Part shown: piece by piece, positions 1 through 40,520 of the stretch
Layout: the number at the start of each line of letters is the position of its first letter
Position numbering within the stretch: position 1 is the first letter of the stretch
NCBI GenBank assembly: GCA_030651175.1
Contig: JAUSCR010000116.1
Location: 1-40,520 of the forward strand
DNA length: 40,520 nucleotides
DNA from: Dehalococcoidia bacterium
GTDB taxonomy: Bacteria > Chloroflexota > Dehalococcoidia > Lucifugimonadales > SHYF01
Direction: 5' to 3'
Notes under the pieces: model-generated
Seen by the model: only the letters and a program-made list of their open reading frames with translations
The model's database searches: none
Told to the model about the DNA's origin: nothing
Made by a program: the position numbers and the translations under genes

Positions 1-956
1 AAGTTCTCAAAGGTGAGGGACTGCGCTCCATCGGAGAGGGCCTTGTCAGGATTGGGATGCACCTCCACGATGAGGGCATCGGCCCCCACCGCCGCCGCCG
101 CCATAGCCAGCGGGGTCACCAGATACCACTTGCCCGTCCCATGGCTTGGGTCGGCCACTACAGGCAGATGGCTCAGCCTCTTGATCACAGGGATGGCCGC
201 TAGGTCCAGCGTGTTCCGAGTGAAGTGTTCAAATGTGCGGATGCCTCTCTCGCACAGCATAAGCTGTCTGTTCCCAGTGGCCATGACGTATTCGCCCGCC
301 AGAAGCCAGTCCTCGTAGGTGGCAGAGAAACCACGTTTCAACATCACTGGCTTGCCTGCCCTACCCACCTCCTCCAGGAGGGCGAAGTTCTGCATGTTCC
401 TCGCACCTATCTGGAGGATGTCGGCGTACCTGCTCACCAACTCCACATCCTTGGTATCCATCACCTCGGTTATGACTGGCATTCCCGTCTCGTTGCGGGC
501 CTTCTCCAGGAGCTTCAACCCCTCTTCTCCCATGCCACGGAAGCTGTAAGGGGATGTCCTGGGCTTGAAAGCGCCCCCGCGTAGGACGGTGGCGCCAGCG
601 GCCTTCACCGCCCTGGCGGTGGCCATCAACTGCTCCTCAGATTCCACGGCGCATGGCCCGGCAAACACAACCAGCTCCCCACCACCTATGGTTACACCTC
701 CAACCCTAATTACTGTGTTGGACGGCTGGAACTCCCTGCCGGTCAGCTTGTATGGCCTGCTGATGCGCACCACCTCCCGCACCCCGGCCAAAACCTCCAG
801 CTCATCCTGAAGCTCAGGATAGGTCTGCCCCACAACCCCTATGACGATACGCTCCACCCCTTTCGACAGGTGTCCTTGCAGTCCTCGCTTGTCCAAGTGC
901 TCTTGCACGCCTTGAATCTCCTTGGCAGTACATTCCAACTGCATTACGACTATCAT
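1..956 (-). CDS. aroF: 3-deoxy-7-phosphoheptulonate (DAHP) synthase, type I-beta; 3' end runs off the window
   Basis: Not in the ORF track. Manual translation from ATG 956 gives [21 protein letters not shown]...IGVVGQ...VRISRPYKL...AGPCAVE...[17 protein letters not shown]...[10 protein letters not shown]...ERGIRTF...DPSHGTG, all hallmark motifs, with an N-terminal regulatory (ACT-like) domain. Confidence 0.95.
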
Positions 957-1087
957 GATTGTTGCCCCCAATGTTTCGTTATGATTGTAGAGAACGCCAG
1001 CCTGCCCCTTTCACGAAGGGACTGTTCCGTGCGGTAAAAGTAGAAGGGCGCCCCCAAGGAGAACCGGCCTGGCCTTGCTTCGTTCAA
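953..1087 (-). CDS. Putative 44-aa leader peptide of aroF containing tandem Phe-Tyr-Phe-Tyr codons
   Basis: TTG start directly follows the aroH TAA, with GGAGG 8 nt upstream. Reads [44 protein letters not shown]. Its TGA overlaps the aroF ATG (ATGA). Confidence 0.55.
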
Positions 1088-1462
1088 TTACCTTTCCTCC
1101 GTTCCCCGCGCCCGCAGATTGACAGCGCCCCTGAGGTAGACGTTGACCAGCTCGTGGGCCTGCTTGTCTGTATTTACCAGAACCAGGGCCCGAATACAAC
1201 TGGGTAGGCCGTCCGGCACATCCATTTCATGGGTGTCCAAAAGGGCCACGTCTATCCAGCCCATCAGACGGGCCGCCACTGCTGGAAACTCGGCGTTCAG
1301 GTCGCGCGTGGTGGTGAAGATGGCTGCGGCTATGCTGTCCTTCTGCAAACCGTTGGCCTTCACCAACTGCTCCAGCAACTCCCGCGTAGCTTCCAGGATG
1401 GCCTCCTTGGTGTTTGCCCTGGCAGTGGTGGCGCCTCTAAGGCCCCGGCATACAAGAGTCAT
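1088..1462 (-). CDS. aroH: Chorismate mutase, AroH class
   Basis: CRGLRGATT...FTTTRDLNAEFPAVAAR...EMDVPDGLPSCIRAL...VYLRGAVNLR is the typical AroH signature; lies between trpA and aroF. Confidence 0.95.
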   Translation of the reverse strand: MTLVCRGLRGATTARANTKEAILEATRELLEQLVKANGLQKDSIAAAIFTTTRDLNAEFPAVAARLMGWIDVALLDTHEMDVPDGLPSCIRALVLVNTDKQAHELVNVYLRGAVNLRARGTEER

Positions 1463-2280
1463 CCTGCACCTCTATTCAATGGCTCGGGCGCATCGCGCAG
1501 TTCAGAGAGGAACCTGGTCGCCCGGGCCACCGCCTCTCCTTTCGGCGCGCTATCTATGGCGTTGATAAGGGCGCTACCCACCACAACAGCATCCGCGTAC
1601 TTTCCTATCGCCTCCACTTGCTCCCGGCGCGACACGCCAAAGCCCACCGCTACGGGAAGGCTGGTGCAGGCGCGGACCCGCTCCACCAGACGGAAAGCCT
1701 CCTGGGACAACTGGGCGCGGACACCCGTCACTCCCGCCAGGCTGACGCAATAGATGAACCCGCTGGCCACGGCACAGGCGGCGGCGATGCGCTGCTCCGT
1801 GCTGGTGGGAGCAAGCAGAGGAATCACATCTATGCCCCGGTGCAAGCACTCCTCCCGGAGAGGCCCGGACTCCTCTGGGGGCAGGTCGGCAACAATTATA
1901 CCGTCCAGGCCCGCTCGCTGCGCCTCCACCGCAAAGGTCTTCAGGCCAAGGGCGAGCAGTGGGTTATAGTATCCCATGAAAATCAGAGGCGTGCTGAGGC
2001 CTGCCCCGCGGAGGCTGGCGCAGGCTTCCAGGCAGCGCCTCAGGGTTATCCCCTGGCGCAGGGCATGGAAGCTCGCCTTTTGTATTGTAGCCCCATCGGC
2101 CAGCGGGTCGCTGAAGGGCACCCCCAGCTCTATGATGTCCGCTCCGACCTTTGCCAGGGCTGGCACCAGGGCCAGAGTGGTGGGCATATCAGGAAAGCCC
2201 ACGGTGACAAAGGGTATGATACCCGTCCTGCCGCGGGCGGCCAACTCCTGAAACGTCTTCTGCAATCGGCGTGACCCCAT
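1459..2280 (-). CDS. trpA: Tryptophan synthase alpha subunit
   Basis: ELGVPFSDPLADGATIQ, MGYYNP, LLAPTST, GFIYCVSLAGVTG, VGFGVS, VVGSAL motifs. Confidence 0.97.
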   Translation of the reverse strand: MGSRRLQKTFQELAARGRTGIIPFVTVGFPDMPTTLALVPALAKVGADIIELGVPFSDPLADGATIQKASFHALRQGITLRRCLEACASLRGAGLSTPLIFMGYYNPLLALGLKTFAVEAQRAGLDGIIVADLPPEESGPLREECLHRGIDVIPLLAPTSTEQRIAAACAVASGFIYCVSLAGVTGVRAQLSQEAFRLVERVRACTSLPVAVGFGVSRREQVEAIGKYADAVVVGSALINAIDSAPKGEAVARATRFLSELRDAPEPLNRGAG

Positions 2281-2289
2281 GCTGATTCC

Positions 2290-2988
2290 TCAGACCGAAA
2301 TGGCTACGGCAAAGGCCAAGGCGTTTTGCGCGGCGTGTGCCAGGCAGCAGTTCCACAGCGAACCAGTGCGGCGATACAGCCACGCCAGCAACATCCCCGA
2401 CACAAAGGCCGGGAGCAGGACGCCAGGCGCCAGGTGGGCCATGGCAAAGAGCACCGACACAAAGCTGGCTCCTACCCAGAACCCCCACCGATCTGCGAGC
2501 ACAGGCAGCAGAAACCCCCGGAAGAAAGACTCCTCTGCCACGGGCGCTACTACTACTATCAGCACAAAAGCGGCAATGCGCTCAGGGTACGTCTTCATCA
2601 GCTCATCGGGTATGGAGGGCGGAGTCAGGCTGGCTAGCCCCAGCACCTTCACCGCCGCTGTGTAGAGGAGGACAAAGACCAGACTGGCTAGCAATACCAG
2701 CAAGGCCAGAAGAGCGCCGCTGCCGAGTGTTGTACTTAGTCCCAGGGCCCTCCAGGACTGGCCGTATCTCCACGGCCCAAACCTCCAAACAGCTACAAGA
2801 AGCATCCCCTCCAATACAGCGGAAAAAAGGAACCTACTTCCTGGAATAGCTCCCCTCGACACAAAGAGTACCAAAGCAGCCACAAAAGCGAGAAGGGCAG
2901 CTACTCCGACCACCAGGGCCACGGCCTTAGCTGCGTCTCGGAGTGTCCAGGGAACTGCCATTCTGGGGCGTGCATCCGTTGAATTCAT
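2290..2988 (-). CDS. CPBP/Abi (CAAX protease-like) intramembrane metalloprotease
   Basis: Multiple hydrophobic segments with motifs EESFFRG, FAMAH and AHAAQN. Start chosen at ATG 2988 rather than the upstream TTG. Confidence 0.9.
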   Translation of the reverse strand: MNSTDARPRMAVPWTLRDAAKAVALVVGVAALLAFVAALVLFVSRGAIPGSRFLFSAVLEGMLLVAVWRFGPWRYGQSWRALGLSTTLGSGALLALLVLLASLVFVLLYTAAVKVLGLASLTPPSIPDELMKTYPERIAAFVLIVVVAPVAEESFFRGFLLPVLADRWGFWVGASFVSVLFAMAHLAPGVLLPAFVSGMLLAWLYRRTGSLWNCCLAHAAQNALAFAVAISV

Positions 2989-3188
2989 TGCTGCACTTGC
3001 CAATGTTGGTATGTAGAGCCGTATGTTAGCATGGCCGCTGTGGAGTGACAATAGAAGCTGGGCGCCAAGGCCTTTCGCCAGCTTGGGGACGGCAGCTCCG
3101 AATTCCGTTGCATCGGGGCTTGCTGAACCGTTGGCCACGGCACATACTGGGAAGCGTTCATCCAGCATTCCAGGACAGGAGCGTACTC

Positions 3189-5663
3189 ATGGACACCGAT
3201 TCCCTAAAAGTACCAGCCGAACGTCTGACTGCTTATTGCGATCCTGAAAGCCTGGGGTTTGAGACCACCGAGGAGATAGGCCCCTTGGAAGTGACAGTGG
3301 GCCAGGCCCGCGCCGTCAGCGCCCTGGGGTTTGGGCTGAGCGTGGATGCCCCCGACTACAACATCTATGTGGTTGGGTACCCAGGCTCGGGCCGCGCCAC
3401 AACCCTGGGTACCTTCCTCAATCAGGCCGCCGCAAAGCGCCCGGTCCCCGACGACTGGTGCTATGTCCACAACTTCCGTGACCCGTTGCAGCCCGTGGCC
3501 GTGCGCCTCCCTGCCGGCACAGGCCGCCAACTGGTCCAGGACATGCAGGAGCTGATCCGGGACAGCCTGCGAGACATACCTCAGGCCTTCGAAAGCGACA
3601 ACTATCGGACCCGGGTAGAGGAGTCCTTGCAGGAGTTCCAACAGAAGCGCGAGGGGATCACCAAAGAAATAGAGGCATCCGCCCGGCAGGAAGGATTCAT
3701 CGTGCAGCCTTCACCCCTGGGCATCGTCACCACGCCGCTGAAGGACGGCCAACCCATCACCCGGGAGCGGTACAACCAGCTTCCCGAAGAGGAGAAAACG
3801 GCCCTGCGGGAAAAGAGCGAGGCCCTCCAGAGTTTCGTTGACCAGCATCTGGCGGCGCTCCGTCGCCTGGAGAGGGAGGCCACCAAGCGCAGGACAGAGG
3901 TGGACAGAGACGTGGTGCGGGCAGTAATCAACCCTGCTATCAACGAGCTTAAAGAGAAGTTCAGTGACATTCCCGCCCTGATCCAATACCTGGATGACGT
4001 GCGTCAGGACATTGCGGAACACGTGGACGACTTCCGAACCACCGATGACCAGCAGCCCCAGCAGCAGACCATGGAAGCTGTCATGGCCCGGGAAATAGCC
4101 GATGCGGAACGGTTCCTCCGGTACAAGGTCAACGTGCTGGTGGACAACAGCCATGCCCAGGGAGCGCCGGTTATCTTTGAGTACAGCCCCACGTACTACA
4201 ACCTGTTTGGCCGGGTAGAGTACCGGCCCCGCTTCGGCACCGCCGCCACGGACCTGTCCATGATCCGCCCGGGCGCCATTCACCTGGCCAGCGGAGGCTA
4301 CCTGGCCCTTCAGGCGCGGGACGTACTATCAAGTCCCCTGGTCTGGGAGACTCTCAAACGGGTGTTGCGCAGCCGCGAGGCCAGGATAGAGAACATAGGC
4401 GAGCAGTTCAGCGCCATTCCAACCGCCACCCTGAGGCCCCAACCAATTCCAGTGCAGACCAAGATCATACTCATGGGGACTCCCATGCTGTTCAACATCC
4501 TACAGCGAGTGGAAGAGGACTTCCGGAAGTTCTTCAAGGTCAAGGCGGATTTCGACCTGTCCATGGAGCGTACCCCGGAGAACACACGCTTCTACGCCTC
4601 CTTCATCCGCAACCAGTCCAGAGACGCCGGCGTGCGTCCATTTCACAAGAGTGCAGTGGCCAGGCTGGTGGAGTACGCCTCTCGTCTGGTGGAGCACCAG
4701 GGCAAGCTCACCACCCGCTTCATAGATATCGCAGACCTTGTCACCGAGGCGGACCACTGGGCTAAAAACGACGGCGACAGCAGGCTGGTGACAGCACAAC
4801 ACGTGGCCAAGGCAATCAAAGAGCGCATCTATCGCTCCAACCTGCCGGAGGAGCGCCTGCAGGAGTTCTTCAACGATGGCACCATCAAGATTGACACCGA
4901 TGGAGCCGTGGTGGGCCAGATCAACGGCATGTCGGTAATAGACATGGGGGACTACGCCTTTGGCCGTCCGATACGCATCATCGCCCGCACCGCGCTGGGG
5001 CGGGGCCAGGTATCCATAGACCGGGAGGCCCAGATGACCGGCCGTACCCACAACAAAGGCTTCTTCATCCTGACTGGATACGTCATGGGCAAATACGGCC
5101 AGGACAAGCCTCTGAGCTTCCGCAGCAGCATAGGATTCGAGCAGACCTATGATGAGGTGGAGGGCGACTCAGCCTCTTCCGCGGAGTTGTACGCCCTGCT
5201 ATCCAGCCTGGCTGGCATCCCCATCCAGCAGAGCATCGCCGTAACTGGCTCAGTGAACCAGCGGGGCGAAATCCAGGCCATAGGCGGGGCCATCTACAAG
5301 ATCGAAGGCTTCTTTGACGTGTGCAAGGCCAAGGGACTGACTGGACGCCAGGGTGTGATTATCCCCAAGGACAATATCAGGAACCTGGTGCTCCGTGAGG
5401 ACGTGATCCAGGCGGTCCGCGACGGTCTTTTCACCGTCTACGCAGTGGAGACTGTGGAGCAAGGGATAGAAATACTGACCGGGATGCCGGCGGGGGAGCC
5501 CGACGCCGGCGGACGCTACCCCGAAGGCACGCTGAACCACGCCATCTGCAAGAACCTGGATCACCTGGCCACAAAAGCCAGGGAGGTGGAAGGCAGAGAC
5601 CGTGATGGGGATAGCCGAAACGGCGCTAGCGACCAGCCTGGTGGCCCAAGCGCTATCCCCTAG
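3189..5663 (+). CDS. Lon-like (S16) protease with degenerate AAA module (LonC type)
   Basis: C-terminal Ser-Lys dyad (EGDSASSA...GGAIYKIEGF) and degenerate Walker A GYPGSGRAT. RBS AGGAG precedes ATG 3189. Confidence 0.9.
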   Translation: MDTDSLKVPAERLTAYCDPESLGFETTEEIGPLEVTVGQARAVSALGFGLSVDAPDYNIYVVGYPGSGRATTLGTFLNQAAAKRPVPDDWCYVHNFRDPLQPVAVRLPAGTGRQLVQDMQELIRDSLRDIPQAFESDNYRTRVEESLQEFQQKREGITKEIEASARQEGFIVQPSPLGIVTTPLKDGQPITRERYNQLPEEEKTALREKSEALQSFVDQHLAALRRLEREATKRRTEVDRDVVRAVINPAINELKEKFSDIPALIQYLDDVRQDIAEHVDDFRTTDDQQPQQQTMEAVMAREIADAERFLRYKVNVLVDNSHAQGAPVIFEYSPTYYNLFGRVEYRPRFGTAATDLSMIRPGAIHLASGGYLALQARDVLSSPLVWETLKRVLRSREARIENIGEQFSAIPTATLRPQPIPVQTKIILMGTPMLFNILQRVEEDFRKFFKVKADFDLSMERTPENTRFYASFIRNQSRDAGVRPFHKSAVARLVEYASRLVEHQGKLTTRFIDIADLVTEADHWAKNDGDSRLVTAQHVAKAIKERIYRSNLPEERLQEFFNDGTIKIDTDGAVVGQINGMSVIDMGDYAFGRPIRIIARTALGRGQVSIDREAQMTGRTHNKGFFILTGYVMGKYGQDKPLSFRSSIGFEQTYDEVEGDSASSAELYALLSSLAGIPIQQSIAVTGSVNQRGEIQAIGGAIYKIEGFFDVCKAKGLTGRQGVIIPKDNIRNLVLREDVIQAVRDGLFTVYAVETVEQGIEILTGMPAGEPDAGGRYPEGTLNHAICKNLDHLATKAREVEGRDRDGDSRNGASDQPGGPSAIP

Positions 5664-5767
5664 CGCAAGTCGTGTCAAGAACTCCTCTGGGACGGCGCTG
5701 GTTGCTTGAGGAAGGCCCCTGCATGCTGCCCTTCGGCAAACCCTTCGCTGCGATCGAGGGCTTCGGC

Positions 5768-6352
5768 TCAGGGCGACAGGAGGGCCTGACCTACGCACCC
5801 ATAATAAGCGCCTGGGGGGGTGAGCTGGCTTTCCATCAGGCTCAATGCCGCCACAGGCAGCGCCAGGGGCTTCGCCGTCCGCAGCCCTTCCATATCCTGG
5901 GCCAGCCTCTCCAGCGTCGTGGGCGACAGCCGGCCATTCACCCGCCCCAGAGTCAGATGCGCCGAGAACGCCCTGGCCTCTCTGGCGAACCCCTGGGCTT
6001 CCAGAGCCTCCTCCAGCCGCCCATGTATCTGGAGGAGCGGCGCTGTATCGCCCTGAACACCCAGCCATAGTACCCTGGGGGCGCGCATGTTAGGGAAAGC
6101 GCCAGCGCCTTGGACGTGGAGCACAAAGGGCGGTGTTCCGACCGCAGAGTCCCGCATGGAGGACAGTATGCCCGCAACCTGCTCTTCAGATGTATCCCCC
6201 AGAAACTTCAGCGTCAGGTGAACACCCTCTCCCCTGACCCAGCGGATTCCGGTAATCCCCTGCCGACGGAGATCCCCTACGGTCTCGCCGATGTACCCCA
6301 GGACATCCTCCGGCAGCTCAACGGCGATGAATAGTCGAAGGGTGCTAGCCAT
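5768..6352 (-). CDS. thpR: RNA 2',3'-cyclic phosphodiesterase (2H phosphoesterase)
   Basis: RLFIAV start, two HxT motifs (HLTLKFLG, HLTLGR), GAFP...PRVLW. Confidence 0.93.
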   Translation of the reverse strand: MASTLRLFIAVELPEDVLGYIGETVGDLRRQGITGIRWVRGEGVHLTLKFLGDTSEEQVAGILSSMRDSAVGTPPFVLHVQGAGAFPNMRAPRVLWLGVQGDTAPLLQIHGRLEEALEAQGFAREARAFSAHLTLGRVNGRLSPTTLERLAQDMEGLRTAKPLALPVAALSLMESQLTPPGAYYGCVGQALLSP

Positions 6353-7208
6353 TTCCCTCGGCATCCTCCACAATTCCCAGCAGCTTCATGGCATTGCCGC
6401 CCAGGATGGCTTCCTTCTCTTCCTCGGAAATGGAAGCAGCTCTGATCTGGCGGATGATGCGGCCCGGCTTCACCAGGGGATAGTCCGAGCCAAACAGTAT
6501 GGAGCCGGGACGGGCAAGGCGCGGCACAGTTGAGAATATGGACGCCCGGTACAGGAACGGCGAGGCCGCGGTGTCGAAATAGACGTTTTTCAGGGCGGTG
6601 TGCACCTCCGGCATCAGGTTGTAGAAGGGCAGCCCGCCACCCCAGTGGGCGCAGACGATTGGGACGTCCTGGTACCGCTCAACAAACTTCATCAGCGCCG
6701 GAGGCGTAATAGACCCCTTGCCTGGATACTGGTGGCCCACGGGTTCCGAGGAGTGGGTCAGGAGAATTAGCTTAAGAGACCGCTCCGCATCCATGAACGG
6801 CCCCATGACCTCCTGCGAGGATAGGTCGAAGCCCTGGGTGTCCGGATGGAGCTCCCCCACGCCCCTGGCTCCCAGGCGGGCGCACCGCTCCACCTCACGC
6901 AGCGCCTGGTCTCCCCAGGACGGGTTCACCGAGCAGAACGGCGCCAGCCGCCGTGGGTATCTAGCCGCCGACTCCAGCAGGTAGTCGTTGGCCCGGCGGG
7001 CCAGCTCCGGGTTGGTCCAGCCAATGCCCAGCGTCACCGCCATATCCACCCCGGCCTCGTCCATGGCGGCTATCAGCTCCTCGGCTGTGGCCATGGGCGC
7101 TCGCGGGTCGGCGAACAGCGCAGCCAGAGTGCTGTCCTGAGCAAGGTGTGCGGCGCGGCCCTGGATAATGGCCGGCGGGAAGATGTGGGTATGGAAGTCA
7201 ATGATCAT
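6345..7208 (-). CDS. Amidohydrolase_2 family metal-dependent hydrolase
   Basis: IDFHTH, GELHP, AHWGG, FGSDYP, ILGGNA motifs. Confidence 0.92.
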   Translation of the reverse strand: MIIDFHTHIFPPAIIQGRAAHLAQDSTLAALFADPRAPMATAEELIAAMDEAGVDMAVTLGIGWTNPELARRANDYLLESAARYPRRLAPFCSVNPSWGDQALREVERCARLGARGVGELHPDTQGFDLSSQEVMGPFMDAERSLKLILLTHSSEPVGHQYPGKGSITPPALMKFVERYQDVPIVCAHWGGGLPFYNLMPEVHTALKNVYFDTAASPFLYRASIFSTVPRLARPGSILFGSDYPLVKPGRIIRQIRAASISEEEKEAILGGNAMKLLGIVEDAEGNG

Positions 7209-7260
7209 GACGAGGGGTGATAGGCTAATGGCGGCTTAGCCGATGAGAATTGACGAGCCA

Positions 7261-7743
7261 CTATAGAAGTCTCGCGATTATCACTAGTCGCCTCATGTCC
7301 TCGCGCAACACCCCATACCACCTTTCCCGATCGGCTGGGGGCGTTGCACGCAGCGCCTCAATTGCAATGGAGTAGCGGCGTAGCCAACTGGAGATTTCTT
7401 TCAAGGGTACGTCCGGATCGCCTGCTGCTACGCGCAGGGCGAAGCGTACTGCTTCGTCCCGAGGGACATATAACACAATACCGTTGATTGTAAGAAATAC
7501 GAACACAGAGGTCAGGGCCAGACGCTTGTTGCCGTCCAGGAGAGGATGGTTCTTGATCAACGATCTGAAAAGAGCCGCTGCCTTGTCGTAAATGGTGCGG
7601 TGAAGGTATCGGCCAGCAAACTGCTGTTGAGGCCCCGCCAGGGCAGACTCCAGCAGACCCCGGCCGTGATCGCCGCCAAGAAACTGAAATGCTGGCATTG
7701 GGTCCGGATAGTCAGGGTAGAACTCCGCTGCCAGCGCATACAC
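7261..7743 (-). CDS. Doc/Fic-family toxin (death-on-curing); true start may lie upstream, near 7794
   Basis: LLESALAGPQQ...KAAALFRSLIKNHPLLDGNKRLA is a Doc-type Fic motif; lies immediately downstream of a small antitoxin-like ORF. Confidence 0.88.
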   Translation of the reverse strand: MYALAAEFYPDYPDPMPAFQFLGGDHGRGLLESALAGPQQQFAGRYLHRTIYDKAAALFRSLIKNHPLLDGNKRLALTSVFVFLTINGIVLYVPRDEAVRFALRVAAGDPDVPLKEISSWLRRYSIAIEALRATPPADRERWYGVLREDMRRLVIIARLL

Positions 7744-7786
7744 GACCCTCTCTATGGTCGCAGGTTTGAGGAAAAGGTACTTTCGT

Positions 7787-7984
7787 CTAGTGACGTGCCA
7801 ACTCCTTCAACGCATCTTTGTGGAGTTCAATTCCCAGCTTGGCAACCTCATCTATCAGTCGCTCCTCTTCTTCCGGAGTCAGCTCCACACGCTTTCGGCT
7901 TACCCTTGCCGCCGTCGCCCCATTCTTGCCGCTTTTTGTTGAAACCTTGGTAATCTTGTTTGTGCTCACCACTGCCTCCTTCAA
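7787..7984 (-). CDS. Putative antitoxin of the Doc toxin
   Basis: 65 aa, upstream of the toxin, with C-terminal helix HKDALKELARH resembling the tails of Doc-partner antitoxins. TGcTATACT extended -10 lies just upstream (about 7998-8006). Confidence 0.7.
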   Translation of the reverse strand: MKEAVVSTNKITKVSTKSGKNGATAARVSRKRVELTPEEEERLIDEVAKLGIELHKDALKELARH

Positions 7985-8082
7985 TCTCTACCCCACAAGT
8001 ATAGCATGGATGCCCATCTCCTCTCATGGACACCCCATCGGCGCTATTGGTATAATCTGCTGAACCCTTAAAAGGATACGCA

Positions 8083-9126
8083 ATGGCAGTAGTCCCTCGG
8101 AAGATGCAAAACACGCGCACTATTTCTCAAAGCACCGCCTCCACGGCCCTGAAGGCTCCGCAGGCCGTGTTTTCGCCCAACGGCTCGCTGCCTACCACGC
8201 GCTCCGAATACCAGCAGCTACGCCGCACCGCCAGGATGCTGCGCAGAGACATCCTTCTGGCCATCACCGAGGCGGGCAGCGGCCATCCCGGAGGCTCCCT
8301 TTCCGAGTTAGAAATCCTGACCACCCTGTACTACTGCGTGCTCCGGCATGACCCCCAAAATCCTTCGTGGCCAGATCGCGACCGGTTCATCCTCAGCAAA
8401 GGCCACGCCTGTCCAGGCCTGTACGCCGTCCTGGCTCATCGGGGCTACTTCCCGCTGAAAGACCTGAGCACCTTTCGCAAGCTCGGAAGCCACCTGCAAG
8501 GGCACGCCCACATCGGAACACCCGGCGTGGAGATGTCTTCCGGCTCCCTGGGCCAGGGGCTGTCCTTCGCCATTGGCGTGGCCCTGGCAGGCAGAGTGGA
8601 TGGCCGCTCCTATCGAACCTACGCACTCCTGGGCGACGGCGAGTGCGACGAGGGCCAGGTGTGGGAGGCCGCAATGTCCGCCGCCCACTATAAGGTGGAC
8701 ACCCTGACCGCCATCGTTGACCGCAACGGCATCCAGAACGACCGGTTCACCCACGAGGTGATGGAGCTTGAGCCTCTGGCCGACAAGTGGCGCGCCTTTG
8801 GCTGGCGCGTGCTTCAGCCGAATGGGCACAGCTTTCCTGCGCTGCTCCGGGCCTTCCACCAAGCCGGCGAGACCAAGGGCAAGCCTACAGTGATCATAGC
8901 CCGCACCGTCAAAGGCAAGGGCGTGAGCTTCATGGAGAACAACCCGGCCTTCCACGGTAAGGCGCCCACCTGGGAGCAGCTAGCCCAGGCGCTTCAGGAG
9001 TTGGGCTGCTCCAGCGCCGAGGTGTCGGATTCCATGACGGCCATCGGTTTCCCCTCGGAAAAGGTCGCTCAGGTGGCAGGCAACGTGAACAAGCTAGCCC
9101 TGGCCAACGCCGGGAGAACGTCCTGA
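8083..9126 (+). CDS. Transketolase N-terminal (TPP-binding) subunit
   Basis: GSGHPGGSLS, DRFILSKGH, GSLGQGLS, GDGECDEGQVWEA, TVKGKG motifs. TGgTATAAT promoter at about 8048-8056. Start uncertain. Confidence 0.95.
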   Translation: MAVVPRKMQNTRTISQSTASTALKAPQAVFSPNGSLPTTRSEYQQLRRTARMLRRDILLAITEAGSGHPGGSLSELEILTTLYYCVLRHDPQNPSWPDRDRFILSKGHACPGLYAVLAHRGYFPLKDLSTFRKLGSHLQGHAHIGTPGVEMSSGSLGQGLSFAIGVALAGRVDGRSYRTYALLGDGECDEGQVWEAAMSAAHYKVDTLTAIVDRNGIQNDRFTHEVMELEPLADKWRAFGWRVLQPNGHSFPALLRAFHQAGETKGKPTVIIARTVKGKGVSFMENNPAFHGKAPTWEQLAQALQELGCSSAEVSDSMTAIGFPSEKVAQVAGNVNKLALANAGRTS

Positions 9127-10079
9127 TGGCAACTGCGATCACCCGTGAGGTTTTCGGGCAGACCCTCCTCGAACTGGGCCGCCAGGACCCAAACATCGTG
9201 GTGCTGGGTGGCGACCTGAACGCCTCCACCTTCGCCACTCTCTTCGCCAAGGAGTTCCCCCTGCGCTTCTTCGACCTGGGGCCGGCGGAGCAGAACATCA
9301 TGAGCATGTCTGCGGGCTTCGCCTCCACAGGCAAGACAGTCTTTGCCACTACATTCGCCGTATTTGGCACCAGCCGCCCCTACGACCAGATACGGATCGG
9401 CATCGCCCAAGCCCACGCCAACGTGAAGATAGTGGGCAGCCACGCCGGCATCATCACGGGGGAGGACGGAATCTCGGCCCAGTCCATTGAAGACGTGGCC
9501 CTGATGTGCGCCCTGCCGGGGTTCACGGTCATAGTCCCGGCGGACGGGCCTGAGACGGCGGAGGCTGTGCGCGCCGCCGCACGGGAGCACGGGCCTTTCT
9601 ACATCCGAGTTTCCCGTCCCGCCACGCCCGTAGTCCACGGCAACGGCTACCAGTTCCGCTTGGGAAAAGCGGAGACACTGCGCTCCGGCAACGACGTGTC
9701 CATTATCGCCTGTGGCATCATGGTGGCGACGGCGCTGGAGGCAGCGGATAACCTGGCCAAGGCGGGTGTCCAGTGCCGGGTCATCAACATGGCCACCATA
9801 CAACCTCTGGACGAGGAGGCGGTGGCTAAGGCCGCCGCCGAGACCGGGGCCCTGGTGACAGCGGAGGAGCACTACATCCATGGCGGCCTGGGGAGCCTGG
9901 TGTCCCAGGCAGCCAGTCGCACTGCCGCAGTCCCTATTGAGATGGTTGCCCTAGATCGGTACGCCGAGTCCGGACACGCAGAGCAACTGCTGGCCAAGTA
10001 CGGCCTTACGTCCAAGGACGTGGAACAGGCCGTGCGCCGTGCGCTGGCGAGAAAGACCGCTCGCTCCCCCAGACCCTGA
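9126..10079 (+). CDS. Transketolase C-terminal subunit (pyrimidine-binding and C domains)
   Basis: AEQNIMSMSAGFA, GEDGISAQSIED, TAEEHYIHGGLGS motifs; TGATG coupling to the upstream subunit. Confidence 0.95.
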   Translation: MATAITREVFGQTLLELGRQDPNIVVLGGDLNASTFATLFAKEFPLRFFDLGPAEQNIMSMSAGFASTGKTVFATTFAVFGTSRPYDQIRIGIAQAHANVKIVGSHAGIITGEDGISAQSIEDVALMCALPGFTVIVPADGPETAEAVRAAAREHGPFYIRVSRPATPVVHGNGYQFRLGKAETLRSGNDVSIIACGIMVATALEAADNLAKAGVQCRVINMATIQPLDEEAVAKAAAETGALVTAEEHYIHGGLGSLVSQAASRTAAVPIEMVALDRYAESGHAEQLLAKYGLTSKDVEQAVRRALARKTARSPRP

Positions 10080-10160
10080 CACCCCACCCCAACGCGGTTT
10101 CTCCCACCCACCCCTACCCAAACTCCCTGAGATGGGATTGTCCTTTCGCCCAGTTGGGAG

Positions 10161-10724
10161 CTAGATGAATAGCGTGACGCTGGCCTTCGAGGCGTAGTGG
10201 AGGAAGGCGGCTGCTCCCTGGATATCGGCCGCTGGCAGGAGATCCTCCTGCTTAATATTCATGACCCCCATGGTGGTAGAGCAGGCGATCAGCTTCACAC
10301 CCATCTGGTCAGCCATGGTCAGGAACTCCTGGATAGGGGGGACCTTGGCTTTCTTCATCCAGGACTTCATGAGAGCCGTGGCTACAGTGGTCATGCCAGG
10401 AATAGCCGCCAGAATGACTGGCACGTGGAACGGGATGGCTTGAAAGGGGGCAGGCATGGCCGGATTGCCAAGAGGGGAAACCTTCAGGTTCTTGTACCTC
10501 TTCTTGTGAAGGGTATCCAGTCCGTAGAAGGTGAAGAATATACCCGCCTCCCAGCCCATGGATACCGCAGTGGTGGCGAGGATGAGGGCTGGATAGACCA
10601 TGTCCATGCTGCCCTTGGAAGCCACTATGGCCAGGCGCTTCGTCTCGGTTTCCTTGTGGGCGTCAGCGTGAAGGCGACTGAACTCCGCCAGAGATAGAGT
10701 CAGGTCTGCCAGTGTATCTACCAT
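10161..10724 (-). CDS. DsrE/DsrF/DrsH-like (DsrE2) sulfur-relay protein
   Basis: SKGSMDMVYPALILA...FFTFYGL...KLIACSTTMGV...LFI. Start at ATG 10724 after a GAGGAG RBS; the longer ORF-track start overlaps tusA. Confidence 0.9.
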   Translation of the reverse strand: MVDTLADLTLSLAEFSRLHADAHKETETKRLAIVASKGSMDMVYPALILATTAVSMGWEAGIFFTFYGLDTLHKKRYKNLKVSPLGNPAMPAPFQAIPFHVPVILAAIPGMTTVATALMKSWMKKAKVPPIQEFLTMADQMGVKLIACSTTMGVMNIKQEDLLPAADIQGAAAFLHYASKASVTLFI

Positions 10725-10741
10725 GCTCTCCTCCTCTTCTT

Positions 10742-10993
10742 CTATCTTTTCTGGACCCAGTAGGTGAAGAGGCCGTCCTTTGCCTCGTGTTTCAGCAGGC
10801 GGTGTCCCAGGGACTCCGCCCAGGCCGGGAAATCGGCCTTGGAGCCCGGGTCGGTGGCCAGGATCTTCAGCACCTGCCCCGAGGCAAGCGCCTTGATGGC
10901 GCCGTAGGCCTGGATGACAGGCATGGGACATAGCTTGCCTCGGGCGTCCACGACGCTGTCTTCTTTTATTGGCTCTCTAATCTGTTGAGTCAT
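10742..10993 (-). CDS. tusA: TusA/SirA sulfurtransferase
   Basis: DARGKLCPMPV...ATDPGSKADFPAW motif; AAGGAG RBS. Confidence 0.92.
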   Translation of the reverse strand: MTQQIREPIKEDSVVDARGKLCPMPVIQAYGAIKALASGQVLKILATDPGSKADFPAWAESLGHRLLKHEAKDGLFTYWVQKR

Positions 10994-11235
10994 CTTTTGC
11001 TCCTTGCCGTGGGAATTCCGCTAAAACAAAACCCTCTCGTAGAATGTGTCTCCGAGAGGGGTCTAGAAGCAGGTAAAGGTTGGGTCTACGGGAACCCCTC
11101 CCTGGGACATGTACAAGCGCAACAGCAGAGCGTGGCAGAGCCAACCATCTTTGTTTCCCTACACCTTGGTAAAACGATGATAAGTGACAAATGTGATGGT
11201 AGATGTATTGCGCCGGGTTGTCAATGCCACCAGCA

Positions 11236-12258
11236 TCACCACCACACCTTCCCCTCCGCCTCCAGCTCCAGCTCGGCGTAGCTTTTGCTCCACAGGCCGG
11301 TGCTCAGGTATTTCCAGCCGCCATCGGCCAGAAGGCAGACGATGTTGCCACGCTCCATCCGCTGGGCCACTCGAAGGGCACAGGCTACCACAGCGCCTGA
11401 GGAGACTCCGGCAAAGATGCCTTCCTTGTGCAGTAGCTCCTTTGTCATCTTGAAGGCCTCTTCGCTGGAGATCAGGATGCGGGCGTCCAGCAAGGACAGG
11501 TCCAGAATAGGAGGAACGAACCCCTCCTCCAGACTGCGTAGACCCGATATGGAGTCGTCGGGCTGGGGAACTGCGGCCACCACCCTTATCTTTGGGTTAT
11601 GCTCCTTCAGCCTGCGTCCGGTGCCCATCAGGGTGCCCCCCGTGCCCAGGCCCGCCACAAAAACGTCAACATCGGGAAGAGCCTCAATGATCTCTTTCCC
11701 CGTTCCATCGTAGTGAGCCCTAGGATTGGCCGGATTGCCGTACTGGTAGGGCATAAAGTAGGGGCCTTCCCTGGCCATCATCTGCTTCGCTACCACAATG
11801 GCGCCGTTGGTGCCTCGCCTCCAGTCGGAGAAGTGTATCTGGACGTCAAATGCCTGTAGAAGCTCGGTGCGCTCCTGGCTTACGTTCTTGGGCATCACCA
11901 CCTCCACCCGGTATCCCTTGAGCCGGCCAATCATAGCCAGGGAGATGCCTGTATTGCCGCTGGTAGGCTCCAGGATCACCTTGTCGGGCGTGAGTGTCCC
12001 GTCCGCCTCCGCCTGTTCGATCATGGTGAGTGCGATGCGATCTTTGACGCTCCCCGTGGGGTTGCTTCCCTCCAGCTTAGCGTACAGCCGGATCCCTGGC
12101 TTGGGCGAAAGGTGAGGCAGCTCCACCAGAGGAGTGTTCCCGATCAGGCTCAGAACGCCGGGCCTCGTCCCTTTTTCCCCATTCATCTTTGTGGAGTCCC
12201 CTGTCTCAGCGCGCCGCCCCGACAGCTTGCCCTGCTGCGTTGTTCCCTGGATACGCAT
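11236..12258 (-). CDS. cysM: PLP-dependent cysteine synthase, CysM type (sulfur-carrier dependent, similar to actinobacterial CysM)
   Basis: NPTGSVKDR, EPTSGNTG, GLGTGGT, DGGWKYLSTG motifs; coupled to moeB. Alternative start at 12186. Confidence 0.88.
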   Translation of the reverse strand: MRIQGTTQQGKLSGRRAETGDSTKMNGEKGTRPGVLSLIGNTPLVELPHLSPKPGIRLYAKLEGSNPTGSVKDRIALTMIEQAEADGTLTPDKVILEPTSGNTGISLAMIGRLKGYRVEVVMPKNVSQERTELLQAFDVQIHFSDWRRGTNGAIVVAKQMMAREGPYFMPYQYGNPANPRAHYDGTGKEIIEALPDVDVFVAGLGTGGTLMGTGRRLKEHNPKIRVVAAVPQPDDSISGLRSLEEGFVPPILDLSLLDARILISSEEAFKMTKELLHKEGIFAGVSSGAVVACALRVAQRMERGNIVCLLADGGWKYLSTGLWSKSYAELELEAEGKVWW

Positions 12259-12260
12259 CT

Positions 12261-13097
12261 CTAGTCACCAGCCGCCACGCTGACAGCGTGAGGCAGGCCG
12301 CAGAACTCCTCGTAGTCAATAAGCTGGGTTACAGTAGGATTCTCGCCGCACACAGGGCAGTTGGGATTGCGCCGCACCTTCACCTGCCGGAACTCCATGT
12401 TCAACGCATCGAACAGAAGGAGCCGGCCTGTGAGGGTCTCCCCAAGGCCCAAAATCAGCTTGATTGTCTCCACCGCCTGGATAGAGCCAACTATGCCAGG
12501 CAGCACGCCCAAGACCCCGGCCTCGGAGCAGTTGGGGACCATGCCCGGCGGAGGCGGCGTAGGATACAGGCACCGGTAGCAGCCTTGCCCCGGGACAAAG
12601 GTTGCAGCCTGGCCCTCGAAAAGGAAGATGCTGCCGTGGACGCAGGGCTTGTCCAGCATCACACAGGCGTCGTTCACCAAATAGCGGGTGGGGAAGTTGT
12701 CGCTGCCGTCCACCACTATGTCATAGGGGCGCAGCAACTCCAGGGCGTTCTCGGAGCTGAGCTGGACTTGGTGCTGGACAACCCGCACGTCCGGGTTGAT
12801 TTCTCCAATGGTCTCCGCGGCGGACACCACTTTGAGCCGGCCAATGTCGTGCGTGTGGTGCAATATCTGACGTTGCAGATTTGTGATGTCCACCACGTCG
12901 AAATCCACAATGCCCAGGGTGCCCACGCCCGCGGCTGCCAGGTAAAGGGCTACAGGCGAACCCAGTCCGCCCGCACCTATAAGCAGCACCTTGGCTTCCA
13001 GGAGCTTCCTCTGCCCCTTCCCACCAATCTGAGGCATGATGATATGACGACTATACCGCTTCGCCTGTTCCGGCGTGAAAATCGTTACCTGTGCCAC
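12261..13097 (-). CDS. moeB: MoeB/ThiF-family sulfur-carrier adenylyltransferase (no rhodanese domain)
   Basis: RYSRH, GAGGLGSP, TNLQRQ, DNFPTRY, CYRC and CPVC Zn motifs, catalytic-loop PNCSEAGVLG. GTG start at 13097 with RBS. Confidence 0.93.
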   Translation of the reverse strand: MAQVTIFTPEQAKRYSRHIIMPQIGGKGQRKLLEAKVLLIGAGGLGSPVALYLAAAGVGTLGIVDFDVVDITNLQRQILHHTHDIGRLKVVSAAETIGEINPDVRVVQHQVQLSSENALELLRPYDIVVDGSDNFPTRYLVNDACVMLDKPCVHGSIFLFEGQAATFVPGQGCYRCLYPTPPPPGMVPNCSEAGVLGVLPGIVGSIQAVETIKLILGLGETLTGRLLLFDALNMEFRQVKVRRNPNCPVCGENPTVTQLIDYEEFCGLPHAVSVAAGD

Positions 13098-13138
13098 TGA
13101 CGTCAACCCCCTTCTACTTTCTCTCTGTACTTGAGATG

Positions 13139-13156
13139 CCGTAGCGCCCGCTACGG
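13139..13156. repeat. Short palindrome CCGTAGCG-cc-CGCTACGG in the moeB leader
   Basis: Perfect 8-bp inverted repeat seen directly. Confidence 0.6.
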
Positions 13157-13191
13157 TGCACCCCGTCCCTGACCTCTCACACATAGGACAC

Positions 13192-13249
13192 AAAAAACCC
13201 CGAACTCACCCGCTCAGTCGCTACCGACCAAGCAACGGTTCTCGGGGTT
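13192..13249 (-). terminator. Long hairpin with U-tract (intrinsic terminator/attenuator) between rrf2 and moeB
   Basis: On the minus strand AACCCCGA...GGTCG-GTAG-CGACT...TCGGGGTT runs into a T-tract. Confidence 0.7.
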
Positions 13250-13276
13250 CCAAGGCGGTCTGGTAAGGAGGTGGCC

Positions 13277-13714
13277 TTAGATGTAGTACATCCCGCGGCT
13301 CGCCAGGTGCTGCTGGCGCACTGCCAGGTCAGCTATGGTAGTCCCGCTCAGGACGTTGTGAACCGTTGCTTCTACGGTCTGCCAAACCTCGCGTTGAGCA
13401 CATGCGCCAGAAAGCGTACACTCCTCCGGGTCCTCAATGCAAACCAAGGGCGCTCCCATACCTTCCAACTTCTCAATTACCGTCCCCAAGCTTATCTCGC
13501 TGGGAACCATTGCCAGGACGTGTCCTCCCTGAGGGCCACGCCGGCTCCGGATAAACCCCAACTTCTGAAGGGTGGACAGCACCTGGTCCAGGTAAGGCTC
13601 GGGGATAGACTGGCGACCTGCTATCGCAGAACTGGACACGGGGCCATCTCCGGTGTGCTGCGCCAGGTCCACCAAAGCCCTCACCCCATAGTCTACCCTC
13701 ATTGGCACCCGCAT
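13277..13714 (-). CDS. Rrf2-family regulator (CymR/IscR-like)
   Basis: DYGVRALVDLA, YLDQVL, SRRGPQGGH, three Cys (C-x6-C-x5-C), C-terminal MYYI. Confidence 0.93.
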   Translation of the reverse strand: MRVPMRVDYGVRALVDLAQHTGDGPVSSSAIAGRQSIPEPYLDQVLSTLQKLGFIRSRRGPQGGHVLAMVPSEISLGTVIEKLEGMGAPLVCIEDPEECTLSGACAQREVWQTVEATVHNVLSGTTIADLAVRQQHLASRGMYYI

Positions 13715-13904
13715 CTTGCCACCCTTCTACCTACACTCAAACAGCATGGTGAATTATACTATCGGTATTGAAGCAAATCAAGTTTCGTAGTATAGTCACT
13801 CGTTGTGGCGCCTTGCGGCCAGTCCCAGGCCACCTCCCTTGGTGGCGCGACGGACAGAGTTGGGCGCTGCCTGCAAAACTTTTGTTAAGGTGGACGACGC
13901 GACT

Positions 13905-14555
13905 ATGGACAGTTTAACCCTACAAGCCGAACCCCGGGCCGTGACCGGCAAGCAGGTCACCGCCCTGCGCCGCCAGGGCATTACGCCTATCCACCTGTAT
14001 GGAAAGGGCGTACCATCCACGGCTCTGCAAGCCAGTTCCTCTGTCTTACAGAGAGTGGTGGCACGAGGGGGAAGAAACGTGCCAGTTTCCCTAGCTATCG
14101 CCGGCAGCACGGAAACCCACCTTGCTTTCATCAGGGAAATCCAGCGCCACCCGCTCACGGAGGCCATCCTGCACGTTGACTTCTACCAGGTGTCCCTGGC
14201 CGAGCTCATGCGGGCACAGGTGCCTGTGTACCTCATCGGGGAGGCTCCGGCCACACGCACGCTGAGCGGAACCCTGTTCCCAGCCCTCCGCTTCATTGAG
14301 GTGGAGTGTCTGCCGCTGGACCTACCCCAGTACGTTGAGGTAGACGTGTCGGGGCTGATAGACTTTGAGCAGGCCATATACGTCTCCAGCATCAAACTGG
14401 GTGATGCAGTGACCGTTCTTACCGACCCCAGTGAGCTTATCGCCCGCGTCAACCCGCCCAGGGTTGTGGTGGAGGAGGTTGCGGCTGCGCCGGCGGAGGA
14501 AGGCGCAGAGGTGGCGACCGAGACAGCAGAAGGGGAACCGGAGAAAGAGGCGTAG
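13905..14555 (+). CDS. rplY: 50S ribosomal protein L25/Ctc
   Basis: GKQVTALRRQGITPIHLYGKG, IQRHPL...HVDFY, EVECLPLDLP motifs and acidic tail; start at ATG 13905. Confidence 0.95.
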   Translation: MDSLTLQAEPRAVTGKQVTALRRQGITPIHLYGKGVPSTALQASSSVLQRVVARGGRNVPVSLAIAGSTETHLAFIREIQRHPLTEAILHVDFYQVSLAELMRAQVPVYLIGEAPATRTLSGTLFPALRFIEVECLPLDLPQYVEVDVSGLIDFEQAIYVSSIKLGDAVTVLTDPSELIARVNPPRVVVEEVAAAPAEEGAEVATETAEGEPEKEA

Positions 14556-14586
14556 AGACTATTCCAGGACCCTCATCTCCTCGTTA

Positions 14587-14622
14587 ATAACAAACACCCG
14601 ACTTAAGTCGGGTGTTTGTTAT
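14587..14622. repeat. Perfect 36-bp palindrome ATAACAAACACCCGACTTAAGTCGGGTGTTTGTTAT between convergent rplY and fmt
   Basis: Identical to its reverse complement. The core CCCGAC-TTAA-GTCGGG recurs at 35315. Could act as a bidirectional terminator. Confidence 0.85.
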
Positions 14623-14666
14623 CTCTTGGACCCGCCTAGGGCCGTAGGCGGGCGGCATTCGCTGCT

Positions 14667-15608
14667 TCACGATGGTAGCTTTACCCCCACAAACCGCGGG
14701 TATCCCCTAAGAAACTCCTCCGCAGCCTGCGCCTTCCGGCCTTCCAGTTGAACCTCCGCCAAGCCCAGGAGGCCCTGGCCTGCGGCCACAGCCAGGGCGA
14801 AGGCGCTGCCCCTGGGCAGGGCCACAACCTGACCAGGGGGAGCTGTGGACACTTCGCCGGCGGCAGCGCCGTCCAGGACCTTCAAGAGCTTCCCTTCCCA
14901 GCGTGTGTAGCAGCCAGGCCAGGGTTGAAGGGCGCGCAGTCGCCTCTCCAGGACGGCGGCGGGCAGCGACCAGTCCATGTCACCGTCTTCCTTGGTGTAA
15001 AGCCTGGTAATGGTGGCCATCGCCTCCTCTTGAGGGACGGGTTTCAGTTCGCCGGCCGTCCACTTGGGCAGCACCTCCAATAGGAGCTCGGCTCCCAACC
15101 GGAATAGCCGGTGGGTAAGCTCCCCAGCGGTCTCGTGGGGCAGGATGGCTGTCTGCCGTTGAGCCAGAATGTTGCCCGTGTCCATGCCTTCGTCCAAGAG
15201 CATCACGGTGACGCCGGTAACGGACTCTCCATCCAGAAGAGCTGTTATCACCGGGGAAGGGCCGCGATACTTGGGTAGCAGCGAAGGGTGAATGTTCAAC
15301 ACGCCCCGGGGAGGGACGGCCAGCGCCTCCGGCGGCAGGATTCTGCCGTAGGCCGCCACCACGATGACCTCCGGTTGCAGCGACGCCAGTTCCCGCACCG
15401 CCTCCTCGCGCCTTAAGGAACGGGGCTGGAACACCGGCAGCCCCCGACTCAAGGCATAGGTCTTCACTGGGGGCGGCGCAGGCTGGCGACCACGCCCAGC
15501 AGGCTGGTCCGGCCTGGTGTATACCCCCACCAGTTGGTAGTCGCCGGTAAGCAGGCCCTCTATCACCGGAAGGGCGAATTCGGGAGTACCCATGAAGACA
15601 GTTCTCAT
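14667..15608 (-). CDS. fmt: Methionyl-tRNA formyltransferase
   Basis: FMGTPEFA, VAAYGRIL, NIHPSLLPKYRGPSP, GMDTG motifs. Confidence 0.97.
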   Translation of the reverse strand: MRTVFMGTPEFALPVIEGLLTGDYQLVGVYTRPDQPAGRGRQPAPPPVKTYALSRGLPVFQPRSLRREEAVRELASLQPEVIVVAAYGRILPPEALAVPPRGVLNIHPSLLPKYRGPSPVITALLDGESVTGVTVMLLDEGMDTGNILAQRQTAILPHETAGELTHRLFRLGAELLLEVLPKWTAGELKPVPQEEAMATITRLYTKEDGDMDWSLPAAVLERRLRALQPWPGCYTRWEGKLLKVLDGAAAGEVSTAPPGQVVALPRGSAFALAVAAGQGLLGLAEVQLEGRKAQAAEEFLRGYPRFVGVKLPS

Positions 15609-15801
15609 AGCTCACCTGGTGCCTATTCTATGGGAAAAGTGCGTTTGCAAACAACGGTTCGACTCGGCCAAAAACAGTCGGAAAACCCGTCAACTCCCCC
15701 CTTGCACCCCCCCAATGCCCTGGGTGGTATCGTGTCCCTGTTTTGAGTCTTACCCCTTTCGCAACACGCCGCGGGCAGGCGGCTCCAAAAGAAGAGGATG
15801 C

Positions 15802-17187
15802 ATGGCTTTAGGCCCCCAGCAAATTTGGGAGACGAGTCTCGGACAATTCCAGCTCCAAGTTCCTCGATCCAGCTACGACACCTGGTTTAGAGGGACTCAA
15901 GGAATCACCCTAGGGGAGGATTCGCTGACCGTCGCCGTGGCTACTTCATTTGCCGCGGAATGGTTGGAGCGGCGCATGTCCCCTCTCATTCACAAGACAG
16001 TTGCCGAGGTGGCGGCTCGGCCTCTTCGTGTCAGCTTCCAGGTCGTATCGGGCCAGGAGAGGCCGATCCCGGCCAATGGCGCTAAATCAGACCTGGCGAG
16101 GCCACCTTTGCTTTCCGAGGACGAGGCCCCCATCATACCGCTGTACGGCGAGGTGTTGGGGAACCATGTACTCAACCGCCGCTACACCTTCGCTAACTTC
16201 GTCGTTGGAAAAGACAACCAGCTAGCCCACGCCGCAGCTGCCGCTGTGGCCGACCATCCCGGCCAGCAATACAACCCTCTCTTTATCTACTCCGGCGTGG
16301 GCTTGGGCAAAACCCACCTCCTGCACGCTATTGCCTCTCATGTGACGCAAAGGAACTTGACACCAGTCTACGTTACGGCAGAGCAGTTCACAAACGAGTT
16401 CATCCTGGCAATCCGGGAACGGAAGACCGAAAGCTTCCGAGCCAAGTACCGCAGCGCCGACGTGCTCCTCATGGACGACATTCAGTTCCTGGCGGGCAAG
16501 GAGCAGACCCAGGAGGGGTTCTTCCATACCTTCAACGAGCTGCACAACGCCAACCGGCAGATAGTTATCACCTGCGACCGGCCTCCCAACTCCGTTGCGC
16601 TCCTGGCGGACCGGCTGCGCTCCCGCTTCGAAGGCGGGCTCATAGCCGATATTCAGCCACCCCAGCTAGAAACAAGGCTTGCCATTCTGCACTCCAAGGC
16701 CAACTCTTTGGGGGTTGATCTCAGTAGTGATGTGGCCATGAACATTGCCCGGCGTGCCGCGCACGGCATCCGGGAGCTAGAGGGCTATCTTAACCGTGTT
16801 GTGGCCATGGCGCAGTTCCTGGGCAGAGCCGTCTCTCCCGAGGTTGTAGACATCGCGCTTGCCTCCGTCGGCCAGGAGCCGAACACCAAAGCCGTTACCG
16901 CTACCGATGTGATCCAGCATGTTGCGACGTACTACAAAATCTCCCCAGATCGCCTTTGCTCCCGCCCTCAGGACAGGAAGACAACGCAACCGCAAAGGGT
17001 CACCATGTATATCCTTAGCAACGTGCTCCACCACACGCCACGGGAGATTGGAGTTCTATTGGGCAAATGGCATGAGAGGACAGTACGGAACACAGTAAAA
17101 CAAACGGGTGTTGCAGTTGCTCAAGGCAACCCTGTCGCCACAGAGGTTCGACAAATCCTGGCGGGCCTCTCAGTCCCGCTTGGCTAG
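15802..17187 (+). CDS. dnaA: Chromosomal replication initiator DnaA (divergent domain IV)
   Basis: YTFANFVVG, YNPLFIYSGVGLGKTHLL, DDIQFL, QEGFFHTFN, RLRSRF, IRELEG motifs. ATG 15802 follows AGAGG. Confidence 0.95.
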   Translation: MALGPQQIWETSLGQFQLQVPRSSYDTWFRGTQGITLGEDSLTVAVATSFAAEWLERRMSPLIHKTVAEVAARPLRVSFQVVSGQERPIPANGAKSDLARPPLLSEDEAPIIPLYGEVLGNHVLNRRYTFANFVVGKDNQLAHAAAAAVADHPGQQYNPLFIYSGVGLGKTHLLHAIASHVTQRNLTPVYVTAEQFTNEFILAIRERKTESFRAKYRSADVLLMDDIQFLAGKEQTQEGFFHTFNELHNANRQIVITCDRPPNSVALLADRLRSRFEGGLIADIQPPQLETRLAILHSKANSLGVDLSSDVAMNIARRAAHGIRELEGYLNRVVAMAQFLGRAVSPEVVDIALASVGQEPNTKAVTATDVIQHVATYYKISPDRLCSRPQDRKTTQPQRVTMYILSNVLHHTPREIGVLLGKWHERTVRNTVKQTGVAVAQGNPVATEVRQILAGLSVPLG

Positions 17188-17321
17188 CCAGCATCCTGCC
17201 TGGGACATTCCAGCACAATTCCCATCTGTTCCTCCTGCAACAACTCAGGCACAAGGCTGATTCTCTCATTTCCACCAACACCCCTATTACCTCTATTGTT
17301 AAACTAAAGTAATCTATATAT
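17188..17321. promoter_or_regulatory. Candidate oriC (dnaA-obgE intergenic region)
   Basis: TTTCCACCAACA-CCCC-TAT TAC CTC TAT TGT followed by AT-rich TAAACTAAAGTAATCTATATAT resembles the DnaA-box/GC-clamp/DnaA-trio unwinding layout. No perfect TTATCCACA box is present. Confidence 0.6.
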
Positions 17322-18587
17322 ATGTATGACATTCATGTAATTACCATCTCTGGAGGGAAAGGTGGAAATGGAAGCGTTGGCTTCCGTAGGGAGAAATATA
17401 TACCAAGAGGTGGTCCTGATGGAGGCGATGGTGGGAAAGGCGGCGATGTCCTTTTCATTGGGACTAGTTCAGTCAATGACTTATCTCATCTAGTTAGTGT
17501 CCCAAAGGCAGAGGGTGAAAATGCAGAGGGAGGATCTGGGAGGAAACGCAGTGGCCGGGATGGACAGGCGCGAAGCATACGTGTACCACTGGGGACAGTA
17601 ATCTGGGAAAGGAATGATTCCGGAACAACATGGTTAGGCGAAATTGTTAGCGAGGGAGACATTGTTGTAGCTGCACGTGGAGGGCACGGAGGCAGCGGCA
17701 ATAAACGGTTTGCCACACCCACAAACAGGACACCTTGGTTAGCTGAGGAGGGACTTCCTGGTGAGTTGAAGGAGGTTGTCTTAGAGCTGCGCATGAAAAT
17801 AGACGTTGGCATGATTGGAATGCCCAATGCGGGTAAGTCTCAGCTTCTTCAGAAGATCTCCATGGCGCGGCCGGAAGTTGCCAACTATCCTTTCACAACA
17901 ACTGAGCCTGCACCTGGCGTGGTAACGCACGGATGGAAAGAGTTTATCATCGCCGAACTACCCGGTATATTGCCGGAAGCAAATAAGAGCACCAGCCTGG
18001 GCCGCAGCTTTCTGCGGCACCTCTGGCGTGCCAGGGTAGTAGTCCATCTCCTTGACGGCTCTGTGGAAGAACCAACGGCAACGATTACCGGGGTTAACAC
18101 AGAGGTGGCTGCATTTGAGGCATCCTTTCTGCAAAAGCCGCAGGTCATTGTTGTGAACAAAATAGACCTACCAGAGGTTCGGAAGCGTATTCCAGTGCTC
18201 CGGCGCCAACTGGCTCACTATGGTGTAGCCAGACACTTCATCTCGGCGCAGACGGGAGAAGGGGTGGATGAGCTGGTGGAGTACCTTACCAAGCTGCTTG
18301 AGGAGACGCCGCCCGTGCCAAGTCCACTTCCTCCGCCTGTGGTGGTCCCTGTGCTTCACCAGGCTCGCCCAGCCGAGCCGCAGGTAGTCAGAGATGGGCA
18401 AGTGTTTGTGGTATTATCCCCCCAAGCCGAACGAATTGTCAGGCTTCCAGACCTAAGACGTTTCCAGGCAAGGCTACAGCTCCGCAGACAGCTGGCGCGA
18501 ATGGGAGTGACAGGAGCGCTAGAGAAAGCCGGGGTGCAGCCAGGAGACACGGTTAGGATAGGGGTGGTGGAGATGAAGTGGGAATGA
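17322..18587 (+). CDS. obgE: GTPase ObgE/CgtA
   Basis: Gly-rich Obg fold (FRREKYIPRGGPDGGDGGKGG), GMPNAGKS, YPFTT, NKID, C-terminal GVQPGDTVRIG. Confidence 0.93.
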   Translation: MYDIHVITISGGKGGNGSVGFRREKYIPRGGPDGGDGGKGGDVLFIGTSSVNDLSHLVSVPKAEGENAEGGSGRKRSGRDGQARSIRVPLGTVIWERNDSGTTWLGEIVSEGDIVVAARGGHGGSGNKRFATPTNRTPWLAEEGLPGELKEVVLELRMKIDVGMIGMPNAGKSQLLQKISMARPEVANYPFTTTEPAPGVVTHGWKEFIIAELPGILPEANKSTSLGRSFLRHLWRARVVVHLLDGSVEEPTATITGVNTEVAAFEASFLQKPQVIVVNKIDLPEVRKRIPVLRRQLAHYGVARHFISAQTGEGVDELVEYLTKLLEETPPVPSPLPPPVVVPVLHQARPAEPQVVRDGQVFVVLSPQAERIVRLPDLRRFQARLQLRRQLARMGVTGALEKAGVQPGDTVRIGVVEMKWE

Positions 18588-18588
18588 T

Positions 18589-19215
18589 ATGCGAGTAGGC
18601 GTTCTGGGCGGCACATTCGACCCCATACATATCGCCCACCTTATCCTGGCGGAGGAGGCGAGGGTATGCCTGGCCCTGGAGGAGGTGGTGTTTGTTGTCG
18701 CCGGAGCGCCGTGGATGAAGGCCGACTACGCCGTCTCTCCAGCAGACCTACGCCTCCAGATGGTACGCCTGGCAGTGGCATCCAACCCCTTCTTCAGAGC
18801 CTCGGCAGTAGAGGTAGATCGGCGTGGGCCAACCTACACCGTTGATACGCTGGAAACCCTCCGGCAGGAGTGGGGCTCCGAAGCGGACGTCTTCTTCCTT
18901 CTGGGCACGGATGTCCTGGTGGACCTGCCCCGGTGGAAAGACCCAGGGCGCTTTCTGCAACTTTGTACGCCGGTAGCCTTTGCCCGGCCAGGGCTTGGTA
19001 TGTCTGTCCTGGACGAGGTGGAGGTTCAGTTGCCGGGCCTGAAGAAAAGGGTAAAGGTGCTGGAAGGCCCGTCCCTGGGAGTCAGCAGCACGGATATACG
19101 CCGCCGCATTGCCCTGGGCAAGAGCGTCCGTTACTTGGTTCCGGCGACGGTGGAACGGTTCATAGCGGAGCACGGCCTGTACCGTAGCCAAGGGAACAAA
19201 CAGGAGCAGGTCTAG
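18589..19215 (+). CDS. nadD: Nicotinate-nucleotide adenylyltransferase
   Basis: GGTFDPIHIAHL, TYTVDTL, VSSTDIR, HGLY motifs. Confidence 0.96.
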   Translation: MRVGVLGGTFDPIHIAHLILAEEARVCLALEEVVFVVAGAPWMKADYAVSPADLRLQMVRLAVASNPFFRASAVEVDRRGPTYTVDTLETLRQEWGSEADVFFLLGTDVLVDLPRWKDPGRFLQLCTPVAFARPGLGMSVLDEVEVQLPGLKKRVKVLEGPSLGVSSTDIRRRIALGKSVRYLVPATVERFIAEHGLYRSQGNKQEQV

Positions 19216-19247
19216 TGGGGTGCCGCAGAGAGTCGGCACATCTTTCT

Positions 19248-19353
19248 GGGGGATTGCTAAGGGGGCACGCCCCCTTAGCTGAGGGTCTGGGGGACACCCC
19301 CAGATTTCCTCTTTTCCCCCTCTCCTGCAGGAGAGGGGGCCAGGGGGTGAGGT
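19248..19353 (+). repeat. Composite multi-hairpin REP/MITE-like repeat, copy 1
   Basis: GCTAAGGGGG-CACG-CCCCCTTAGC, TCTGGGGG-ACA-CCCCCAGA, CCCCCTCTCCTGCAGGAGAGGGGG..AGGGGGTGAGGT. Confidence 0.8.
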
Positions 19354-19451
19354 GTCTAACCCCAAAGGGCAGTACTCTCCCATGCAAGGAGCATCCATTT
19401 TGTAGAGGACTGTAGAGGACTAAGGTGTCAGGACACTAGGGAGAACTCAGC

Positions 19452-20123
19452 GTGACATCTTCAAAACAAATGCAGCAGAATACCAACACCGCCCGTGAAG
19501 TGGCGGGCATCCTCCTGGCCCAGGGAGCCGTGAGCATCAACGCAGCCCAGCCCTTCGTGTACGCATCAGGGGCCACCGGCCCCATCTACTGCGACCTGCG
19601 GCTCCTTATGGCATACCCAAAGCTGCGGGAGCGAATCACGGAGCTGCTGGTAGCGCGCATCCGGGAGAGCTGCCGGATGGAGGCGCTGGACGTTGTAGCT
19701 GGGGTTGCCACGGCGGGCATCCCTTGGGCGGCCTGGGTAGCCGACAAGTTGACCAAGCCCTTGGCCTACGTGCGGGACGCGCCCAAAGGCCACGGAAAAG
19801 GCCAGCAGGTGGAAGGGGGAGTCGTGTCCGGCCAGGGGGCCATAGTGGTGGAGGACCTGACAAACCTCGGTGGCAGCGCCCTTGCGGCGGCGGCAGCCCT
19901 GCGGGACGTGGGGGCCAGAGCGGACCACTGCTTCAGCATCCTCACGTATGAGTTTCCCCAGGCGGGAGAGGCATTCCGCGCGGCGGGAGTAGAACTGCAC
20001 TCCCTGTGTGGCCTTTCCACCCTGCTGGGGGTGGCTACTGCCAGCGGTCAGATAGATTCCGAGGCGGAGCAGGCAGTGCGGGCATGGTGGAGGAAAGGGT
20101 CCGTGGTGGCAAAGCGCGAATAG
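19452..20123 (+). CDS. pyrE: Orotate phosphoribosyltransferase
   Basis: ASGATGPIYCDLR, GVATAGIP, YVR..PKGHG, VVEDL PRPP loop. Confidence 0.93.
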   Translation: MTSSKQMQQNTNTAREVAGILLAQGAVSINAAQPFVYASGATGPIYCDLRLLMAYPKLRERITELLVARIRESCRMEALDVVAGVATAGIPWAAWVADKLTKPLAYVRDAPKGHGKGQQVEGGVVSGQGAIVVEDLTNLGGSALAAAAALRDVGARADHCFSILTYEFPQAGEAFRAAGVELHSLCGLSTLLGVATASGQIDSEAEQAVRAWWRKGSVVAKRE

Positions 20124-20194
20124 CCGTTGCCCCAAGCCAGTCCAAAACGTCTGGCCTGGTGCTAATGCTTGCAAAGACCACGGCGCCCGGCTCT

Positions 20195-20299
20195 GGGGAG
20201 TCCAGGGGGGCGAAGCCCCCTTGGCGGGGGAACTGGGGGTGTCCCCCAGAGGTTTCTCAATCCCCCTTCCTGAAGGAAGGGGGACAAAGGGGGATGGTT
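20195..20299 (+). repeat. Composite multi-hairpin REP/MITE-like repeat, copy 2
   Basis: GGGGAGTCCAGGGGGGCGAAGCCCCCTTGG, CTGGGGGTGTCCCCCAG, CCCCCTTCCTGAAGGAAGGGGG..AGGGGGATGGT. Confidence 0.82.
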
Positions 20300-20357
20300 C
20301 GTTGCTCATGATGCTATACTTCCAATGTTCGCCATCCAGCCATTCGAGGAGGAACCA

Positions 20358-21008
20358 ATGATTGGGCTGATAGGTGGAACGGGACCCGAAGGCCGCGGCC
20401 TAGCGCTGCGCTTTGCCCTGGCGGGGGAGAAGGTGTTCATAGGCTCCCGCAGCCAGGAGCGCGGCCAGCAGATAGCCCAGGAGCTTGGCCAGCTTGCTCC
20501 TTCCGTCGCCCGCTCCATAAGCGGCGGCGCCAACGAGGATGCCTCTTCCCTGGGTGACTTAGTGCTCATCACCACACCCTACGAAGGGCAGAAGGAGACT
20601 CTGGAGGCCCTGCGGCCAAGGCTGACAGGCAAGATAGTGGTCAGCGTGATAGCTCCTATGGCCTTCGAAAGGGGGCGTGCCCGGGCAATCGAAGTGCCAG
20701 AGGGGTCGGCGGCATTGCAGGCCAAGTCGCTTCTGCCAGAGGCGACGGTCGTCGGAGCCTTCCAGAACATGTCCGCCGAAGACCTCCTGGTGCCGGACAA
20801 GTCTGTGGACTGCGATGTCATCGTCTGCGCCGATAGCGCGGAGGCAAGGCAGGCAGTCATGGCGCTGGCCGAGAAGATCAAGGGCGTTAGAGCTGTGAAT
20901 GGGGGCGGGTTGGCCAACGCCCGCTACGTCGAGGAGTTGACAGTATTGCTTGTAAGCATCAACCGTAACTACAAGATCCATTCATCCATCCGCATCACGG
21001 GACTGTAG
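20358..21008 (+). CDS. npdG: NADPH-dependent F420 reductase
   Basis: GGTGPEGRGLALRFA, IGSRSQERG, EGSAA, GAFQNMSA, IN..YK motifs. GAGGAGG RBS and TGcTATACT promoter at 20312-20320. Confidence 0.93.
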   Translation: MIGLIGGTGPEGRGLALRFALAGEKVFIGSRSQERGQQIAQELGQLAPSVARSISGGANEDASSLGDLVLITTPYEGQKETLEALRPRLTGKIVVSVIAPMAFERGRARAIEVPEGSAALQAKSLLPEATVVGAFQNMSAEDLLVPDKSVDCDVIVCADSAEARQAVMALAEKIKGVRAVNGGGLANARYVEELTVLLVSINRNYKIHSSIRITGL

Positions 21009-21034
21009 GGACGAGGCATGCCTCGTCCCTACAG
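21003..21034. repeat. Perfect 32-bp GTAG-type REP palindrome CTGTAGGGACGAGGCATGCCTCGTCCCTACAG
   Basis: Identical to its reverse complement; contains the npdG stop codon. Confidence 0.85.
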
Positions 21035-21043
21035 AGGGCTAGC

Positions 21044-21988
21044 TTGTTCAAAGCAAAGGTATCCAGCGCCAGGAAGCCTTACGACCGCACAGCCGCCAAG
21101 CGTGCGGTGCGCATTAGCCTGGGCATCTCGGCCGTTTTCTTTCTCATCGAGGCCATTGGCGGGTGGCTGACCAACAGCCTGGCCTTGCTGGCCGATGCGG
21201 GGCACGTGCTGACCGATGTGGGGGCCCTGGGCATGACATTGCTGGCCTTCTGGTTCGCGGCTCGGCCTGTTAGCCCGGCCCGTACCTACGGCTACTTCCG
21301 GGCGGAGGTTCTGGCCGCTCTGGCCAACGGCCTCAGTGTGTGGCTGGTGGCGGCGTTCATACTGCTCCAGGCGTACCGCCGCCTCATGGACCCACCGGAG
21401 GTCCTTAGTGGCCCCATGGTCGTCATTGCTTTCCTGGGGTTGCTGGCCAACTTGGCCGCAGCCCTGGTGCTGTACGGCTCATCCAAGGAAAGCCTCAACG
21501 TCCGCGCTGCCTTTGTCAATGTGGCCACCGACGCCGTGCAGTCCGTGGGTGTGATCATCGCGGGGTTCCTAATGCTTTTCTTCGGGTGGTACATCACAGA
21601 CCCCGTCGTCAGCGTGATCATCGCCGTGCTAATCACCTATTCGGGGGGCAGGATAGTGCTCCAGGCAACGCACGTTTTGCTGGAGGGGACGCCTGCCGGC
21701 ATAGACGTGGTGGGTCTTCAGGATGCCCTGCGGCAGGCACCGGGGGTGCGCGCCGTTCACGATCTACATACCTGGAGCATCACATCCGGCTACAACGCCA
21801 TGAGCGCCCACGTTACCTTGAAGGACGAAGTCAGCCACGAAGAGGAACAGGGGGTCCTGAGCCATCTACGAGAGGTGGCAACAACCCAGTACGGCATAGG
21901 CCATGTAACCATTCAGCTTGAAAGCGGCTCCATGGCTGGCGAAGAGGACCATGAACCTGCGACTGGCCGTGCCAAAGATAGCCGGTAG
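21044..21988 (+). CDS. Cation diffusion facilitator (CzcD/ZitB-like)
   Basis: SLALLADAGHVLTD, TYGYFRAEVL, VHDLHTWSITSG, HVTIQLE motifs. Confidence 0.94.
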   Translation: MFKAKVSSARKPYDRTAAKRAVRISLGISAVFFLIEAIGGWLTNSLALLADAGHVLTDVGALGMTLLAFWFAARPVSPARTYGYFRAEVLAALANGLSVWLVAAFILLQAYRRLMDPPEVLSGPMVVIAFLGLLANLAAALVLYGSSKESLNVRAAFVNVATDAVQSVGVIIAGFLMLFFGWYITDPVVSVIIAVLITYSGGRIVLQATHVLLEGTPAGIDVVGLQDALRQAPGVRAVHDLHTWSITSGYNAMSAHVTLKDEVSHEEEQGVLSHLREVATTQYGIGHVTIQLESGSMAGEEDHEPATGRAKDSR

Positions 21989-22009
21989 CCTGCTTTGGAG
22001 CTTCCCCGA

Positions 22010-22702
22010 ATGACCGACAAAGCGAACACGCCTCGCGTTACGGGCCTCTTCGTTGTCTTGGCGGCCCTGTTTGTTACCATGCTCATCGCCTCCAACGTCA
22101 TCGCCGTCAAGCTCATCCAGGTGTGGGGCCATCCCTTGTTCGCGGCCATCGTCGTGTTTCCCATCACCTACATCCTGGGCGACATCCTGACGGAGGTGTA
22201 CGGCTTTCGCTTTGCCCGCCGGGTCATCTGGCTAGGGTTCCTTTGCAATAGCTTGGCGGTGTTGGGCTTCTGGCTTGGGGGACTCCTTCCGCCGGCGGTT
22301 TTTTGGCAGGGCCAGGAGGCCTATCAGACGATTCTGGGATCCACTCCCCGCATCCTGGCTGCCTCCTTGGCCGCCTACCTGGTGGGCGAGTTCACCAACT
22401 CTTTGGTCCTCTCCCGCATGAAGGTTGCCACGCGGGGGCGATGGCTCTGGACACGCACCATCGGCTCCACCGTTGTGGGCGAAGGCGTGGACTCCCTGGT
22501 CTTCGCCACGGGAGCACTGGCAGGCACTCTACCTGGTAGCGTCTTGCTGGATGTGTTGCTGACCCAGTGGATTGCCAAGGTGCTGTACGAGACGGCGGCG
22601 ACTCCCTTCACATACGCTGTTGTAGCCTGGGTGAAGCGCCACGAGGGCATTGACACCTATGACCGGCAGGTCTCCCTGAACCCCCTGGCATTTCTAAGGT
22701 AG
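22010..22702 (+). CDS. yhhQ: Queuosine precursor transporter (YhhQ/VUT family)
   Basis: ASNVIAVK, FPITYILGDILTEVYG, RILAASLAAYLVGEF, WTRTIGST...DS motifs. Confidence 0.92.
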   Translation: MTDKANTPRVTGLFVVLAALFVTMLIASNVIAVKLIQVWGHPLFAAIVVFPITYILGDILTEVYGFRFARRVIWLGFLCNSLAVLGFWLGGLLPPAVFWQGQEAYQTILGSTPRILAASLAAYLVGEFTNSLVLSRMKVATRGRWLWTRTIGSTVVGEGVDSLVFATGALAGTLPGSVLLDVLLTQWIAKVLYETAATPFTYAVVAWVKRHEGIDTYDRQVSLNPLAFLR

Positions 22703-22755
22703 GCAGGCTGCTGAAAATGGGGGAGTCCAGAGGGGGCGGAAGCCCCCTTGGCAGG
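22703..22755 (+). repeat. Composite repeat, partial copy 3 (left end and first hairpin only)
   Basis: GCAGGCTGCTGAAAATGGGGGAGTCCAGAGGGGGCGGAAGCCCCCTTGG matches the start of the 29672 copy. Confidence 0.75.
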
Positions 22756-22797
22756 CCGCAGTTACCTGAGGACAACCCCTGCGCCCTTACTGGCTAG

Positions 22798-23010
22798 CTA
22801 GCCCTTGATGTATTGATTTAGGGTTTTCTTCCAGTACCTTCGGACTTTGGTTCCATCTTTCCAAGTAAAAGTGGTGTCGTCGCAGTGGTTGATTAGTTGA
22901 GAAAAGTCCTGGATAATCTGGATAATATCCCTTCGCGTAGAATTGGCCTGTTGAACTGCATCCATCCTTGTGTGCTCTGCGTTTGCTATTGCATACCAAT
23001 GATGTGGCAT
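22798..23010 (-). CDS. Small hypothetical protein (70 aa), AT-rich
   Basis: Strong AAGGAG RBS before ATG 23010; MPHHWYAIANAEH...YWKKTLNQYIKG; no recognised family. Confidence 0.6.
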   Translation of the reverse strand: MPHHWYAIANAEHTRMDAVQQANSTRRDIIQIIQDFSQLINHCDDTTFTWKDGTKVRRYWKKTLNQYIKG

Positions 23011-23127
23011 TGAATTACTCCTTTCCGTGAGATTCCTCACCCCATAAAGCTTACGATTATGCTTGGCGAGCTTCCAAGACTGCGCTGGACCCAATTTGCC
23101 TCGGAGCGTTGGTTCAAGAGTCAGGAA

Positions 23128-23230
23128 GGTGCAGGGAACCTTGGTTCCCGCTGGGGGTCTGGGGGTATCCCCCAGATTTCTTTCTTCCCCCTTCCTGGCC
23201 AGGAAGGGGGTCGGGGGGATGGTCGAAGAA
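23128..23230 (+). repeat. Composite multi-hairpin repeat, copy 4
   Basis: GGGGGTCTGGGGGTATCCCCCAGA...CCCCCTTCCTGGCCAGGAAGGGGG...GGGGGATGGTCGAAG is nearly identical to 29722-29798. Confidence 0.85.
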
Positions 23231-23246
23231 GTGCTTTAGGAACCCC

Positions 23247-23462
23247 CTACCCCTTCCGCGCCGTCTCCACTATGGGCTGCGCTATTATCCACAAGCTCAC
23301 CATGGTGTACCCCACCATCAGCGCCAGCATGGGGTACTGGCTCCGCAAGGCGGCCTTCCTGTCCTCCAGCGTTCTCATGGCCACCACGTGGGCCACGTAC
23401 ACCGCAATTATGTGGCCGGTCACAATGGCGGCCACCGCCGTGAACCAGGCGATGCGGGCGCA
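23247..23462 (-). pseudogene. 3' remnant of a membrane-protein gene
   Basis: Host-like GC-rich codons encode ARIAWFTAVAAIVTGHIIAVYVAH...RSQYPMLALMVGYTMVSLWIIAQPIV. The frame is cut by AT-richer DNA at about 23465, with an in-frame stop at 23490-23492. Confidence 0.7.
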
Positions 23463-23481
23463 AATGAGACGGGACCTATGA

Positions 23482-23871
23482 CTATGCTTTCAACTCTTCT
23501 ACCGCGACTATATATCGTATAAATTGGAGATATTTCTCCACCTCAGCAAACTCACTCTCGCTGACCAAAAGTGTGTAAGGTTCATGCACCGGCAAAGCTT
23601 TAATACTCGGTAAAGGCGCGAGATATCGCGTGAGGGCAGCGGGAAGTAGTAGGTAATCGGGGTGAGTGTCAAGTGCCTTAGCTAACTTGAGCAGTACTCC
23701 TGGACGTGTTGGTGTCAGCGTTCCGCACTCAATCTTAGAAAGGGTCTTATAAGGTACTCCCGCTTCTTTGGCTAGGCGCGTGACTGTCCAATCCCTTCCC
23801 AGTCTGAGCTGCTCGAGCTTCTTGCCAAGTTCGGTTTGCCTAGGTTTAGTTCGCCGCCCTCTTTTTGCCAT
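23482..23871 (-). CDS. XRE/Cro-C1 HTH transcriptional regulator, probably leaderless
   Basis: LGKKLEQLRLGRDWTVTRLAKEAGVPYKTLSKIECG...LLKLAKALDT. Confidence 0.9.
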   Translation of the reverse strand: MAKRGRRTKPRQTELGKKLEQLRLGRDWTVTRLAKEAGVPYKTLSKIECGTLTPTRPGVLLKLAKALDTHPDYLLLPAALTRYLAPLPSIKALPVHEPYTLLVSESEFAEVEKYLQFIRYIVAVEELKA

Positions 23872-23935
23872 CGCTCAATAATAAAGCGATGGAGTCTTGA
23901 CAGTCAACAATATATCTCATACACTGGCGATATAT
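23868..23935. promoter_or_regulatory. Back-to-back sigma70 promoters with two operator-like inverted repeats
   Basis: Plus strand: TTGACA (23897-23902), 17 nt, TACACT (23920-23925). Minus strand: TTGACT (23907-23902), 18 nt, TATTAT (23883-23878). Inverted repeats CCATCGCT/AGCGATGG and ATATATC/GATATAT bracket the two -10 boxes. Confidence 0.75.
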
Positions 23936-23983
23936 GAAGCCTCTTGCACATCCGAGTGAATGCAGTTAGGATGGAGGCTCTCA

Positions 23984-24406
23984 ATGGCTATATCAGGTGG
24001 GAAAATGAGTATGTCTGGCGATTATTGGGACTATGTCAATGCACTGTCGTATGCCTTGGCAAAGGGAACGCCTAAAACACCACAACGTTTCACTGGCGAT
24101 CCGATGCAATGGCATCAAGCCATGTATGAGCTGCTACCACGATACAAAGATCGCCTTCCGGTTTTCCGCCACATTGTTTTTGATACTACCCCAGGCAGGC
24201 AGCCATTCAGCGCTGAGGTGGATCATTTCCTACACGTCCTTGCCCAATCGAGGTTACTGAGCGCTCTTAATACGGCATATGCGGTATTTGAATTTAGCGA
24301 TAAGCAAAAAGAGACGATAATCCGCCTGAACGAGAAGCGAGTAAAGCAATACGAAGGCGTTTTGGAGGAGTTAGGAAGGGAGTTGGCTGCGAAGGTTCTG
24401 GTATAA
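23984..24406 (+). CDS. Hypothetical protein, possibly winged-helix (YwgA/Panacea-like)
   Basis: GGAGG RBS before ATG 23984. The segment PFSAEVDHFLHVLAQSRLL resembles the GPYSxEL..L..L...GL motif (weak, by eye). Confidence 0.7.
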   Translation: MAISGGKMSMSGDYWDYVNALSYALAKGTPKTPQRFTGDPMQWHQAMYELLPRYKDRLPVFRHIVFDTTPGRQPFSAEVDHFLHVLAQSRLLSALNTAYAVFEFSDKQKETIIRLNEKRVKQYEGVLEELGRELAAKVLV

Positions 24407-24415
24407 GGCGAGGCC

Positions 24416-25966
24416 ATGCCACTCCCTAGTTCGACGGTTACTGTGGAGAGTCTTAGAGCGGAGATTTCAGACTACGTCAGTGAACGGTTCGATGGGTTCG
24501 TTCCAAATCCCCAGAACTCCAATCACCACGCAGATGGAAAGGTAATTCGAGACCCAATTCACGGGTTTCATCACCTGAAAGCATGGGAGGTCGAGGTCGT
24601 AGACTCCCCTCTCTTACAGCGGCTCCGGTCAATTCACCAAAATGGCCTTGTCTTCCTCGTTTATCCTAGCGCGAATCATTCGCGTTTTGAACACAGCCTC
24701 GGTGTGGCGAAGGTAATTCAAGACGTCGTTGGGGAATTAAACACCCCGGGCTTGTTCAGTGAAACAACCGTTGGGGAACTACGGCTAGCGGCACTTCTCC
24801 ACGATTCAGGACATGGTATCTTTTCTCATCTGTCTGAGACACTAATCTATGAGCGGTGGTACGACAATTTCCAGCCCATTAGGCAGATTGCTCCGTTCCA
24901 AGGAAAGACTGTGGGAGAGATAGTGTCGTATCTCCTTGTGACAAGTCCACGATTCCGAGCATTTCTTGAGGATATTAACTCTCGCTACAACCAGAATTTC
25001 AATGTTGATCGTATAGCTGGGTTGATTGTGGGCAACGTGCAAAATCCAACTATGGAGGCCTACCAGCGAGACCTAATCACAGGACCCCTTGATGCAGACA
25101 AACTCGACTATATCGCACGCGATTCTTGCTTTACAGGTATTAGAGCCGAGGTTGACGTTCCACAGATTATTCGCTCCATGAAAGTGTGGGATAGAAGCGG
25201 TTCAAGGTTCCCACGGTCTCTAGTAGTAAAGGTGCAGGGGGTTAGCTTCATCGAGCAGATGCATTTTGCGCGACTGTTATTGTACCCAGCCATGTATCAT
25301 CACCAAAAGGTGCGTGCTATAGAGTGCATGGTGCGGGGAATTTTCGACACTATCTGGGCGGCACCCGATGAAATCCGGGAGCCTGTTCTGAAATTTAGCC
25401 GTATTACTGACTTCCTGCGGCTGACTGAGGGTGAATTCCTTGCCCTTGCCTCCCGAGAACCCTTAATACGCCAACAAATCGAAAAGTTACAGAATCGGAC
25501 TCTTTTTCGTAGGGCCTTACAGGTTTCGGCGTCTTTGATTAGAGGAGAGGTAGAATCAACTCGTTACAGCGACCTCGTAGGGTTGGGCAAGTTCACCCCA
25601 GAAGCCTCAGCCCGACTTAACGAAATACGTAAGACAATCTACGATTTAATCCCGGCGGCGGCGAAGACTGATAGGACATTAAACGACATCTGGGTAGACG
25701 TACCGGATCAGCCTAGTGCCAAAGACATGGAGCTTTGTAAAGTCGATACTGGGGAGTCTGAGCCGGTTCCACTAGACACATTGTTCCCCTTGGCCTCCTG
25801 GCTTAAGGGTTATGCTGAAAACAAATGGACTGCTCATGTTTACGGCTATCCGGACGAAGCTTTTCTCACTAGCCTTAATCGCGCCACCACTGAATATTTC
25901 AACAGTGAGTACAGTCTTACATTCCAAGATAGAGCTACCACTGAATGTAAGCTGACCCTTAGATAA
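24416..25966 (+). CDS. HD-domain dNTP triphosphohydrolase-like protein (SAMHD1/YwfO family)
   Basis: IRDPIHG, LQRLRSIHQNG, YPSANHSRFEHSLGV, ALLHDSGHGIFSHLSE, DADKLDYIARD, YHHQKVRA motifs. Confidence 0.92.
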   Translation: MPLPSSTVTVESLRAEISDYVSERFDGFVPNPQNSNHHADGKVIRDPIHGFHHLKAWEVEVVDSPLLQRLRSIHQNGLVFLVYPSANHSRFEHSLGVAKVIQDVVGELNTPGLFSETTVGELRLAALLHDSGHGIFSHLSETLIYERWYDNFQPIRQIAPFQGKTVGEIVSYLLVTSPRFRAFLEDINSRYNQNFNVDRIAGLIVGNVQNPTMEAYQRDLITGPLDADKLDYIARDSCFTGIRAEVDVPQIIRSMKVWDRSGSRFPRSLVVKVQGVSFIEQMHFARLLLYPAMYHHQKVRAIECMVRGIFDTIWAAPDEIREPVLKFSRITDFLRLTEGEFLALASREPLIRQQIEKLQNRTLFRRALQVSASLIRGEVESTRYSDLVGLGKFTPEASARLNEIRKTIYDLIPAAAKTDRTLNDIWVDVPDQPSAKDMELCKVDTGESEPVPLDTLFPLASWLKGYAENKWTAHVYGYPDEAFLTSLNRATTEYFNSEYSLTFQDRATTECKLTLR

Positions 25967-26063
25967 GCTAGTCTTGTGTACGACATCTCAGCCGGAAGGC
26001 CATTTCCCCTTTCGTTTGATTGCCATTGTTACCGATGCCTCCGGCCCGAAATATGCAACACGC

Positions 26064-26927
26064 TCATTTTACAGCATTGTGGAACCGGCGCAGGGCATCC
26101 AGGTGTTGCTTTAGGGAGGTGAAGCCCGCGCGCATGGTGTTCACCGACAGGTGGGTAGCCCCTAGCTTCTGCCAGTCTGCCGCTGTCTTGGCCCAGTCTT
26201 GCGGGATGGAGTCCTGAACGCCGATTCGCGCCTCCACTCCAATTTTGGCCGGGTCCCGGCCAGCCTCTTGCGCATAGCCACGCATACGCTCCAGCATTTG
26301 CTGGACCTCCTCGGTGGGGGGCATTTGCGGGAACCAGCCGTCCCCCAGCCGGCCCACTCTTTTGAGGAGCGGTTCCGCCCTTCCGCCAAGCCAGATGGGT
26401 ATGGGGCGCTGCACTGGCAGAGGGTTAATCCCTGCCGCCGTAACCTTATCCCACCGGCCCTTGAATGTGACGACCTCCTGAGTCCATAGTGCCCGCATGA
26501 GAGCTATCTGCTCCTCGCTGCGGCGGCCCCGGGTGTGGAAGTCCTGGCCCAGGGCTTCGTACTCTATTGTGTTCCATCCGGTCCCTATGCCCAGGCGCAG
26601 CCGCCCGCCTGTGAGGACGTCTACCTCTGCCGCTTGTTTGGCCACCAACACTGTTTGGCGCTGCGGCAGGATGACGATGCTTGTCACCAGCTCCAGCCTC
26701 TTCGTGAGGGCCGCCAGGTATCCGAACAGCACAAAAGGCTCGTGGAACTGGGACTTGTGGTCGTAAGGCCCACGGTAGCCCTCATGCTGGGCCGGATCAG
26801 CCCCTACCACGTGATCGAAGATCACAAGATGGGCATACCCCATTTCTTCCACGGCCTGGGCGTACTCCCGTACAACCGCCGGGTCGGGGCCAAGCTCTGT
26901 TTGGGGGAAGACAACACCTAGTTTCAC
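26064..26927 (-). CDS. LLM-class F420-dependent oxidoreductase
   Basis: FDHVVG, HEPFVLFGYLAA, LVAKQAAEVDVLTGGRLRLGIGTGW, PVQRPIPIWLGG, GDGWFP motifs. TATAAT -10 at about 26962-26967. Confidence 0.93.
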   Translation of the reverse strand: MKLGVVFPQTELGPDPAVVREYAQAVEEMGYAHLVIFDHVVGADPAQHEGYRGPYDHKSQFHEPFVLFGYLAALTKRLELVTSIVILPQRQTVLVAKQAAEVDVLTGGRLRLGIGTGWNTIEYEALGQDFHTRGRRSEEQIALMRALWTQEVVTFKGRWDKVTAAGINPLPVQRPIPIWLGGRAEPLLKRVGRLGDGWFPQMPPTEEVQQMLERMRGYAQEAGRDPAKIGVEARIGVQDSIPQDWAKTAADWQKLGATHLSVNTMRAGFTSLKQHLDALRRFHNAVK

Positions 26928-27054
26928 GGTCGCCTCCGATTCGTCAACAGATAATGGGTGGTATTATACACGCCTACTGGAACATTCCATATAATGCCAA
27001 GTACGTCAGGGCCGGTGTGCGGCGGGGCCGCCAAGCCCCACTCTCTGGGCTGCC

Positions 27055-27477
27055 TTAGCCGGCCCTCAGCTCCTCTTCCGTCACCTGCCCGTCCGTGATC
27101 CTGTAGGCCCGTACTACCGGGTTATCGTGGTCCATCAGCGAAATCAGGACGTAGTAGGTGTCCGGCCAGGTGGACACACCATCCCAGGTGGCGATCCGCA
27201 CATCAGTGGCCGAAGGATACGCTGGAGAGTGTGTATGGGAGTGGTAGATGACCAGCGGATCAGGGTCCCATCTGTTCTGGCGTGCCTCTTGCAAGACCTC
27301 ATACACCTTTTTGGGATCCATATCGTACCGGTATGGGCTCGCAGCCGTATTGGTCATGCGATAGAGCTTGGTTGCCTTGCCCTTCCGTCCAGTAATGAAA
27401 CCGCAGCACTCGTTGGGGTTGTCCTCCAGCGCGTGAGCTATCATCTGGTCAACGTACTGCTTCCCTAGCTCCAGCAT
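27055..27477 (-). CDS. mec: JAMM/MPN+ (M67) peptidase, Mec-like sulfur-carrier-cysteine peptidase
   Basis: PNECCG...YHSHTHSPAYPSATD is the E-x-HxH-x7-S-x2-D JAMM motif. Confidence 0.88.
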   Translation of the reverse strand: MLELGKQYVDQMIAHALEDNPNECCGFITGRKGKATKLYRMTNTAASPYRYDMDPKKVYEVLQEARQNRWDPDPLVIYHSHTHSPAYPSATDVRIATWDGVSTWPDTYYVLISLMDHDNPVVRAYRITDGQVTEEELRAG

Positions 27478-27534
27478 GGCTTCATGGAACTCCTGAGCGG
27501 TTATGTATCTAAACCCCCGCTGGTCGGCAGGATC

Positions 27535-28581
27535 CTACGGAAGCACCTGAATGGCCCCGGCGCTTCTTTGGGATACCTCGCCAATGATTGCGACGCCAGC
27601 AACGCCGTGTTTCTCCAGCTCCTCCAAGAGCCGGTCCAAGCGCTCCCGTGGCACTGATATCAACAGCCCGCCGGAGGTCTGCGCATCGCTGAGGATAACC
27701 TTTGCCTCTTTGGAAAGCGATTCATGGTAGTTCACCTTGGGCCCCAGAGAGGCCAGATTTCTATGGGTGCCCCCGGGGGCGATTCCCGCTTCGGCCAGCT
27801 CCAGTAGGCCAGGTAGCAAAGGTATTTTGGACCAGAAGACTCGGGCGGCGGTGCCGCTGGCTGTCATCATAGGTTTCAGGTGGCCCAGCAGCCCGTAGCC
27901 TGTTACATCCGTGCAGGCGTTGACGCCCACGTGCATCATGGCCTCCGAGGCGCCCTTGTTCAGCATTTCCATGACAGCGATGGCGTTGGCCAGCACCTCT
28001 TCCTTCACCACGCCGTTCTTTCCAGCGGTGGTGATTATGCCCGTGCCGATGGGCTTGGTGAGCACAAGCACATCTCCGGGCCTGGCGTTGCGGTTAGTCA
28101 CCTGGTCGCCGGGTCGGATTATGCCTGTTACGGCCAGGCCGTATTTTGGCTCCTTGTCGTCTATGGTATGGCCGCCCACGATGAGGAGGCCGGCCTCGGC
28201 GGCTTTTCTGTAGCCGCCCTTCAAGATATTGGCCACAATGTCCTTGGACAGCTCCATGGGAAATGCCACTATGTTCAGCCCAAGCAGGGGCCGTCCGCCC
28301 ATGGCGTACACGTCGCTTACAGCGTTGGCCACCGCAATAGCGCCAAAGTGGTCAGGGTCGTCTACTATGGGAGGGAAGAAGTCAACCGTTTGCACCAGGG
28401 CAAGGTCATCCGTCAGGCGGTAGACGGCAGCGTCATCGCCTGTCTCAGTCCCGACCAGCAGGTTCGGGTCGGTGATCGTTGGTAGCTGGCGCAGAACCTG
28501 CGCCAGGTCCTCAGGACTGTACTTGGAGGCTCAGCCCGCGCAATGGGCCAGGCTGGTGAGGCGGATAGCTTCCTGGGGCAT
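27535..28581 (-). CDS. selD: Selenophosphate synthetase, a selenoprotein (in-frame UGA = Sec17 at 28533-28531)
   Basis: AAGGAG RBS, then MPQEAIRLTSLAHCAG-TGA-ASKYSPEDL...GDDAAVY...QTVDFF...GGHTI...TDVTGYGLLGHL...DAQTSGGLL. The ORF track captured only the part after 28395. Confidence 0.95.
28484..28530 (-). promoter_or_regulatory. Candidate bacterial SECIS element
   Basis: Hairpins just 3' of the UGA: CTGGCGCAG-GTT-CTGCGCCAG (28506-28486) and the alternative GGACCTG-GCG-CAGGTTC. Confidence 0.6.
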
Positions 28582-28616
28582 AGACTCCTTCCTGTGTCAG
28601 GTTGGGAACAGTACCT

Positions 28617-28625
28617 ATTGTAGCA
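28617..28625 (-). promoter_or_regulatory. Extended -10 promoter TGcTACAAT upstream of selD
   Basis: Seen on the minus strand about 35 nt upstream of the selD ATG. Confidence 0.6.
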
Positions 28626-28664
28626 TGGGTTGTTGCACGGCTCGCGGGCGTGCGGCCAGGAGCT

Positions 28665-29606
28665 TCACAGGTTCAGCATGGGATACCGCTCGCCTGTATC
28701 GGGCAGCACAGTTACCACCACCTTGCCCTCGCCCAGTCGCTGCGCCACCCGCAAGGCAGCCAGGACGTTGGCCCCAGAAGAAATGCCCACCAGTAGCCCC
28801 ATCTCCTGGGCCAGCCGCTTGGTGGTGGCTATGGCATCCTGAGTGGTGACTGTGACTATCTCGTCAATGATGGCGCGGTCCAGCAGGGTGGGTATGAAAT
28901 CGGCCCCAATGCCCAAAATACCGTGGTCGCCCGCGTGGCCCTGGCTCAGCAGCGGAGACGTAGCTGGTTCCACGGCCACCACCAGCACTGATGCGCTAAC
29001 GGCTTTCAGCGCCTCGCCCACGCCTGTGATGGTGCCGCCCGTTCCAACACCAGCCACGAAGGCATCCACACGGCCAGAGGTCGCATCCAGGATCTCCCTT
29101 CCTGTGCCTTCTCGATGCGCCTTCGCATTGGCGGGGTTGGTGAACTGCTCCAGCATCACCATCCCGCGGTCCTGGTCAAGCATGCGCCGGGCTGCCCGCA
29201 TGGCCCCCTCCATGCCCAGGTGAGCCGGCGTGAGATGTACCGTCGCTCCGAAGCGCGCCACCAGACGCCGCCGCTCCAGGGGCACGCTCTCTGGCATGGT
29301 TATGGCCACCCGGTATCCCTTGGCTGCCCCCACCAGCGCCAGAGAGATGCCCATGTTGCCGCCGGTAGGCTCAACAATAGTCATGCCAGGCATCAGCCTG
29401 CCCTGAGCTTCAGCGTCCTGGATCATGGCCAGGGCCGCGCGGTCTTTGGTGCTGCCGCCGGGGTTCAGGCTCTCCAGCTTGGCCAGCACCTGCGCCGAGC
29501 CGGGCGTCTCCAGGGCGCGCAGGCGCACCAGGGGCGTGTTGCCTATGAGTTCAAGGACGGATTCGGCAATCCTGGTCAAGGTAGGTCTCCTCAGCAGATG
29601 GCCCAT
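28665..29606 (-). CDS. cysK: CysK-like PLP cysteine synthase with altered substrate loop
   Basis: IGNTPLV, NPGGSTKDR, QFTNPAN, GVGTGGTITG, GISSGAN, PDTGERY motifs. The substrate loop reads EPTGGNMG. Start 29606 or 29633. Confidence 0.85.
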   Translation of the reverse strand: MGHLLRRPTLTRIAESVLELIGNTPLVRLRALETPGSAQVLAKLESLNPGGSTKDRAALAMIQDAEAQGRLMPGMTIVEPTGGNMGISLALVGAAKGYRVAITMPESVPLERRRLVARFGATVHLTPAHLGMEGAMRAARRMLDQDRGMVMLEQFTNPANAKAHREGTGREILDATSGRVDAFVAGVGTGGTITGVGEALKAVSASVLVVAVEPATSPLLSQGHAGDHGILGIGADFIPTLLDRAIIDEIVTVTTQDAIATTKRLAQEMGLLVGISSGANVLAALRVAQRLGEGKVVVTVLPDTGERYPMLNL

Positions 29607-29671
29607 TGTGGCATGGGTGGTTGGGAGCGTCAAGGAAAGAGGAGCGTGGTAACATATGCTATCTCACGCAC

Positions 29672-29800
29672 CTAGCAGGTTGCTGAAAAAGGGAAGTCCA
29701 GAGGGGCGAAGCCCCTTTGGTGGGGGTCTGGGGGTATCCCCCAAATCTCTCTCTTACCCCCTTCCTGGCCAGGAAGGGGGCTAGGGGGATGGTCGAAGAG
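29672..29800 (+). repeat. Composite multi-hairpin repeat, copy 5 (most complete)
   Basis: CTAG-CAGGTTGCTGAAAAA followed by the three hairpin modules. Confidence 0.85.
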
Positions 29801-29838
29801 ATCGTACATCATGAACCTATATTATCAGGAGGTACTAA

Positions 29839-30258
29839 ATGGGAGCTTTGGAAGAAATGGAGGAGAAGCTCCGGGCGTCGCGGGCGCGGCTTCAGGAGCA
29901 GCTAATAGACGTGAAGGAAGAGCAGATGACCCTGCCGGTAGCCGGGCGCGTTCCCAGGACTGTGAGAGCCATGTTCTATCTTCTCATTTCGCACGAGGCG
30001 GAGCACACCGTCCAACTGGTGAAAACACTGGCGGCCTTGGGGATCAACCAGAGCGAGGCCCAGCTTATCCTGCACAGCTTGCGGAGGTCTCGCGGCGAGC
30101 TGGAAGGGTTGCTCCTCGGTCTCACTGACGATGACCTGGACCGGGTGCCTGCCGAAGGCGAATGGTCGCCACGCAAAGTCCTGGAGCACATCATTGCCGA
30201 TGAGGTGCTCTTTGGGGATAGGATCAAGGAGGCCGTCCAGCAAGGGGCGGCTTCCTAG
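29839..30258 (+). CDS. DinB/YfiT-like four-helix-bundle protein
   Basis: HEAEHTVQL and GEWSPRKVLEHIIADE motifs; AGGAGG RBS. Confidence 0.85.
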   Translation: MGALEEMEEKLRASRARLQEQLIDVKEEQMTLPVAGRVPRTVRAMFYLLISHEAEHTVQLVKTLAALGINQSEAQLILHSLRRSRGELEGLLLGLTDDDLDRVPAEGEWSPRKVLEHIIADEVLFGDRIKEAVQQGAAS

Positions 30259-30268
30259 CCGTCCGCTG

Positions 30269-30796
30269 CTATTGGGCTGCACCGGGCGTGGGGCTGATTA
30301 GGAGCGACAGCACGATCATGAGCACGGCGTATGGAATGAAGCCTACCACCACCACGCCGATGGCCCGCCATGTGGATGTGTAATCCAGACCTTGCCGCAC
30401 GGCAATCACCATGGCCGCAAGCTGCCACACCGAGACGATAAAGAAGATAGCTGGTCCGACACCGGGTATAGAGCCAAGCACTCTTAGCACCCCAGGCGCC
30501 TGAGCGAAGCCCAGCACCCGTGCCATCTCTCCCCAGTTGGCCTTGGTCTCTGGTGTCTTGAACAGTGTCGTTCCTATGATGAACGTAAGCCAGGCCCAGA
30601 GCGCCCAACCCAAAAGGCCAACCACAAACCCGCCCACAAGGCCCTTGACTCCGCCCGTTGCTAACGTGCCCAGCCCTGTTGCCAGCGCCACAATGGCTAC
30701 CACCAGCATGGCTTGCACGGTAGCCTTGGTATCAGCCTCTACCTCTTCGTAGGTGCCAACTTTCAGCATTGCTGCTCCAAGCATTCGATTGATCAA
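30269..30796 (-). CDS. Yip1-domain membrane protein
   Basis: YEEVEAD..AT.QA, RVLGFAQAPG, IAVRQGLDY motifs; GGGAGG RBS before TTG 30796. Confidence 0.8.
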   Translation of the reverse strand: MINRMLGAAMLKVGTYEEVEADTKATVQAMLVVAIVALATGLGTLATGGVKGLVGGFVVGLLGWALWAWLTFIIGTTLFKTPETKANWGEMARVLGFAQAPGVLRVLGSIPGVGPAIFFIVSVWQLAAMVIAVRQGLDYTSTWRAIGVVVVGFIPYAVLMIVLSLLISPTPGAAQ

Positions 30797-30852
30797 GGCT
30801 TTCCTCCCAATTGCTAATTGTCCGCATGGTGAACAACGGAAACTCACTGCCC

Positions 30853-31413
30853 TCACCGGCGATCCTTCGACCGCCGAGAGCGTTTGGCCCCCTGCTTGCC
30901 CGTGTCTGTGGGTTCGGTGAGTTGCTGAAACACGCTTACCTGCTGGTTTATCAGATCCTTGGTAACCTCTCGCTCTTCGATGGGCATTCGTTCCTCTGCC
31001 CTTAGCGACGAGTCAGAAATCTTGCCCTCGGACAATGGTGCTTTGTTACCCAGCGCCCGCTCCACCCTAGACGTTAACTGCTTCAGGGTGTAGGGCTTCG
31101 TCATGTAATCGTCGGCGCCGAGCCTTAGAGCCTGGGTTGCTAAGCTACTATCCGCTAGGGCGGTGAGCATTATCACGCGAGTCCGGGGATGGTCGGCCCG
31201 TACTCGTCGCAGGACATCCAGTCCGGACATCCCTGGCATACTGATGTCAAGCAGGACAAGACCAACCCCCTGCTGGGCTAACCGTGCCAGGGCATCCTGG
31301 CCGTTGGATACAGTCACGCACCGATACCCAAGCTCCTTCAATTGTTCGGAGAGGAGGTGGCGAATGGAGCGATCATCGTCCACTACCAATATGGTCTTAG
31401 GCTGGCTGCTCAT
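30853..31413 (-). CDS. Response regulator receiver protein with short non-HTH tail
   Basis: ILVVDDD, LLDISMPGMSG, IMLTA, GADDYMTKPY motifs; AAGGAG RBS before ATG 31413. Confidence 0.9.
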   Translation of the reverse strand: MSSQPKTILVVDDDRSIRHLLSEQLKELGYRCVTVSNGQDALARLAQQGVGLVLLDISMPGMSGLDVLRRVRADHPRTRVIMLTALADSSLATQALRLGADDYMTKPYTLKQLTSRVERALGNKAPLSEGKISDSSLRAEERMPIEEREVTKDLINQQVSVFQQLTEPTDTGKQGAKRSRRSKDRR

Positions 31414-31582
31414 CCGGCTCCTTAGTATGACCGTGACAGATGGACCGGCGAATACTATTCTGTCTACTGCTGCCAGTTGTGTCAAGGTTTCGGCGAGGGA
31501 CACGGCGGCCTTGGCGATACAGCGCTGACGCCTTTGGGGTGCCCTTGACCCTGCTTGCTATGGGAGGAGAGGGCTGTGTATA

Positions 31583-32305
31583 TTGACTGGCGCTAGCACG
31601 GTACCGGAGGTTCTCTTGCCCAACTCCCTAGGCTCCTCTCGCTTGACCAGTCGCGCCGCCCTTGCAGGCACGGGGCTATTGCTGGCGGTTGGGCTGGCGC
31701 TCTCCGTGGCGGCAGCTCTTGAGCCGCGCCTTCCAGGGGACATGCTTGTTGCTCGGTGGGTGCAGTCGTTGGCCACTCCCTGGCTGGATACACTCATGAA
31801 GGCGGTGACTCTCCTTGGCATGACCTACGTGGCGGGCGCGAGTATCTTGGCTGCGGCAGCCGCCTTTGCGCTGGCGCGGCGCTGGCCGGAGGTTGCTGCG
31901 TTCATTGGAGCGGCGGTCATGGAAGGAGCCGTTCAGGTGCTCAAGTCTTTGATTGGCCGCCCGCGCCCGCCCGAGGAGCTTCTGCGCATACTGGAGAGCG
32001 GCGCCAGCGGCAGCTTTCCCAGTGGCCACGTCTACCACGCCGTTGTCTTTGGAGGACTATTGCTGGCGCTGGTAGTACCTGGCATACGTCCCGACCTGTC
32101 GGGACTTCGGCGCGCCGTGGCGGTGCTGGTGCTATTGCTTGCCGTTGCCATCGCGGTCTCCAGGGTGTACCTGGGGGCGCACTGGCCCAGCGATGTGTTG
32201 GGGAGCGTTGCCTTGGGCATCCCGTCCCTGGCCATGCTGGTGTACCTGTGTCGGAGGCTTGGGGGTGGGGAATCTTCACCTCAGGAAGACGGCCCACGAC
32301 AGTAG
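31583..32305 (+). CDS. PAP2-family membrane phosphatase
   Basis: KSLIGRPRP, SFPSGH, SRVYLGAHWPSDV motifs. Confidence 0.92.
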   Translation: MTGASTVPEVLLPNSLGSSRLTSRAALAGTGLLLAVGLALSVAAALEPRLPGDMLVARWVQSLATPWLDTLMKAVTLLGMTYVAGASILAAAAAFALARRWPEVAAFIGAAVMEGAVQVLKSLIGRPRPPEELLRILESGASGSFPSGHVYHAVVFGGLLLALVVPGIRPDLSGLRRAVAVLVLLLAVAIAVSRVYLGAHWPSDVLGSVALGIPSLAMLVYLCRRLGGGESSPQEDGPRQ

Positions 32306-32452
32306 GTGGGTGTTCTGTCGGCACTGAGTTGGGGAGTTGTAAGACAAGGCGCAGGCCCATCCGCCTGCGAAGCATACGAGCGGTGATATGGCCCAGGAAA
32401 CAATGCCAGTGTATTTTCCTGATGGCCATAAGTGCCGGGTTTAGGTTTAGCT

Positions 32453-32475
32453 AACCCCCGACTTTAGCCGGGGGG
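32453..32475. repeat. Imperfect palindrome AACCCCCGACTTTAGCCGGGGGG (CCCGAC-GTCGGG family)
   Basis: Near match to 35315-35342; resembles IS200/IS605-type end hairpins. Confidence 0.65.
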
Positions 32476-32519
32476 CTGGGCACCCCTGACAAGCAAGCAG
32501 AACCGAAGTGCCCTGCGCA

Positions 32520-32548
32520 TTGACAGGTCGGTGCGCAGCGAATACAAT
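32520..32548 (+). promoter_or_regulatory. Near-consensus sigma70 promoter of the surface-protein gene, with an inverted repeat over the -35
   Basis: TTGACA, 17 nt, TACAAT; CTGCGCA...TGCGCAG flanks the -35. Confidence 0.75.
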
Positions 32549-32664
32549 CCGCTCCGATTTCCGTATACAAAAAGGTGTTCTCAAACGAAGCAATACAAGC
32601 AAAAAGAGCAAATGGGTGCAATCAGTCCGCACCCTACCGCTTTTCGTACTGGAGGAGAAGCAAG

Positions 32665-35253
32665 ATGAAACTCGGAACACGACTGCTCAGAAGGCTGGTT
32701 TACTTCACCACACTTGCGGCGGCACTCATTCTGATGGCGGTAGCCACAAGCGCCCTGCCGTCCATACCCCTAGCCCATGCCGCAGGGAACACGTGGGCCA
32801 CCACGGGCAGCATGGCTACGAAATGGCGCAAATGGCATAAAAAGAGCTTCCTTCTTGCCGCATCTGGCCTGGGCTTGCTTCTCTTGCTCATACCTTTGTC
32901 ATTGGCCATTGCCTCGCCATCGGCTGCCCCCGGAGACCTGGACACCACCTTTGACACCGACGGCAAGTTGACCACCAACTTCGGAGGCAGCGATATCGGC
33001 TACTCCGTGGCCATCCAGGGCGACGGCAGGATCGTTGTGGCAGGATACTCCGACGTGGGAGGCACCTACGACTTCGCCCTGGCGCGGTACAACGCCAACG
33101 GCACCCTGGACACCACCTTTGACGCCGACGGCAAGTTGACCACCGACTTCGGAGGCAACGATGCTGGCTACTCCGTGGCCATCCAGGGCGACGGCAAGAT
33201 CGTGGTGGCAGGGGAGACCTACCTAGCCAGCGCCTACAACTTTGCTCTGGCGCGGTACAACACTGACGGCAGCCTGGACACGTCCTTTGACGCCGACGGT
33301 AGGGTGACCACCAACTTCGGAGGCGACGATATCGGCAAGTCGGTGGCCATCCAGAGCGACGGCAGGATCGTTGTGGCAGGATACTCCAACGTGGGAGGCA
33401 CCTACGACTTTGCCCTGGCGCGGTACAACGCCAACGGCAGCCTGGACACGTCCTTTGACGCCGACGGCAAGGTGACCACCGACTTCGGAGGCAACAATTT
33501 CGGCCAGTCGGTAGCCATTCAGAGCGACGGCAGGATCGTGGCGGCAGGGCGCTCCGGCGCGTTCCCCAACTACGACTCCGCGCTGGCGCGGTACAACGCC
33601 GACGGCAGTCTGGACGCCTCCTTTAACACCGGGGGCAAGGTGACCACCGACTTCGGAGGCAACGATTTCGGCTACTCCGTGGCCATCCAGGGCGACGGCA
33701 GGATCGTTGTGGCAGGACACTCCGACGTGGGAGGCACAGCCGACTTCGCCGTGGCGCGGTACAACGCCGACGGCACCCTGGACACCACCTTTGACGCCGA
33801 CGGCAAGGTGACCACCGACTTCGGAGGCAACAATTTCGGCCAGTCGGTAGCCATTCAGAGCAACGGGAAGATCGTGGTGGCAGGGTATTCCGGCGAGGGC
33901 GTCGCCTACGACTTCGCCGTGGCGCGGTACAACGCCGACGGCAGCCTGACCACATCCTTCGGCGCCGGTGGCAAGGTGACCACCGACTTCGGAGGCTACG
34001 ATATCGGCCAGTCGGTAGCCATTCAAAGCAACGGAAAGATCGTGGTGGCAGGGTATTCCGGCGATGGCGTCGCCTACGACTTCGCCGTGGCGCGGTACAC
34101 GGCGGAGGTGCCCCCGCCCTACGCCTACGTGGCCAACCTGGGCTCGGACAACGTCTCCGTCATTGACACATCCACCGACACGGTGATAGCAACCATCGCG
34201 GTGGGCGACCTGCCGTATGGGGTGGCAGCCAACCCTGCCGGGACACGGGTGTACGTGACCAACTTCGTTAGCAACACCGTCTCGGTGATTGACACATCCA
34301 CCAACACGGTGGTGGCAACAATTGCGGTGGGTACCGGGCCTAACGACCCGGTTGTCAGCCCGGATGGGTCGCGGCTGTACGTACCCAACGGGACGTGGAC
34401 GTCGGGCGGGGGCACTGTGTCGGTGGTGGACACGTCCAACAACACGGTGATAGCCATCGTAGGGGGCGTGGGGGACGCCCGGGACACGGCAATCACGCCG
34501 GACGGGAGCAGGGTGTACGTGTCCAATGCCTACGGCCCCCCCGCCGTGATCAACGTGATCAACACAGCCACCAACACGGTGGCTGCCACGGTGGACGTGG
34601 GCGGTAACTGGAGTGCCGGGATCGCGCTCAGCCCCAATGGGATGCGTGCCTACGTGTCGGTGTGGGATGCCGCCAACGGGTATCTGAAGGTTGTGGACAC
34701 GGACCCCTTCAGCCCTACCTACCACACAGTGGTCGCCTCGCTCCTGCTGGCCGCCGCTCCGTCCGGCAACCCGATAAGTGTGACCGTCTCGCCGGACGGG
34801 AGCCGTGTCTATGTGCACGACAACTCCAGCTACAACATCTATGTGGTCAAAACCGCCGACACCACATTGCTGACGACCCTGGGCGGCTTTATTGGAGGAA
34901 GCGGGAAGATGGCGTTCACCCCGGACGGGAAGAGGGCGTATGCGACCACGAGCCTCGGCTTGGGCGTCAAGGTGGTGGACACCGATCCCGCCAGCCCCAC
35001 CTACCACTCGGTCATCGCCACTATCCCGGTCCCGATCGGGGGCGCCGGCGGCGTCGCGATCGTGAGCTTAGGGGGTTCGCCCGTGCCACCCACGCCAACT
35101 GCGACACCCGTCCCGACGGCCACGCCTACACCCGTGCCGCCTACGCCTACTCCCACTCTCGTGCCCGGCGTCTCCACCCTCGGCATGGTGGCGCTATCAG
35201 TAATGCTGATGGCCGCCTACCTCTGGGCCAGACGCCGCCGGCTCGCGGACTAG
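32665..35253 (+). CDS. Secreted/surface protein: seven delta-60 repeats, YVTN-type beta-propeller, PT linker and IPTL-CTERM-like anchor
   Basis: GGAGG RBS; signal peptide(s); LDTTFD.DGK.TT.FGG...AIQ.DG.IVVAG repeats; YVAN/YVTN repeats; C-terminus VPGVSTLG-hydrophobic-RRRR. Confidence 0.9.
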   Translation: MKLGTRLLRRLVYFTTLAAALILMAVATSALPSIPLAHAAGNTWATTGSMATKWRKWHKKSFLLAASGLGLLLLLIPLSLAIASPSAAPGDLDTTFDTDGKLTTNFGGSDIGYSVAIQGDGRIVVAGYSDVGGTYDFALARYNANGTLDTTFDADGKLTTDFGGNDAGYSVAIQGDGKIVVAGETYLASAYNFALARYNTDGSLDTSFDADGRVTTNFGGDDIGKSVAIQSDGRIVVAGYSNVGGTYDFALARYNANGSLDTSFDADGKVTTDFGGNNFGQSVAIQSDGRIVAAGRSGAFPNYDSALARYNADGSLDASFNTGGKVTTDFGGNDFGYSVAIQGDGRIVVAGHSDVGGTADFAVARYNADGTLDTTFDADGKVTTDFGGNNFGQSVAIQSNGKIVVAGYSGEGVAYDFAVARYNADGSLTTSFGAGGKVTTDFGGYDIGQSVAIQSNGKIVVAGYSGDGVAYDFAVARYTAEVPPPYAYVANLGSDNVSVIDTSTDTVIATIAVGDLPYGVAANPAGTRVYVTNFVSNTVSVIDTSTNTVVATIAVGTGPNDPVVSPDGSRLYVPNGTWTSGGGTVSVVDTSNNTVIAIVGGVGDARDTAITPDGSRVYVSNAYGPPAVINVINTATNTVAATVDVGGNWSAGIALSPNGMRAYVSVWDAANGYLKVVDTDPFSPTYHTVVASLLLAAAPSGNPISVTVSPDGSRVYVHDNSSYNIYVVKTADTTLLTTLGGFIGGSGKMAFTPDGKRAYATTSLGLGVKVVDTDPASPTYHSVIATIPVPIGGAGGVAIVSLGGSPVPPTPTATPVPTATPTPVPPTPTPTLVPGVSTLGMVALSVMLMAAYLWARRRRLAD
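32932..34107 (+). repeat. Seven tandem 168-nt (56-aa) intragenic repeats
   Basis: CTGGACACC at 32938 and 33106 (spacing 168); units are highly similar at the DNA level. Confidence 0.92.
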
Positions 35254-35264
35254 GGCCGCTCATT

Positions 35265-35309
35265 CCCTCCCTTCTCCCCTCGTGGGAGAAGGTTAGGATG
35301 AGGGTGGTT
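35265..35309 (+). repeat. Hairpin CCTTCTCCC-CTCGT-GGGAGAAGG..AGGATGAGGG, related to the third module of the composite repeat
   Basis: 9-bp inverted repeat directly after the surface-protein stop codon. Confidence 0.65.
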
Positions 35310-35314
35310 TGTAC

Positions 35315-35342
35315 TAAACCCCCGACTTAAGTCGGGGGTTTA
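35315..35342. repeat. Perfect 28-bp palindrome TAAACCCCCGACTTAAGTCGGGGGTTTA
   Basis: Identical to its reverse complement; shares its core with 14587 and 32453. Confidence 0.85.
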
Positions 35343-35394
35343 TGATTCCCCCATTTTCTTTGCCCGCATGTACCCCCTATGCTATTATCTGCGG

Positions 35395-35970
35395 GTGAGA
35401 ACAGTTGCTATAACAAGGCGGCGCATCGCCACGCGGCGCATTGATGTCCAGGTGTTTCCGGCATTTCGCCGGCAGCTCACCGTGCCCTGGCTACGCCGAG
35501 TGGCGAAGGAGGCGCTGGCTGCCGGGGCCTCCTCTGCTCCTGGCGAGGACACACCCAGAGCCGCCTACCGCAGCCTGAGCCTGGTCATAGCCGATGACGC
35601 CACCATCCTGCGACTGAACCGCGACTACCGCGGCCTGAACGAAACCACCGATGTCCTGGCCTTCGCCTCGGACCACGCCGGTGAGTACGAAGGCGATGGC
35701 ACACCTCCGCCTTCCGAAAGTAACGAACAATTCATCACCGCTCCTGAAGAGGAGGGGTTTGCAGGCGAGGTCATTGTCTCCTATCCCCAGTGCCTCCGTC
35801 AGGCCGCCGAGCATGGCCATTCCGCATCCCAAGAGCTGGCACTCCTGATCACGCACGGCGTGCTGCACCTGCTGGGATATGACCATGCCACACCGGAGGA
35901 GGAGCAGGCGATGAATGCCAGGACGCAAACAGCCCTTGCGACGCTGGGTTTGGCCGAGGTGGTCCAGTGA
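35395..35970 (+). CDS. ybeY: rRNA maturation endoribonuclease YbeY
   Basis: LNRDYRG..TTDVLAF, HGVLHLLGYDH motifs. GTG 35395 lies 7 nt after TGcTATTAT, so it may be leaderless. Confidence 0.93.
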   Translation: MRTVAITRRRIATRRIDVQVFPAFRRQLTVPWLRRVAKEALAAGASSAPGEDTPRAAYRSLSLVIADDATILRLNRDYRGLNETTDVLAFASDHAGEYEGDGTPPPSESNEQFITAPEEEGFAGEVIVSYPQCLRQAAEHGHSASQELALLITHGVLHLLGYDHATPEEEQAMNARTQTALATLGLAEVVQ

Positions 35971-37676
35971 CCAACCAGGTCTACTACCGCCGGTGGAGAC
36001 CCCAGCGACTGGCTGACCTGGTGGGACAGGAGCCTGTGGCCCGCACCCTGAAACAGGCCATCCTCAGGAAGCGGATAGCCCACGCCTATCTGTTCTGCGG
36101 CCCCAGGGGCACGGGCAAGACAAGCACGGCCAGGATCATGGCGAAGGCTGTCAACTGCCTGAATCCCCAGGACGGCGAGCCATGCAACGCCTGCCGCCTT
36201 TGCCAGGCCGTCAACGAAGGTCGTGCCCTGGACCTGGTGGAGATAGACGCCGCCAGCAACCGCGGTATAGACGAGGTCAGGAGCATCCGGGAGAAGGTGA
36301 ACTACGCCCCTGCCGAAGGCGCATACAAGGTCTACGTCCTGGACGAAGCCCACATGCTCACCGATGCCGCCGCCGATGCCCTCCTGAAGACACTGGAGGA
36401 GCCGCCGGCCCACGTCATATTCATCCTGGCCACCACGGAACCCCATAAGCTTCCCGGCACCATTGTCTCCCGCTGCCAGCGGTACGACTTCCACCGCATC
36501 ACGCCGGCGGCCATGGCCGAGCGGCTGGCGCAAATATGTCAGGCGGAGGGCATCGTCGCTGACCCTGCCGCATTGCATGCCCTGGCCCGCAACGCCGCAG
36601 GAAGCCTCCGGGACGCGGAGAACCTACTGGAGCGGGCCGTCACATCCCTTGGGACTCCCCTGGGACTGGAGCAGGTGCGACTGCTCTTGGGGCTGGCCAG
36701 CGAAGAGCGCGTCCGTGCCCTGGTGGGCCACATCCTGCACGGGCGGGTCCCTCTGGCCCTGACACTGCTCAACGCCATGGCCGCCGAAGGACTGGACCTG
36801 CGCCAGCTTCACCGGCAGATGGTGGACGAGCTACGGGAGCTTCTTCTACTCAAGTCCGGCGCTCCCGAGATGGTGCCCCAGGCAGAGGAGGTGTTGCGGG
36901 AACAGTCCGCCCTCATAGCCCAGGTAACTTTGGATCGCCTGCTCCACACCATGAGACTCATGGGCCAGGTCAACTTCCGCAACGATACGCCCACATCTCT
37001 TCCCCTGGAGCTGGCGATGATAGAAGCGGCCCAGGGCGATGCCCCCAGGGAGAGCAGCGCCTCTAACGCGGCTCGTCCTGCCACTGGCGGCATGGCAGCC
37101 GCATCATCGTCTGTGGCGTCTGCGGCCCGCCGTCCCACTGCCAGTGCGCCAGCGGCACAGCAGGCGGCTCGCCGGCCCGTGCCAGCGGCTCCATCGGCCC
37201 GCTCTCAGCCTCCCGCTGCTCCGGCGCCATCCCCACTTCCACCAACGCCATCTCCGGAGGCAAGTCCGGCCAGGGCGCAAACCAGCTCTGACCCAGCGGT
37301 TCGCCTGGAACAGGAGTGGGATGGTATCATCAGGACGCTGAGTCGGCTGAGTCGCCAGAAATATCGCAGGTTTAACCCGGGTGCCCTGCTCCGCAATTGC
37401 CGCCAGCGCCGCCTGGAGGGCGATACCCTGGCCCTGGAGTTTACTCACCGCAACTACATGGAGCGCATGAAAGAGGAGATGGACAATCCGGAGAGCCGCC
37501 GGAATGTTCTGGATGCGATAATCGCCGCCCTAGGTATCACCACTCCTCTGAACCTAACGTACACAGCTCCCAACGGGCCGGATAGCACCGATAAGCCCCG
37601 TCAAAGCCCGCTGGTGCAAGCCGCTCTGGGAATGGGTGGTAAGATATTGGAAGAAGCCGAGGAGCGTCATGAATAG
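35967..37676 (+). CDS. dnaX: DNA polymerase III subunit gamma/tau
   Basis: YRRWRP, GPRGTGKTS, PCNACRLC, EIDAASN, LDEAHML, LLKTLEEPP, SRCQ motifs. Confidence 0.97.
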   Translation: MTNQVYYRRWRPQRLADLVGQEPVARTLKQAILRKRIAHAYLFCGPRGTGKTSTARIMAKAVNCLNPQDGEPCNACRLCQAVNEGRALDLVEIDAASNRGIDEVRSIREKVNYAPAEGAYKVYVLDEAHMLTDAAADALLKTLEEPPAHVIFILATTEPHKLPGTIVSRCQRYDFHRITPAAMAERLAQICQAEGIVADPAALHALARNAAGSLRDAENLLERAVTSLGTPLGLEQVRLLLGLASEERVRALVGHILHGRVPLALTLLNAMAAEGLDLRQLHRQMVDELRELLLLKSGAPEMVPQAEEVLREQSALIAQVTLDRLLHTMRLMGQVNFRNDTPTSLPLELAMIEAAQGDAPRESSASNAARPATGGMAAASSSVASAARRPTASAPAAQQAARRPVPAAPSARSQPPAAPAPSPLPPTPSPEASPARAQTSSDPAVRLEQEWDGIIRTLSRLSRQKYRRFNPGALLRNCRQRRLEGDTLALEFTHRNYMERMKEEMDNPESRRNVLDAIIAALGITTPLNLTYTAPNGPDSTDKPRQSPLVQAALGMGGKILEEAEERHE

Positions 37677-37974
37677 GAATCTGATCCGTCAAGCCCAAGA
37701 GCTACAGCAACGCCTTGCCAAGGCCCAGGAAGCCCTGGAGCATGAGACTGTGGAAGGCACCTCAGGAGGAGGCGCTGTGAAAGTTGTAGTTAACGGGAAG
37801 CAGAAGGCGCAGTCCGTGAAGATAGACCCAGAGGCGGTGGACCCCCAGGACGTGGGTATGCTGGAAGACCTGGTGCTGGCCGCAGTGAACGACGCCATGG
37901 ACAAGGCGCAGGAGCTGGCCGCAAAGCGCATGAGCGCCATCACCGGCGGCATGAAGATACCGGGGCTGATGTAA
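37669..37974 (+). CDS. ybaB: YbaB/EbfC nucleoid-associated protein
   Basis: QAQELQ, GTSGGGAVKV, EDLVLAAVNDA, TGGMKIPGL motifs. Confidence 0.95.
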   Translation: MNRNLIRQAQELQQRLAKAQEALEHETVEGTSGGGAVKVVVNGKQKAQSVKIDPEAVDPQDVGMLEDLVLAAVNDAMDKAQELAAKRMSAITGGMKIPGLM

Positions 37975-37998
37975 TTCTCATAAGGCAACCCATTCACC

Positions 37999-38871
37999 AT
38001 GACCACGCTAGCCACTCTGGAATACGCTCCGATAGAGCTTGCCCAGTCCTCCATCTCGGAAGAGCTAAGCAAGCTTAAGCCGCGGAGGTCTTCAAAGCAT
38101 GGCGCTGCGCTGTTTGAGGCGTTACAGTCGGCAGATGTTAGCATTGAGGAGCTACGTTCTCTTTTGCATGATCCTGCAACAGCCCAACTGCCTGCCCATA
38201 TCCAAGGGCTTGCATGGGCTCTGTTTGGCTACGCTCTAGACCGAGAAGGGTTACATGCAGAAGTGTTGGAGGCCTTTGAGCGGGCCACAGAGCTACGGCC
38301 TGAGTACCCAGATGCCCACTTCAACCGAGGCATGGTTCTGGGGCAAATGGGCCGCTACCAGGAGGCCATAGAGGCCTTTGAGTGGTACAGTCAGCTACGC
38401 CCCGATGACCCAGAAGCCCCATTCAATCGTGGCGTGGCTCTAGCGCAACTAGGCCGTTATCAGGAGGCGCTGGAGGCCCTGGAGCGAGTGTACCCTTTGA
38501 GGCGTACATCATCGGCCGTTGGGCAAGGAATCTACTTGGCAGCATCATACATATCCCTCATGTTCGGTCTCGCTGCCCTCAAACGCCGCTGGTTACCGGA
38601 CTATGAGAAAGCCACCGATGCCTTTATCAAGTGGCGTGCCCGTGCCCGCCGGGACAAGCAAACGGCGGCTTTCAAGCAGGCCGTAGAAGAGGTCAAAAAC
38701 GGGCTTCCAAAGGAAGATATTGAGACGTTTGAAGACTTCATGTTGGGCGTTAGGCTGATGTCCATTCGAGACCCATTCAAAGGATGGAAAGCCCTGGGGA
38801 AAGAGATTAGCAAGGACTGGCCTAAAGACGTATCTGCTGTGGAAGCAGTCCGCGAGCAGCGCCGATGGTAG
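37999..38871 (+). CDS. TPR-repeat protein with C-terminal antitoxin-like tail
   Basis: Three 34-aa TPRs (AHFNRGMVLGQMGRYQEAIEAF...); tail WKALGKEISKDWPKDVSAVEAVREQRRW; overlaps the downstream PIN gene. Confidence 0.85.
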   Translation: MTTLATLEYAPIELAQSSISEELSKLKPRRSSKHGAALFEALQSADVSIEELRSLLHDPATAQLPAHIQGLAWALFGYALDREGLHAEVLEAFERATELRPEYPDAHFNRGMVLGQMGRYQEAIEAFEWYSQLRPDDPEAPFNRGVALAQLGRYQEALEALERVYPLRRTSSAVGQGIYLAASYISLMFGLAALKRRWLPDYEKATDAFIKWRARARRDKQTAAFKQAVEEVKNGLPKEDIETFEDFMLGVRLMSIRDPFKGWKALGKEISKDWPKDVSAVEAVREQRRW

Positions 38872-39284
38872 AAGAAGTGGTGGTGGATGCTAGCGTTCTT
38901 GTAGCCTCTTTTCTTGATTATGAGGACAAGCATGTCGAAGCGTTGGAGTACATCAGGCTGTTGGAGGCTGGTGACTACCTTTTTCATCTGCCACGCTTGG
39001 CGTTGGTAGAGACACTAGCTGCCGTCAACCGTAGAGCACAGCGCAGAAGCCCCATTTACGTGTTGCGAGCCAAGGCTTACTTTGAACAGTGGCAGGCTGA
39101 GGGGAAGATTGCCTTCTACGACATGGAAGAGAGTAGAGCCAGGCGCGCCGTGGATGTCGCTCTAAGGGACCGTCTCCGTGGTGCCGACGCCGTATACGCT
39201 GCGTTGGCCGAAGAGCTTGGTCTGGAATTGAAAACCTTTGACCAGGAGCAATCCCAGCGCTTTCAAGGGCGAGTCTCGTCATGA
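38865..39284 (+). CDS. PIN-domain (VapC-like) ribonuclease toxin
   Basis: Acidic tetrad VVVDAS, LVETL, LRGADAVY, KTFD. Confidence 0.92.
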   Translation: MVEEVVVDASVLVASFLDYEDKHVEALEYIRLLEAGDYLFHLPRLALVETLAAVNRRAQRRSPIYVLRAKAYFEQWQAEGKIAFYDMEESRARRAVDVALRDRLRGADAVYAALAEELGLELKTFDQEQSQRFQGRVSS

Positions 39285-39895
39285 CCACGCACGACTTCCA
39301 TCCCACCGCTGCGCCAGTAGCCCGCCTGATAGAGGAGTTCCACAAGCTGCCGGGCATAGGCCCCAAGAGCGCCCAGCGCCTCACCTACCACCTGGTGCGC
39401 ATGCCTGCGGAGGAGGCCCGCGCCCTGGCCGAGGCTATCCTGGCGGTCAAGGAAAGGATCATACTCTGCTCTCAGTGCCAGAACCTCACGGAGGTTGACC
39501 CCTGCCCCATCTGCACCGACCCCAGCCGTGACCGCACCATCCTCTGCGTGCTGGAGGAGCCTCTGGACGTTTTGGCCCTGGAGCGTACCCGCTGCTACCA
39601 GGGGTTGTACCACGTGCTGCACGGAGCCATCTCGCCCATCAACGGCATAGGGGTCGAGGAGCTGAAGATCCGCGAGATGCTGGAGCGGCTGAGGGATGGC
39701 GTCGTGCAAGAGGTAGTGATGGCCACCAACCCCAATCTTGAAGGAGAGGCTACGGCAATGTACATCCAACGGCTGGTGTCGCCTCTGGTCAAACGGGTGA
39801 CGCGCCTGGCCAGGGGCCTGCCTGTGGGAGGCGACTTGGAGTATGCTGACCAGATGACCCTGACCCGGGCCATGCAGGGTCGCCAGGAGTTTTAG
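39281..39895 (+). CDS. recR: Recombination mediator RecR
   Basis: LPGIGPKSAQRL, C4 zinc finger, YHVLHG, NPNLEGEATA, GLPVGGDLEYAD motifs. Confidence 0.97.
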   Translation: MTTHDFHPTAAPVARLIEEFHKLPGIGPKSAQRLTYHLVRMPAEEARALAEAILAVKERIILCSQCQNLTEVDPCPICTDPSRDRTILCVLEEPLDVLALERTRCYQGLYHVLHGAISPINGIGVEELKIREMLERLRDGVVQEVVMATNPNLEGEATAMYIQRLVSPLVKRVTRLARGLPVGGDLEYADQMTLTRAMQGRQEF

Positions 39896-39896
39896 A

Positions 39897-40520
39897 GTGC
39901 CCAGGGTACGTATCTACAATACGGAGGCCATCGTTCTACGCGCCAGCCCTCTGGGCGAGGCGGACCGTCTTCTGACGCTCCTCACCCCAGGCCAGGGGAA
40001 GCTGCAAGCTACGGCGCGGGGCGTTAGAAAGCCCACCAGCAAGTTGGGCGGCCACCTGGACCTGTTGACTCGCTCCTCTCTGACTTTGGCCAAGGGGCGG
40101 AGCCTAGACACCGTTACTGGCGCCGAGGCTCAAGAGACCTTTCCATTGGTAAAAGGCAACCTGGAAAGGCTATCTAGGGCCATCTACCTGGCCGAGCTGG
40201 TGGATAGCTTCAGCCCTCTGGAAGCCCCCAGCCCGGCAGTGTACACGCTTTTTCTGGAGGGCCTGCGAGGGTTGGGGACCGAAACCGACTCGAACCTGCT
40301 TCTGCGCTACATGGAGCTTCAGCTACTGAGCCTTGCGGGTTTTCTCCCGGAGCTGCGATGGTGCGCGGAGTGTCACGGCCAACTGGCTCCTGCCCAGCAC
40401 CTCTGGAGTCCTGGGGTGGGAGGAGTGGTGTGCCCCGGCTGTAGTGCCTCTCATTCTGATGCTATCAACCTTTCCTTGAATGCCTTGAAGGTGCTGCGGT
40501 TTCTCTCCACCGCCACCGTA
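39897..40520 (+). CDS. recO: DNA repair protein RecO; 3' end runs off the window
   Basis: Not in the ORF track. Manual translation from GTG 39897 gives RIYNTEAIVLRASPLGEADRLLTLLTPGQGKLQATARGVRKPTSKLGGHL...GFLPELRWCAEC...GGVVCPGC. Confidence 0.95.
   Translation, partial: MPRVRIYNTEAIVLRASPLGEADRLLTLLTPGQGKLQATARGVRKPTSKLGGHLDLLTRSSLTLAKGRSLDTVTGAEAQETFPLVKGNLERLSRAIYLAELVDSFSPLEAPSPAVYTLFLEGLRGLGTETDSNLLLRYMELQLLSLAGFLPELRWCAECHGQLAPAQHLWSPGVGGVVCPGCSASHSDAINLSLNALKVLRFLSTATV

Follow-up and report, generated by a model that had tools for sequence, protein, structure and literature searches.

Results

A horizontally acquired cassette in a Dehalococcoidia bacterium joins the gene for a probable dNTP triphosphohydrolase of the SAMHD1/EF1143 type to the gene for a small protein that is its dedicated partner, and both are transcribed away from an XRE gene. 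In the window, by which we mean the whole stretch of 40,520 nucleotides analysed here, the XRE gene (23482-23871, minus strand, 129 aa) is followed by a divergent control region (23872-23983) and then, on the plus strand, by the small partner gene (23984-24406, 140 aa) and the HD gene (24416-25966, 516 aa). The reading that we favour, with less than even confidence, is that of a mobile, repressor-controlled two-subunit dNTPase that acts as a nucleotide-depletion defence.

Gene arrangement and acquisition of the cassette

The coordinates and strands agree with the preliminary description, in which the small ORF and the HD gene lay 9 nt apart and divergent from the XRE gene: exactly 9 nt separate the stop codon of the small gene from the start of the HD gene. 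An alternative ATG at 23960 would lengthen the small protein to 148 aa, and a GGAGG placed 8 nt ahead of 23984 favours the 140-aa start. On the plus strand, 27 nt past the HD stop codon, a hairpin with a T-rich tail (25993-26014) resembles a terminator by consensus match only. Neither Rfam families nor tRNAs were found in or near the islet.

The XRE protein carries an HTH_3 domain at residues 14-76 (PF01381, 3.7e-10, 40.1 bits against a cut-off of 23), and its matches among the PADLOC models are HTH_VI (2e-7) and capH (5e-7). A homologous XRE gene lies divergently upstream in 10 loci that carry the pair, the three closest relatives among them, and a short C-terminal motif (SExE..EL..YL.FLR) is common to the XRE proteins flanking the pair in other loci. 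In the control region, a promoter-like site on the plus strand (TTGACA-17-TACACT, 23897-23925) and another on the minus strand (TTGACT-18-TATTAT, 23907-23878) overlap on the palindrome TTGACAGTCAA, and an inverted repeat, CCATCGCT/AGCGATGG, lies at 23868-23892. Judged from these sequence elements, this region would be the operator.

All three genes are poor in GC (XRE gene 0.495, small gene 0.478, HD gene 0.489) relative to the flanks (0.604 and 0.613) and to the genome (0.592), as had been proposed for an AT-richer three-gene islet. The three ORFs of that islet stand where they had been placed; its extent has to be revised, because the insertion is larger. Compared with a genome of the same genus (G002), 3.3 kb (22754-26063) have no counterpart between the same two flanking genes, and the corresponding intergenic space in G002 is occupied by an intact copy of a dispersed repeat. 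This repeat, about 130 nt long and with 298 blastn matches on 116 of the 199 contigs of the genome, is divided in the window by a 398-bp insert (22754-23151, 49% GC); its left part lies at 22716-22753 and its right part at 23152-23240. Independently assembled contigs from run X1, which is possibly the source sample, span the outer junctions (22400-23160 and 23430-26400), and between them that assembly is interrupted at a high-copy repeat.

Two further minus-strand ORFs lie in this stretch: one of 70 aa inside the insert (22798-23010), preceded by an AAGGAG ribosome site and assigned to no family, and a hydrophobic one of 62 aa (23247-23435) in a GC-rich (0.63) stretch directly downstream of the XRE gene. 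Both were excluded as parts of the module because none of the fetched loci contains a homologue of either; none was found elsewhere in the genome either. The 62-aa ORF is possibly a gene remnant, and its reality as a gene is uncertain.

The HD gene was not found in the two other genomes of the genus that were compared, and only 4 of 38 genomes of the same order have HD relatives, all of them distant (32-38%). It is thus not a core gene here, and its low GC content, the absence of the 3.3-kb segment from G002 and the absence of the gene from the congeners together establish the islet as a horizontally acquired cassette.

The HD enzyme

The 516-aa protein combines the Pfam domains HD (PF01966, 2.7e-7, 31.3 bits against a curated cut-off of 22) and HD_assoc_2 (PF19276, 2.7e-15, 56.9 bits against 23.1). 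The complete H..HD..D set and the R and Q motifs that had been read from the sequence are present: the metal ligands H93, H129, D130 and D228 and the catalytic histidines H133 and H138 line up with those of SAMHD1 and do not vary among 40 homologues, and the Q/R and DxDKxDY motifs are likewise invariant in this set. The substrate motifs (Q75, R90, D226-D236 as DxDKxDY..RD and Y294-K298 as Y-H-K) and the D..QRLR allosteric motif of the guanine site (D63, Q68, R71) are kept as well. A profile of the 40 homologues matches 2hek at 2.3e-51 and SAMHD1 at 4e-44, with the motifs DPIHG, D..QRLRYIxQ, HxRFEHSLGV, HDxGHGxFSH, DxDKxDYxxRD and YxHK common to all.

The predicted structure (pLDDT 93.1) aligns with 9mr6, 6u6z, 4bzb and 2o6i at E values of about 1e-16 and TM scores of 0.61-0.68 over 487-516 columns, so that the likeness to SAMHD1, suggested earlier, covers the whole length of the protein. 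By the same alignment, the long C-terminal region that had been remarked on exists and is no extra domain. On the strength of its motifs and its modelled fold, the protein is probably a dNTP triphosphohydrolase.

The substrate could in principle be ribonucleotides, a signalling nucleotide or nucleic acid, in which case the module would not deplete dNTPs. In SAMHD1, the leucine beside the substrate glutamine helps to exclude the ribose 2'-OH; the residue at this position is N76 in the window and threonine in the family consensus, and the oligonucleotide-bound SAMHD1 entries 6u6z and 6u6x are among the best fold matches. We nevertheless regard such a substrate as very improbable, as every other catalytic and substrate motif of SAMHD1 is kept and the nucleotide-salvage neighbours of the family favour deoxynucleotides. 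In an archaeal branch that lacks the partner, the HD gene is preceded by a thymidylate-kinase-like gene (cluster of 33 ORFs), and at one locus with the pair (L129) a deoxynucleoside kinase gene follows immediately downstream; because of these neighbours, we place the HD family in dNTP metabolism.

Relatives of the enzyme were collected with alignment queries, a single-protein query giving no match in genome or metagenome contigs. Those on plasmids and phages are partial and distant, with no record covering 80% of the query. The PADLOC dGTPase model PDLC02374 matches residues 87-143 of the HD protein only (50 of 395 positions, E 2.3e-4) and the score for TIGR01353, 17.9 bits, falls short of the cut-off of 152; the protein was accordingly rejected as a member of the PADLOC dGTPase system. 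The preliminary description had proposed a candidate defence system; no PADLOC defence model fits, and as judged from sequence the islet appears to match no known defence system.

Pairing of the enzyme with the small protein

The small gene immediately precedes the HD gene, in the same orientation, in 86 of 243 HD loci, and in 72 of the 96 that have a full-length enzyme. On the HD tree, the 76 partner-bearing rows all fall on one side (100 rows), none being found among the 110 on the other, and the partner label changes 7 times as against 62 in shuffles. Pair-bearing enzymes span at least four phyla, with taxa intermixed inside the HD clades. By a crude estimate, 66 of 81 pairs have a candidate HD start that overlaps the stop codon of the small gene or is no more than 20 nt away from it, a layout like that of type II toxin-antitoxin systems, where a small gene comes first and is closely coupled to the larger gene after it. 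Homologues of the small protein were sought by a genome search and by our own hmmsearch, and the matches found independently of the enzyme (in G140, in G557 and as a second copy in G440) all adjoin an HD gene. The pairing is therefore conserved, as its 86 loci on one side of the tree demonstrate, and the small protein is a dedicated, co-inherited partner of the HD enzyme. A clade of 17 related enzymes in which no partner gene was seen suggests that the enzyme can work alone. The gene upstream of the HD gene in the archaeal loci was considered as a relative of the small protein and rejected (hhalign probability 0.1). Our literature search found no description of the pair; the subfamily might be listed in supplementary tables to the papers on dGTPases and Clover.

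The small partner protein

The winged-helix-like fold proposed for the small protein is supported by an AlphaFold model (pLDDT 89.5), which has a winged-helix core and two C-terminal helices, and by VIA-align matches of this model, the best at Z 6.4 and all below 8, within the range of common arrangements. Winged helices that make protein contacts in plant NLRs score best (Z 5.8-6.4), followed by SarS (5.5), RTP (5.2), Crp/Fnr (5.2), GntR (4.7) and PadR (4.5).

Sequence searches returned no relatives. The best hit among PDB sequences was at 0.019 (TssA), none of 36 members of the family matched any HTH family or other relative in Pfam, and no PHROGs family was recovered apart from a lone hit of one of 61 members at 0.002. 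The PADLOC and NCBIfam models gave no match, structure searches of the PDB (Foldseek) and of BFVD each gave none at E<=0.001, and a search for fused or longer forms found none, which is weak evidence. From these sequence and model comparisons, the small protein appears to belong to a previously undescribed family.

A Panacea-type identity (SocA, PF13274) had also been entertained for it. This identification did not survive the HMM comparison, in which none of the 36 members matched at E up to 1, and PF13274 had no match across the genome; what remains of it is a weak structural similarity to a Panacea protein in BFVD (E 0.37, TM 0.46/0.50) and a lead, to be taken as such only, from language-model Atlas clusters with 20-21% Panacea-bearing members (score 0.84-0.87).

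An alternative is that the small protein acts only as a transcription factor of the winged-helix type, regulating its own operon without touching the enzyme, the pairing reflecting regulation rather than a complex. Its nearest solved folds do include DNA-binding regulators (SarS, RTP, Crp/Fnr, GntR and PadR), its gene heads the operon and the copy in the window has a pI of 8.8. We consider this improbable in view of the missing matches to HTH families in Pfam, the best folds being protein-contact winged helices with Z values under 8, the separate XRE repressor present here and in the 10 other pair loci, and the tight coupling of start and stop. The composition of the family points the same way: its third helix is acidic (K/R 0.075 against D/E 0.168), its wing is poor in K/R (0.06) and its median pI is 6.0 (below 6.5 in 57 of 88 members), and DNA reading is therefore disfavoured.

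Genomic neighbourhood of the pair

No recognisable defence system surrounds the islet in the 40-kb window. Elsewhere, strong defence genes lie near about 5 of the 47 pair loci scanned: in the 29 genome loci, scanned over two genes on either side, HmaA (L035) and a type III restriction enzyme (L046), and in the 18 metagenome loci, scanned over flanks of about 5 kb, a type I-E CRISPR-Cas system (L117), type I RM specificity genes with an integrase (L121) and Schlafen/MORC-like ATPases (L126), all as raw counts. Mobile elements are represented by IS transposases (L107 and L171), a Mu-like transposase (L051), two integrases (L118) and, on a predicted viral contig (L178), an integrase with a reverse transcriptase. 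Such defence and mobile-element genes are found at a minority of loci; origin housekeeping genes are about as frequent, and most neighbours of the pair in other genomes are housekeeping genes.

The latter observation introduces a serious rival to defence, namely replication-linked dNTP control, in which the two-subunit dNTPase would be an accessory housekeeping device that trims dNTP pools in step with chromosome replication, located close to the origin for reasons of dosage or timing, and tuned by the small protein, with no role against phages. In the window, 6.3 kb separate dnaA (15592-17187) from the islet, whose other side carries dnaX, ybaB and recR, and the scanned flanks of 9 loci contain origin-region genes: gyrA (L017), gyrB (L018 and L029), dnaN (L040 and L078), yidC with mnmE (L026, L140 and L146) and yidC with jag (L051). 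The pair lies within 30 kb of dnaA in 4 of the 8 genomes where the distance is measurable (about 8 kb in L047, 13 kb in L048, 15 kb in L064 and 28 kb in L021), the other distances being 106 kb (L022), 215 kb (L032), 300 kb (L030) and 0.94 Mb (L027). The dNTP-metabolism neighbours noted above, thymidylate-kinase-like and deoxynucleoside kinase genes, also speak for a replication link, as does a Dgt-type dNTPase of Caulobacter that promotes replication initiation (PMC12186491).

Even so, we rate replication-linked control as unlikely. A housekeeping role fits poorly with the rarity of the pair (found in 1 of 400 further genomes from the phylum and, within an acidobacterial order, in 1 of 150), with its absence from both congeners, with its low-GC insertion and with its mobile-element neighbours. 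The origin-proximal loci cluster in few HD clades and are hence not independent, the five acidobacterial ones belonging to a single clade and L017, L018 and L029 likewise. Insertion hot spots near origins, such as those of Dehalococcoides, could yield the same pattern. The origin itself is not claimed as mapped, because DnaA boxes of the E. coli consensus are not enriched in the window (4 against 4.7 expected) and the GC skew, after a local minimum beside dnaA, fails to stay positive.

Discussion

We propose that the divergently transcribed XRE protein represses a two-gene operon, which would yield a SAMHD1/EF1143-type dNTP triphosphohydrolase and, from the gene just upstream, a translationally coupled small winged-helix protein. 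The latter may be a regulatory subunit whose binding target is the enzyme or a ligand instead of DNA, and it would restrain or gate dNTP hydrolysis. As a conflict module, the cassette would deprive invading DNA of dNTPs, possibly in a toxin-antitoxin-like manner, and phage defence by the pair is plausible. More broadly, the small winged-helix family may represent new dedicated regulators of SAMHD1-like dNTPases in a mobile two-subunit nucleotide-depletion system that in some lineages has a cognate XRE switch; this system would serve either anti-phage or toxin-antitoxin-like immunity or the coupling of dNTP destruction to replication initiation, landing beside the origin being functional in the latter case. 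We regard this generalization as possible, if on balance doubtful.

The depletion of dNTPs is an antiviral strategy common to animals (SAMHD1) and bacteria (dGTPases, dCTP deaminases and Clover), and how cells keep dNTP-depleting enzymes harmless is a current question. The enzymes considered here are the bacterial ones whose fold is nearest to that of SAMHD1, and an uncharacterised protein is their constant partner; as the module consists of two small genes, the idea of gating is directly testable. The origin bias of a rare mobile module also raises the testable question of a link between dNTP hydrolysis and the initiation of replication in these bacteria.

SAMHD1 (human, mouse and the fungal 9mr6) and EF1143 of Enterococcus faecalis (2o6i/3irh) share with the HD protein a fold of about 500 residues, and its metal ligands, catalytic histidines, substrate motifs and D..QRLR recur in them. 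The HD protein differs from them in its sequence (about 20-22% identity), in having no SAM domain, in carrying PF19276, in the N or T that replaces L beside the substrate glutamine and in being encoded with a small partner gene; to our knowledge, no such gene accompanies SAMHD1 or EF1143. The ywfO-ywgA genes of Bacillus subtilis, a pairing raised in the preliminary description and said to join an HD phosphohydrolase to a small protein, are likened to the pair by description only, and our literature search on ywgA and ywfO found nothing on the two as a pair.

Bacterial dGTPases defend by dNTP depletion (Tal et al., bioRxiv 10.1101/2021.04.26.441389). Like the HD protein, these defensive Dgt-family enzymes, including the octameric Vdg enzymes (PMC13519002), belong to the HD superfamily of dNTP-depleting triphosphohydrolases; they are single-gene, Dgt-type enzymes, whereas the HD protein has a partner and fails both the PADLOC dGTPase model and TIGR01353. 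FssC of Caulobacter, also a Dgt enzyme, ties a bacterial dNTPase to replication initiation and cell-cycle control, which would fit the origin-proximal placement of the pair; FssC is a conserved Dgt-type gene that has no partner protein, whereas the pair is rare and mobile (PMC12186491).

The closest parallel in organization is Clover, in which the dNTPase CloA is paired with the nucleotidyltransferase CloB, thought to restrain it (PMC12265719). Both are two-gene modules of an HD dNTPase and a putatively restraining partner; in Clover the partner makes an inhibitory nucleotide, whereas here it is a 140-aa winged-helix protein without an enzyme motif, the enzyme subfamily differs and an XRE repressor is present. 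Membership in Clover was rejected, since the partner has no Pfam match and is modelled as a winged helix, not as a Pol-beta-type nucleotidyltransferase. AvcID likewise couples a nucleotide-pool enzyme to a co-encoded antidote; its enzyme is a deaminase and its antidote, AvcI, is an RNA (PMC10511110), whereas the partner here is a protein and its restraint of the enzyme is only proposed. The resemblance to type II toxin-antitoxin systems lies in the small upstream gene. If the small protein binds and gates the enzyme, the pair would represent protein-based control of dNTP hydrolysis, a mechanism distinct from those of Clover, which uses a nucleotide signal, and of AvcID, which uses an RNA antidote.

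Acquisition of the three-gene islet

An ORF check of the window confirmed all three genes at the coordinates proposed in the preliminary description: an XRE regulator gene (23482-23871, - strand, 129 aa), a small ORF (23984-24406, + strand, 140 aa) and an HD-domain protein gene (24416-25966, + strand, 516 aa), which starts 9 nt past the stop of the small gene. A start at the ATG of 23960 would lengthen the small protein to 148 aa; the GGAGG, however, sits 8 nt ahead of 23984. The islet is indeed AT-richer, with GC contents of 0.495 (XRE), 0.478 (small) and 0.489 (HD) versus 0.604 and 0.613 in the flanks; the GC content of the whole 2.48-Mb genome is 0.592, and each of the three proteins is single-copy within it.

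The islet is an insertion, an acquired cassette. It is flanked by Vut_1, a queuosine-precursor-transporter-like gene (21995-22702), and a luciferase-like monooxygenase gene (26064-26927), which in the same-genus genome G002 lie ~200 bp apart with an intact copy of a dispersed repeat between them. In the window this copy is split in two (22716-22753 and 23152-23240) by a 398-bp insert of 49% GC encoding a 70-aa ORF, and is followed by ~2.8 kb in which a GC-rich stretch, bearing a questionable 62-aa ORF, precedes the three islet genes. The HD gene is not a core gene here, as it was found in neither of the two same-genus genomes (89% and 71% complete), and its relatives in 4 of 38 same-order genomes are all distant (32-38% identity). 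The repeat gives 298 blastn matches across 116 of the 199 contigs of the source genome. Logan contigs of run X1, possibly the source sample, span the outer junctions on either side (22400-23160 and 23430-26400) with comparable depth and are interrupted solely at the repeat; the synteny of both flanks in G002 argues that the window's join across the repeat is correct.

Several further features of this region were observed. The repeat is ~130 nt long with a palindromic G/C core, has further window copies at 29721-29799 and 19280-19347 and dozens of matches in both congeners, and is where short-read assemblies break (depth 1614 versus about 25). The 70-aa ORF (22798-23010, - strand), within the AT-rich insert, is an orphan with a strong ribosome site, for which no family and no homologue was found anywhere searched; one Logan contig connecting 22737 to 23153 without this insert is probably another repeat copy. 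A second gene-content difference adjoins the islet: a CDF cation-efflux transporter gene (21044-21988) is lacking from the corresponding position of both G001 and G002, which is occupied by a repeat copy instead. Downstream of the XRE gene, the GC-rich stretch contains one perfect TTATCCACA (23285-23293), at chance level by shuffles.

The HD enzyme and its small partner

The islet encodes an intact SAMHD1-type enzyme, a member of an already known family. The HD protein carries PF01966 (HD) and PF19276 (HD_assoc_2), each above the Pfam cut-off, and its nearest solved sequences are 2q14, 2hek, 9mr6 (a fungal SAMHD1, according to PMC12042053), human and mouse SAMHD1, and EF1143. A profile alignment of 40 homologues bore out the catalytic motifs described earlier, with DPIHG, D..QRLRYIxQ, HxRFEHSLGV, HDxGHGxFSH, DxDKxDYxxRD and YxHK in common with SAMHD1, and the residues at these motif positions are invariant across the family. 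One position differs, the residue after the substrate glutamine being N here and T in the family consensus but L in SAMHD1; that the enzyme acts on a different substrate appears improbable. The protein fails the defensive dGTPase models of PADLOC and NCBIfam. Because the AlphaFold model (pLDDT 93.1, pTM 0.92) fits SAMHD1 and EF1143 over 487-516 columns (E about 1e-16), the long C-terminal region noted previously is the normal C-terminal lobe of the enzyme class and not an added domain.

The small protein belongs to a family without any database model. A word-indexed search of 5.8 billion clusters returned only 3 relatives and an exhaustive search 36 representatives (E<=1e-3), none of which contained a Pfam family; the family matched nothing in PDB sequences, PADLOC or NCBIfam, and 1 of 61 members had a weak PHROG match. 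In the confident model obtained from the 61-sequence alignment (pLDDT 89.5, pTM 0.82), helices 17-28, 40-54 and 77-88 and a hairpin extending to residue 104 form a winged-helix core, which is followed by two C-terminal helices. A Panacea (SocA antitoxin, PF13274) identity was not upheld by HMM comparison; weak leads are Atlas clusters with 20-21% Panacea-carrying members (score 0.84-0.87), the PF27231 MJ1567 family in Atlas (0.91) and a BFVD Panacea protein matching the model at E 0.37. Foldseek searches of PDB and BFVD with the model were empty at E<=0.001. The best VIA-align matches were plant NLR winged-helix domains (Z 5.8-6.4), then ORC, JetB/MksE-like proteins, SarS, RTP, and Crp and GntR regulators (Z 4.5-5.6), all within the tool's range for common arrangements. 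Transcription regulators are thus among these matches, and the small protein might be a transcription factor and nothing more, which we consider unlikely: K/R is sparse in the third helix (0.075) and wing (0.06), D/E is richer, and the pI is below 6.5 in 57 of 88 family members. Given this composition, we read the modelled protein as a winged helix that probably binds a protein or ligand rather than reading DNA.

Co-inheritance of the pair

The small gene and the HD gene are tightly coupled and co-inherited. Genomes, metagenomes and viral contigs contributed 80 HD loci apiece (240 in all), and three more loci came from searches with the small protein alone; the six-frame ORFs of all these were searched with an iterated small-protein profile. 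The predicted conservation of the pairing was borne out: in 86 of 243 loci the small ORF immediately precedes the HD gene in the same orientation. It does so in 72 of the 96 loci whose enzyme match is full-length and in 14 of the 147 in which the match is partial. Of the 24 full-length loci without it, three begin <200 nt from a contig end. After coverage filtering (224 sequences) and removal of identical ones (210), a branch of the HD tree separated 100 rows, which include all 76 partner-bearing ones (68 of them within an inner clade of 73, SH-aLRT 97), from 110 archaeal, giant-virus and Vibrio-type rows, none of which has a partner. The partner label changed 7 times versus 62 in shuffles, which measures co-inheritance and not the number of independent events, since tree relatives share labels. 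On the partner side, one clade of 17 enzymes had no detectable partner. As sole query, the small protein was found in genomes G140 and G557 and at a second place in G440, with an HD gene adjoining each time. The acidobacterial G440 holds two diverged pair copies (G440:C12 and G440:C36; L176, L177). In 66 of 81 pairs, by crude start calling, the stop of the small gene and the candidate HD start overlap or are <=20 nt apart; no fused version of the small protein was found, which is weak evidence.

A divergent upstream XRE homologue occurs in 10 pair loci (L015, L017, L019, L027, L043, L078, L095, L096, L107 and L171). Among these are L095 and L015, the two loci related most closely to the window, whose HD enzymes form one clade with that of the window (support 100). 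Most pair-flanking XREs share a C-terminal motif, SExE..EL..YL.FLR, beyond the HTH. The 112-nt spacer between the XRE gene and the small ORF contains promoter-like sites on both strands, overlapping at the palindrome TTGACAGTCAA, and an 8-nt inverted repeat, all consensus matches only. We infer that the XRE protein would control the small-HD operon.

Distribution and genomic neighbours

The pair is rare: it was detected in a single one of 400 other genomes from the phylum, and likewise in one of 150 genomes, each 90% complete or better, from the acidobacterial order around G440. It is found in Chloroflexota, Acidobacteriota, Pseudomonadota and Actinomycetota (tree labels) and in Gemmatimonadales, Tepidisphaeraceae and Syntrophobacteraceae (record titles), with taxa intermingled within HD clades. 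Neighbours were scanned at 29 of the 32 genome pair loci then known (two ORFs each side, 112 ORFs; in L027, L034 and L087 the ORF caller did not resolve the pair) and at 18 of the 22 metagenome pair loci that measure 6 kb or more (96 ORFs), with several further loci added; the other four metagenome loci are L095 and L107, which had a scan of their own, and the near-duplicates L099 and L143. Defence-related neighbours were HmaA (L035), a type III restriction enzyme (L046), type I-E CRISPR-Cas (L117), type I RM specificity genes with an integrase (L121) and Schlafen/MORC-like ATPases (L126). The neighbours are two integrases in L118, transposases in L107, L171 and L051, and an integrase, a reverse transcriptase and a Rep protein in L178; this last locus is a predicted viral contig and, of 80 viral loci, alone in having the pair. 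PADLOC detected no defence system in the window.

L014 (G140:C53) comes from the only other pair-bearing genome in the phylum sample. Its downstream genes could not be annotated, one of them (689 aa) having a GHKL-ATPase-like N-box, and a divergent upstream 148-aa ORF apparently encodes a different HTH protein. Unrelated to the islet, the window carries a Fic/DOC-domain ORF (7261-7743, - strand) preceded by a 90-aa ORF (7848-8120, - strand), and a PIN-domain ORF (38865-39284, + strand), all possible toxin-antitoxin genes. It also holds two sulfur-carrier-type gene sets (11236-13193 and 27055-29633), with a PLP-dependent synthase and ThiF-like E1, and a JAB/MPN protease, AIR-synthase-like protein and cysteine-synthase-like PLP enzyme. 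PADLOC E1-E2 matches to the ThiF-like protein were generic.

Other neighbours are genes of the replication-origin region: gyrA (L017), gyrB (L018, L029), dnaN (L040, L078), yidC and mnmE (L026, L140, L146), and yidC and jag (L051). Among eight genomes with dnaA and the pair on one contig, the distance was ~8, 13, 15 and 28 kb in L047, L048, L064 and L021, and 106 kb, 215 kb, 300 kb and 0.94 Mb in the other four. The window's dnaA (15592-17187) lies 6.3 kb from the islet, with dnaX, ybaB and recR on the islet's other side; obg is also carried. The stretches noted for these genes and for the base composition past dnaA are 15592-17187, 17150-17450 and 35967-39895. Just past dnaA the GC skew has a local minimum and the GC content dips to 48%, which probably places the chromosomal origin no more than a few kb from the islet. 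The skew does not remain positive, and the window shows no enrichment of E. coli-type DnaA boxes. The pair may accordingly be a replication-linked accessory dNTPase, a serious rival that we nevertheless hold to be somewhat unlikely. The origin-proximal bias and a Dgt-type dNTPase in Caulobacter replication initiation (PMC12186491) favour it, but the bias may stem from within-clade shared ancestry or insertion hot spots.

Directly downstream of the pair in L129 is a deoxynucleoside kinase gene (L129:4099-4959, - strand), and upstream an ATP-cone/uridine-kinase-like gene; with the pair, these kinase genes could form a hydrolysis-salvage cycle for deoxynucleotides. Partner-less archaeal HD genes (L052-L094, Nitrososphaeria and other archaea) have a conserved thymidylate-kinase-like gene, so named from its P-loop motif, directly upstream on the same strand (33-ORF cluster).

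Comparison with known systems

Neither the libraries used nor the main text of the literature searched contained the partner family, the two-gene module or the form of it that bears an XRE, all of which appear to be new; the enzyme family is known. We tentatively favour a regulated nucleotide-depletion conflict module as the function of the islet, because the pair is rare and mobile, has mobile-element and defence neighbours and an XRE switch, and has precedents in dGTPase defence (bioRxiv 10.1101/2021.04.26.441389) and in Clover (PMC12265719), in which a restraining partner accompanies a dNTPase.

Follow-up and report, generated by a model that had tools for sequence, protein, structure and literature searches.

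Canonical VapBC systems (e.g., C. crescentus VapBC1 and S. flexneri VapBC, as treated in excerpts of PMC5389673) combine a PIN toxin, which has four acidic active-site residues, with an antitoxin gene placed immediately before the toxin gene on the same strand and overlapping it. In the binding mode described in those excerpts, VapB contributes a lateral helix and sets positively charged residues in the active site of the toxin. The gene pair reported here, found in a window of 40,520 nucleotides (the whole stretch of DNA analysed), is like canonical VapBC in its PIN active site, in its gene arrangement and, by structure prediction, in lateral-helix binding with arginines over the active site. 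Unlike canonical VapBC, the pair has an antitoxin without an AbrB, RHH, Phd/YefM or HTH domain that carries a TPR solenoid of ~220 residues, has no promoter-like site of its own (by a sigma-70 consensus, which may not suit the phylum), and resides inside a core operon with the toxin stop codon on the start of the next gene. Recombination of toxin-binding and other antitoxin domains in many combinations is a trait shared with the NetFlax network, and the indexed text of the NetFlax paper (PMC10440598) shows no mention of TPR. CapRel SJ46 (10.1101/2023.12.08.570793, in part) offers a likeness by analogy only, in that the neutralising part may be a trigger sensor, but CapRel is a single fused protein with a different toxin. 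In the portions of the literature surveyed, no TPR-bearing antitoxin is described; the supplements of large toxin-antitoxin (TA) surveys could list such pairs.

With high probability, the pair is a VapBC-like two-gene TA cassette in which a non-canonical antitoxin accompanies an intact VapC-type PIN RNase, as judged from sequence comparison and structure modelling. The presumed toxicity of the PIN, and its presumed binding and neutralisation by the antitoxin, are drawn from homology and one structure prediction and form part of this TA reading. The locus comprises:

35368..37974, + strand: upstream operon genes ybeY (35368), dnaX (35967) and ybaB (37636); Pfam YbeY, DNA_pol3_delta2 and YbaB_DNA_bd
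37999..38871, + strand: antitoxin gene, 290 aa, C-terminal end ...LGKEISKDWPKDVSAVEAVREQRRW; ORF call
38206..38511, + strand: three TPRs of canonical 34-residue length (residues 70-171), of which residues 104-137 cover positions 1-34 of the Pfam TPR_1 profile
38734..38868, + strand: putative C-terminal toxin-binding module, residues 246-290; marked by conservation, occurrence in common with short antitoxins and predicted PIN contacts
38865..38871, + strand: overlap of antitoxin stop and toxin start, 7 nt, ATGGTAG
38865..39284, + strand: VapC-like PIN toxin gene, 139 aa; Pfam PIN E 2.6e-12
39281..39284, + strand: overlap of the PIN stop TGA and the recR ATG, ATGA
39281..40520, + strand: downstream operon genes recR (39281) and recO (39897); Pfam RecR domains, RecO_N and RecO_C; recO runs past the window end

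A preliminary description had placed two genes of distinct codon style between the normally adjacent ybaB and recR, the first a 290-aa TPR protein overlapping an intact PIN gene and the second ending on the recR ATG. All of these elements (the ORFs, TPR, PIN, both overlaps and the flanking core genes) are present at the coordinates it gave. The codon style is borne out by a GC3 of 0.59 and 0.58 for the cassette genes compared to 0.70-0.82 for dnaX, ybaB, recR and recO, with the cassette again below its flanking genes in 13/13 related loci tested. The usual adjacency of ybaB and recR is evident from a spacing of 6-188 nt in 21 of the 30 RecR-anchored loci of the same order. Among 15 related loci, the antitoxin/toxin junction takes forms between a gap of 3 nt and an overlap of 13 nt. 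Tripartite toxin-antitoxin-chaperone (TAC) systems include a third gene, a SecB-like chaperone adjoining the TA pair. In the window, the interval between ybaB and recR contains two genes only, and their neighbours are core genes.

The toxin is a clear PIN protein (Pfam PIN, 47.8 bits against a cut-off of 23.6), while an NCBIfam VapC subfamily model gives only a weak match (E 1.2e-5), its 25.6 bits falling under the cut-off of 73.6. Among solved structures, chain 2fe1_A comes closest (E 2.4e-6). Acidic residues D8, E49, D108 and D126 are invariant in 27/27 aligned relatives, and the PIN looks active from this intact acidic site. In the PIN tree, a branch with 97/95 support separates the 29 PINs adjoining tail-bearing genes, together with two PINs of the window's own genome, from the other 7 PINs of this genome. 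The 14 PINs located between ybaB and recR group together (support 91/91).

The antitoxin ends in a module that the preliminary description had recognised as the toxin-binding tail of an antitoxin. This tail consists of a helix (residues 259-273), a WPKDVS loop (274-279) and a final helix (280-289) bearing R285 and R288. Mean pairwise identity is 0.67 across module residues 246-290 compared to 0.22-0.35 in the rest of the antitoxin. The motif of ~30 aa, W-P-x-x-V/L-S-A-V-x-A-I/V-R-x-x-R, of which the W, P, S, A, V and R are invariant in 24 aligned sequences, is also C-terminal on short proteins in other phyla. These short tail-bearers (loci L016-L036) are encoded by Chloroflexota, Betaproteobacteria, Bathyarchaeia and others. 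They share with the window the same ~30-residue module and PIN partners on the window's side of the 97/95 branch, but are only 87-115 aa (one 147 aa) with a DNA-binding domain, whereas long-form proteins have, besides the TPR solenoid, a second conserved segment ahead of the tail (F-M-L-x-V-R-L-x-S-I-x-D-P-F). A PIN match lies immediately downstream in 17/21 of the short loci (14 full length, 3 partial). Among 19 short proteins scanned, Pfam matches PhdYeFM in 9 (5 over the Pfam cut-off), MazE in 2 (both over) and ParD/RHH-like families in 6 (all under), and gives no clear match for 2. On a larger scale, the tail profile recovers 566 cluster representatives at E <= 1e-3 among 1.84 billion searched, nearly all with the tail at the C-terminus. 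The best 150 tail-bearing representatives include 36 of at least 180 aa, with TPR_2 in 20 and PhdYeFM in 2 of these; a PhdYeFM match is found in 36/78 short or intermediate representatives. The antitoxin homology proposed for the tail is thus present, as the module also forms the C-terminal part of Phd/YefM-, MazE- and RHH-like proteins encoded upstream of PIN genes, and this shared occurrence identifies the tail as a genuine PIN-antitoxin module.

The remainder of the antitoxin is built of TPRs. Pfam TPR_1 matches at E 7.7e-19, the repeats span roughly residues 70-171 of the 290-aa protein, and an AF2 model (pLDDT 86, pTM 0.79) predicts disordered residues 1-16 and an all-helical TPR-like solenoid, with helices from residue 12 to 254, followed by the PIN-binding module. 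Foldseek with the full model returns generic TPR solenoids only, and nothing specific for residues 171-255. The long-form alignment includes 23 relatives. The TPR count differs from one relative to another, with protein lengths of 259 to 416 aa. A hydrophobic segment at residues 177-196 was considered as a membrane anchor and rejected, as it forms a buried solenoid helix in the model and is polar in the L008-L015 subgroup. The TPR-S sensor family (Pfam PF20308) scores E 0.0028 and 18.7 bits, under its cut-off of 27.6. No DNA-binding domain is found in the 290 residues, where Pfam gives TPR families only, and searches with the last 120 aa and the last 50 aa return no Pfam family at E <= 10; the absence of such a domain, asserted in the preliminary description, agrees with these searches. 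Because it has no DNA-binding domain, the antitoxin falls outside the usual definition of VapB (PMC5389673 and PMC3834315, each in part): it has TPRs only, a solenoid model and no promoter-like site upstream. The further proposal that the TPR part takes the place of the DNA-binding domain gains from the Pfam result, from the helical solenoid of the model and from the long tail-bearing proteins with TPR_2, which support a replacement of the N-terminal DNA-binding and dimerising domain by a TPR solenoid of ~220 residues.

Complex prediction with the PIN and antitoxin residues 225-290 (3 runs, 3 controls) bears on the docking of tail and toxin. The ipSAE is 0.87 in 3/3 runs compared to 0.04 for the best of 3 controls, with a partner pLDDT of 83 and at least 95% of contacts common to the runs. 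Of 80 solved complexes, 58 attain the pass mark, as do 2 of 110 mismatched pairs; these counts are approximate for the self-made alignments used here. The predicted interface joins PIN residues 8-11, 49-50, 105-108 and 125-127 to tail residues 278-288, in a pose that agrees with the VapB binding mode reported in the excerpts of PMC5389673. This places the tail, by prediction, over the active site of the PIN, in line with the tail and PIN complex that had been anticipated. Searches of PDB sequences with the tail profile give chance matches to designed helical proteins only, and no solved chain carries the tail sequence. The pose is for this reason without direct structural precedent, and solved VapBC complexes in general may have guided the predictor.

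Expression of the cassette appears tied to the surrounding operon. In a sigma-70 consensus scan, which may not suit the phylum, no promoter-like or terminator-like sites are found on the + strand from 35388 to 39891, and the sole + strand promoter-like site before the cassette is at 35360. The toxin stop and the next start form ATGA in 15/15 loci, with recR as the next gene in 14 and der/engA in L007. This invariant junction indicates that the toxin is coupled in translation to the next core gene, and the suggestion that the pair borrows the expression of a core operon is consistent with both findings. In the proposed mechanism, the cassette would be transcribed by read-through from the ybeY-dnaX-ybaB-recR-recO operon, with no promoter or operator of its own, and would be coupled in translation by an antitoxin stop on the toxin start and a toxin stop overlapping the start of recR. 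In the antitoxin, helix 259-273 would pack against PIN helices 13-35 and 52-72, and the last helix (280-289) would put R285 and R288 over D8, E49, D108 and D126 to keep the RNase off; the toxin would become active on removal or displacement of the antitoxin.

The long form is present in only ~12/401 genomes of the order, as estimated with a survey profile that included TPR columns and with the 12 genomes chosen by eye from matches covering the C-terminal domain. The ybaB-recR site is kept in 13/15 long-form loci, with the DnaX of the flanks down to 44-47% identity. In the survey of TPR-PIN pairs and their insertion sites that the preliminary description had called for, nearly all lie between ybaB and recR; in L007, a related pair is set within another core operon (pyrB-[pair]-der-plsY-gpsA). 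A genome of the same genus has an empty site, with ybaB and recR 68-71 nt apart. Decay is seen in L049, where both cassette genes are broken, and in L010, where only a PIN remnant is left. Other genomes have a HigA-like HTH protein or a DNA methylase fragment at the ybaB-recR junction. Metagenome contigs (four runs) that join positions ~37974-37975 to 39323-39346 without the cassette number one in X1, two in X2 and one in X3; with sides of 32-40 letters at 85% likeness, these contigs may stem from other organisms and point only weakly to relatives in which the site is empty. The scattered distribution, empty site and decayed copies mark the pair as an accessory cassette.

Comparison with the closest locus, L001, reveals a sharp discontinuity within the cassette. 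While the flank proteins are 84-95% identical, the PINs share 37% identity, and DNA identity drops to 0.35-0.6 exactly across 38836-39280. An AU test, applied to a pair picked after the identity tables had been seen, rejects the window and L001 PINs as sisters (p 1.2e-15). Together, these comparisons indicate an exchange of toxin alleles among close relatives. As part of the TA reading, and at its high probability, the cassette would occupy a hot spot between conserved core genes and spread among related genomes by homologous recombination. Its context is one of core operons, with no defence island. Among viral contigs, the tail profile gives 7 pattern matches and 0 confirmed, and tblastn with the C-terminal 120 aa finds nothing among either plasmids or phage records. 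PADLOC-DB 2.0 includes 0 families for either protein at E <= 0.1.

Selection acts unevenly along the pair. Between the window and L002, dN/dS is 0.22 for the PIN and 0.14 for the tail, and values for tail, PIN and whole antitoxin span 0.14-0.25, which indicates that the PIN and tail are under purifying selection. Against the closest relative, dN/dS is 0.63 for antitoxin residues 1-65 and 0.40 for residues 66-170, compared to 0.07-0.13 for ybaB, recR and dnaX. Within the TPRs, positions 2, 5, 6, 9, 12 and 13, which are ligand contacts in HOP TPR domains (PMC1261162, in part), have a mean entropy of 1.4 bits versus 0.59 at the other 28 positions (six close homologues). Variability of the concave face is general among TPRs and is not peculiar to this antitoxin.

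Within the TA reading, release of the toxin by ordinary antitoxin loss or turnover (addiction-type, with the TPR part as a stabilising or oligomerising scaffold) has nearly an even chance, release by a ligand in the TPR groove is a minority possibility, and other routes take up the remaining probability. The ligand route could amount to a sensor-gated defence, in which a trigger protein or peptide (e.g., a phage protein) in the concave TPR groove would detach the tail from the PIN, and the RNase thus freed would halt the cell or the phage. This defence role is possible but doubtful. The fast evolution of the antitoxin N-terminus and TPR region, the concentration of entropy at the six ligand-contact positions, the varying number of TPRs among relatives and the conflict-type genes at the ybaB-recR junction elsewhere are all consistent with a sensor, and CapRel SJ46, whose antitoxin domain is presented as a phage sensor in the part of 10.1101/2023.12.08.570793 considered, provides a precedent. 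However, concave-face variability is common to TPRs generally and therefore does not single out this antitoxin; moreover, the TPR-S score lies under its cut-off, the locus has no NTPase or other signalling partner, neither protein has a PADLOC model, the cassette sits in core operons outside defence islands, and no relatives occur in the viral contigs, phage records and plasmids searched. A ligand-gated inhibitor, by which a protein or peptide in the fast-evolving TPR groove frees the VapC RNase and the pair acts as a promoter-less abortive-infection or stress module in core operons, is rather unlikely. If true, the toxin gene would be always expressed and hard to delete cleanly because it is welded by ATGA to the important recR or der, and the pair would represent a class of operon-embedded immune genes that are invisible to island-based searches.

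The position of the pair also raises the thought of a domesticated replication or repair regulator, with the PIN as a housekeeping RNase and the TPR protein as an adaptor tied in function to YbaB, RecR or DnaX, in place of a selfish or defensive TA pair. Retention of the ybaB-recR site in 13/15 long-form loci, despite flanks as diverged as 44-47% DnaX identity, and the tight translational coupling to recR would fit such a role, but its rarity in the order (~12/401 genomes), the empty site in a same-genus genome, the decayed L049 and remnant L010, the toxin allele swap between close relatives, the GC3 under the flanks in 13/13 loci tested and the related pair in the unrelated operon of L007 render it very improbable. 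The broken genes of L049 and the PIN remnant of L010 could instead mean that the pair is an inactive relic, a decaying insertion without present function; with both frames intact in the window, all catalytic residues kept and a dN/dS of 0.14-0.25 versus L002 for tail, PIN and whole antitoxin, this is the least probable account, with only a very slight chance. The TA cassette with its non-canonical antitoxin is the reading retained.

The hosts of this TA cassette are uncultured Chloroflexota from groundwater-type samples, and its practical reach is modest. The loci would represent a small recombination hot spot for TA and restriction-type genes inside a replication/repair operon, and conflict genes at such loci would be missed by defence-island searches. 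With long forms making up 36 of the best 150 tail-bearing representatives, a family is now defined in which a sensor role of a non-DNA-binding antitoxin domain may be tested. For the modularity of antitoxins, the cassette suggests that a repeat domain which binds proteins can take over a PIN-binding tail from a DNA-binding domain, and that the resulting cassette would forgo self-regulation and live off the host operon.

The dnaX-recO region of the window includes the following genes, in which an antitoxin gene and a PIN toxin gene (the cassette) separate ybaB from recR:

35368 (start), + strand, ybeY (Pfam)
35967 (start), + strand, dnaX (Pfam)
37636 (start), + strand, ybaB (Pfam)
37999-38871, + strand, 290-aa ORF, putative antitoxin (TPR families)
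38865-39284, + strand, 139-aa ORF, putative toxin (Pfam PIN)
39281 (start), + strand, recR (Pfam)
39897 (start), + strand, recO (Pfam)

TPR families are the sole above-cut-off matches of the 290-aa protein (TPR_1 E 7.7e-19, Pfam), and the 139-aa protein has a Pfam PIN match (E 2.6e-12) plus a weak one to the NCBIfam VapC subfamily (25.6 bits versus a cut-off of 73.6). The two reading frames share 7 nt, and the stop codon of the PIN gene overlaps the start codon of recR (ATGA). GC3 is 0.59 for the antitoxin gene and 0.58 for the PIN gene compared to 0.70-0.82 for the neighbours, and both cassette genes are below their flanks in 13/13 loci. The sequence observations of the preliminary description (ORFs, TPR, PIN, overlaps and codon style) are borne out in every detail. 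Upstream of ybeY, an 892-aa protein (32575-35253, + strand) has at least six DUF5122 beta-propeller repeats (E 1.5e-81) and more beta-propeller-like repeats; as its C-terminal end comprises a Pro/Thr-rich linker and a hydrophobic stretch, the protein is probably on the cell surface.

The C-terminal end (tail) of the 290-aa protein is a predicted antitoxin module. When relatives of this protein were aligned and used to search species-representative genomes, 36 loci (L-numbers) were obtained, of which 15 encode long forms (TPR antitoxins with the tail) of 259-347 aa, including L003, which is cut by a contig end, and 21 match solely over the last 25-80 residues. Complete short proteins are encoded at 19 of these 21 tail-only loci (18 of 87-115 aa and one of 147 aa), with N-termini that match (Pfam) PhdYeFM (nine, five above cut-off), MazE (two, both above cut-off) or ParD/RHH-like families (six, all under cut-off) or have no clear match (two). 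By tblastn, a PIN match lies just 3' of the tail gene in 17/21 tail-only loci (14 full length, three partial) and no downstream PIN is found in four. All 24 aligned tails share W, P, S, A, V and one R. The tail profile, at E <= 1e-3, matches 566 cluster representatives out of 1.84 billion, in almost every case at the extreme C-terminus, and in a collection of 5.8 billion it matches at least 648 proteins no shorter than 80 aa. Among the best 150 of the 566 representatives, 36 are of at least 180 aa (TPR_2 in 20/36, PhdYeFM in 2/36), and PhdYeFM is matched in 36 of 78 shorter ones. Since the module is common to Phd/YefM-, MazE-, RHH-type and TPR proteins, a single toxin-binding module appears to be mounted on three DNA-binding classes and on a TPR solenoid, the latter being, judged from these matches, the second major architecture to carry it. 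This division of labour is the same as that of VapB, which, according to PMC5389673, has an N-terminal AbrB, HTH, RHH or PhD/YefM domain and a C-terminal toxin-binding part that sets positively charged residues in the PIN active site. Certain Phd/YefM-type antitoxins (P0163, P0164, P0166 and P0284) have two or three tandem tail copies, each of which might engage a PIN monomer of its own.

The toxin is a predicted VapC-family PIN. Residues D8, E49, D108 and D126 are invariant in 27/27 aligned PINs, and the nearest solved PIN is 2fe1_A (E 2.4e-6). In the PIN tree, a branch with 97/95 support has the PINs paired with tail genes (15 TPR-paired and 14 short-antitoxin-paired) and two PINs of the window's own genome on one side and seven other own-genome PINs on the other; 14 ybaB-recR PINs cluster with 91/91 support. 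Most of the other own-genome PIN genes have a small ORF directly 5' that is ordinary-looking (Phd-, AbrB-, RHH- or HTH-like, with translations judged by eye), and the tail profile finds no match at E <= 10 among ORFs of at least 45 aa around these genes. An own-genome 121-aa protein (L076:354-1144, contig C150), HTH-like by eye, ends in AAELVREIREEER, which has a loose likeness to the tail yet is unmatched by its profile; of the own-genome PINs, the one downstream of this gene has the best score with the cassette PIN profile (E 2.5e-8).

AF2 models the 290-aa protein as helical throughout (pLDDT 86, pTM 0.79), ending in a helix (259-273), a loop (274-279) and a helix (280-289), with lower confidence (65-74) over the last 20 residues. 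When the PIN is modeled with antitoxin residues 225-290 from self-made alignments (three runs, three controls), the complex has an ipSAE of 0.87 in 3/3 runs versus 0.04 for the highest-scoring control, a partner pLDDT of 83 and contacts that coincide between runs to 95% or more. The pass mark is attained by 58/80 solved complexes and 2/110 mismatched pairs, counts that are rough here with self-made alignments. The predicted interface is formed by PIN residues 8-11, 49-50, 105-108 and 125-127 and tail residues 278-288, and helix 259-273 packs against PIN helices. The model supports binding of the tail to the PIN, with a predictor that may lean on solved VapBC complexes generally; the tail itself is not found by sequence in any solved chain.

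The cassette is accessory and occupies a fixed site. The order ybeY-dnaX-ybaB-long form-PIN-recR-recO is seen in 13/15 long-form loci, with DnaX identity down to 44-47%; L003 begins inside the gene and L007 is located elsewhere. About 12 of 401 sampled genomes of the order Lucifugimonadales have the long form (13 with a weaker match in G135), the 12 being chosen by eye from matches covering the C-terminal domain, since the profile also had TPR columns. In a same-genus genome (RecR 94% identical) the site is empty, with ybaB and recR spaced by 68-71 nt and nothing between. Among the 30 loci with the best RecR matches, which are not a random sample, ybaB-recR spacing is 6-188 nt in 21, the cassette is present in four (including L049, with both genes broken), other inserts occupy the junction in three (L040, L056 and L061) and ybaB is outside the locus in two. 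Decayed copies occur at L049:340-1504 (G020), where the antitoxin is broken in two (195 aa and 44 aa) and so is the PIN (69 aa and 73 aa), and at L010:1825-1917, where an intact 267-aa antitoxin is followed by no more than a PIN remnant (residues 104-134) in front of recR.

Conflict-type genes seem to have a small hot spot at the ybaB-recR junction. A 113-aa HigA-like HTH protein (HTH_3 E 2.3e-5) is encoded in a 355-nt gap of G006, from another family of the order (L040:2106-2444, - strand), and no toxin-like ORF was found in this gap (at least 40 aa on the + strand, at least 60 aa on the - strand). The 1369-nt insert of G044 (L056:114-1482) includes part of a DNA methylase gene (N6_N4_Mtase E 1.2e-5, slightly under cut-off) and a 209-aa ORF without known family; that of G009 (L061:831-1476, 646 nt) has a 199-aa ORF, also without known family. 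Contigs of three public metagenome runs (one in X1, two in X2 and one in X3) run from the ybaB end straight into early recR across window 37974-39346, skipping 1347-1370 nt, with sides of just 32-40 letters and a likeness threshold of 85%, for which other organisms are a possible source. The window's genome, with an assembly contamination estimate of 5.59%, has a second, partial recR (G000:C151:3-518, 96% identical, contig edge at RecR residue 33), which may be a strain variant that broke assembly near the cassette boundary.

Compared to L001, the closest locus by flanks (same-genus L038 has identical figures and is counted once), protein identity is 84-95% for YbeY, DnaX, YbaB, RecR and RecO, 68% for the antitoxin and 37% for the PIN; the PIN of the more distant L002 is 78% identical to that of the window. 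At the DNA level, identity to L001 is about 0.85-0.95 in the flanks, drops to 0.35-0.62 across 38896-39255 and rises again past the recR start. The window and L001 PINs are rejected as sisters by an AU test (p 1.2e-15) on a pair picked after the identity table was known. Synonymous divergence agrees with this pattern of exchange: dS to L001 is 0.29-0.38 in the flanks and antitoxin codons 1-65, climbs to 0.68 for the TPR and middle parts and to 1.3 for the tail, and is saturated in the PIN, and dS to L002 is 0.29 in the first 65 antitoxin codons, 1.32 in ybaB and 0.76 in recR. The cassette has no mobility genes, and the simplest reading is that it would spread and be reshuffled by homologous recombination via the conserved flanking genes.

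In a simple consensus scan (weak evidence), the + strand of 35388-39891 is free of sites resembling a sigma-70 promoter or a terminator. The PIN stop overlaps the ATG of the next gene as ATGA in 15/15 loci, including L007:2656-4094, a related pair (347-aa TPR protein and 132-aa PIN) within a different array of core genes (pyrB-like, then the pair, then der/engA, plsY and gpsA), where the overlapped start is that of der. The L007 PIN clusters with PINs of archaeal MazE-tail pairs (93/84 support). Thus, the lack of a promoter-like site and the shared overlap suggest that loss of the DNA-binding domain accompanies life in a host operon, in agreement with the preliminary description.

The sensor-gated release proposed at the outset, in which the TPR would hold back the toxin until a ligand is sensed, appears rather unlikely. 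Consistent with ligand binding or sensing, dN/dS to L001 is 0.63 for antitoxin residues 1-65 and 0.40 for residues 66-170 versus 0.07-0.13 in the flanks, repeat number differs among relatives, and the mean entropy in six close homologues is 1.4 bits at TPR positions 2, 5, 6, 9, 12 and 13 versus 0.59 elsewhere. These variable positions coincide with the ligand contacts of HOP TPR domains, as given in PMC1261162; however, such variability is described there as general to TPRs. Also against gating, PADLOC gives no match, the TPR-S match is under its cut-off, no relatives turned up among viral contigs, plasmids or phage records, and the context is other than a defence island. More simply, the solenoid may stand in for the lost DNA-binding domain in dimerisation and stabilisation.

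The pair resembles VapBC in its predicted working mode and its putative VapC-family toxin. By contrast to VapB, the window's antitoxin has no DNA-binding domain and, thus, the pair is not counted as a VapBC member. A TPR-tailed PIN antitoxin was not found described in the literature searched. The pair is likely a functional toxin-antitoxin cassette, with a design that joins a TPR-tailed antitoxin to a PIN toxin.
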